Source of the DNA: Candidatus Rifleibacteriota bacterium
Lineage (GTDB): Bacteria; Muiribacteriota; Ozemobacteria; Ozemobacterales; Ozemobacteraceae
Direction of reading: 5' to 3'
Assembly (NCBI GenBank): GCA_028691595.1
Contig: JAQUZA010000002.1
Coordinates: forward strand, 1-38,425
Length of the DNA: 38,425 nt
In this document: piece after piece, positions 1 to 38,425 of the stretch
Position numbering within the stretch: position 1 is the first letter of the stretch
How the letters are laid out: each line of letters begins with the position of its first letter
The notes under the pieces: model-generated
Told to the model about the DNA's origin: nothing
Seen by the model: only the letters and a program-made list of their open reading frames with translations
The model's database searches: none
Translations under genes and position numbers: made by a program

Positions 1-1
1 G

Positions 2-928
2 ATTCTCTCTGTTGAAGCCGCTGAAGTAGTTTTTGCCGGAAACCGGGATGGTCAGTTCGATCTTTTTAAAGCTGACCTGAAAACCTCTGAGATTAAACAG
101 CTGACAGAAACTGCCGCAGACGAAACTATGCCTGCTGTATCATCTGATGGTGCGAGTATTGCTTTTGTGTCAAACCGTGGCGGAGCAGATTCTCTCTATC
201 GATTGAACCTTGTGGGCAATGCTTCGGAAGTTGAAGATATAAGTGCCGGTATGGGTGCTTATGCCTACCCGGCCTACGCACAAGACGGCAGCAAAATCGC
301 GGTAAGATATGCGCCAGACCCCCAGAGCGTGATGCTCGATACCCAGATTGTATTGCTTGACCCGAAAACCAGGCAACAGCAAGTTCTGATCGACAGCAAA
401 AAGCTCAAAACCAGCGAAAATTCAGAAACGACTGTTGTGGTCGACCGCCCGGTCTGGGTATCTGAAAACCTTATCGCCTACCTGATTGCAGAATATTCAG
501 ACCCCGAAGCGGGTCGCCTGACAAAATCAACGATCTATATGTACGACCTCAAAAAACAGGAACAGGTGCGCGTTGCTGGCGGCGAAAGCTATTTTAATGC
601 CGACGGCAGCCCCATGGGTTTTAGAGCAGCAATGCCAACAGTTTTTTCCGGGGTTGATGACCGCCGCCTTCTCGTTTTTACTGCTATTCGCGGCGGTACT
701 GACCGTGAACCGATGAAGATCGCCATCTCTGGCGGGGAAAAGGGTAGCATTGGTCTCGATGACCCTGATTTTTTCGGGCCGTTGATGCTTGTCGATGACC
801 TTTGGGTTTATGGTTTCATGGATGAAGAAAGCAACACAGGTCTTGCCTGGCGCGCTGTTGATCTCAAAACCCCCAGAAACCTGCTGCAGTTCAACGGTAG
901 AATCATCACTCCAGCGGTTTTGCGCTGA
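2..928 (+). CDS. TolB-like periplasmic beta-propeller protein (PD40/WD40-like repeats), 5' end outside window
   Basis: The frame of listed ORF 128..928 stays open back to base 2 (ILSVEAAEVVFAGNRDGQFDLFKADLKTSEIKQLTETAADET precedes the listed Met). PD40-type strings recur: FAGNRDGQFDLF, SSDGASIAFVSNRGGADSLYRL, AQDGSKIAVRY. Confidence 0.65.
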   Translation: MLSVEAAEVVFAGNRDGQFDLFKADLKTSEIKQLTETAADETMPAVSSDGASIAFVSNRGGADSLYRLNLVGNASEVEDISAGMGAYAYPAYAQDGSKIAVRYAPDPQSVMLDTQIVLLDPKTRQQQVLIDSKKLKTSENSETTVVVDRPVWVSENLIAYLIAEYSDPEAGRLTKSTIYMYDLKKQEQVRVAGGESYFNADGSPMGFRAAMPTVFSGVDDRRLLVFTAIRGGTDREPMKIAISGGEKGSIGLDDPDFFGPLMLVDDLWVYGFMDEESNTGLAWRAVDLKTPRNLLQFNGRIITPAVLR

Positions 929-933
929 GCTGA

Positions 934-2631
934 ATGGACTATTTTACCCTTCGTAGACATGTCGCCGAGCTTGCCAAAGCTCTGGAAGACAAGCCGGTGC
1001 TGGCTCGGGCAACCGATGTGCCGGGCCGGAGTTTTTCTCTGCGCCTGAAGCGCCGTGATGGCTGGAATGATCTTGTGATCAGTCTTGATAACCCGGGGCA
1101 GGGGTTGCGCCTGACCGTAGATTGCCCTGAATCTGAGCGTTCCTCATCGCTGGTTCGCACCATGAATCGACTGCTTACCAATGGTCGTCTGGCCGGAATC
1201 ACTCTTGCAGGAAATGAGGCCGATGGCCAGTATGACCGCGTTGTCAGACTTCATTTTGTCGTTGTCGACAGCTTCTTTGGCAATCGCAGCGATTTCTATC
1301 TTTTTGGCGAATTCACCGGCCGGGTCGCTGATGTTTTTATCTGCGATGCAGATATGAAAATACTTGACCGCTTTGCCCGAACTTCCAACAACCTTATCGG
1401 TGGTGTTTATCGACTTCCTGAATCGCAGCCGTTGTTGAATCCGGGCACGATTGACGGCTGTTCGGCCAGTCGTATTCTGGCCGCACCGCCCGAAGAATGG
1501 AAAAACCAGATCGGCGGGTTGTCGCCTCAGTTCGCTTCTGAGCTCGCTTTTAGAGCCGTTGGGCTTGAAGACCGACCGGTAAAGTTTGCTGAACTATACA
1601 CAGAGAGCTGTTCTAATCAGCTAATCAGTGTTTATCTGAAAAATGGCAGATTCAAAACGCTTTCGTGTTTTCGGCTCAGCTACCTTTCTGAAAAACCAGA
1701 TTTTGAGTTTGCCTCTGTTAATGAGGCCATGAACTGGCTCGAAGATTTTCAGGCCGGGCCCCATAGATTCAATGAAGCAAAAAAACGTGTTTTATCGGCA
1801 TTGCACAGTGACCTGAAACAAAAAAACAGTTTGATTGAAGATCAACAGGCATTGCTGCAGAAATTTTCAGGTGCTGATCATTTCCAGAAACTGGGTAATC
1901 TTCTGGTGGCCAGTCTGTATCGGGTTAAGCCCGGCAGCAGAACGGTTGAAGTCGAAGACTGGCAGACCGGTGAAAACCTAACCATCGAGCTCGATACCTC
2001 AAAAACACCCGCAGCAAATGCCACCCGCTTTTTTAATCTCTATAAAAAGGCTCGACGGGGCATAATTGAAGTGGAAAAGCGCATCGAGGCCCTTAAGGGC
2101 GAAATAGACTGGTTGCGCGAGCAGATATGGCTGGCAGAAAATGCTACCGCCGAATCAGACCTGCCATTTGAAGAAAAAAAAGCGAATCATTATCGCAGCA
2201 CACCAAAAAACAAAAAAGAGCAGAATTCGGCGCGCAAAGGCCGCATCAGCGGGGTTAAACCCGCGTTCGAGATCGAAGGCTGCCGGTTCTATGTCGGTCG
2301 CAATGCAAAACAGAATGATTTGCTGACTTTTCAGGTTGCCAGGCGGGGTGACTGGTGGTTTCACGCCAATGATGTGCCAGGCGCTCACGTTATTCTCAAA
2401 AAACCAGAAGGGGAAATCAACGAAAATGACCTGTGGGCCGGCGCGGTTCTGGCATCATGGTTCAGTTTCGCCAGAGAAAGCAGCAAGGTTGCCGTCGATG
2501 CCACAGAGGTTTCTCATGTTAAAAGAATCCCGGGTGGTATGCCCGGAAGGGTTTCTTATACTCACCAGCAAACCATTATGGTTAACCCGGGTGATGCTCT
2601 GCCCTGGGTCAGCAAAAATCTTTCAAAATAA
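934..2631 (+). CDS. rqcH: NFACT-family ribosome quality control protein (RqcH / FbpA-like, Rqc2-NEMF homologue)
   Basis: 565-aa ORF. The C-terminal block GCRFYVGRNAKQNDLLTFQVARRGDWWFHANDVPGAHVILKKP is the NFACT-R (DUF814) signature. It is preceded by a coiled-coil stretch (RFFNLYKKARRGIIEVEKRIEALKGEIDWLREQ), as in RqcH/FbpA proteins. Confidence 0.8.
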   Translation: MDYFTLRRHVAELAKALEDKPVLARATDVPGRSFSLRLKRRDGWNDLVISLDNPGQGLRLTVDCPESERSSSLVRTMNRLLTNGRLAGITLAGNEADGQYDRVVRLHFVVVDSFFGNRSDFYLFGEFTGRVADVFICDADMKILDRFARTSNNLIGGVYRLPESQPLLNPGTIDGCSASRILAAPPEEWKNQIGGLSPQFASELAFRAVGLEDRPVKFAELYTESCSNQLISVYLKNGRFKTLSCFRLSYLSEKPDFEFASVNEAMNWLEDFQAGPHRFNEAKKRVLSALHSDLKQKNSLIEDQQALLQKFSGADHFQKLGNLLVASLYRVKPGSRTVEVEDWQTGENLTIELDTSKTPAANATRFFNLYKKARRGIIEVEKRIEALKGEIDWLREQIWLAENATAESDLPFEEKKANHYRSTPKNKKEQNSARKGRISGVKPAFEIEGCRFYVGRNAKQNDLLTFQVARRGDWWFHANDVPGAHVILKKPEGEINENDLWAGAVLASWFSFARESSKVAVDATEVSHVKRIPGGMPGRVSYTHQQTIMVNPGDALPWVSKNLSK

Positions 2632-2776
2632 ATCCCCATATAAAAAAACTTCGCCAGGGCGCAGATAGAAGACGGGATTATTTAGCCGAGACGGCATGCT
2701 GAAGCTTGAGTCTTTAATGAATTGCCCGGTATTGATGGCGGGCATCATGGCAGAGTTTAATATGTGTTCTTCTTTA

Positions 2777-2798
2777 TGAAAAACGCGAGCTAACTCGC
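2777..2798 (-). terminator. Weak intrinsic terminator candidate downstream of the Rrf2 gene
   Basis: On the minus strand, GCGAG-TTAG-CTCGC (plus coordinates 2785-2798) is followed by GTTTTTCAT. The stem is only 5 bp. Confidence 0.35.
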
Positions 2799-2822
2799 TT
2801 CAGATAGCTCAAAAAAGCTGTT

Positions 2823-3215
2823 TCAGAGTTCCGAAAATTTTATGCTGGCAAATTCGGCGTGAACTTTTTCCTGCAAAAGTTTCAGGCGTTTACAGACGGT
2901 GCATGTTGCAGATCTTGAACAGGCACTGTCTGATTCACAGCAGATGTTGATCTGACAGGAGCGCTCGTCGAATATTTTCAGAACATCGAGCAGGGTAAGT
3001 TTGTCTGGGTCTATTTTTAAAAAAATCCCACCCTGTTTGCCGCGTGTTGCCCCAACAAGGCCTGACTCAACAAGTTGATGCGAAATTTTGCGAAGAAAAC
3101 GGTAGGGAATCTCAGCCTTTTCACTTATTTCTGTCGTGGTAATCGGGGCTTTTCCGTAGTGCCGTGAAAGATAAACAATTGTTCTGATGGCGTAATCAGC
3201 TTCTCTGGTGATCAT
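2823..3215 (-). CDS. Rrf2-family transcriptional regulator, probable Fe-S cluster-binding type
   Basis: Listed ORF 2823..3350 is trimmed to the ATG at 3213-3215, so the protein begins MITREADYAIRTIVYLSRHYG, the canonical Rrf2 N-terminus. Winged-helix block ISEKAEIPYRFLRKISHQLVESGLVGATRGKQGG. The C-terminal CESDSACSRSATC has the C-x5-C-x5-C spacing used by IscR-type members. Confidence 0.85.
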   Translation of the reverse strand: MITREADYAIRTIVYLSRHYGKAPITTTEISEKAEIPYRFLRKISHQLVESGLVGATRGKQGGIFLKIDPDKLTLLDVLKIFDERSCQINICCESDSACSRSATCTVCKRLKLLQEKVHAEFASIKFSEL

Positions 3216-3290
3216 AAGGTTGCCCCGAAGTTTAAATAATGCTATAAAAACAGTAGCAAATCGTGAATCAGAAGTCAAGCCAGGGTTTAA

Positions 3291-3319
3291 TTGACAGGGC
3301 GCTGGCCGTGCATTAGAAT
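3291..3319 (+). promoter_or_regulatory. Sigma-70-type promoter for the DnaB-like/TPR/HEAT operon
   Basis: TTGACA (3291-3296), exact 17-nt spacer, TAGAAT (3314-3319), about 25 nt upstream of the GTG start. A TTGACT-17-TACTGT candidate on the opposite strand (3250-3278) could serve the Rrf2 gene. Confidence 0.5.
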
Positions 3320-3343
3320 AGTCGTCTGTATCCGGAGGTTCAA

Positions 3344-4897
3344 GTGCCAAAAAAAAATCCAGTAAAACAAGCTGATGTCAGTTCAAATCTGGTCGAATAC
3401 CTGCGCGAGGTTTCTCTCGATGAAGAGCGCATTTTGTCTAACCTGGCCTTTGAGTCAGTTGTTATCGGCCGTCAGCTTATAGAAAATCATTTCACCATAA
3501 ATGACTTTCAGGGAGCAGAGCCAAATAGAGCCCTGCTTGGCACCATGCTCGAAATTCTTGAAGACCAGGAAACTCTTAACCTGCCAAATCTGATTGCCAG
3601 ATTGACCAACCAGAATCAGGGAAAAAAGACGCGGCTTGAGATTGTTGGCGGCGAAGAAAGAGTCAGAGATCTCTTTATTTCCCCCTTTTCCCGCCCCGGG
3701 GTAACAATGCTCGATGACATCGAGCCGGTAATCGAAAGAATTCGCGACCGAAATACCAGAGCTGAAGCTCATAAAATAATGGTGCAGTTTTCTGAGCGCA
3801 TTATTCACGGCGATAAAGACGCTTTTGAAGTTCTCGGCAACTGCATTCAGTCGCTTCGAAGTTTGTTTCTTAAAGGCAGCGCAGGTTACATAAGAAGTCT
3901 TGATTCTCATATCGCCGAAATGCAGGAACTCGTTGACGACCATCGCGCCAGAAAACGCAGTTACCTGGGCCTGCAGACAAACTTCCCGATCCTCATGGAG
4001 AAACTGAACGGCTTTCAGAAAGAATTTTATCTGATTACCGGCGGGGTGGGCATGGGAAAATCAACCTTCGCAACTCAGCTTGCCTGGGATCTGGTATGCC
4101 TGAACCCTGATCTGACAGTGCTGTATTTCAGCCTCGATCTTAACCGTCTCGATACTACCGCAAAAATTATCTCTCAGGCGGTCGAGCTGCCCATCGACTA
4201 TGTGAAGAACCCTTATAGTGCTCGCCCGGATTTCGAAGAAAAGCGTGAGCTGGGTTTGAAAACCGTTGCCGATATGAGCAGTCGCCTTATTCTCATCGAC
4301 GAATCCAGTGGTCGGCAGTTCATAGATGACATAAAAAAACATGTGAAGCGAACTCGTCTCGAGCGGGGTGGGGATGTAGCGGTTGTCATCGATCCGTTGT
4401 TCAAGATTCTATTGCGTAACCAGTCGCAGATGAGTTTTAATGAAAGGTGTAATCTGCTTGCCTCAGAGCTGAAAAGCCTTGCTGCTGTTGAAGGTGTTAC
4501 GGTGATTGCTACCGCTGGCCTTCCTAAGGCGATCAGCAGTCGTCGCCCGGTAAAAGAAGATCTCGAAGAAATAATGGGGTTGCTCTATGACCCCTATGCT
4601 GTTTTCTTTCTATATTGCGATTATCTCAACAACTTTGATACGCCCTTTCTCGAATGGGAATGGGGCAAGGAAGACAGTTTCATGATTCCGATTACCGAGG
4701 CGTTTATCGCCAAAAATAAGATGGGAAGCACCAATTCACGTATTTTTTATCGATATTTTGAGGCTTATTCCAAGTTCAAAGAATGTGCGCCCCAGGAAGT
4801 CGAAAATTACTCGGCGATGATCGATAATCTCGAAAGATTCAAAGAGCAGCAGAACAACAATGCTGCCAAACGCGCCAACCGCCAGGAGGAATTCTGA
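3344..4897 (+). CDS. Divergent DnaB-family (replicative-helicase-like) RecA-fold ATPase
   Basis: 517 aa. GTG start preceded by GGAGG (3334-3338). DnaB-type N-terminal domain (EERILSNLAFESVVIGRQLIEN...), GLQTNFPILMEKLNGF, Walker A ITGGVGMGKSTFATQLA, SLDL in place of SLEM, Walker B VVIDPLFKIL, C-terminal RRPVKEDLEE...VFFLYCD. Confidence 0.75.
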   Translation: MPKKNPVKQADVSSNLVEYLREVSLDEERILSNLAFESVVIGRQLIENHFTINDFQGAEPNRALLGTMLEILEDQETLNLPNLIARLTNQNQGKKTRLEIVGGEERVRDLFISPFSRPGVTMLDDIEPVIERIRDRNTRAEAHKIMVQFSERIIHGDKDAFEVLGNCIQSLRSLFLKGSAGYIRSLDSHIAEMQELVDDHRARKRSYLGLQTNFPILMEKLNGFQKEFYLITGGVGMGKSTFATQLAWDLVCLNPDLTVLYFSLDLNRLDTTAKIISQAVELPIDYVKNPYSARPDFEEKRELGLKTVADMSSRLILIDESSGRQFIDDIKKHVKRTRLERGGDVAVVIDPLFKILLRNQSQMSFNERCNLLASELKSLAAVEGVTVIATAGLPKAISSRRPVKEDLEEIMGLLYDPYAVFFLYCDYLNNFDTPFLEWEWGKEDSFMIPITEAFIAKNKMGSTNSRIFYRYFEAYSKFKECAPQEVENYSAMIDNLERFKEQQNNNAAKRANRQEEF

Positions 4898-6783
4898 TGG
4901 AAGCTGCACTGGAGCTGTTTCAAAAGGGTGTGGATCTTCAGCAGCGCGGTCTTTTTGATCATGCCATTGAAGAATACGAAAAAGCTCTGAAGCTTGAGCC
5001 CGACAATATAGATGTTCTGGTAAATCTTGGTGCAGCCTGTCTGCAAAAAGGTATGTCGGAACGCGCTGTTAAAATACTGACCCTGGCCCTGAACAAAGAC
5101 CCGGAAAACAGTCTGGTGCTCTATAATCTCGGCAAAGCGTTCATCTACCGCGAAGAATATGAAACGGCTCTGTCGACTTTTCAGAAGGCATTAGATATTT
5201 TACCCGGTGATAATGATATCAAAAAACTGATATCAAAATGTCTGCGCTTGATGGGCAGATATCGTGATTCAGTAGAGATAATGCTGGGTTTGATTGATGT
5301 TATTGCCACTGATTCGGTTGCTCTGCTTGAACTTGCCGGTGATTTGAAAATGCTTGAGCGCTTCGATGAAGCTCTCGATGTTTTCAGACGTGCCTCTTCG
5401 GTGGCCTGCGATTCTGTTGAGCCTCTGAGGGGTATCTATGAATGTCAGCTGCGCCTTGGTAACCGTGAAAAAGCGATGACGGCGCTTAAGCGGGCAATTA
5501 TGATCGAACCTTTCAATCAGCCGCTTCTGGTTAATCTTGCCGATTTATTTCTTGCTGATGGTCGTATCCAGGAAGCCGTAGATGTGATAAGCCGTGGCAT
5601 GGAAACGGTTAAAGACCCGCGTCTTCTCCAGGAAAAATACAACGAAATGGCCCGCCGGCTTCCGGTTTTAAAGAAAAAAGCGGCTGCCACTATGATGGCC
5701 GTAAGGCAGAGCCCGTTTGAGACTGAGGTTTATGACGTTCTTGATGCTCTTTACGATGGCAGGGTCGGGCTCGATGTGGCTGTTAAAGAGCTCGAAGCTC
5801 TAAGATCCAGAGAGCCGTCCGATATTCTTATCGCCGATGAGCTCGCCAATCTTCTTTTTCAGGCCCGTCAGTTCGACCGGGCGGCGGAAATTTATTCTGA
5901 GCTTTATCTTGGCCGACCGCGCGAGACCTCACATCGCGTCAGTCTTGCCAGGTCGCTGGCTATGAAGGGCGATGTCGAGGCAGCTCGCACCATTCTCAAA
6001 GATTCGGTGCGCGACCTGGGGCATGTTGCCGAGCTAGATCTGGCTCTGGCCGAGCTTGATCTTTTCGAAAAAGAATTTTTGCGTGCTGCCGGTCGTCTTG
6101 AGATTATTTTAAAAGAGCATCCTGGCGAAATGCATGCATTGTTTCTCTATGCTTATACCGCTCTGCGTCTTGACGAACTCGAGTTAGCCGAGAAGACTTT
6201 TCATCAGTTGTTCGAAAAAAATGCCGCCGATGAAGAGCTGGCGGTATGGTATGCAAGGCTCTCGATTCTTCAGGGCAACCCTGAACGCGCCCTGAAAATC
6301 TGGGAAGGCTTCTCTGATGGCATGGAAAGTCTGGTCGAAATCATTTCCAAGGTTGAACTGACCCTCTTTGCCGGCGACAGTAAGGGGATTATGAAGCATC
6401 TGCATAAGATAGGGGATTACCACCCGCGTTTTATTGAAGATCATCTGTTGTTCGGTAAAGCATTCTTTTTTGCCGGTGATTTTGCTGCCGCTCAGCGCGA
6501 ATTTGACCTGGTGTTGAGGCTCGAGTCTCGTAACGCCGAGGCTTTGGCCATGTCGGCAATGACTTTTCTGATTCGCAATAAAAGTGCAAAATTCTGGAAC
6601 TACTGGCAGCGTGCTATCGAGTGTGACTCGATATACGCTGTATTGCCGGCTCTGATTCTTAAAAACAGTATTAATTTCTCACAGAAAGAACGCCTGAAGA
6701 CCGAGACCAGAAAGCTGATTGAAATAGCTTCTATCAGTGATGCCGACCGGTCGAGGTTGAAGCGACTTCTGCAAAGCCTGTAA
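4897..6783 (+). CDS. Tetratricopeptide (TPR) repeat protein
   Basis: 628 aa with many 34-residue TPR-like units (AIEEYEKALKLEPDNIDVLVNLGAACLQKG, AVKILTLALNKDPENSLVLYNLGKAF, etc.). The ATG at 4897 overlaps the upstream TGA (TGATG), and AGGAGGA lies at 4884-4890. Confidence 0.8.
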   Translation: MEAALELFQKGVDLQQRGLFDHAIEEYEKALKLEPDNIDVLVNLGAACLQKGMSERAVKILTLALNKDPENSLVLYNLGKAFIYREEYETALSTFQKALDILPGDNDIKKLISKCLRLMGRYRDSVEIMLGLIDVIATDSVALLELAGDLKMLERFDEALDVFRRASSVACDSVEPLRGIYECQLRLGNREKAMTALKRAIMIEPFNQPLLVNLADLFLADGRIQEAVDVISRGMETVKDPRLLQEKYNEMARRLPVLKKKAAATMMAVRQSPFETEVYDVLDALYDGRVGLDVAVKELEALRSREPSDILIADELANLLFQARQFDRAAEIYSELYLGRPRETSHRVSLARSLAMKGDVEAARTILKDSVRDLGHVAELDLALAELDLFEKEFLRAAGRLEIILKEHPGEMHALFLYAYTALRLDELELAEKTFHQLFEKNAADEELAVWYARLSILQGNPERALKIWEGFSDGMESLVEIISKVELTLFAGDSKGIMKHLHKIGDYHPRFIEDHLLFGKAFFFAGDFAAAQREFDLVLRLESRNAEALAMSAMTFLIRNKSAKFWNYWQRAIECDSIYAVLPALILKNSINFSQKERLKTETRKLIEIASISDADRSRLKRLLQSL

Positions 6784-6787
6784 AACA

Positions 6788-8188
6788 ATGAAAAAGAAAA
6801 AAAATAATTTGAAAAAAATCTCAAGGGACGTCTCCCGCTTACGAGAAGCGGTAATGAATCTTCAGAAGGTTCCCGGGCAAAAACTGAATGATGCCGTGTG
6901 CGATATTATCGATGCCGGTGGCTTTTCGGTGGCTGTCCTTCTCGAAAAACTGCCTGAAATGCCACTGAATATTCAGCAGCACATTGTGAAGAAGATTGAA
7001 GATTTTTTCTACTTTCACCCCGAAAATGGGGCAAAGCTTCTTAAGCGATTGAAAAAAGCTCTGGATCTCGTTGATCACAGTTGTCGCGCTGGTATTCTTT
7101 CGGCAATGGCAGATATCTCTGAAAGGGTCGAAGAAAATGACCTTATTATAAGTGGGGTGGGTGCTCATGCCCTGACTGTTCTTGAGTCCGATGCCGACTT
7201 TGGCAGGCAGACCAAGGCGATAGAGGTCGTGGTTAAGGCTGCAGAATATTCCTCAATTCCTATTATCATAAAACTGATGATAAGGGCGGCCGCGGGTGTT
7301 GATAATTTTCAGAACTATCAATTTATAGAAACATCTCTGCTGGCCCTTAAGAAGCTTGGGGGCGAGTCTCTCATCAGGCTCCTTGTGAACCCGTCTTCAG
7401 AGGCTGCAACCAGACTTCTGCGACTTGAATGGCGCCGTATGCCCGAAAATCTGCTCAATGAGACTTTTATTGTTTTGCAACGTCTCGATACGGATTTTGC
7501 TCAGTTAATGCTGAAAGTGATCGATCTCTCAGACTTCAATCTGCCCTTCATCGCCATGATCAACGAGGGCGTTACCCATAACGATAAGTGGGTTCGTCAG
7601 ACGGCGGTGGCTGCGATGCAGAAGGCCTCTGAAGCCCTTAACCCTGAGGAGCTTTCCAGATTGCTCAATGACAGCGCCGGCGAGGTTCGTCTAATGGCAG
7701 CTACTTCTCTGGGCGGTTTTGCTGCTGGCCAGACAGGCGATATTCTTGAAGAGCTGGCTTCACGGCAGGGTGAATCGCGTGAGATTCGCCTGAATGCTCT
7801 ATATGCGCTGTTTGCCCAGAAAAACCTGGCGGCGCTGCAAAACCTGGCTGTGCAGCCTGACAGTCTTCAGATAGCCATAAACGCCCAGGGGTTGGCTTCG
7901 CTGCTGATGCCTCACGAAGAGGGCATGAAGAGCATGCTTGCCGCCTATTGTCTTGCAAAAGCAGAACTCTCTGGAGATGCCGGTCACTATTTGATGGAGC
8001 TTGCTGAGCCAGAAGACCTCGGAATGCTGATCAAATACCACGCGGCTGGCAACACCACTCAGCGGGAGCGATTAATCGAGTTTATTAGACAGTTTATTGA
8101 TAAAAAAGCCGGCCCAAGACTGGATTTAGCCCTTAAAAAGCTGGCCGAACCCGAGCAAAAAGCCCTGAGATTGTTGATGCCAGCCTGA
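6788..8188 (+). CDS. HEAT / PBS-lyase-like repeat protein
   Basis: 466 aa. All-helical repeats such as NDKWVRQTAVAAMQKA, NDSAGEVRLMAATSLGG and ESREIRLNALYALF. It starts 4 nt after the TPR stop, so it is likely co-transcribed. Confidence 0.7.
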   Translation: MKKKKNNLKKISRDVSRLREAVMNLQKVPGQKLNDAVCDIIDAGGFSVAVLLEKLPEMPLNIQQHIVKKIEDFFYFHPENGAKLLKRLKKALDLVDHSCRAGILSAMADISERVEENDLIISGVGAHALTVLESDADFGRQTKAIEVVVKAAEYSSIPIIIKLMIRAAAGVDNFQNYQFIETSLLALKKLGGESLIRLLVNPSSEAATRLLRLEWRRMPENLLNETFIVLQRLDTDFAQLMLKVIDLSDFNLPFIAMINEGVTHNDKWVRQTAVAAMQKASEALNPEELSRLLNDSAGEVRLMAATSLGGFAAGQTGDILEELASRQGESREIRLNALYALFAQKNLAALQNLAVQPDSLQIAINAQGLASLLMPHEEGMKSMLAAYCLAKAELSGDAGHYLMELAEPEDLGMLIKYHAAGNTTQRERLIEFIRQFIDKKAGPRLDLALKKLAEPEQKALRLLMPA

Positions 8189-8210
8189 TAACTCATTTTT
8201 AAGAGTTTAC

Positions 8211-8267
8211 AAAACAAAACCGCCCGCAGAGCCTTTTTAAAAAAAGCTTTGCGGGCGGTTTTGTTTT
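8211..8267. terminator. Strong bidirectional intrinsic terminator after the HEAT gene
   Basis: AAAACAAAACCGCCCGCAGAGC (8211-8232) pairs with GCTTTGCGGGCGGTTTTGTTTT (8246-8267) with one mismatch. GC core flanked by A/T runs on both sides. Confidence 0.75.
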
Positions 8268-8337
8268 ATCACACTTATTTATCAATATTCTGAAATGAGG
8301 GTGCAAGGCCCGCATAATATCGCGATCTTGACAGTTT

Positions 8338-8360
8338 AAGCCACCGCGGGCTTTTTTTTT
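8338..8360 (+). terminator. Hairpin plus T9 tract with no upstream ORF (orphan terminator candidate)
   Basis: AAGCC-ACCGCG-GGCTT followed by a run of nine T (8352-8360). Alternatively GCCCGC (8308-8313) pairs with GCGGGC (8346-8351). Confidence 0.35.
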
Positions 8361-8648
8361 GCCTTGGGTTTTGCTGCAGAAAAGTCTTAAGCGTGACTTA
8401 AATGCGATTTTGTTGGCCCAATTGCCTCTTTTTATGCCTGTTTTAAGGGCATCGTTGCTGGCTTTTGCCTGTTTGCCTGCCCCGGATCGCAATTTCCAGC
8501 CAGGCATCCGATATTACTCGCCACCAGCTGATTCCCCGCCATTGCCAGTAATCGATGAAGGCGGGTTTTCCGGTGCTGTTTCCGGGCAGGAAAAAAAGTG
8601 CGCTGAACAACAGCAGCGGGCGATAGTTTTATGTAATAATCATGAAAT

Positions 8649-8822
8649 TGATAAAATAACCTAGGTTTGTTGCTAAAAATGATAAAAATATCATAAAATA
8701 ATTCATAAGCTGGGTTTAAAAATTTAAAGATGATAATATTATCAAGAAAAGGTTTTGAAAAAATGGCGACGCTGGCTTTTCTTGAAATTGGGCGTAATTA
8801 ATTATCTAAAAAATGATAAAAT
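8649..8822. repeat. AT-rich island with four TGATAA-type motifs, two of them 14-bp palindromes
   Basis: TGATAAAAT at 8649-8657 and 8814-8822; TGATAAAAATATCA at 8680-8693; perfect palindrome TGATAATATTATCA at 8731-8744. Confidence 0.4.
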
Positions 8823-9204
8823 AGCGTTGGGTGTCGCATGGCACCTGATGTTGGTTCGAAGATTAAAATTCACAGTCAGGTTTGATTCTCGCCGGTGAAC
8901 GATTGATTTACTCAGCCTTTTGCTGGATAAATTCCAGGCGAACCAGGTCTGAAGGGTGATGAAAAGCATGCGCAGACGTATAATGCTGCGAAAAGCGTTT
9001 TGAATGGTTAATATGACAGATTGCCCGGTGTTGATTACTGCAGGCTAAGATCGGCCAGAATGCCGGTTGCGCATTCGGCATACTTGTGGCGATTGCATGG
9101 CGAAGTTCAGGCTGCCACCGGGTTTCGTGCGGCATTTACAGGAGTTTTTGTATTTATGGCCTGAAAGCCTTAAATATATTTTGTGTAAGGTGGGAGCGGG
9201 GGGG

Positions 9205-10323
9205 TTATTGCCCCAGAAATCGCTGGGCCGCCTTGATGATGGCCGTTCCGGCTGAGCCGTCGCCATAGGGGTTCGATGCTTCTGACATGATCTGATAGCT
9301 TTTCTGGCTGGTGAGCAACTCGGTTGCGGCCTCGATAATGCGGGTTTTGCTTGTTCCGACCAGTTTGATGGCCCCGGTTGCAACCCCTTCCGGGCGCTCG
9401 GTTGATTCGCGCAGTACCAGAACCGGTTTGTTCAGGCTGGGAGCTTCTTCCTGGACACCGCCTGAGTCTGATAGTATCAGAAAGCTTTTCTGCATGGCGT
9501 TTATAAAGCTTTGATAGTCGAGTGGCGAGGTCAGATGGATGCGTGGATGGTTGTTGAGCATCGCCGCGGCCTCGTTGCGAACATTCGGGTTCGGATGAAT
9601 CGGAAACAGTATTCTGACATCTTCAAAGCCTTCGACGAGCTCGAGCAGGGCTGAAAAAACCTCTCTATGTGGCTCACCAAAGTTTTCGCGGCGGTGAGTC
9701 GTTACCAGCAGCATGCGCCCGGGTGCTGCGATAATGTCTTTGATGTCGTCTCTTACCGGGTAGTTTTGTTTCAAGCTCCAGTGCAGGGCATCGATTACCG
9801 TGTTTCCGGTAATTTCAATGCAATTGCGGGGTATCCCCTCCCCTGTCAGCATATCGCAGGCTCTTTGAGTTGGCGCAAAGTGCAGACTTGCCAGTGGGCT
9901 CACCAACCTGCGGTTCATTTCTTCGGGGAAGGGACTATAGCGATCACGGGTGCGTAAACCCGCTTCAATGTGCCCTACCGGGATTTTGCAATAAAACCCG
10001 CACAGGGCACCCAGGAAGGCCGAGGTTGTGTCGCCCTGCACAAATATCATATCGTATGGGTTGCGCGAAACTATTTCGCCTATGCCCTCTGTAATGCGTG
10101 AGGTGAGCTGAAAAAGTGACTGATTCTGACGCATGACCCCGAGATCGAATTCTGGTTTTAGTCTGAAATGTCTGAACATTTCGCTGGCCAGCTCGAGGTG
10201 TTGCCCGGTATGAAGTATCTGAGACTCTATTTTACCGGTTTCGCCGGCTGCAAAAACGACCGGAGCCACTTTGATGACTTCCGGTCTGGTGCCAAGAATA
10301 AATAGAAATCTGAGTTTGTTCAC
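9205..10323 (-). CDS. wecB: UDP-N-acetylglucosamine 2-epimerase (non-hydrolysing)
   Basis: 372 aa. LFILGTRPEVIKVAPV, HTGQH, VQGDTTS, HIEAGLRT, PFPEE.NR, DSGGVQEEAPSL.KPVLVLR..TERPE. GTG start at 10321-10323. Confidence 0.9.
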   Translation of the reverse strand: MNKLRFLFILGTRPEVIKVAPVVFAAGETGKIESQILHTGQHLELASEMFRHFRLKPEFDLGVMRQNQSLFQLTSRITEGIGEIVSRNPYDMIFVQGDTTSAFLGALCGFYCKIPVGHIEAGLRTRDRYSPFPEEMNRRLVSPLASLHFAPTQRACDMLTGEGIPRNCIEITGNTVIDALHWSLKQNYPVRDDIKDIIAAPGRMLLVTTHRRENFGEPHREVFSALLELVEGFEDVRILFPIHPNPNVRNEAAAMLNNHPRIHLTSPLDYQSFINAMQKSFLILSDSGGVQEEAPSLNKPVLVLRESTERPEGVATGAIKLVGTSKTRIIEAATELLTSQKSYQIMSEASNPYGDGSAGTAIIKAAQRFLGQ

Positions 10324-12297
10324 TCAGGCATCCTTGATGTAATTTTCGCCTTCGGCTTTTTTATTATCAGACTGCTTGCTTGAAACAGCCGGTTCTGAAG
10401 CTTTTTCGATCTCTTCGATGACGTTGAGCAGAGGTTTTACTGCAGGCAGAGGTGCCAGTTCGCGCCCTTCTATGAGGTCTTTAAACTCTTCGGCATTGAT
10501 GGTTTCCCGTTCAAGCAGAGCTTTTGAGCATTTGGTCAGGAGTTCTCTGTTATTGGTAAGGATTTCCCTGGCTTTGCTTAGAGCAGATTCGATAATTTTG
10601 CGTATTTCTGAGTCGATCTTGCGGGCCGTTTCATCTGAAAGGTCATTTCGGGTATTGAAATCACGACCCAGGAACACGGTCTGGTTATCGTCACCAAGGT
10701 GCAGAGGCCCTATTTCATCGCTCATGCCAAGTTCACAGACCATTTTGCGGGCAATTTTTGTTGCCCGTTCGATGTCATTCTTAGCCCCGGAAGTCAGCTC
10801 ATTGAAGACTATCATTTCAGCAACCCGGCCGCCCAGTAATATGCATACCTGGCTCTGTAAATGGGTGCGCGATACCGTAAGACGATCTTCGACCGGAAGC
10901 TGCATGGTTAACCCGAGAGCCATGCCCCTGGGTATGATGGTGATTTTATGAACCGGGTCGGTGCCAGGCAGAAAAGCTGCGACCAGAGCATGCCCTATTT
11001 CGTGATAGGCGGTATTTTCTTTTTCTTTTTCTGAGATGATGCGACTTTTGCGTTCAGAGCCGGCGATAACCTTGTCGATCGATGCTTCAAAATCGGCCAT
11101 GATAACAATCTTACGGCCCATTCTGGCGGCAAGAATCGCGGCTTCATTGGTGAGATTGGCAAGGTCTGCCCCGACAAAACCGGGGGTTCGTCGCGCCAGA
11201 ACCGATAAATTGACATCATCGGCAACCGGTTTGTCTCTGACGTGAATCTGCAGAATTTCTTCGCGACCCCTGATATCTGGCTGGTCAACGACAATGCGGC
11301 GGTCAAAACGACCCGGGCGCAGCAATGCGGGGTCGAGAACGTCAGGCCGGTTGGTGGCGGCGACCAGAATGATACCCTTGGTATTATCAAAGCCGTCCAT
11401 TTCGACCAGCAGCTGATTCAAGGTCTGTTCTCTTTCGTCATGGCCACCACCGAGACCAGCCCCACGCTGTCTGCCAACCGCATCGATTTCATCCATGAAA
11501 ATAATGCAGGGGGCATTTTTGCGGGCCTGCTCGAACAGGTCACGAACGCGCGAGGCACCAACGCCGACAAACATTTCTACAAATTCTGAGCCGCTGATGT
11601 TGAAGAAGGGAACGTTTGCTTCGCCGGCAACAGCACGGGCCAGCAAAGTTTTGCCTGTGCCTGGAGGCCCGAACAAAAGCACGCCACGTGGGATTTTTGC
11701 CCCAAGGTCAGTGAATTTGCGCGGATCACGCAAGAATTCAACGACTTCAAGAAGATCTTCTTTGGCTTCATTTACACCGGCAACATCTTTAAAAAGAACC
11801 CGTTTTTCAGTCGGGTCAACCATACGGGCACGGCTTTTACCAAAACTGAGAGCCTTGGCACCACCACCCTGCATCTTCTGCAAAATATAAAGCCAGGCAC
11901 CTATCAGAAGAATGAAGGGGAACCAGTTGATCAAAAGGTTCAACCACCATGACATTTGTGCCGGCGGCTCTGCTTCAACAATTACGCCACTCTTTCTGAT
12001 TATTTCCATGAGGCCTGAGTCGTCAGGGGTGACGGTTAAAAAATCAGAAGTCGGCGCTTCGCTGCTTGAGCCAAGGGTAACCTGCTTCTGAATACGCCCG
12101 GTGATTTCGCGGTCGTTGATTTTGATGCGCAGAATCTTGCGTGCCGGGTCTTCGCCCTGCAGAATGCTGAGAAATTCAGAGTAATTCAGCCGGTTGACCT
12201 TTCGGGTGCTGGTCACATTGGTGAATGCTGTCAGCAAAAGAATCAACAGCAGGGCATATAGTGCAACTGTCTTCATTTTTGTAGGTTGTTCTTTCAT
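10324..12297 (-). CDS. ftsH: ATP-dependent zinc metalloprotease FtsH
   Basis: 657 aa. Two N-terminal TM helices, Walker A GPPGTGKT, Walker [32 protein letters not shown], zinc site HEIGHAL. Confidence 0.97.
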
Positions 12298-12452
12298 ATT
12301 CCTGTGCCTGTATTCAAATTTTTAACTAATTATCAATAGGCTGTCATGGTATCACATCAGATGTTCTGAATCAATTGATTGTGAGCCCGCCAGCAAAGCC
12401 AGACTGGCCAGATTTAAACGCCACCGCGGCCAAAAAAATATGGCCTGTCTGG

Positions 12453-13634
12453 TCAGGAATTCTTGAACAGACGCTTCTGTTTTGCTTTTAGCCAGTTTAT
12501 CCAGCCGGATGTCTTCAAAACCTGTTGTTCAAGCATATCAAGAAGCATTGCTGCATAGCGGCGGCTTTCGCTGCTGCGCCCGTTAAACGCCAGAAGTGTG
12601 TTCAGGGCGCTGTCTCCATGGCGCATAACCTTTTCAGCGATGACTGAGAATTCTTTGTCATTGCTGATTATTTCAAGCCAGTAGGGCAGGCAATCGAGAC
12701 TGTCGATGCGGAAAAGAGCCTCGCGGGCATTCTGTCTGATCTTCGGGTGCTCGTCTCTGGCCATGACCGCCAGCAGCTCAACACGGCCCGGAATGTTGAC
12801 ATTGTCGAGAACGAAAACTGCCGAGGATTTCATCCAGGGGTTTTCGTCGCCGGCCATCTCTTTGAGAACATCGAGAAGCTTGCTCTGGTCGTCTTTGTTC
12901 CAGAGGGCTTTGATAACGTTGGCTCTGACCCGATTGTCCTCGTCTTTGAGCATCGGCAGAAGCAGTCTGGCCACATCTGGCAGGTCAAGCTTTTCGATGG
13001 CTTCGATGGCGTTAGCCCTGACCCTGGCATCTTCTTCACGCAAAGCCTGAGTCAGAAAGCCGACTATATCGTCGTCAGGCAGGGCCAGGCGACTGACGGC
13101 AGTAACGATGCAGGCTTTGACCCTGGGGTTGGTTTCGGGTTTGTAGAGGTTTCTGATGGGGGCAAGATTACTGGGGTCAGCAATGCGACCCAAAGTTTCG
13201 ATTGCCAGTGCTACCAGTTCAGGGTTAGGGTGACTCAACAGAGCCAGTATTTTTGAGCTGGCAGATGAATCTTCGATTTCACCCAGGGCTTTCAGGCTGT
13301 TATAAATAACGTCTTCATCGTCAGATGTCAGACGGGCTGCCAGTTCATCGATGTGCTGAGGGGTCTGGGGCATATCCTGCATAAGCTTCCAGATGCGGAT
13401 ACCGTCGCGCTCGATCATTCTTACCCACGAAGCACTGTTGTAATCTGCGTAAGAGTCGAATTCTCTCTCTGCCTTTTTCAGGGCGGAGACGCGATCAGTC
13501 GCCTCAACAGTGTATTCTATCTTGAATTTCTTTCTGGGGGTTGCCGACTCACTGTAAGGGATAATTACTTTGTATGTTTTCGCCTGTGTCATTTTGCTTG
13601 TGTACATTTTAGCAGATTCCCCGGTCTGATTCAA
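12453..13634 (-). CDS. HEAT / PBS-lyase-like repeat protein with a distinct ~85-aa N-terminal domain
   Basis: 393 aa. Repeats of the type NPELVALAIETLGRI, NPRVKACIVTAVSRL, DARVRANAIEAI, DNRVRANVIKAL, HPKIRQNAREAL. The N-terminal segment TYKVIIPYSE...IRIWKL is not repeat-like. The exact start (several Met in the first 15 codons) is uncertain. Confidence 0.7.
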   Translation of the reverse strand: MNQTGESAKMYTSKMTQAKTYKVIIPYSESATPRKKFKIEYTVEATDRVSALKKAEREFDSYADYNSASWVRMIERDGIRIWKLMQDMPQTPQHIDELAARLTSDDEDVIYNSLKALGEIEDSSASSKILALLSHPNPELVALAIETLGRIADPSNLAPIRNLYKPETNPRVKACIVTAVSRLALPDDDIVGFLTQALREEDARVRANAIEAIEKLDLPDVARLLLPMLKDEDNRVRANVIKALWNKDDQSKLLDVLKEMAGDENPWMKSSAVFVLDNVNIPGRVELLAVMARDEHPKIRQNAREALFRIDSLDCLPYWLEIISNDKEFSVIAEKVMRHGDSALNTLLAFNGRSSESRRYAAMLLDMLEQQVLKTSGWINWLKAKQKRLFKNS

Positions 13635-13802
13635 TCAGCTTCAATTGTTAAATTTAATCGGGGCCAGGCGGCGTTCTGGCTGAAAATTGCTCTTCAATGC
13701 TTTATAGCTCATGGTTTTTAAAACGTTTATGCATATTCGTAGCTAAAAATGCGACAATATTGTATCATCAACCTGTAAAACCTTTTTGCGGGAGCTGTTT
13801 TC

Positions 13803-14087
13803 ATGTCATCTGAAGAAGCATTGTTCGTCTGCCACTCTTGTGGCCTCGAAAAGACCGTTTCCCCCGAAAAATTGAAGTTTTTCGCTGAAAAAGGCTACGA
13901 ACAAGAACCTATGTTTTGTGAGACATGTATCAACGCCCGACTCGACCAGATATGGGAAACCCCGGGCGAAAGACGCTGCGCCATCTGCAGTGACTGCGGT
14001 TGCGAGACCAGACTGAATTTTGTGCCGTGCAAAGAATTGCCGGTATATTGCCCGAAATGCTACAAAAAGCATTCAGAGCAGTCTTAA
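13803..14087 (+). CDS. Small zinc-ribbon protein with a CxxC-x17-CxxC motif
   Basis: 94 aa. C10-x2-C13...C39-x2-C42 and C62-x2-C65-x17-C83-x2-C86, counted directly. GGGAG lies 9 nt upstream of the ATG. Confidence 0.65.
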   Translation: MSSEEALFVCHSCGLEKTVSPEKLKFFAEKGYEQEPMFCETCINARLDQIWETPGERRCAICSDCGCETRLNFVPCKELPVYCPKCYKKHSEQS

Positions 14088-14145
14088 CCCCGAAACAGAA
14101 TCATCATATTCAGAATTTTGCCTGCATCAGCCAGCAGACGGTCGA

Positions 14146-14679
14146 TCACGGCAGTTTTGCAGCTGGGGTTGCGACCTGATTAACCTGAAGGCCGGCAGTC
14201 ATACTGCCGATAAGACTTTTTGCAGCGCCGGAGATTTCCGTTGCAGAAGCAATCTGCGAAGTCATACTGCCATTTGAGTGCTGCGGGTTGTTCTCTGGTT
14301 TAATTATGTCTGTTGCCGTGGCGGTCAAGGTTTTTTTGCTGGCCTGATCGGGGTTCATAAGGGCCTGCAGAGCTTCTCGGTCGAGTTCTTCAATTGCCAA
14401 TGTGTTGCGTCGGCCGCTCAGATCTTCGGATTCGGTCGCTGTGGGGCTGGCTTCAGGAAAACTTCTGTTTATGCGGCGTAACATCGATCTGGCCGGTTCT
14501 ACCTCGTATCTGAACTCAAAAGTCTCGCCGGGGTTACGCACATCTGCCAACGGATGTCTTATTATTACCGGCACACCCTGGCGGGGTACCCTGATGTAAT
14601 TGTTGATGCTTTGAGCCTCGGTAGATGTCGCAAAACAAAACGCTGCCGTAAAAATTAAAACCACCCGTTTAAGCTGCAT
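14146..14679 (-). CDS. Secreted hypothetical protein
   Basis: Listed ORF 14146..14751 is trimmed to the ATG at 14677-14679, which gives a signal-peptide-like N-terminus MQLKRVVLIFTAAFCFATSTEAQS. It overlaps the upstream MBL gene stop by 11 nt. The C-terminus is low-complexity and no family was recognised. Confidence 0.5.
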   Translation of the reverse strand: MQLKRVVLIFTAAFCFATSTEAQSINNYIRVPRQGVPVIIRHPLADVRNPGETFEFRYEVEPARSMLRRINRSFPEASPTATESEDLSGRRNTLAIEELDREALQALMNPDQASKKTLTATATDIIKPENNPQHSNGSMTSQIASATEISGAAKSLIGSMTAGLQVNQVATPAAKLP

Positions 14680-15550
14680 ACCAGACCGCCAGATTGTCGA
14701 GAACCCTGAATTTAACTTCGCCGCGACGATAAAGTGATGAAAGGTAGCCATTAACCGTTGCGCGGTAGAGAAAGTATTCCCAGCTGATCTTTTTCATGCC
14801 AAAATGGTCGAGAAAGGCTTTGACGACGCGTTCCTGTGACTGAGGAACCTTGAGCAGGTCAAGCATGAATGCCATAGCACTTTCGACATGACTCAGGTTA
14901 CTGGTTATCATGGTCGCAATATTGCCTGTCGGCCCGAAATGGCCGCCAACAAATACCTTTGCCGCAATGGTTCGCAATTTTTCGAGGGTCTGCATGTGGG
15001 CATGCGGGTCGTAGTTGAAAGGGAGACGTTGTTTTTTAAAAAAAGAATCTGGAAAAAGCGTATCAGCGACAAAAGCGGTTCCATCCACCAGAAAACCCTT
15101 CTGGTTAACCGAATGCCCGGGAAGATCGAGAATTTGAATTTTAAGATCATCGAGAACCAGTTCGTTGCCTGTGAACACTTCAACCGGGCTCGGATTCGCC
15201 ATGATAAAGCGGTTCATCAGATCCTGAATGGGGGCTCCGGCAAAAAGAACGGCCGATTGAATGAGTGGTTGCCTGATGGTGGGCGCTTCAAGTGTTGAAG
15301 CCATGATGCGGCAACCGCATTTTTCGCTGAAGTAACTGTTGCCGCCGATGTGGTCGGCATGGGCATGGGTGTTTAAAATACAGGCTACTTCAAAGCGATA
15401 ATCAGATAAAAATTCGTGCAGCTTCCGGGCATATTTTTCATCGATTCCAGAATCGATAAGTGCCACTCGCCCTTCTTCTAGAATAACAACTCCAACATTG
15501 GCAGGCCCGGCAATGCAGAAGGTTCTCTCGCTCAGGCGCGTCAGTTCCAT
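14669..15550 (-). CDS. MBL-fold metallo-hydrolase
   Basis: 293 aa. HxHxDH motif as NTHAHADHIGG, later LPGHS and a C-terminal GH. It starts 2 nt after the upstream stop. Confidence 0.85.
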   Translation of the reverse strand: MELTRLSERTFCIAGPANVGVVILEEGRVALIDSGIDEKYARKLHEFLSDYRFEVACILNTHAHADHIGGNSYFSEKCGCRIMASTLEAPTIRQPLIQSAVLFAGAPIQDLMNRFIMANPSPVEVFTGNELVLDDLKIQILDLPGHSVNQKGFLVDGTAFVADTLFPDSFFKKQRLPFNYDPHAHMQTLEKLRTIAAKVFVGGHFGPTGNIATMITSNLSHVESAMAFMLDLLKVPQSQERVVKAFLDHFGMKKISWEYFLYRATVNGYLSSLYRRGEVKFRVLDNLAVWYAA

Positions 15551-15552
15551 GG

Positions 15553-16011
15553 TCAGGCGGGTGAAATGCCAGCCGACCGCTCTGAAGCACCAACGACCAC
15601 CAGCCCCTCGCTACATTTGCTCAGAACTTCGATGCTGCAGGCCGGTGTATTTGAAAAGCCTATTTCGGGGGCAAGAACTTCAATGTAGTAGGGATTATCG
15701 TGATAAGGAGAAAACTGCGCTTTATAAACCCAGGCGTTAACAGGTTCGCAGCCATCGACTGTGAGTCTGATACGCAGAAATTTAAAAACTTCGCCGCCTT
15801 TGACGATCTTGAATGCCGGGTGCCAGGCCAGTGGTTCGGTGGTGAAGTCCGGGGCGAGTATCACCAGCGGTTTGTCGAGCTGAATGTTTATGGTGCCTTC
15901 TTTGCAATTCCCGACTTCCGGGAAGCACTTGCGAAAAAACGGCATTTGCTCTCTTACGGTGTTCTTCGACTCGCCAAGACCCTTTTGAATTTTCCCTCTG
16001 ATGACTGACAT
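15553..16011 (-). CDS. Small beta-barrel protein resembling CTP-dependent riboflavin kinase (DUF120-like); function tentative
   Basis: 152 aa. IRGKIQKGLGESKN...FPEVGNCKEGTINIQLD...YIEVLAP recalls the archaeal RibK pattern G.V.SG.GEG...PY.GTLNLKLD...IEIIAP, which I am quoting from memory. Confidence 0.45.
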   Translation of the reverse strand: MSVIRGKIQKGLGESKNTVREQMPFFRKCFPEVGNCKEGTINIQLDKPLVILAPDFTTEPLAWHPAFKIVKGGEVFKFLRIRLTVDGCEPVNAWVYKAQFSPYHDNPYYIEVLAPEIGFSNTPACSIEVLSKCSEGLVVVGASERSAGISPA

Positions 16012-16066
16012 GAGCTTTTCACTCCCTTGTAAGTTCTTCTGGCAGCATAGACCAGCCTCGAAATGA

Positions 16067-16540
16067 TTACAAGATTTTTTTAATCATCTGCAGGCATGGG
16101 CAGTCTGGCCCCCACAGGCCGTGAAACTCTTCGAGCGGTTTGAAGCCAATCGATATATAGAATCTGCGGGTGTTTTCATAGGCCGCCCAGCTGGTAGAAG
16201 GCCCAACAGTTTTTATCTGCAGGTATTCAATACCCTGGTTGCGACAATATTCGGTTACGGCTTCTATGGCTGCGTGGCCAAGGCCCTGGTGGTGATACTC
16301 AGGCAAAATGCCGAGAACATACAGCTCAGCCGCTTCCTTGAAATGAATTTTAAGGCTGATGAACCCGCACGGTTGATTGTGCATATTGATGATGAAGGTA
16401 GGCAGAGAATTTATCTCGATGCCATAATCGATCATCGTCTGCTCGTCTCCAAACCATTCTGGCAGGCGGCGCAGAATCTTTTCGCATTCATTTCCTGAGT
16501 TCAGCAAAGGCCCAACGATATTGAAATAGTCGGATTTCAT
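16067..16540 (-). CDS. GNAT-family N-acetyltransferase
   Basis: The listed ORF begins at a TTG (16564). I prefer the ATG at 16538-16540 (MKSDYFNIVG...). Acetyl-CoA motif-A-like HHQGLGHAAIEAVTEYCRNQG, then YLQIKT...A..FY...GF. Confidence 0.75.
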   Translation of the reverse strand: MKSDYFNIVGPLLNSGNECEKILRRLPEWFGDEQTMIDYGIEINSLPTFIINMHNQPCGFISLKIHFKEAAELYVLGILPEYHHQGLGHAAIEAVTEYCRNQGIEYLQIKTVGPSTSWAAYENTRRFYISIGFKPLEEFHGLWGPDCPCLQMIKKIL

Positions 16541-16565
16541 ATTAACTACCCGGTTTTTACACAAT

Positions 16566-16633
16566 AAAAACAGGTTTGCCCGGTCAAGACAAACCTGCTT
16601 CGATTAAATTGTCAGAACACGGCTATTATAACA
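16566..16633 (-). promoter_or_regulatory. Extended -10 promoter plus terminator-like leader hairpin upstream of the GNAT operon
   Basis: Minus strand TGTTATAAT (plus 16625-16633). About 30 nt downstream, CAGGTTTG-N11-CAAACCTG (plus 16571-16597) is followed on the minus strand by TTTTTATTG, about 25 nt before the ATG at 16540. Confidence 0.35.
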
Positions 16634-16929
16634 CATCTGCCGCATTATTTTCATAAGGCGTGATTCTTTGAACTGTGGCCTTTGGGAAAAGATCGATGTG
16701 GGTTTGTTGAGCCAGAACTGCCTTAAGAAGACGTGCCCGGGCGGGCAAATACCGGAGCGTTCACGCAGGGGTCGATGGAGTAACAGGATTCCAGCTCAAA
16801 CTACATCCCGCCATGTCAGTTTTAACAGCAAGCACTTGTTGTGCTGTAAATTGTCTTAATAAAAAGTTTGGTGTCAGAAGACCGAAATGTTATTCTGCTG
16901 TTAAGTAATTCTGCCCCGGAGGAAATGAC

Positions 16930-17661
16930 ATGACAAGACATGATGGACGTGCCGGTGACCAGCTCAGGCCCGTAAGTATCGAAACCGGTTATCTTAAATA
17001 CCCGCACGGCTCTGCGCTGATAACCTTTGGCGATACTCGTGTGCTTTGCACCGTTCAGGTCGAAGAAAAGGTGCCACCATACGTCGCTTCCCGGGCGGTA
17101 GTTCAGGGCTGGATAACTGCTGAATACGCTCTGATGCCTGCAGCCGGCCTGGTGCGCAATGAACGTGCCGGCTATGGCAAGGCCACCGTAAAAGGGCGGG
17201 TGCATGAGATTCAGCGCCTGATCGGGCGTTCGATGCGTGCCGCTCTCGACCTGACCAAACTGGGGCCTAGAACCCTGATGATCGACTGCGATGTTATTCA
17301 GGCTGATGGTGGCACTCGTACTGCATCGATTACCGGTGCCATGGTAGCACTCGAAATGGCCGTTAAAAAATTGATGGCCGAAGGCAAACTGACCGAAAAC
17401 CCGATCATTAACCGTGTCGCTGCCGTCAGTATCGGTATTGTTAAAGGCCAGCCCTGTTTAGATCTCGATTATATCGAAGATTCACATGCCGAAACCGATT
17501 TGAACCTGGTTATGAACGACCAGGGTGGTTATATCGAAGTCCAGGGCACCGCCGAAGATGGTACCTACAGCAGAGAACAACTCGACCAGATGCTCAAGAT
17601 TGGCGATGCCGGCATAAAACAACTCTTTGCTCTGCAACGACAGACCCTGGAAAAACTCTGA
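16930..17661 (+). CDS. rph: Ribonuclease PH
   Basis: 243 aa. RHDGRAGDQLRPV, GSALITFGDTRVLCTV, DCDVIQADGGTRTASITGA. GGAGG lies 8 nt upstream. Confidence 0.95.
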   Translation: MTRHDGRAGDQLRPVSIETGYLKYPHGSALITFGDTRVLCTVQVEEKVPPYVASRAVVQGWITAEYALMPAAGLVRNERAGYGKATVKGRVHEIQRLIGRSMRAALDLTKLGPRTLMIDCDVIQADGGTRTASITGAMVALEMAVKKLMAEGKLTENPIINRVAAVSIGIVKGQPCLDLDYIEDSHAETDLNLVMNDQGGYIEVQGTAEDGTYSREQLDQMLKIGDAGIKQLFALQRQTLEKL

Positions 17662-18239
17662 TGAATATCTGGGTTTCAACCCGCAATGCCCATAAGGCCG
17701 AAGAAATCGGCCTTATTCTTGCGCCCTGCCGGATAAAAACACTTCTCGACATCCCTGATTTCCCTGATATCGACGAAAATGGTTCTTCATACCGCGAAAA
17801 TGCCGAACTAAAAGCGCGCGCTTTGTTTGACAGGGTGCATGAACCGGTTTTTGCCGATGATTCGGGGCTTGAAGTCGATGCCCTCGGTGGCCGCCCCGGA
17901 ATCCATTCTGCGCGTTTTTCCGGTAACGATACCAACCATGCCCGTAACATCGATAAACTGCTGCACGATCTTGAAGATGTCTCCCGGGCTGAGAGAACCG
18001 CCAGATTTCGCTGCGTCATCGTCTATATCGATGCGGCAGGCAAAGCCCATGAATTTGTCGGAACTCTCGATGGTTATATCGGCTGTGAACGCCGTGGACA
18101 AGGCGGCTTTGGCTATGACCCGGTCTTTATGCTGCCAGATCGTGACTGCGCAGTTGCTGAACTGCCTGCTGCTGAAAAAAATTCGCTCAGCCACCGGGCC
18201 AGAGCTCTTGCTCAGCTCAAAGCCTTTCTGAAGCTCTGA
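17661..18239 (+). CDS. rdgB: Non-canonical purine NTP pyrophosphatase (RdgB/HAM1 family)
   Basis: 192 aa. STRNAHKAEE, ENGSSYRENAELKA, ADDSGLEVDALGGRPGIHSARF, GFGYDPVF, SHRARAL. The ATG overlaps the rph stop (TGATG), the classic rph-rdgB pairing. Confidence 0.9.
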   Translation: MNIWVSTRNAHKAEEIGLILAPCRIKTLLDIPDFPDIDENGSSYRENAELKARALFDRVHEPVFADDSGLEVDALGGRPGIHSARFSGNDTNHARNIDKLLHDLEDVSRAERTARFRCVIVYIDAAGKAHEFVGTLDGYIGCERRGQGGFGYDPVFMLPDRDCAVAELPAAEKNSLSHRARALAQLKAFLKL

Positions 18240-18330
18240 AAAGTATGCCCGCAGCAAAATAATCACTTTGTTTTGCCGGTTATTTCTGGTATAAAAGTAA
18301 ACCATCATACATTAAAAGGCTTGCTGTATA

Positions 18331-18852
18331 ATGTCACAGATTCTTCCTTTAATCAGAAGGCTGGCGCAGAACGCCGCAGATCGAAGTGGCGATGGCCGGC
18401 TCGAAAAATTTTTTATCTTCCGATTTGCCGCCAGGTCATACGCCATTCCCGCAGTCGATGTAACTGAAGTCACCGTGCCGGGTTCACTCATCGAGATTGC
18501 CCAGAAGTCTGAACCGGTTATCGGCGTTGTTAACGTTCGTGGCACGGTAATTCCCGTGGTGAACCTGCGCGGCCGCATTGGCATAGATACCGCCTATCTG
18601 GTGAACGAAAACTCACGCCTGCTCATTTTTACCGTCCGGCCAAACTCTTTTGTCGCGATGATCGCTGACGACATCGAATACAGATTGCGTGAAGGCATTA
18701 TTGAACCGATTCTTCCCAATATTGCCGACCCCCAGGAAAAATTTTTCCGGACTGCTGTGATCGATAATCAGCGTTTTCCGGTTTTCATGATTGATACCTG
18801 GCTTGAAAAACCTGAGTTTGAAATTCTTCAGAATGTGGTAGAATCTTACTGA
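18331..18852 (+). CDS. CheW-like coupling-domain protein
   Basis: 173 aa. [23 protein letters not shown]...[22 protein letters not shown]...LLIFTV matches the CheW pattern (f..F.l....yai.i..V.Ei......i.GvinlRG.viPvvdLr). Confidence 0.75.
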
Positions 18853-18875
18853 AAATTTGCATGGAGGTCATGAAA

Positions 18876-19034
18876 ATGGCTAAGTATGTTTGCACCGTTT
18901 GTGGTTATGAATACGATCCCGCCGTCGGTGATCCCGATGGTGGAATTGCTCCCGGCACCGCATTTGAAGATATCCCGGAAGACTGGGTCTGCCCTGCCTG
19001 CGGAGTCAGCAAAGACCAGTTCGAAAAAATCTGA
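18876..19034 (+). CDS. Rubredoxin (52 aa; below the length cut-off of the supplied ORF track)
   Basis: Hand translation gives [52 protein letters not shown], with the two CxxCG knuckles and the conserved Y.Y.P..GD / F.D.P.DW.CP.CG pattern. GGAGG (18863-18867) lies 8 nt upstream. In-frame ATGs at 18861 and 18870 are alternative starts. TGA at 19032-19034. Confidence 0.85.
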
Positions 19035-19054
19035 TCTGATGCCTTTATTTAAAA

Positions 19055-19088
19055 GGGCCTGCAGCTTTGTCTGCAGGCCCTTTTCTCT
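19055..19088 (+). terminator. Intrinsic terminator after rubredoxin
   Basis: GGGCCTGCAG-CTTTGT-CTGCAGGCCC (perfect 10-bp stem) followed by TTTTCTCTT. Confidence 0.8.
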
Positions 19089-19180
19089 TCATTCAAGAGT
19101 TTCACATGGAACATTTGCTGAAAAGTCGTTACTTCTGCCTACCTTGGTTCGTATCTTGAGTCCGACAGGAGGGGGAGTTC

Positions 19181-22027
19181 TTGCTTAAAAATTACTGGCT
19201 TGGTCTTCTTGCCAGAACTGTATATGGGTTAATTCTGCCGGCATTTCTGCTGCATCTCGCCTTATCAAGCCATTTTGGTCTGGTGCGTGAGCGGCAGATA
19301 GAGTCATGGCGGCAGAAAATGCATGATTCCCTTGATAACCTAAGTAATTATTACCAGGATGATCAGTTCTTTCATGGGTTGCTGCAGACGAATTTTGCCG
19401 CGGCCGATAAAAGTTCCGAGCCCCTCGATGTTATTGCCGGGCGTATTTCAACGCTTAAAAACAGTTTTCCGGGCCTGCTGCGTTTTATTGTTCTCGATAA
19501 AGATGGCCGCATCATCAAGCACCTGTCTGATGAAAACCGTTTTCAATACGTGTTCAAGACCCTTCATCAGACGTTGGGCGAACCCGAATCAATTTATCAG
19601 AGTGGCCGTATCGGCTTGTTGCGCGGTTACTTTGGTCAGTTTCTGATGGAAAAACATCTGTCGGTTCCCCTGCGTCGTGGCTATCTTGGCAGTTGTATCA
19701 GAGCCTCAGAAGACCCACAAAAAGCTCTGCTCTGGTATCAAAGCTATCAGGGAAACCTGTTGATCTGCTTTGTCGGCCGACCGCTGCCCGGCAGGCATAC
19801 AGGCCCGCGCCTCATCGTTGACGGTTTTAATCGTCGCAGTTCTGATCTTCAGCTTGGCTATTTTGACCCGAGTCTGCAGTCTGTTTATGGCCTTGCCGAT
19901 GCGCCAGATCTTGAAGGAGAAGTGGTGATAGAAGCCACGGCTTACTCTAATTCGGCCATCGAATTCAGAAAAACCCCTCATCAGCTGTTGCTTTTCAGAC
20001 AGGTTTCGCCAAGACTGGTAATCTTCAGCCGCCTGGCAAACCAGTTTCACCTGATAGATATCGATAATGAAGTGAGCCGGGTGATGTTCGGGTTGCTCAA
20101 GTGGCTGATTGCAGCGGCCTTCGTTTTTAAGGTTCTTTCTTTGCATTCAAGCAGTCTGTACCTTTCCATCAGGCAGAAACTGCTGCTGCTTTTTCTTTTC
20201 GCTAACGGCTTGCCCCTGATGATTCTGACTGCAACCGGCTATGAATACTTCGAACAGAAAAAAAGTGCTCTGATCAATGCAGTTCATCAACAGTCTTCCC
20301 GGCTTATCAAAGACTTTGACGGTCGCTACCCAGCCGGTCGTGAACTGATGGCTGACAAGCTCAATGACCTGATTCAGCGCAAAAATAAAGATGCCGGATC
20401 GGCAGTGTGGTCGAATAACTCAATCAAAGAACTGGCCGAACTGGTTGACTATTTCCGCCCCAGCGAAAATTACCTTTTTACCACCGCCGGTGAGCAGTTG
20501 ATGCAAAGAAAAACCAATGTCCTGCCAAACTCAGATAAATTCATCCGGGATTTTTTCAGAGGAACCCTTGAATTCTTTAATAATAGGGCAGAAATCTTTT
20601 CTGCCAGCCGAAAAACCATGCTCGAACAGATTTCTGACGAAGCAACTGTCTATCACAGCGTTCTGCGCCAGATTAGCCGGATCGAGCAGCAAAACTATGG
20701 TTCCGGCCTTCACTGGACTTATCTCAACCTTCTTGGTGACCGTGAGAATTTTAAATCGTGGGGATTTGTCGTGGTTGCCTGGAAACCGGAAGAACTACAG
20801 CAGGCCTATCTGAAAGAACAGCTTGCGGCCCTTAATGCCAGAATTGCTCCGCATCAGATTTTTGTCATGGAAACCGGTTCTGAGACGATACTTCCTGAAT
20901 TGACTTCAGGAGATAAGAATCTGAGGCGTATCATGCATCGAACCAGGAGCCGGAAACTTATAACCGAGAATAATCTGCTGTTGAACGGAGAAGAATATAT
21001 TGCCACGGCTTTAAAGGGCATTGAACTCGCTGATGCAGTAATTATGGCCGTTTACCCGAGAAAAATTATTCTCGACCGGATTAATAACCTTTTTTCAAAC
21101 GTCATTCTGGCTGCTTTGGCAAGCCTGCTGCTTGTTGCCATAATTGTGGTATTTTTTTCACGCCGGTTGCTTGTGCCAATTTCGGGGCTGGCCGAAGGTG
21201 TCAGAGCAATAGCCAGAAGAGATTTCAAGCACCGCATCGATTTCGTTTCCAAAGACGAGTTTGGCCAGTTGATTGGTGTTTTTAATGATACGATTGCCGG
21301 CATGCAGGAAATCGCCGTGGGAACAGCGGTACAGAAAAGTCTTCTTCCCCCGGGTAAATGCCACGCCGGCAAGTTTTCTCTTTATGCCAGATCTGAATTC
21401 ATGAGCCGTATGGGTGGAGACTATTTTGATTACTTCAAACTGCCAGAAGAACGGCTTGGCGTATTTTTTGGCGACGTTGCCGGACACGGTATACCTGCGG
21501 CTCTGGTCATGTCGATGGCAAAAGCGGTTGTGGCCAATGCCAGGGCTGCTTTTAACGGCCCGGCAGCTTTGTTACATCGCGCCAATTCAATTTTTCTGCA
21601 CCTCAAAGAAAAGGGCTGGCGGCGCATGATGACCGCCCAGTGCCTTGAACTCGACTGTAACAGCGGAAAATTCAAGCTGGCCAATGCCGGGCAGTGTTTT
21701 CCGGTCATTGTTGGTGAGGATCGTGCCGGTGTGACATATGTTAAGGCCGTCGGCATGCCCCTTGGCAACGTAACAAGAAAACCATATGCTGAAATTACCG
21801 GAGAATTGAAACCCGGTGATACTCTGATTCTCTACACAGATGGGATAATAGAAGCCACAGATGCCTCCGGTAATGTTTTTGATTTTGCGGGTTTCGAAAA
21901 ATTACTGCTCGCCAGCTGGAACTCAGATCTTGAAGTCTGGTGGCAGGATATTTTCAATGGATACTCAGGGTTTGCCGCGGCCCAGGATGACGATGTCACA
22001 ATGCTGATGCTAAAATATGAAAAATAG
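19181..22027 (+). CDS. Membrane receptor A1: 4 TM helices, two large non-cytoplasmic domains, HAMP linker, SpoIIE/PP2C-type Ser/Thr phosphatase domain (motifs intact)
   Basis: 948 aa. TTG start with AGGAGGGGGAG at 19167-19177. TM segments near residues 8-30, 300-322, 335-356 and 635-660. HAMP-like LLVPISGLAEGVRAIARRDFKHRIDFVSKDEFGQLIGVFNDTIAGM. Phosphatase motifs GGDYFDY, FFGDVAGHGIPAA, ANAGQ, LILYTDGIIEA, AQDDDVT. Confidence 0.85.
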   Translation: MLKNYWLGLLARTVYGLILPAFLLHLALSSHFGLVRERQIESWRQKMHDSLDNLSNYYQDDQFFHGLLQTNFAAADKSSEPLDVIAGRISTLKNSFPGLLRFIVLDKDGRIIKHLSDENRFQYVFKTLHQTLGEPESIYQSGRIGLLRGYFGQFLMEKHLSVPLRRGYLGSCIRASEDPQKALLWYQSYQGNLLICFVGRPLPGRHTGPRLIVDGFNRRSSDLQLGYFDPSLQSVYGLADAPDLEGEVVIEATAYSNSAIEFRKTPHQLLLFRQVSPRLVIFSRLANQFHLIDIDNEVSRVMFGLLKWLIAAAFVFKVLSLHSSSLYLSIRQKLLLLFLFANGLPLMILTATGYEYFEQKKSALINAVHQQSSRLIKDFDGRYPAGRELMADKLNDLIQRKNKDAGSAVWSNNSIKELAELVDYFRPSENYLFTTAGEQLMQRKTNVLPNSDKFIRDFFRGTLEFFNNRAEIFSASRKTMLEQISDEATVYHSVLRQISRIEQQNYGSGLHWTYLNLLGDRENFKSWGFVVVAWKPEELQQAYLKEQLAALNARIAPHQIFVMETGSETILPELTSGDKNLRRIMHRTRSRKLITENNLLLNGEEYIATALKGIELADAVIMAVYPRKIILDRINNLFSNVILAALASLLLVAIIVVFFSRRLLVPISGLAEGVRAIARRDFKHRIDFVSKDEFGQLIGVFNDTIAGMQEIAVGTAVQKSLLPPGKCHAGKFSLYARSEFMSRMGGDYFDYFKLPEERLGVFFGDVAGHGIPAALVMSMAKAVVANARAAFNGPAALLHRANSIFLHLKEKGWRRMMTAQCLELDCNSGKFKLANAGQCFPVIVGEDRAGVTYVKAVGMPLGNVTRKPYAEITGELKPGDTLILYTDGIIEATDASGNVFDFAGFEKLLLASWNSDLEVWWQDIFNGYSGFAAAQDDDVTMLMLKYEK

Positions 22028-24941
22028 TGAAACAAAAATCTGTAGCGACATAACCGCCTGGCTGGCGTTTGTCTTTTTTATGGTGCTGCTGCCTCTTATC
22101 GGCGGCTGGCAGGGCTGGCGATATGTTGAAACAATGCGGCGTGAAAGTAGATTACGCCAGTTTCAGGTTGAGACCACCAATAAAATTGAACATCTGCAGC
22201 TCGCCGTAGACAGTGGCAAATATGCCTGCCTGCGTATAAATGAAGTTTTTGAGAGCAGTTCAAGCTGTGAAGATCTGAAGACCGGCATCGAAAAACTGAA
22301 TCGCGAAATGTCGCTTGAACTTAAATACCTGATCTGGGACGACAAAGGCGGCGTTTATACGTCGAATTTTGATCATGCCGGTCTAAATGCCGACTGGGTT
22401 CTTGCCTTTTCCACATTTCAATCTATCCTTACAGGAAAAGGCGGAACAAAATCGGCTTCTTCGACCGCCAACCTGCGGCGAATCTACGGGCCCCAGTTTT
22501 TGCCGGAGGTATTCACTGAGTGTTATAACGGCCGGCATATTCAGCCTCTTTATGGCGATTCAACCTCTGATGGCAGGCTTTCCTGGGTCAAAATACGCAA
22601 GAGAAAGCTTGGCCTGAGCATATTCTTTTCGCGCCGGGCCCTTGAAGGAATGCCAGGTATCGATCATCAGATCATCGAAGTTACCAGAAATTCGCCAATG
22701 CAGATTCTGACGATTCGCGATGGTGTACTGAGAGTCCCGGCCGGTCTGGAACTGTCTGAAGATGATAAAAAAAGAATATGTGAAAGCAGGCAAAGCCCTT
22801 TCAGAATAAACGGCTGGTATGTTTTTAAAGGGCTTATTCATACTAGCATCGATGCCGTCTGCCTTTTACCGGCGAGCGTTATCGAAAGCTCTTCGTCGAC
22901 CTCTTTATGGCAAATTTTTCTGTCAGGGCTGTTGTTGCTGACAATCTGGCTGGTTTATCACAGTTTCATGGTCTTTTGCCGGGGTCGAAATACAAAACTG
23001 AGTATCAGAAAACAGCTTATAATACTGTTCGTTCTCTCTAATGCTTTGTCGCTAAGCATTCTTGCCATTCTCGGGTATGATTACCTCAAAGAATTCGAAA
23101 CCAGCCTGCAGGCCGAAGCTTTCAGCAGCGGCATGACTTATCTTCAGAGTATTGACGAGATGCATGTTTCTGAAATGTCGCTGCAACTGCGGCGTATCGA
23201 AAAGGCCATTGCTGAGCTCGAAAACTCTCTGAAAAGCGGTCCACCTGACAAACAGATGCTGGTTCGTTTTCTTGATGCCCAGAGGCCTGCGCCTTTCAGA
23301 TTAATTCTGGTCGGCAGCCATACTCCATTCATCGGCAGTGAATATGGAATAATGAAAGACGGTGAATTTGTCGACCTGATTCGCGAATTTGAAGGCTTTG
23401 ACAAGCAGATGAAGATTCTTGTCGATGCAATGGGTAAGCTTGGGCGTTACTACCTTTCAATGCTTAACCGCGAGAGTCTCGAAGAAATGGTGGTTACCCA
23501 GGTTGAGCTTATTGCCGAATCTCTGGGGCAACTGCGATCGATTGAGATGTTTCAGGAGTTTTTTGCAGCCACCGGGTCTTTCTGGCAGTGGGGAATGGGC
23601 TGGCGCTATTACCCGGCTTTCATTCAAGTGCTCAACCTTTTTGGCAACATGTCAGACTATGTTTTTCTCTACCTCTGGGAACCCAGAGCCCTCGAATTTG
23701 CCTATCTGACCAGGCTTTACTCTGACCTTAACCGTAATCCACTCGGTTTGAAAATTATGGGCGTGCATGAAGATTTCAGATACTCGTTTCCGCCAGAACT
23801 GCTGCAGAATGAGCAGCTGCTGGCTTACTCGGGCAGACTGCGTGAAAAAACCGGAACTGAAATAGATTTCTGTGACTGGAACGGGCAAAAGCATCTGCTC
23901 ATGGGTCTTAAATGCTCATCGCTTGCAAGTATGCGTCTTCTGGGGCTTTTTCCGGTCAGTTCTATCGAACAACGTCTCCGCGAAAAATTCTGGCTTTTTT
24001 GCGCTCTCGGAATGGTCAGCATGCTGGTGTCACTGGCCCTGAGCCTGGTGGTTTCCCGCTCTATTCTGCGACCCCTGGGTGAATTGCAGACCGGGGTTCT
24101 GGCTTTGCAGAAACAGGATTTTGCCTATCGGCTTCCTGACCTTGGCGGCGATGAATTCGGCCATCTGGCACAGATTTTCAATACCACCCTGGTTGATCTC
24201 GAAGAGCTGCACACTGCCTCGATGGTTCAAGAGAAGCTCATCGACAATATGAGCGAAATTCAACAGCATGGCTCATTGAGATTTTTCGGTCAAAGCCGCG
24301 CTTTGACGAATTTCGGCGGAGATTTCATGGCAGTTAATCCTTTTGCTTCAAGATACCTGGGTATCTTTATCGGCGATGTTGCCGGCAGTGGCGTGGCTTC
24401 AACCTTGATTATGGCTTTTGTTAAAGCCTGTATCATGCAGCTTGAAGACCTTTATTCTGATCCTGGTGCCGTGCTGGCACGTATCGATATGCTGTTGCGC
24501 TCATGCAGCAGCGAAACCCGCCAGCGCAATTTTATGTCGCTGCAATACGCTCTTCTCGATGCCGAAACAAACGTTGTAACAATTGCCAGTGCCGGCCATT
24601 GCTACCCTCTGTTGCTGCAAACCGATGGCTGTAAGGTCATTGATATGCCTTCAACCCCTCTGGGAGCCGGCAAAAATCTTAAAGTGGCCCGATGTGAAGT
24701 CAGCCTGAAACAGGGAGAAAAGCTGGTGCTCTACACGGCCGGGCTCTACAGAAATGCTGAACTCGGCTTTGAAGAACTCGTCAATCTGATTGCCGGAACA
24801 GACGAACCCTGCCCTGAAAAATTCTGTCGCAGCGTTGATAAAACACTTGAACATATCAGGGCTGGCCGGCCCGGAAACGACGATCAGACGATTGTGGTCA
24901 TTGCTGCATCTGCCAGTCAGATTGAACAACTTGAAGGGTAA
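22017..24941 (+). CDS. Membrane receptor B1: same architecture as A1, HAMP plus SpoIIE/PP2C-like domain with one acidic motif substituted
   Basis: 974 aa. The ATG at 22017 overlaps the A1 3' end by 11 nt. HAMP-like LRPLGELQTGVLALQKQDFAYRLPDLGGDEFGHLAQIFNTTLVDL. GGDFMAV, FIGDVAGSGVAS, ASAGH and GNDDQT are kept, but LYTDG is replaced by LYTAG. Confidence 0.85.
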   Translation: MKNSETKICSDITAWLAFVFFMVLLPLIGGWQGWRYVETMRRESRLRQFQVETTNKIEHLQLAVDSGKYACLRINEVFESSSSCEDLKTGIEKLNREMSLELKYLIWDDKGGVYTSNFDHAGLNADWVLAFSTFQSILTGKGGTKSASSTANLRRIYGPQFLPEVFTECYNGRHIQPLYGDSTSDGRLSWVKIRKRKLGLSIFFSRRALEGMPGIDHQIIEVTRNSPMQILTIRDGVLRVPAGLELSEDDKKRICESRQSPFRINGWYVFKGLIHTSIDAVCLLPASVIESSSSTSLWQIFLSGLLLLTIWLVYHSFMVFCRGRNTKLSIRKQLIILFVLSNALSLSILAILGYDYLKEFETSLQAEAFSSGMTYLQSIDEMHVSEMSLQLRRIEKAIAELENSLKSGPPDKQMLVRFLDAQRPAPFRLILVGSHTPFIGSEYGIMKDGEFVDLIREFEGFDKQMKILVDAMGKLGRYYLSMLNRESLEEMVVTQVELIAESLGQLRSIEMFQEFFAATGSFWQWGMGWRYYPAFIQVLNLFGNMSDYVFLYLWEPRALEFAYLTRLYSDLNRNPLGLKIMGVHEDFRYSFPPELLQNEQLLAYSGRLREKTGTEIDFCDWNGQKHLLMGLKCSSLASMRLLGLFPVSSIEQRLREKFWLFCALGMVSMLVSLALSLVVSRSILRPLGELQTGVLALQKQDFAYRLPDLGGDEFGHLAQIFNTTLVDLEELHTASMVQEKLIDNMSEIQQHGSLRFFGQSRALTNFGGDFMAVNPFASRYLGIFIGDVAGSGVASTLIMAFVKACIMQLEDLYSDPGAVLARIDMLLRSCSSETRQRNFMSLQYALLDAETNVVTIASAGHCYPLLLQTDGCKVIDMPSTPLGAGKNLKVARCEVSLKQGEKLVLYTAGLYRNAELGFEELVNLIAGTDEPCPEKFCRSVDKTLEHIRAGRPGNDDQTIVVIAASASQIEQLEG

Positions 24942-24972
24942 TTATCCCGATGTACGGTTTGCCGGAAAAAGG

Positions 24973-24978
24973 TATAAT
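24973..24978 (+). promoter_or_regulatory. -10 element (TATAAT) in the spacer between the two receptor gene pairs
   Basis: GGTATAAT at 24971-24978, 82 nt upstream of the A2 ATG. Only a poor -35 (TGTACG) is present. Confidence 0.35.
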
Positions 24979-25059
24979 TATCTTTAGATGTTTCTCTGTT
25001 GCCGCGCTTGTTCTGTGACTGATAAACGTTCGGTAAGAATTAGACTATAAAGGATAAAA

Positions 25060-27969
25060 ATGCCGGGATTTTTACAGAAAATGACCAGATGGGCGGCTTT
25101 GGCGGCCTTTGGTCTGCTGCTGCCCTGCTGGCTCGCCTGGTCGATGCTGATCAGCCATTTTCAGCTGCAGAGAAACCAGGCTGCCGAAGAGGTTTTTGAT
25201 CATCTTTCACAGCATCTGGTTACCCTTGAGAATTATCATGATGACCGGGTGTTTTTTCATGCTCTCCTGCAGAAAAATTTTGCCGGCATCGACAATAAAC
25301 CCGAATCGGCGCAGTTGCTTGCCAGAAAGATCGCCGCCTTTCGCCGCCTGTTTTCGGGGCGGCTCAAATTCATCGTTTACGGTTCAGATGGCTCCATAAA
25401 CCGTGATTTAACTGATGAAAAAAGATTTCATTACATTCTTAAAGCCATGTTTATCGTTATGCACGAGCTGAAAAAGCTCTACGTCTCAGATACTGATGCC
25501 GACCCTTCATCTTCTGCGGCCGTTACCTCTCGCATGACGCTTTTGCGCGGCTATTTCGGTTCTTTTCTTGACCAGAAACTTATGCTTGAACCATTTCGTT
25601 CAGAGTACCAGGGGCGTTGCCTGTTTGTCAGTGACGAACCAGATAAGCACCTTCTCTGGTACTATCCTGGCACAGACTTTTCTCTGGCCTGTTTTGTCGA
25701 TAAGGCACTTCTCGGCAAAAACCTCGGGCCGCAGATGATCATCAGAAAGTTTAACTCCAGGGGCTCAGAGGCACGGCTTGGCTATATTCAAACCATCTCC
25801 TACAAGAGCTTTGGATTACCGCCTGACCCCGCTGCCGAAACTGAGATCAAGCTCGAGGCCGCAAAATTCGAGAGCTATGCCATCGCCTCGCGTGAAAGCC
25901 GCAATTTTTTCGTGCAATTTCGCCAGACTTCGCCTGAGATGATTGTTGTCAGTTATCAGAGCAGCAAGAATCTGGCTTCACCATCTGTCGCCGCTGTTTC
26001 AGCGTTGTTTGGCCCTTCAAGATGGTTGGTGCTGTCATTTTTTCTGGTTTTTGTCTGCAGTCTTCGTTATCGAAGATTTGCCATGCCTGTGCAGCAGAAG
26101 ATTCTGGTGTTGTTTCTTTTTGCCAATGGCCTGCCTCTGCTGATGATGGCTTCGACAGGTTATGAATTTTTCAATGAGAAGAAAAAAGACCTTGTTAATG
26201 CCACCCACAATGAATCTGTGAGAATTCTTAAAGAATTCGATGTCCGCTTCCCTGAAGTTCAATCAAGGCTGGCCCGTGAATTGAACGCCTTTATCGATGA
26301 ACGTAATCGTCTTTATAAGGGTAACCGCTGGCCGGTTGCCGAAATTGAAAGCCTGAAGCAATTGACCGCCCGCATTGCACCCCAGGAAGGAATCCTTCTC
26401 AACGATGAGGGTAACTTGGTTTTTAAGCTGTCGCTGGCCTTCAACAGCTCTGGCAACATGATGAAGGATCTGTTGCTGAAAGGCCTGGATTTTTTTAACA
26501 AAACCAATCTGCAGCAAAGTTCTCGTATCAGCAAGACCCTGCTTGACGATATTTCTTCTGAAGACCTTCTTTTACACGATTTTCTCTGGTATCTGGGCCG
26601 ATTTGTGGTCTTGAGTGCCGGAGACACCGGTCGCACATCATATATGCGCCTGCTGGGCGGTAATGAGCCCGGCAGCGAGGAATATCACGCCTGGGGAGCA
26701 TATGCCATTACCTGGAACCCGACCGCCTTCATGCGCACTTTTATTCGCGAAAAGCTTCTTGAAACCTCCGGGGCAATTTCTCCAAGACAACTGCTTGTTT
26801 TTGACCGGCTCAATGAAAGTATCTTCTCGCTAAAACCAGCTGATAACCGCGATATACGCCGCCTTTTCAGGCGAACTGTCAGCAGAAAACTGGTAACCTA
26901 TGAAAATCTTGAAATTGACGGGCAAAAATATCTCTTCACATCGATTGCCGGCAATGAAATTGCTGATGGCATTCTGGCGGCGATTTATCCTCAGAGCCTG
27001 ATCGATGAAAAGATCGATGCTTTAAAAGTGACTTTTCTGGTGGTTGGCCTGATTATGGCCTTTATTCTTTTCAGAGTGGCCCGGGTTTTTGCAGCCAGGT
27101 TGCTGGTGCCCGTTCTTGAACTCGATAAGGGTATTGCCCACATGCGTTCAAGAGATTTTGACTACCGCATCAGTTACAGATCAGCTGATGAGTTTGGCCT
27201 GCTTATCAATACTTTTAATCGCACCCTCGAAGGCATGAAAGAACTGGCTGTCGGCACAGCTGTTCAAGAAAGCCTTCTTCCATCAGGCCGCTTCGCTGAA
27301 GCAAAAACAGTGCTCTTTGCGCGGTCATTGTTCATGAGCAAAATGGGTGGTGACTATTTTGACTATTATTCGCTGCCGGAAAATAGACTTGGCATCTTTT
27401 TCGGTGATGTGGCCGGTCATGGTATTCCGGCTGCCATGATCATGGCAATGATCAAGGCTGTTATTGCCGCTGCCGATAAAACCGTCGCCGGGCCGCAGAA
27501 TCTGCTCGCCGGGGCTAACCAGGTGTTGCTTGAACTGAAAAAGCGCAACTGGCGGCGCATGATGACTGCGGTCTGCTTTGATTTTAACCTTCTAAGCGGC
27601 GAATTCACCTTTGCCAATGCCGGGCATTGTTACCCGGCCATTGTAAAATCAGGTGGTACAGACATCAGGATGCTCGAATTCGGCGGTATGCCTCTCGGCA
27701 GCAGCAGCAAAAAGCAGTTGCCGACAATAGCCGATCGTCTGGCACCTGGCGAAACACTCATTCTCTATACTGACGGTGTTGTTGAGGCTGTTGGCATGAA
27801 TGAAGAACAGTTTGGCTACCGGCGCTTTGCCACTTTGCTTCAAACTGCCTGGGATAAAGATCTGGAAGTATACTGGCAGAACATCATCGATGGCTATCGC
27901 AGCTGGGCAGTGGCTCAGGATGACGACCTTACCTTTCTGCTGCTGCGTCAGGGGGGCACCGATGACTGA
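25060..27969 (+). CDS. Membrane receptor A2: paralogue of A1 (HAMP plus intact SpoIIE/PP2C phosphatase)
   Basis: 969 aa. Shares long strings with A1 (LFLFANGLPL, AVGTAVQ.SLLP, GGDYFDY, FFGDVAGHGIPAA, WRRMMTA, TLILYTDG, AQDDD). AAAGGA lies 5 nt upstream of the ATG. Confidence 0.85.
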   Translation: MPGFLQKMTRWAALAAFGLLLPCWLAWSMLISHFQLQRNQAAEEVFDHLSQHLVTLENYHDDRVFFHALLQKNFAGIDNKPESAQLLARKIAAFRRLFSGRLKFIVYGSDGSINRDLTDEKRFHYILKAMFIVMHELKKLYVSDTDADPSSSAAVTSRMTLLRGYFGSFLDQKLMLEPFRSEYQGRCLFVSDEPDKHLLWYYPGTDFSLACFVDKALLGKNLGPQMIIRKFNSRGSEARLGYIQTISYKSFGLPPDPAAETEIKLEAAKFESYAIASRESRNFFVQFRQTSPEMIVVSYQSSKNLASPSVAAVSALFGPSRWLVLSFFLVFVCSLRYRRFAMPVQQKILVLFLFANGLPLLMMASTGYEFFNEKKKDLVNATHNESVRILKEFDVRFPEVQSRLARELNAFIDERNRLYKGNRWPVAEIESLKQLTARIAPQEGILLNDEGNLVFKLSLAFNSSGNMMKDLLLKGLDFFNKTNLQQSSRISKTLLDDISSEDLLLHDFLWYLGRFVVLSAGDTGRTSYMRLLGGNEPGSEEYHAWGAYAITWNPTAFMRTFIREKLLETSGAISPRQLLVFDRLNESIFSLKPADNRDIRRLFRRTVSRKLVTYENLEIDGQKYLFTSIAGNEIADGILAAIYPQSLIDEKIDALKVTFLVVGLIMAFILFRVARVFAARLLVPVLELDKGIAHMRSRDFDYRISYRSADEFGLLINTFNRTLEGMKELAVGTAVQESLLPSGRFAEAKTVLFARSLFMSKMGGDYFDYYSLPENRLGIFFGDVAGHGIPAAMIMAMIKAVIAAADKTVAGPQNLLAGANQVLLELKKRNWRRMMTAVCFDFNLLSGEFTFANAGHCYPAIVKSGGTDIRMLEFGGMPLGSSSKKQLPTIADRLAPGETLILYTDGVVEAVGMNEEQFGYRRFATLLQTAWDKDLEVYWQNIIDGYRSWAVAQDDDLTFLLLRQGGTDD

Positions 27970-30835
27970 AAAACCCGTTACCCGCTGGTTGATACTTAAT
28001 TTTTCGCTGCTGTTTCTGCCAATGCTGATAATAGTTGCCGGAATCTACTACATTGTTTCTCTGCAGCAGAACGAAAGAATCAGAAATTTCGAAATTGAAG
28101 CCGCCGAAATGCTTGAATCGCTGCGCTACTATTCAGGCACCGAAAAGTATATCTGCAGCACCCTTGCCGGTATTTTTTCAGAGAACCGGGAACCAGAAAA
28201 GCTTAAAGATGCGGTTGCCAGGTTTACAGCCGACCACGCACTGGATCTGCAGTATTACATCAACAATGCCGATGGCAGCATTTTTTACAGCAATTTTCCC
28301 GTCGAACGACTGCCGGGAGATGTTTCATGGGCGTTTAAGTCGATGAATATTCTCAAAAATGACGGTTACGCCGGCGGCGAGCGCAAAATCCCCAAAGATG
28401 TCTACGCCAATCTCAGATCGGTTTATGGTCAGCATTTCTTTCCCAGATACTATAACAGGTGCTTTTCTGGTAAGAATCTGACTCTTAGACGCACTTCGGC
28501 TGCTGCTGATAAACCTATGCTGTGGCTGAACGTCAGCGAAACAACGGGCCTCTCGGTCTTTGTTCCGCCTGAAGCCATCGACAGCTTCTGCGGTGTCCGC
28601 TATCATGCCCGCCAGCACCGTGAGAAGCTCATCGCCGGCTTTATCAGAAATGGCAACGTCGACTGTTATGACCCTTTGTTGAGCACCGCCGTCAGTAATC
28701 AGGCTGAAATGTTGCAGAACAGCCTGAGCAGCATAGTCAAATTGAGTGACTACTACGTTTTGCTCAACTACATAGATTCGACAATGATGGTTTTTTGTGG
28801 CATAAAACGCGAAGATATCGAGCGGGTAAGCTTTACTTATACGACTCTGGTCATGATTCTAACATTGTTTATCGGCATGGCCATTTTTGCCGGCATGAGC
28901 TACCTGGTCGTGGTGAGGGGCAAGGTTCTATCGCTGCGCCTGAAGCTGCAGCTGCTGGTTCTTTTCGTTTCTTCGAATGCCATGGCAGGTTTTGTTCTAT
29001 ATACTATTGGTTCCGATTATCTGCAACAATTCAGGTCTGGTCTCATTAACGATGCATATTATGATGGCATGGCCTACCTGCAGAGCATTGATGAATTGTA
29101 CAGCAATGAACTTACGGTGCAAAAAGAACGCCTCGACAGGCATTTGCTTGATTTTAAGCGGAGTTTAAAGAAAAAGGGGCCTTCAAAGCGTTCAGTTCTT
29201 AGATTCATTAAAAGTCAGAATCCAAGGCCGCACGGCTTTTTTCTCGTTGCCAGCAGCACCGGTATTGTGGCCGGTGACCGCGGAATTCTCAAAGATGAAA
29301 AAGTCTACGAAAAATTTACTTCAAAATTTCACGAAGACAAATTGCGCATCAATACCATGAAGGCAATGTCCAAAATTGGCAACTTTGTTCTGGCCTCACT
29401 GAATAAACAGACAATCACCAGTAAGGCCGGCACTGAGGCCGAACTGATAACCGAAACGGTGGCGCAGCAAAGCCCGGCCGATCTCATCAGAAAATTTGCC
29501 GATCAGGGTTCATTTTCAGAATGGGGAGTCGGTGAACGGATTCACCCGACATTTGTCAGCCTGATGAAGCTTTTTGACAAGGTAATGTATGACTATATGC
29601 TCCTCTACCTCTGGGACTCAGACGACCTCGAAATCTCATTCATCGAAAGAGTATTTCTAAATCTGGGCAGAAACGAACTTGGACTGCAGGTTATGATCGT
29701 TGACGAAAAATTTGTGCGCGGTTACCCCGTAGATATCCTCACAAACCCACGTCTGAGAAATTTTGCCCTTAAACTTCGCGACCGTAGTATCACCCGCCCT
29801 GAGTTGTGCGATTATAAAGGCTCAGAGTTTCTAATGCTTGGGCATAAATGCGTGGCAATGAAAAATATCAGACTGCTGGGTCTTTTTCCCATTGAAAAAA
29901 TCGCTGTTCAGGTTGGCGAAAAAACATGGTTGCTTGCCTTGCTCGCCCTGGTAAGCTTTTTGATTTCTATTTCAATCAGTCTTTTCATTTCGGGAAGCAT
30001 TTTGCGCCCTCTTGGTGAGTTACAGACCGGTGTTACCGCTTTGAATGAAAGAAATTTTTCCTGGCGGGTGCCTGACCTTGGGGGTGACGAGTTCGGTCAC
30101 CTTGCCGCTATTTTTAATGAGACGCTGATTGACCTTGAAGAACTGCACGTTGCTTCTCAAGTTCAGGAAAAGCTGTTAACTCAGATGCAGGGCCCTTCTT
30201 CTGTGGGTTGCCTCAGCTTTTTATGCGTGCTGGGTGCCAGTTCGGCTTATGGCGGCGACTATTTTGATCTGATCGATATTGATGCTTCAGAAAGGTCCAT
30301 AATTTTTGGCAGGGTGACCGAACCGGGTGTGGCAGGCAGTCTGGTGCTGGCTTTTGTAAAATCAGCCACCATGCAGCTGCAGAGCAGGTACCCGCGACCC
30401 GATCTGCTGGCTGCTGAACTCAACGCTCTGCTTGCCGGCAGCAGCGAAAGCGGCGGCAATAAAACCATGCAACTGCAGAATCTTCTGCTTCACTCTGACG
30501 GAAAAATTGAATTTGCCGGGGCAGGCGTGCCAACCATGCTGCTTTTCGATAGTGTTTCCGGCAAAATTGCCTCGATCGAATACGATAGCGCTGAACTAGG
30601 CAAAACCACCGGCAGAAGCTTTAAGCTTACTCAGGTGCAGCTTGAACCAGGTCAGGTTTTTATTATGACAACTGCAATTTTTAAGAATTCAGATTGTCTC
30701 AGCACAGAGCTATGTCGCTGCCAGAACCCATCATTAGACCAGATTTGCCGTGTTTTTGCCGGATGCTGTGCTGCTGGTGGCAATGAGGTGCCCCCGGTTC
30801 TCGTGATTGCTCATGAAAAAGCGCCAGCTGTCTGA
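27962..30835 (+). CDS. Membrane receptor B2: paralogue of B1 with HAMP plus a degenerate SpoIIE/PP2C-like domain (probable pseudophosphatase)
   Basis: Listed ORF 27800..30835 is trimmed to the ATG at 27962 (ATGACTGA overlap with the A2 stop, AGGGGGG 5 nt upstream), giving MTEKPVTRWLILNFSLLFLPML with a TM helix, as in B1. HAMP block LRPLGELQTGVTALNERNFSWRVPDLGGDEFGHLAAIFNETLIDL. GGDYFDL is kept, but GDVAG becomes GRVTEPGVAG, LYTDG becomes IMTTAIF, and the terminal DD motif is absent. Confidence 0.8.
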   Translation: MTEKPVTRWLILNFSLLFLPMLIIVAGIYYIVSLQQNERIRNFEIEAAEMLESLRYYSGTEKYICSTLAGIFSENREPEKLKDAVARFTADHALDLQYYINNADGSIFYSNFPVERLPGDVSWAFKSMNILKNDGYAGGERKIPKDVYANLRSVYGQHFFPRYYNRCFSGKNLTLRRTSAAADKPMLWLNVSETTGLSVFVPPEAIDSFCGVRYHARQHREKLIAGFIRNGNVDCYDPLLSTAVSNQAEMLQNSLSSIVKLSDYYVLLNYIDSTMMVFCGIKREDIERVSFTYTTLVMILTLFIGMAIFAGMSYLVVVRGKVLSLRLKLQLLVLFVSSNAMAGFVLYTIGSDYLQQFRSGLINDAYYDGMAYLQSIDELYSNELTVQKERLDRHLLDFKRSLKKKGPSKRSVLRFIKSQNPRPHGFFLVASSTGIVAGDRGILKDEKVYEKFTSKFHEDKLRINTMKAMSKIGNFVLASLNKQTITSKAGTEAELITETVAQQSPADLIRKFADQGSFSEWGVGERIHPTFVSLMKLFDKVMYDYMLLYLWDSDDLEISFIERVFLNLGRNELGLQVMIVDEKFVRGYPVDILTNPRLRNFALKLRDRSITRPELCDYKGSEFLMLGHKCVAMKNIRLLGLFPIEKIAVQVGEKTWLLALLALVSFLISISISLFISGSILRPLGELQTGVTALNERNFSWRVPDLGGDEFGHLAAIFNETLIDLEELHVASQVQEKLLTQMQGPSSVGCLSFLCVLGASSAYGGDYFDLIDIDASERSIIFGRVTEPGVAGSLVLAFVKSATMQLQSRYPRPDLLAAELNALLAGSSESGGNKTMQLQNLLLHSDGKIEFAGAGVPTMLLFDSVSGKIASIEYDSAELGKTTGRSFKLTQVQLEPGQVFIMTTAIFKNSDCLSTELCRCQNPSLDQICRVFAGCCAAGGNEVPPVLVIAHEKAPAV

Positions 30836-30847
30836 GTTATTAAAGCC

Positions 30848-31654
30848 TCAGATCGCTTCGCCTAAATTTATCAGCCTGTTGATGCGGTTTTCATACATGT
30901 GTGACTGTATCGAACTGGTCTCTTCACAAGTTTTTCCAGCGAATTTCCCGGCCCACTCGAAACCGGCTTTCAGCAACATCGGCAGCAGCATACACCTCAG
31001 TCGCAAGTCGTTGCGGGTTTTAACCGTTTCTTTAAGAAAAGCCTGAGCCGGGCCGCTTGAACTGTTTATGGTTCTGATCAACCACCAGCGAAGATCATCA
31101 TTAAAAGGCCCGCTGAATAATTCGGCCAGCTTCGCCCGCGCCGCTCTTTCGCGTTCGATCAGGGCACATGCCTGAACCGTCTGTGGTTGTGGCTTGCGCT
31201 CTATGTTTCCTTCAACAAGCAGAAAAAGCATTTCGATATGGGTGGGATCGGCTGTATTAAAAGATCTGGCAATTATTGATGCCTGCTCATCGATACTTCT
31301 GGCTTTGGCAAATTCAGAATTCAGGTATTCGAAGGTTTCATGGGCAAACTGGATCGGCAGTTCGGCAAAGCGCAGAATTTCTGACCAGTCATCACGCGAG
31401 CCCGACAGCTGGTGAAAAAATGCCAGCTTTTCTGGCAGTGAAGCTGCTATTGAACTGATAATTTCATGCAGAATTTTTCTGGCCGGGTATTCGGGAGAAG
31501 TTTCGAGCAGATCTATATAGGCGATAAAGTCCTGCCAGGTCTGCAGTTCTTCAGCAGAACAGGAGGCGCAGGCATATTGACCGCTGGCAATTTCTTTTAA
31601 ACGACGGTCTTTGATAATTCCCAGTAATTGCAGAAATCTTCGTATCGCTTCCAT
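30848..31654 (-). CDS. Hypothetical protein, no family recognised
   Basis: 268-aa ORF with ordinary soluble-protein composition, convergent with B2 (12-nt gap). No competing ORF of comparable length. Confidence 0.55.
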   Translation of the reverse strand: MEAIRRFLQLLGIIKDRRLKEIASGQYACASCSAEELQTWQDFIAYIDLLETSPEYPARKILHEIISSIAASLPEKLAFFHQLSGSRDDWSEILRFAELPIQFAHETFEYLNSEFAKARSIDEQASIIARSFNTADPTHIEMLFLLVEGNIERKPQPQTVQACALIERERAARAKLAELFSGPFNDDLRWWLIRTINSSSGPAQAFLKETVKTRNDLRLRCMLLPMLLKAGFEWAGKFAGKTCEETSSIQSHMYENRINRLINLGEAI

Positions 31655-31789
31655 TTGAGATGATTATAGCCAATAAATCAAAAGCTTTCCATGGTTTTCT
31701 AACGCCCGCAACTTAAGTCTGATTGCTTGATGATTTCAAAACAATATCATAGAATAGCCGTTAACACTTTGTGTCACTGGAGGGCTCAC

Positions 31790-32587
31790 ATGTCACTGAT
31801 TCTTGAAGCGGTAAAGGCCACAATTCCCGAGATAAGCTATTCACGACCTCTGCAGCGTGTGGCAACCTGCGCTTTTATAACCATGGTCAAGACGACAAGA
31901 CTGGGTATCTGCATGACTTTGAGCGATGACCGGGTCTTTGAGGTCAAAGTGAATCTTCCCGTTTCGCATATGGGTGAGATTGAGTCTCTCAGTCTTAAAA
32001 AAGTTTTGACCTGGACCGATTCACTTCAGGGTATTGAGCGATCGTTTGCCCTCGCTGCCATGAACAGTGCTCTACCCCTCGATGGCAAGAAATACTTTGC
32101 CGGGAATGCGCTTGAATTGACGGCAAAACTCGGAGCTGGCAAAAAAGTGGCTGTTATCGGTCATTTTCCGCACCTTGAAAAGATACGACAGCAGGCTTCG
32201 GAGTTTTCAATTATCGAAAAAAGGCCGCAGGACGGAGATTTCCATGCCGAGGATGCGGTAAAAATTATTCCTCAGGCTGATGTGGTTACCATGACCGGTG
32301 TGACCTGTCTCAACGATACCATAGAGGGGCTTCTGGCCCTTAAAAAGCCGGGTTCGACCTTTATTGTGCTAGGTCCTTCGGTTCCTGTGAGTTCTGCTCT
32401 TTTTGACTTCGGCGTTGATGTGATAGGCGGTGCCTGGGTTGAAGATGAAGTCGACTGCTACAATCGTATCCTCCAGGGGGCCGCTCCACGCTATCTTCCG
32501 GGCCTTCGCAGCGTGCTCTATCCCAAAAATCCTGATTTGTTAGCGGGTTACGAAGAAATAACTCCAAAAATAACCCGCCCGCTCTGA
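31790..32587 (+). CDS. DUF364/DUF4213-type Rossmann-like protein (so-called putative heavy-metal chelation domain)
   Basis: Listed ORF 31727 (TTG) is trimmed to the ATG at 31790, preceded by GGAGGG (31779-31784). KKVAVIGHFPHLEKIR...IIEKRPQ.GD....A..IIPQADVV.MTG.T..N.T...LL......FIVLGPS.P....LF..GVD.IGG is the DUF364 pattern as I remember it. Confidence 0.65.
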   Translation: MSLILEAVKATIPEISYSRPLQRVATCAFITMVKTTRLGICMTLSDDRVFEVKVNLPVSHMGEIESLSLKKVLTWTDSLQGIERSFALAAMNSALPLDGKKYFAGNALELTAKLGAGKKVAVIGHFPHLEKIRQQASEFSIIEKRPQDGDFHAEDAVKIIPQADVVTMTGVTCLNDTIEGLLALKKPGSTFIVLGPSVPVSSALFDFGVDVIGGAWVEDEVDCYNRILQGAAPRYLPGLRSVLYPKNPDLLAGYEEITPKITRPL

Positions 32588-32615
32588 GGCAAATATTTTT
32601 GGCCTGAACATAACT

Positions 32616-32658
32616 GAACCCTGTTGCTGTAAGGCTTTGCCGGCCAGCAACAGGGTTC
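32616..32658. terminator. Hairpin between convergent genes (DUF364-like and M42 peptidase)
   Basis: GAACCCTGTTGCTG (32616-32629) pairs perfectly with CAGCAACAGGGTTC (32645-32658). The flanking T-runs are weak (TTGTT). Confidence 0.55.
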
Positions 32659-32675
32659 TTGTTACACGCGACTTA

Positions 32676-33731
32676 TTAAGGCAGAACCGGGCGCAGGTCT
32701 TCTTTTCCTGTCAGGCTGGCAATGGTTTCGACCAGCAGATCGATTATCTGTTGTATATCGTTAAGTGAGCCCATCTCGACAGGTGAGTGCATGTAGCGCA
32801 ATGGCAGTGACAGCAGCGAAACCGGAACCCCTTCGCCGCTGAACATTATTTTGTCGGCATCAGTACTGGTTCTGGAAGGGGTCAGCTCAAACTGAATCGG
32901 CATTTTCAGCTTTTTTGCCGCCTTTTCGATCAGTTCGTTGATTTTTACGTTGATCGGGCTGCCAACCGAGAGCGCCGGGCCCTTATCGAGAAAGACTTCG
33001 GCCCTGTTGGTTTCTTCTCCCGGAGTATCGGTGTTGAAGGTGACATCACAGGCAATGCCCATGCTGGGCTTGATGACTGCCCCGGCGCAGTGAGCCCCAC
33101 GCATGTTGGTTTCTTCCCCGGTGGTGCTGACTGCATACACACCTACTTTTAGCTTCTTTTTACTGAGTTTTTTCAAGGTTTCAGCCACGATGAATGACCC
33201 GGTTTTATTGTCGAGACCTTTGCAGACAACTCGATCATTATTGAGTATTTCAGGGTCACTGTGATAAAGAATGTAGTCGCCGACCCGCACGAGTTTTTTT
33301 AAATCTTCGCCTTTGCTGAAGCCGCAATCGATGAAATAATCTTCACATTTTGGCTTGCCACCGCCTTCGCCGTAAAGTTTGCGGTTGAAGCCGATGACAC
33401 CCCTGACGGTTGTCCCTTTATAACCAAGAATTTCAACTTTCAGGCCCGGCAAAAGGTATGGGTTAATACCTCCAGACTGGTTGAAATACACGAAACCCCT
33501 GTCGTCGATGCGGTTGACCATCAGGCCAATTTCGTCACTGTGACCGGCGAGCAAGACCTTGAAAGGTGCTTCAGGGTTGAGAATTCCGATGGCATTGCCC
33601 GAATGGTCAGTGTTTACCATGGCAAATTTTTTGACATAATCAAGCCATATTCTCTGCAGACGAGATTCAGAACCAGAGGGTGACGGTGTGCTCAGTAGTT
33701 TGAGCAGAAAATCAAGTGAGGATTTTTCCAT
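32676..33731 (-). CDS. M42-family metallo-aminopeptidase (FrvX / CelM / glutamyl aminopeptidase-like)
   Basis: 351 aa. LLKLLSTPSPSGSE, LLAGHSDEIGLMVNRIDDRGFVYF..SGG, KGLDNKTG, TGEETNMRGA, and a C-terminal LPLRYMHSPVE. Confidence 0.85.
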   Translation of the reverse strand: MEKSSLDFLLKLLSTPSPSGSESRLQRIWLDYVKKFAMVNTDHSGNAIGILNPEAPFKVLLAGHSDEIGLMVNRIDDRGFVYFNQSGGINPYLLPGLKVEILGYKGTTVRGVIGFNRKLYGEGGGKPKCEDYFIDCGFSKGEDLKKLVRVGDYILYHSDPEILNNDRVVCKGLDNKTGSFIVAETLKKLSKKKLKVGVYAVSTTGEETNMRGAHCAGAVIKPSMGIACDVTFNTDTPGEETNRAEVFLDKGPALSVGSPINVKINELIEKAAKKLKMPIQFELTPSRTSTDADKIMFSGEGVPVSLLSLPLRYMHSPVEMGSLNDIQQIIDLLVETIASLTGKEDLRPVLP

Positions 33732-33847
33732 GTTTTTGCCACTTCCAGATTAAATGTACAGATCAATTAATCTATCGACCGCAAAAAGCAAATTTTTATT
33801 AAATGCTGCAGGATATCTGCAAGGCAGACAAAAAAAGGCTGACAGGC

Positions 33848-34774
33848 TTAGTTCTCTCTGTGAAAGCCCTTAAACCGATATGCCGGCGGTACAGCCGCCC
33901 GCAGCAGCGGTCTGAAAACCATCAGCCCTTTGACCTGTCTGGCAGCCTGCAGGTAACCCACAAGATCCTGCTCAGTTACACGGTTCAATTTTGAAGAAGC
34001 GTGTCGCAACAGCTTTTGCCCGCTATGCTCGATATAAAAGCCCATGTGGGTGACATCCAGACCCTCTTTATCGGTGACCATGGCCACAATATCACCCGAC
34101 CGCAGCGGCGCTTTTCCTTCAACAACGGTCTGCGTCGTAAAATACCACATCAATTGCGGCCTGGTGGCGGTCATAAAGCGATCCTCGATGTAATAGGTTC
34201 GATTGCTGCCGACCCGGTTGAGGAAAAGGCCACGACTGACCGCGAGCGGGTGATGCCTGGCAATATTGGCCAGATAACCCTTGCGCTCATTAACATCACC
34301 CCAGTGTGAAGTGAAATGGTTGCGATGATGGTTCATCAGAGGCTTGCCGCCAGCATCGAACATGATGTCGATCAGCCGGCAGAGAAATTCATTCTCATAA
34401 GCAGGCCGAGAACACGAGGCCATTGCCAGAACATGCTCGACATAGGTCATGCAATCGAGCCAGGTCATGCTGGTTGGCAAAAATGCGAGTGGCAGGGGCT
34501 CTGAATTGGTTGCCTCTTTCTTTTCGACCTTTTTCGCGTGCTGACCGGCAATTCTTTTTTTTGTTTCCGGACGGTATTTACGCCCGATAAGATACTTCGA
34601 AATAAATTCAACACGCCTTTTCTGTGGGAGCTTGAGTGCTCCCGCAATAAGACGGGTTACTTCTGCGGCATCGTTAGAAATTGGCAGGTTTACTTCTGGT
34701 ACCACCATGGGCGTTTCAGCGGCAAGGCAGGCGGCATTAAGCATCAGGCAAAGCAGAAAAAGTCTGTAAAACAA
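33848..34774 (-). CDS. Secreted DUF1460-like protein (papain-like / amidase-like cysteine hydrolase fold)
   Basis: 308 aa. TTG start 9 nt after AAGGAG. Signal-peptide-like MFYRLFLLCLMLNAACLAAE. LDCMTYVEHVLAMA and DVTHMGFYIE....LLRHAS resemble the Cys and His blocks of DUF1460 as I recall them. Confidence 0.6.
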   Translation of the reverse strand: MFYRLFLLCLMLNAACLAAETPMVVPEVNLPISNDAAEVTRLIAGALKLPQKRRVEFISKYLIGRKYRPETKKRIAGQHAKKVEKKEATNSEPLPLAFLPTSMTWLDCMTYVEHVLAMASCSRPAYENEFLCRLIDIMFDAGGKPLMNHHRNHFTSHWGDVNERKGYLANIARHHPLAVSRGLFLNRVGSNRTYYIEDRFMTATRPQLMWYFTTQTVVEGKAPLRSGDIVAMVTDKEGLDVTHMGFYIEHSGQKLLRHASSKLNRVTEQDLVGYLQAARQVKGLMVFRPLLRAAVPPAYRFKGFHREN

Positions 34775-34993
34775 AGGTTATATCTCCTTGAGTGCTGGCA
34801 CTCACGATTCTGGTTGATGATTTTCTCAGTTACCGGCGGCGTGACCTGTAGCAGATGTTCTGACTCTTTATGGTTGAAACCTTTAAGATGAGCTTTGTGA
34901 GAATAGTCAGCACCAGACAATTCTACCACAACGAGCCCCTGATAATTAACCAGCGGATTTTGCAAATTTCATGCAGTCAGGGGTATTTGCCGC

Positions 34994-35023
34994 AAAAAAA
35001 AAGGACCGGGCTTAACCCGGGCC
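34994..35023 (-). terminator. Orphan minus-strand intrinsic terminator inside a gene-free region
   Basis: Plus strand A9 (34994-35002), then GGACCGGGC-TTAA-CCCGGGCC. On the minus strand this reads as a GC-rich hairpin (one A.G mismatch) followed by T9. A second, weaker minus-strand hairpin GCTGGCAG...CTGCCAGC plus CCTTTTCT lies at 35121-35160. Confidence 0.5.
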
Positions 35024-35549
35024 TGAAAAATAAGGAGGCAAACAAATCCATGAACCCTTTCGAACAAAGATGATGTTTTATTAACGATTATTTTTTTTAT
35101 ACAGACAAACAACCACAGACAGAAAAGGGCTGGCAGATTCAAGCCCGGCTGCCTGCCAGCAGCGAAAAACATCTAATTCTCTAAAGTTATTTATTTCACA
35201 AGCTAAGTGTGTTGTACCAGAGGGGCGGGAAGTTTATAGATTCTGGTTAGCTGTTTTTTTGTTTAATGAGGGGGCATGGCTTATTTCTGTGATTATCGCA
35301 GATAAATCATCCAGTAAAATCGGGTGCGGGAAATACGGAGAGCAATGTAGTTCAAATTTGCCAGAAGGCCATTTTGACGTTTTGGCCAATTTTTGAGCTT
35401 TGTGAAACAACTGTCGGGTTTAAGGCCGGCACAGACCGGTTTAAATGCATTACAAGTAATCATTGAGCTGCTTTTCATCTTGTAGTCAGCAATAATATTG
35501 TCTGTCTGATTTGCTTTGTTTTTTGGTAAACTTTTTTTACTCTCAAAGG

Positions 35550-35555
35550 TATAAT
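35550..35555 (+). promoter_or_regulatory. -10 element (TATAAT) upstream of the SH3b-hydrolase gene
   Basis: GGTATAAT, the same extended context as at 24971-24978, about 100 nt upstream of the ATG at 35654. No convincing -35. Confidence 0.3.
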
Positions 35556-35653
35556 GATTGTGAGTTAAAAGAAGGGGAGCTTTTGCCGGTTATTTAAGAG
35601 CTTGAACCTGTGTTAACTTGCAGAATTGCAACATGTGAACAAGGAGAGAGACA

Positions 35654-36511
35654 ATGAAAAAACGCAAGATTCTGGCCTGCATTGTTCTGGTGCTTTTTGG
35701 TGGTTCTGTTATGGCAATGAACTTTAATGAAACCCTGAAAGGTCACGAAGCTGGTGATAAGGGTTCTGGTTCATCGAACTCTCAGAGTTCAAAAGCTGAT
35801 GACTCCGGTTCCGCAACCGGCGGTGCCGTGCTTCCTGATGGCGAAGCTTATGTGAAGGTAAATACTTCTCTTAATATTCGTACAGGTCCCTGGGGTCAGA
35901 TTGTTGGCTGGTTTCATAATAATGACAAGGTAAAGATTATTGGCAGAAGTGGTGACTGGTACAAAGTTTCTCATAACGGCCAGACCCGCTTCATTCACTC
36001 AAGATATGTTTCTTCCTCGAAGAACAGCAATCCTCCGGTAGCTTCTTCAGGTTCGACACCCATTCTCGATGTGCCCGGTTCAGGCAGTGTTGCCGCCAAA
36101 GTTGTTGCTGCAGCCAGAAATCTGGTAACCAAATATCAGACTCCACGTTCTTTTCCTTATCACCCGCTGACTCAGGGTGGTTCACTCGGCTGCGCTCAGG
36201 TTGTTACGACTGCTCTTATGGCCGCTGGTGTTAACACCGGCATTCAGCTCGGTGTTCTGGCCACCATTCCAAAGCTCAAGAGCCTTGGCTGGAAAGAAGT
36301 CAGTGTTCCGCCATATCGGGCCGGCGATGTTATCACCTGGAGAACCTATGACCGCACTGGTGACGGTAGAATGGACGACGACACCCATATCGGTATTATC
36401 ATGACCAGCGGCAACAGCGCCCAGGCCATGAGTAATTCGTCATCGATTAAACGCCCCTCTCTGCATTCTGCCACCTATTCTCCCGTCTGCAGAGTTTTGC
36501 GCAAAGCTTGA
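35654..36511 (+). CDS. Secreted SH3b-domain protein with a C-terminal papain-like (NlpC/P60- or CHAP-like) cell-wall hydrolase domain
   Basis: 285 aa. Signal peptide MKKRKILACIVLVLFGGSVMA. SH3b block YVKVNTSLNIRTGPWGQIVGWFHNNDKVKIIGRSGDWYKVSHNGQTRFIHSRYV. C-terminal candidate Cys (GGSLGCAQVVTTAL) and His (DDTHIGIIM) blocks. AAGGAGAGAG upstream. Confidence 0.7.
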   Translation: MKKRKILACIVLVLFGGSVMAMNFNETLKGHEAGDKGSGSSNSQSSKADDSGSATGGAVLPDGEAYVKVNTSLNIRTGPWGQIVGWFHNNDKVKIIGRSGDWYKVSHNGQTRFIHSRYVSSSKNSNPPVASSGSTPILDVPGSGSVAAKVVAAARNLVTKYQTPRSFPYHPLTQGGSLGCAQVVTTALMAAGVNTGIQLGVLATIPKLKSLGWKEVSVPPYRAGDVITWRTYDRTGDGRMDDDTHIGIIMTSGNSAQAMSNSSSIKRPSLHSATYSPVCRVLRKA

Positions 36512-36532
36512 TCAAGAAAGGTTCTTAAAGCA

Positions 36533-37519
36533 ATGAGAGTTGGTTCTTTACTTCTGGCCTGCATATTTTCGTTATCCACTCTGGCTTCTTATGCTCAGGT
36601 TAGCCTCCCTTATGGTGATGGTGCCGGCAAGGTAGGCTTTATCAACGGTAACAATTTCCCCGGCATTGAAGAGCCGGTGCCACTCGGGCCGAAGTCGTTC
36701 AGACTGGCCGATGATCACGTCTGGGTCGTTGACAGCACCGGTGGCAAGCTTCTCAAACTCAACAAAGAAAAGGGTCTGGTTGGGGAATTCTCGCTTCTGG
36801 CCTCTCCACCACTTCCTTTGCTCGATGACCTGGCAACGAACTCGCCCAATCTTGAAGTAATGATCGAAGATTTTGCTCCGGTATATGATTCTGAAGGCCG
36901 TCTCAGCTCTTTCTGGTTCGTTGACCTGATGAATAATCGCCTGATGAACTATGCCCTCGATGGTAAAAAGCTCGGCGAAATCAAACACGAAAAATTTGTT
37001 CAGCCGTTTCGCGTCGAAGTTGGTCGCAATGGCCATGTTTTCGTAGCTGACAAGGGTGCACAGAGTATTTTTGTGTTTGACGCAGAGCAGAAGCTTGTGG
37101 CCGAACCAAACTGGGAATGGTCTGGGTTCGCAGTCGGGGCTGAAGACAAGCTTTATCGCCTGTTCTATGAAACAGAAAACAACCGCACCTATCTGGTACT
37201 GCAGAACCTGCAGAACACCATCGAAAAAGAAATCGAACTCGATCTGCCCGAACACATGAACCCTGAACTCTGGTGGGTTGACGAAGCAAAAGAAGAAGTA
37301 ATTCTCACCTTTACTCCGGCCACCGGCTTCAATGGCAAATTTGTCGTCGCCAGAGTTGGTTTTGACGGCAAGATCAAGGCTTCAGGCGATTTGATGCCAC
37401 CGCTGGTCATGAACCGTTTTATCGATCACCAGGGTTTTGACGAGGTCTGGCTCGGAGCCGCCGACTATAATACTGCCCCGGAAGGCAAATTCAGCGTAGT
37501 TCCGACCAGTCTGCCCTGA
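36533..37519 (+). CDS. Secreted beta-propeller-like protein with NHL-like repeats
   Basis: 328 aa. Signal peptide MRVGSLLLACIFSLSTLASYAQ. NHL-like strings DHVWVVDSTGGKLLKLN, FWFVDLMNNRLMNYALDG, GRNGHVFVADKGAQSIFVFD. Preferred over the 227-aa antisense ORF 36572..37255 because of the signal peptide, greater length and operon context. Confidence 0.6.
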   Translation: MRVGSLLLACIFSLSTLASYAQVSLPYGDGAGKVGFINGNNFPGIEEPVPLGPKSFRLADDHVWVVDSTGGKLLKLNKEKGLVGEFSLLASPPLPLLDDLATNSPNLEVMIEDFAPVYDSEGRLSSFWFVDLMNNRLMNYALDGKKLGEIKHEKFVQPFRVEVGRNGHVFVADKGAQSIFVFDAEQKLVAEPNWEWSGFAVGAEDKLYRLFYETENNRTYLVLQNLQNTIEKEIELDLPEHMNPELWWVDEAKEEVILTFTPATGFNGKFVVARVGFDGKIKASGDLMPPLVMNRFIDHQGFDEVWLGAADYNTAPEGKFSVVPTSLP

Positions 37520-37533
37520 ACAGGGAGAAAAAA

Positions 37534-37890
37534 ATGATCAAGCGCATTTTAACAGTGCTTCTGGCCTTCGCCCTCGTGGCGGGGGCCTCTTTCGCCTATC
37601 GTATGCCCTCCCGGGGTGAAGTTACCGCCGAAATCGGTCTGAATGTTCGCACCGGGCCAGGCACCAGTTATTCAATTCTGACTTCGGTGCCGAAGGGTAC
37701 TGCGGTGCAGATTCTGGCCATCAGCGGCAACTGGTATAAGGTGAACGTTTCGTCTTATAACGGCGTTTTTGTGCATTCTGCCTATATTAAAGTCACTGAG
37801 ACCACTGAGATTGACGACCCGAAAGCAGATAAAGAAGCGACCAAAAGGTTTCTTCCGACTTTGCAGAATGTCGATCCGGCAGCCCGTTAG
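37534..37890 (+). CDS. Small secreted SH3b-domain protein
   Basis: 118 aa. Signal peptide MIKRILTVLLAFALVAGASFA. SH3b block LNVRTGPGTSYSILTSVPKGTAVQILAISGNWYKVNVSSYNGVFVHSAYI. Confidence 0.7.
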   Translation: MIKRILTVLLAFALVAGASFAYRMPSRGEVTAEIGLNVRTGPGTSYSILTSVPKGTAVQILAISGNWYKVNVSSYNGVFVHSAYIKVTETTEIDDPKADKEATKRFLPTLQNVDPAAR

Positions 37891-37916
37891 AATCATGATT
37901 GACAAGCAGACATGAC

Positions 37917-38425
37917 ATGCATAATCTTCTGACAGAGCTTCGTTGCCGGCGTGGCAGCGTAGCGGTGGTCATTGCCGGCATATTTCTGGCTTTACTGGTC
38001 GCTTTCAGCGCTTTCATGAAATTTTCGACCAGTCGGCAATACGCCACGAAAAAGCTGAACAAGGTGTTGCTGGCGCGGGAGTTTTCTGCCGCGCTGGCAA
38101 CGCTTGCCTGCCACCAGCTCAAACAAAAGGATATCAGAGATCTTTCGGGCAAGCTTGTGCAAAAGCTTGCATTGCCGCTTTCGAGCATGGAAAAAGAAGC
38201 CTCTGATAAAATTGTGTTCGTCGAGCCTGCCAGGAGCATTGTTGAAAAACTGAAGGCTGCCAACAGTGAGTTGCGCGATTTGAAATTTGAAATCAGCTGG
38301 AAGCTTCACAAGGCCGATTTTGAGCCCTGTCTTGCAGCATATCCCCGCGAAAAAACGGGTATTCTGAGAATTCCAATTTTTGTTTCCTACAAGGCACCGG
38401 GGTCGAACGAATTTGTCAAAGAAGA
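37917..38425 (+). CDS. Membrane-anchored hypothetical protein, 3' end outside window
   Basis: Not in the ORF track because there is no stop. Hand translation from the ATG at 37917 runs 169 codons to the window edge without a stop: MHNLLTELRCRRGSVAVVIAGIFLALLVAFSAFMKFSTSRQYATKKLNKVLLAREF... It has an N-terminal TM helix and is on the same strand as the upstream cluster. It competes with antisense ORFs 37793..38263 and 37992..38309. Confidence 0.5.
   Translation, partial: MHNLLTELRCRRGSVAVVIAGIFLALLVAFSAFMKFSTSRQYATKKLNKVLLAREFSAALATLACHQLKQKDIRDLSGKLVQKLALPLSSMEKEASDKIVFVEPARSIVEKLKAANSELRDLKFEISWKLHKADFEPCLAAYPREKTGILRIPIFVSYKAPGSNEFVKE

Follow-up and report, generated by a model that had tools for sequence, protein, structure and literature searches.

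RsbU/SpoIIE sensor phosphatases stand at the head of partner-switching cascades, through which sigma factors, biofilm formation and development are controlled. Their activation is currently modelled on a symmetric homodimer, the dimerisation of which is driven by the linker. In the RsbU/CT589 pair of Chlamydia, the proteins have two transmembrane (TM) helices and a single periplasmic domain. PPM phosphatases, including one that is HAMP-linked, are activated by a linker coiled coil together with dimerisation of the PP2C domain through α0–α2 (PMC12143880). Chlamydia trachomatis RsbU (CT588) has all of the Mn-binding aspartates and dephosphorylates the STAS protein RsbV1, and the adjacent paralogue CT589, which is devoid of the metal ligands, has been published along with it (PMC4552016). 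The role of CT589/CTL0852 is uncharacterised to date (PMC13463777).

A related arrangement is found in a 38,425-nucleotide stretch of DNA (the window) from an uncultured Candidatus Rifleibacteriota bacterium (Ozemobacteraceae), where four genes on the same strand follow each other in the order A1-B1-A2-B2 (Table 1). This locus consists of two copies of an ancient two-gene module of Riflebacteria (Ozemobacteraceae), in which B overlaps A. The translations confirm the four open reading frames at the coordinates given in an earlier note on this DNA, which had been made from the letters alone, as well as the overlaps within both pairs. The same note called the products giant receptors; their size, 950–975 aa, is confirmed, for which "large" is the apter word. 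The ATG taken as the start of B2 agrees with its orthologues, and an open reading frame running from 27800 is the mechanical maximum only. Upstream, a strong hairpin terminator marks the boundary of the transcription unit. Scans of the window for tRNA genes and Rfam families found nothing.

Table 1. Coordinates of genes, junctions, domains and motifs of the A1-B1-A2-B2 locus (positions in the window)
Feature	Position	Strand	Description
Hairpin terminator, strong	19051..19084	+	14-bp stem then T-rich tail, 3' of rubredoxin gene
AGGAGG upstream of A1	19167-19172	+	A1 start codon TTG
A1	19181..22027	+	948 aa; four TM, two periplasmic domains, HAMP, intact SpoIIE/PP2C
A1 periplasmic domain 1 (PD1)	19286..20071	+	aa 36-297; long helix, then two α/β modules
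A1 TM2, short basic cytoplasmic loop and TM3 (hairpin)	20072..20239	+	aa 298-353; model helices 294-322, 330-381
A1 periplasmic domain 2 (PD2)	20240..21094	+	aa 354-638; dCache-like (predicted), canonical position before TM4/HAMP
A1 HAMP	21152..21298	+	aa 658-706; PF00672, 38 bits
A1 SpoIIE/PP2C	21443..22018	+	aa 755-946
A1 metal-ligand motifs	GGD 21413-21433, GDVAGHG 21470-21490, YTDG 21833-21844, QDDDVT 21983-22000	+	All present
A1/B1 overlap	22017..22027	+	11 nt, ATGAAAAATAG; B1 ATG inside A1 end, A1 TAG ends 22027
B1	22017..24941	+	974-aa paralogue, layout as A1
B1 HAMP	24051-24203	+	
B1 SpoIIE	24351-24902	+	
B1 YTAG	24732-24743	+	TDG Asp replaced
B1-A2 spacer	24942..25059	+	118 nt; TATAAT at 24973-24978
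A2	25060..27969	+	969-aa paralogue, active site intact
A2 HAMP	27088-27234	+	
A2 SpoIIE	27376-27948	+	
A2 motifs GGDYFDY, GDVAGHG, YTDG, QDDDLT		+	All present
A2/B2 overlap	27962..27969	+	8 nt, ATGACTGA
B2	27962..30835	+	957-aa paralogue, active site heavily eroded
B2 HAMP	29984-30139	+	
B2 partial SpoIIE match	30305-30673	+	
B2 motifs	GRVTEPG 30308-30328, TTAI 30668-30679, GNEVPP 30779-30796	+	

The layout proposed for all four proteins, with four TM helices, two extracytoplasmic domains, HAMP and a SpoIIE/PP2C domain, is recovered by Pfam, by hydrophobicity and by AF2. Hydrophobic segments lie at about residues 10–30, 300–318, 334–352 and 641–679 of each protein, and Pfam finds both HAMP and SpoIIE in 4/4. 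The SpoIIE scores (PF07228) are 134.4 bits for A1, 132.8 for A2, 102.4 for B1 and 29.0 for B2, where the match is partial (profile positions 9–130 of 192). HAMP (PF00672), which begins at the end of TM4 in 4/4, scores 38.1 bits in A1, 43.2 in B1, 27.9 in A2 and 30.0 in B2. All of these values lie above the gathering score, which is 25 bits for either family. AF2 models of A1 residues 1–665 (pLDDT 82.7) and of full-length B2 (pLDDT 84.1) contain two separate extracytoplasmic domains per chain, as had been expected from the position of HAMP, and a PP2C fold is still predicted for B2, which matches RssB (3F79) and RsbX (3W40) in Foldseek with a TM-score of 0.74, and also E. coli RssB (6Z4E).

The predicted fold of the extracytoplasmic domains is dCache-like, with a long N-terminal helix followed by a membrane-distal and a membrane-proximal PAS-like module between TM helices. 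The top Foldseek matches are dCache ligand-binding domains (probability 1.0, E 1e-6 to 1e-4), without distinction between PD1 and PD2; they include Tlp3 (6W3X, E 2.6e-6), McpH, Mlp37, PctB and HK1S-Z16, with modest TM-scores of 0.3–0.4. With full-length MCP models, the alignment continues across the TM helix and HAMP. Pfam Cache models find no match at E≤1 in 42 A-type members and none at E≤0.1 in the four window proteins. As modelled, PD2 is a dCache-like domain sitting in the canonical position. For PD1, which matches no Pfam family in A1, only the secondary-structure pattern speaks for a dCache assignment. The homologue of A1 PD1 in the B proteins is their PD1 (hhalign probability 96.6%), not PD2. 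An internal duplication was considered and rejected, the hhalign probability between PD1 and PD2 being <3%; in the absence of detectable mutual homology, the two domains are therefore not a tandem repeat.

The sorting of the four genes into subfamilies A and B, made by eye at first, and the view of each pair as an inherited unit are both upheld by the phylogeny. Sequence identity is 40% between A1 and A2, about 33% between B1 and B2, about 20% between A and B, and 45–81% between A1 and its orthologues. In an NJ distance tree from Poisson distances (Kimura distances were saturated), the A1, A2, B1 and B2 clades each have bootstrap support of 47–50/50, and A1+A2 and B1+B2 each 50/50. The A and B subtrees are congruent, and in age the B1 and B2 clades equal those of A1 and A2. 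Pairs persist where quartets have been split or extended: the MAG JAHISQ has A1-B1 and A2-B2 on separate contigs (L003/L011 and L020), L022, L040 and L053 contain A2-B2 by itself, and L021 has an extra pair. A second quartet occurs in another MAG (L023), of which g1 and g3 are sisters of A and g2 is a sister of B. Because these members branch as sisters of A and B, the A/B split is older than several of the pair duplications.

The pairing was followed in 37 non-redundant Riflebacteria loci. The overlap of A with B proves nearly universal, 43 of the 44 A-to-B junctions overlapping by 4–17 nt, and no B gene without an A directly upstream was found in the 37 loci, so that the expected adjacency of A and B in relatives holds. 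In one case an A gene lacks a downstream B, which merely reflects a run of Ns, and the broken genes L010 B1 and L015 A1 and A2 were rejected as counter-examples on account of runs of Ns in the stored contigs. As these non-redundant loci repeat the same clades, gene order and motif states, the pattern is not due to chance. A search of a representative library with A1 residues 1–660 returned mostly A-like proteins, and these matches carry no genomic context. Among distant paired relatives, both members keep all ligands in L024 and the divergent member stands first in L025; degeneracy is therefore not intrinsic to pairing.

The earlier note further described two pairs parted by a spacer with a TATAAT. 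The spacer and its TATAAT are present, but the separation does not hold in most relatives, where B1 and A2 overlap or abut and all four genes form one operon. The 118-nt spacer does not align with the closest relative, nor is the TATAAT called by a promoter scan. A conserved internal promoter was thus rejected, as the spacer has no promoter call, is not conserved and is absent in most relatives; the spacer with its TATAAT is specific to this window.

A1 and A2 carry the motifs GGDYFDY, GDVAGHG, YTDG and QDDD.T. Their four ligand positions and the spacing of these match D440, D461, D582 and D634 of RsbU-Ct, where D582 belongs to a set of four residues that coordinate metal and are described as required for activity (PMC4552016). 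All five aspartates are kept in 48/48 A-type proteins, which extends the claim of intact acidic motifs to the whole family, and the A-type is predicted from its sequence to be a competent Mn/Mg-dependent Ser/Thr phosphatase. The motifs of B1 are GGDFMAV, GDVAGSG, YTAG and GNDDQT; GGDxxD has been changed to GGDFMAV and GHG to GSG, and GD and DD are kept. Those of B2 are GGDYFDL, GRVTEPG, TTAI and GNEVPP; the TDG Asp and the GD and DD positions are lost in the window B2, and most ligands are gone. One acidic motif had been reported as lost from B1 and most from B2, and this degeneracy is found across the family. In the alignment, the TDG Asp is absent in 53 of the 54 B-type proteins (25/25 B1, 28/29 B2), and many B2 orthologues have no Pfam SpoIIE match at all. 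Virtually all B-type members have thus lost this M1 metal-site ligand, and we infer that catalysis has been lost in B1 as well.

The B-type, or at least B1, might still be an active phosphatase with altered metal coordination or substrate preference, so that a pair would comprise two catalytically different sensors. Of the B1 proteins, 25/25 keep the aspartates of GGD and GD as well as DD.T, the SpoIIE score of B1 is 102 bits, and with three of four ligand positions B1 might retain some activity. This explanation is nevertheless improbable, because the missing TDG Asp is the equivalent of D582, the general-acid-like His of GHG is usually replaced in B, nearly all ligands are lost in B2, and the least conserved region of B is the C-terminal half of PP2C (37% in B1, 21% in B2).

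Conservation is distributed asymmetrically between the partners. Conservation peaks in the linker and PP2C for A proteins (about 71%), and in TM4-HAMP (67–78%) and PD2 (52–59%) for B proteins. HAMP identity among B orthologues is 72–78%, exceeding that of A, and the window B2 is 92% identical to its closest relative in HAMP and 36% in the C-terminal half of PP2C. Within the B PP2C, retention is better in the N-terminal half, which includes the α1/α2 switch and dimer helices, than in the C-terminal half. Judged by these identities, HAMP, TM4 and the second sensor domain are more constrained in B than in A. Since HAMP and the second sensor are conserved best and the C-terminal half of PP2C worst, B is a functional protein, though probably one without catalysis. 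The B2 active site erodes progressively, and many B2 orthologues have lost the Pfam SpoIIE signal, which might be taken to mean that B genes are decaying duplicates, functionless relics. The conservation data effectively refute this: in every lineage the B ORFs are intact and of full length, their HAMP identity is above that of A, the AF2 model of B2 is a confident one, and the B1 and B2 clades are age-matched to those of A1 and A2.

Behind each A gene stands an overlapping B gene with a broken active site, which suggests that the two proteins work as one receptor. From the genomic evidence, that is, architecture, pairing, coupling, co-inheritance, active-site states and asymmetric conservation, an A:B hetero-oligomeric receptor phosphatase, which the earlier note had suggested in an obligate form, is the best reading, for which the balance stands about even. 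Weighing against it are the distant pairs L024 and L025, the three ligand positions that B1 keeps, and the finding of no STAS or RsbW gene beside the quartets. Both proteins are inner-membrane receptors with the N-terminus inside, consisting of TM1, PD1, a TM2–TM3 hairpin, PD2, TM4, a cytoplasmic HAMP, a helical linker and PP2C. Overlapping translation would deliver A and B together, and they may form a parallel A:B heterodimer or a larger hetero-oligomer. The chains would probably touch along their TM helices, in a HAMP four-helix bundle to which both contribute, in the coiled coil of the linker and at the α0–α2 face of PP2C. Up to four different periplasmic modules could bind ligand, and their occupancy would be integrated via HAMP and the linker to switch a single catalytic site, located in A, and the B PP2C would serve as a non-catalytic dimerisation and allosteric partner. 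The most specific form of this proposal, an obligate asymmetric HAMP heterodimer in which four periplasmic modules feed one PP2C site and the dead B PP2C acts allosterically, is tentative, the balance being tipped somewhat against it. A phosphorylated partner-switching protein of the STAS type, encoded at another site, is the probable substrate. In Pfam scans of the flanking genes, neither STAS nor RsbW genes turned up within the 38-kb window or beside the Riflebacteria quartets. A STAS gene lies directly upstream of the distant paired relative L024, and its product, used as a phmmer query against all loci, found nothing beside the Riflebacteria quartets.

HAMP receptors are normally homodimers, and the four proteins might instead be four independent homodimeric receptors, A1 and A2 being ordinary sensor phosphatases and B1 and B2 pseudo-phosphatases with an output of their own. 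In this case, B might sequester the phospho-substrate or be an adaptor or anti-phosphatase, and gene overlap would mean co-expression only. A degenerate PP2C domain with its own non-catalytic role is known in E. coli RssB, the 6Z4E match of B2. In TM4-HAMP-linker, no opposite-charge complementarity between A and B is seen, with a few subfamily-specific charges only. Moreover, B1-to-A2 junctions overlap as well, which makes the coupling operon-wide, and since B1 and A2 are tightly coupled in most relatives, the overlap alone does not single out A and B as partners. Four separate homodimers are still rather unlikely, because they leave unexplained why B always stands directly after A in the 37 loci, even after quartets have been split, and why the part of the B PP2C with the dimer and switch helices is better retained.

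In these pairs, an intact enzyme is always co-encoded with an eroded, strongly conserved sister. This makes the lineage a natural setting in which to test if a dimer can do with a single active site, and in what way a pseudo-phosphatase domain regulates its partner. The four-TM chain with two unrelated periplasmic domains is also an uncommon way to combine inputs in one receptor. If the A:B receptor is real, it would be a pseudo-enzyme/enzyme design not yet demonstrated for bacterial PPM phosphatases, and it would provide a working hypothesis for the role of CT589 in the Chlamydia pair.

The RsbU/SpoIIE-type PPM phosphatases, as in B. subtilis, share with the Riflebacteria proteins the Pfam SpoIIE subfamily and an N-terminal sensor joined by a helical linker, and their activity is controlled via α0–α2 dimerisation and metal recruitment, with the same predicted for HAMP-linked members (PMC12143880). 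They are homodimers with two active sites, whereas the proposed A:B dimer would contain one live and one dead domain. The biofilm regulator SiaA of Pseudomonas aeruginosa has the same TM-HAMP-PP2C order; it is the best NCBIfam match, and its PDB entry 6K4E matches by sequence and by fold. With scores of 58, 45, 46 and 32 bits against NF038263, for which the cut-off is 700, the window proteins are not SiaA equivalogs, and SiaA has neither a double periplasmic sensor nor a paired pseudo-enzyme, unlike the Riflebacteria pair. The PP2C domain of P. aeruginosa/E. coli RssB is the best structural match to B2, and that of E. coli is a pseudo-phosphatase, but RssB is a soluble response regulator and B2 is membrane-bound. 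The dCache receptors (Tlp3, PctA/B, Mlp37, McpH and the HK1S-Z kinases) have a long stalk helix, two PAS-like modules, a TM helix and HAMP in common with the Riflebacteria chains, and dCache linked to a serine phosphatase output is a known architecture class. In contrast to them, the Riflebacteria chains have no Pfam Cache match and add a non-homologous periplasmic domain ahead, set apart by the TM hairpin. The closest parallel is the Chlamydia RsbU (CT588)/CT589 pair, a precedent (PMC4552016) that overturns the earlier suggestion that the paired arrangement was undescribed. Both are neighbouring membrane paralogues with a periplasmic sensor and a cytoplasmic PP2C domain, one of them lacking the metal ligands. 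On the other hand, the Riflebacteria genes overlap, have undergone several pair duplications and are conserved across a candidate phylum, and each chain has four TM helices and two unrelated periplasmic domains. As the architectures thus differ (two TM helices against four), an origin independent of the Chlamydia pair is likely.

With a G+C content of ~48%, the window carries genes usual for a chromosome (FtsH, UDP-GlcNAc 2-epimerase, RNase PH, RdgB/Ham1 and M42 peptidase), and its segment 19181-30835 is occupied by four consecutive plus-strand ORFs, in which an A-type gene with an intact SpoIIE/PP2C site is twice followed by an overlapping B-type gene, a degenerate paralogue (see table). Pfam scans of the translations place HAMP and then SpoIIE/PP2C in all four proteins, with SpoIIE scores of 134 (A1), 102 (B1), 133 (A2) and 29 bits (B2). 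Each protein has four hydrophobic segments at residues ~10-30, 300-318, 334-352 and 641-679 (Kyte-Doolittle), and, with HAMP in the cytoplasm, two domains of ~270-290 aa (PD1 and PD2) would thus lie outside the membrane. Identity is 40% between A1 and A2, ~33% between B1 and B2 and ~20% between A and B. The B2 start at ATG 27962 matches those of its orthologues, the ORF from 27800 being only a mechanical maximum. The earlier note had described the junctions and the TATAAT-bearing spacer exactly.

Features of the four-gene region and other ORFs of the window
Feature	Position	Strand	Remark
Same-strand run	934-8188		NFACT/RqcH-like, DnaB_C/KaiC-like P-loop ATPase, 628-aa TPR protein, HEAT-repeat protein; unusual grouping
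ORF	14146-14751	-	no Pfam match
ORF	15553-16011	-	no Pfam match
CheW-like gene	18331-18852		stand-alone
Rubredoxin gene	18877-19034		52 aa; follows CheW-like gene, directly upstream of A1
Hairpin terminator, strong	19051-19084		between rubredoxin gene upstream and A1; separates CheW-like and rubredoxin genes from A1
A1	19181-22027	+
A1 start			TTG; AGGAGG 5' of start codon
A1/B1 junction	22017	+	B1 ATG, 11 nt within A1
B1	22017-24941	+
B1-A2 spacer	24942-25059	+	118 nt; TATAAT 24973-24978
A2	25060-27969	+
A2/B2 junction	27962-27969	+	ATGACTGA joining both genes
B2	27962-30835	+
ORF	30848-31654	-	268 aa; after B2, opposite strand; no Pfam match
ORF	37793-38263	-	no Pfam match

The position of the CheW-like and rubredoxin genes is conserved in three relatives (loci L001, L003 and L026), where the ORFs 14146-14751 and 15553-16011 are also conserved beside a metallo-beta-lactamase-fold gene. 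The gene following the last B gene (B2; B1 in L003) is variable, being a 320-aa HisKA/HATPase_c protein in the closest relative (L026 21652-22614) and SlyX in two others (L001 21619-21816; L003 15920-16117).

The A-B pair is inherited as a unit. Among 18 genome loci, several contigs obtained by exact protein look-up and 45 metagenome loci, 37 non-redundant loci carry family genes, as a rule in the order A1-B1-A2-B2; 43 of 44 A-to-B junctions there overlap by 4-17 nt, and wherever a B gene has 600 nt or more of sequence upstream, an A gene directly precedes it, which bears out the proposed pairing of A and B as neighbours. A single A without a downstream B, a candidate counter-example, resulted from masked Ns. 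B1 and A2 overlap or abut as well in most relatives (typically -4 or -8 nt), the 118 nt of the window being the largest B-to-A gap among the loci examined; the 71-nt spacer of the closest relative lacks TATAAT and does not align to that of the window. A consensus scan called no promoter at the window spacer, and promoter-like sites are not enriched in the region (21 vs 14 ± 3.9). The ancestral state is one tightly packed four-gene operon, and not two units parted by a promoter, as the spacer with TATAAT in the earlier note would imply. Since B1-A2 also overlaps in relatives, overlap alone does not prove an A:B over a B1:A2 partnership, and the argument for A:B depends on which junction survives rearrangement. 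Broken quartets are split between pairs, not within them: the MAG JAHISQ has A1-B1 at the CheW-rubredoxin site, which is conserved (L003/L011), and its A2-B2 lies on a separate contig (L020), A2-B2 occurs alone in L022, L040/L041 and L053, and L021 is an additional A2-like/B2-like pair.

In a neighbour-joining tree, the A1, A2, B1 and B2 clades each have support from 47-50 of 50 bootstraps, with 50 of 50 for A1+A2 and for B1+B2, the four subtrees being mutually congruent. The Kow0029 MAG (GCA_054681895.1), to which L001 also belongs, has another, paralogous quartet of 4-TM HAMP-PP2C genes (980-997 aa) after a rubrerythrin gene (L023 8001-18943); its genes 1 and 3 are sister to all A and its gene 2 to all B, so that the A/B split predates at least two independent pair duplications. 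PD1 of A is homologous to PD1 of B (hhalign 96.6%) and PD2 to PD2 (95.4%), and therefore the entire 4-TM architecture is older than the A/B split; hhalign finds PD1 and PD2 unrelated.

The metal-ligand positions of Chlamydia RsbU, D440, D461, D582 and D634 (PMC4552016), have their counterparts here, judged by motif and spacing, in GGD, GD.xGHG, TDG and DD.T; in an alignment with Rv1364c (3KE6), GGDWFD, GDVVGHG and YTDG are visible, the aligned region ending before DD.T. Among 102 distinct C-terminal domains, every Asp is kept in all 48 A-type proteins, while the TDG Asp is replaced by Gly, Ala or Asn in 25/25 B1 and is absent from 28/29 B2; its loss is a hallmark of the entire B lineage. In B1 the GD and DD positions are intact, but the GHG His and the second GGDxxD Asp are usually replaced. 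Residual catalysis by B1, to which the kept positions might point, is quite improbable given the uniform loss of the TDG Asp. In B2 of the window and near relatives, GD (now G-R or G-H) and DD are lost too, and GDVAGSG is still present in B2 of more distant genera; the earlier view that B1 had lost one motif and B2 most is thereby upheld. At least 12 B2 orthologues have no Pfam SpoIIE match, their sole annotation being 'HAMP domain-containing protein'. In L023, the B-like gene 2 keeps the Asp at the TDG position and has GE for GD, and may represent an earlier stage of degeneration.

By region, A orthologues are best conserved in the linker and PP2C (~71%), and B orthologues in TM4-HAMP (67-78%, above A) and PD2 (52-59%), the C-terminal half of PP2C being the lowest at 37% in B1 and 21% in B2. 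Between B2 of the window and of the closest relative, HAMP is 92% identical and that C-terminal half 36%. In B the N-terminal PP2C half, to which the alpha1/alpha2 helices for switching and dimerisation belong in the Bradshaw model, is better retained than the C-terminal half (N:C identity ratio 1.4-1.9, against 1.0-1.15 in A). AlphaFold2 models B2 confidently (pLDDT 84.1), albeit from an alignment that included B1 homologues, and the C-terminal domain of B2 fits PP2C structures with TM-scores of 0.74 (P. aeruginosa RssB 3F79 and RsbX 3W40), 0.67 (E. coli RssB pseudo-phosphatase) and 0.66 (SiaA). The progressive erosion of the B2 active site might speak for simple decay of the B genes, but decay is excluded by the conservation data; B is not a relic.

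An AlphaFold2 model of A1 residues 1-665 (pLDDT 82.7, pTM 0.68) builds both periplasmic domains alike, from a long helix that extends the TM helix before it without a break and, after this, two alpha/beta modules. In the PDB, Foldseek matches the model to dCache ligand-binding domains (Tlp3, McpH, Mlp37, PctA/B and HK1S-Z proteins) at a probability of 1.0 and an E of 1e-6 to 1e-4, though at modest TM-scores of 0.3-0.4, and alignments to full-length chemoreceptor models span 350-450 columns, consistent with PD2-TM4(-HAMP) being a canonical dCache-TM-HAMP unit. The suggested dCache-like nature thus holds at the level of fold, where PD1 would qualify by its secondary-structure pattern alone; Pfam Cache models match none of 42 family members, which leaves the sensor domains unclassified by sequence.

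HAMP works as a dimeric four-helix bundle. In PPM phosphatases of this subfamily, a linker coiled coil and PP2C dimerisation via alpha0-alpha2 recruit metal and switch the enzyme on, and HAMP-linked members are predicted to be activated likewise (PMC12143880). Strict A-B co-inheritance, translational coupling, a dead yet folded B PP2C and the highly conserved HAMP and PD2 of B make an A:B heterodimer or higher hetero-oligomer, in which both chains would sense and transmit and A alone would catalyse, the most economical model, with its chances about evenly balanced. Its main rival, separate A and B homodimers with B as an independent pseudo-enzyme, is somewhat unlikely beside such co-inheritance. 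On the other hand, no A/B charge complementarity was found in the TM4-HAMP-linker region, and, of two distant paired relatives, one has both members intact with all ligands kept (L024 4798-10868) and the other is a quartet with the divergent member before the intact one (L025 1-10976), all of which counts against over-reading the heterodimer. The overlapping pair of L024 is immediately preceded by a STAS gene; Pfam scans of flanks and phmmer with this STAS found no STAS/RsbW gene within the window or beside Riflebacteria quartets.

The full-length relatives found for A1, B1 and B2 all come from MAGs named Candidatus Riflebacteria, Rifleibacteriota or Ozemobacteraceae or, in a few cases, 'Erysipelotrichia', the closest A1 being 81% identical. 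A phmmer search of 1.84 billion cluster representatives with A1 residues 1-660, its sensor half, gave 298 clusters at E<=1e-3, almost all of them 930-1000 aa in length and collinear with this query; the 4-TM layout with two sensors therefore defines a coherent, moderately sized family. One giant predicted protein, P0114 (4564 aa; cluster mate P0283, 6872 aa), matches A1 residues 1-660 in 43 separate stretches. It could be a true repeat protein, or else several family genes in tandem that were joined into one ORF, for example through another genetic code or an error of assembly or annotation.

HAMP-PP2C and dCache-phosphatase receptors are already known classes. The paired arrangement, which the earlier note took to be undescribed, has a precedent in C. 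trachomatis RsbU (CT588) and CT589, described as an active enzyme and, next to it, a degenerate transmembrane paralogue (PMC4552016); CT589/CTL0852 is still termed uncharacterised in a 2026 review (PMC13463777). New here are the 4-TM architecture with two sensors, the pair of overlapping genes that is conserved, inherited as a unit and repeatedly duplicated, the diagnostic loss of one metal ligand throughout the lineage with progressive erosion after it, and the asymmetric conservation, which shows the dead partner to be a constrained signalling protein.
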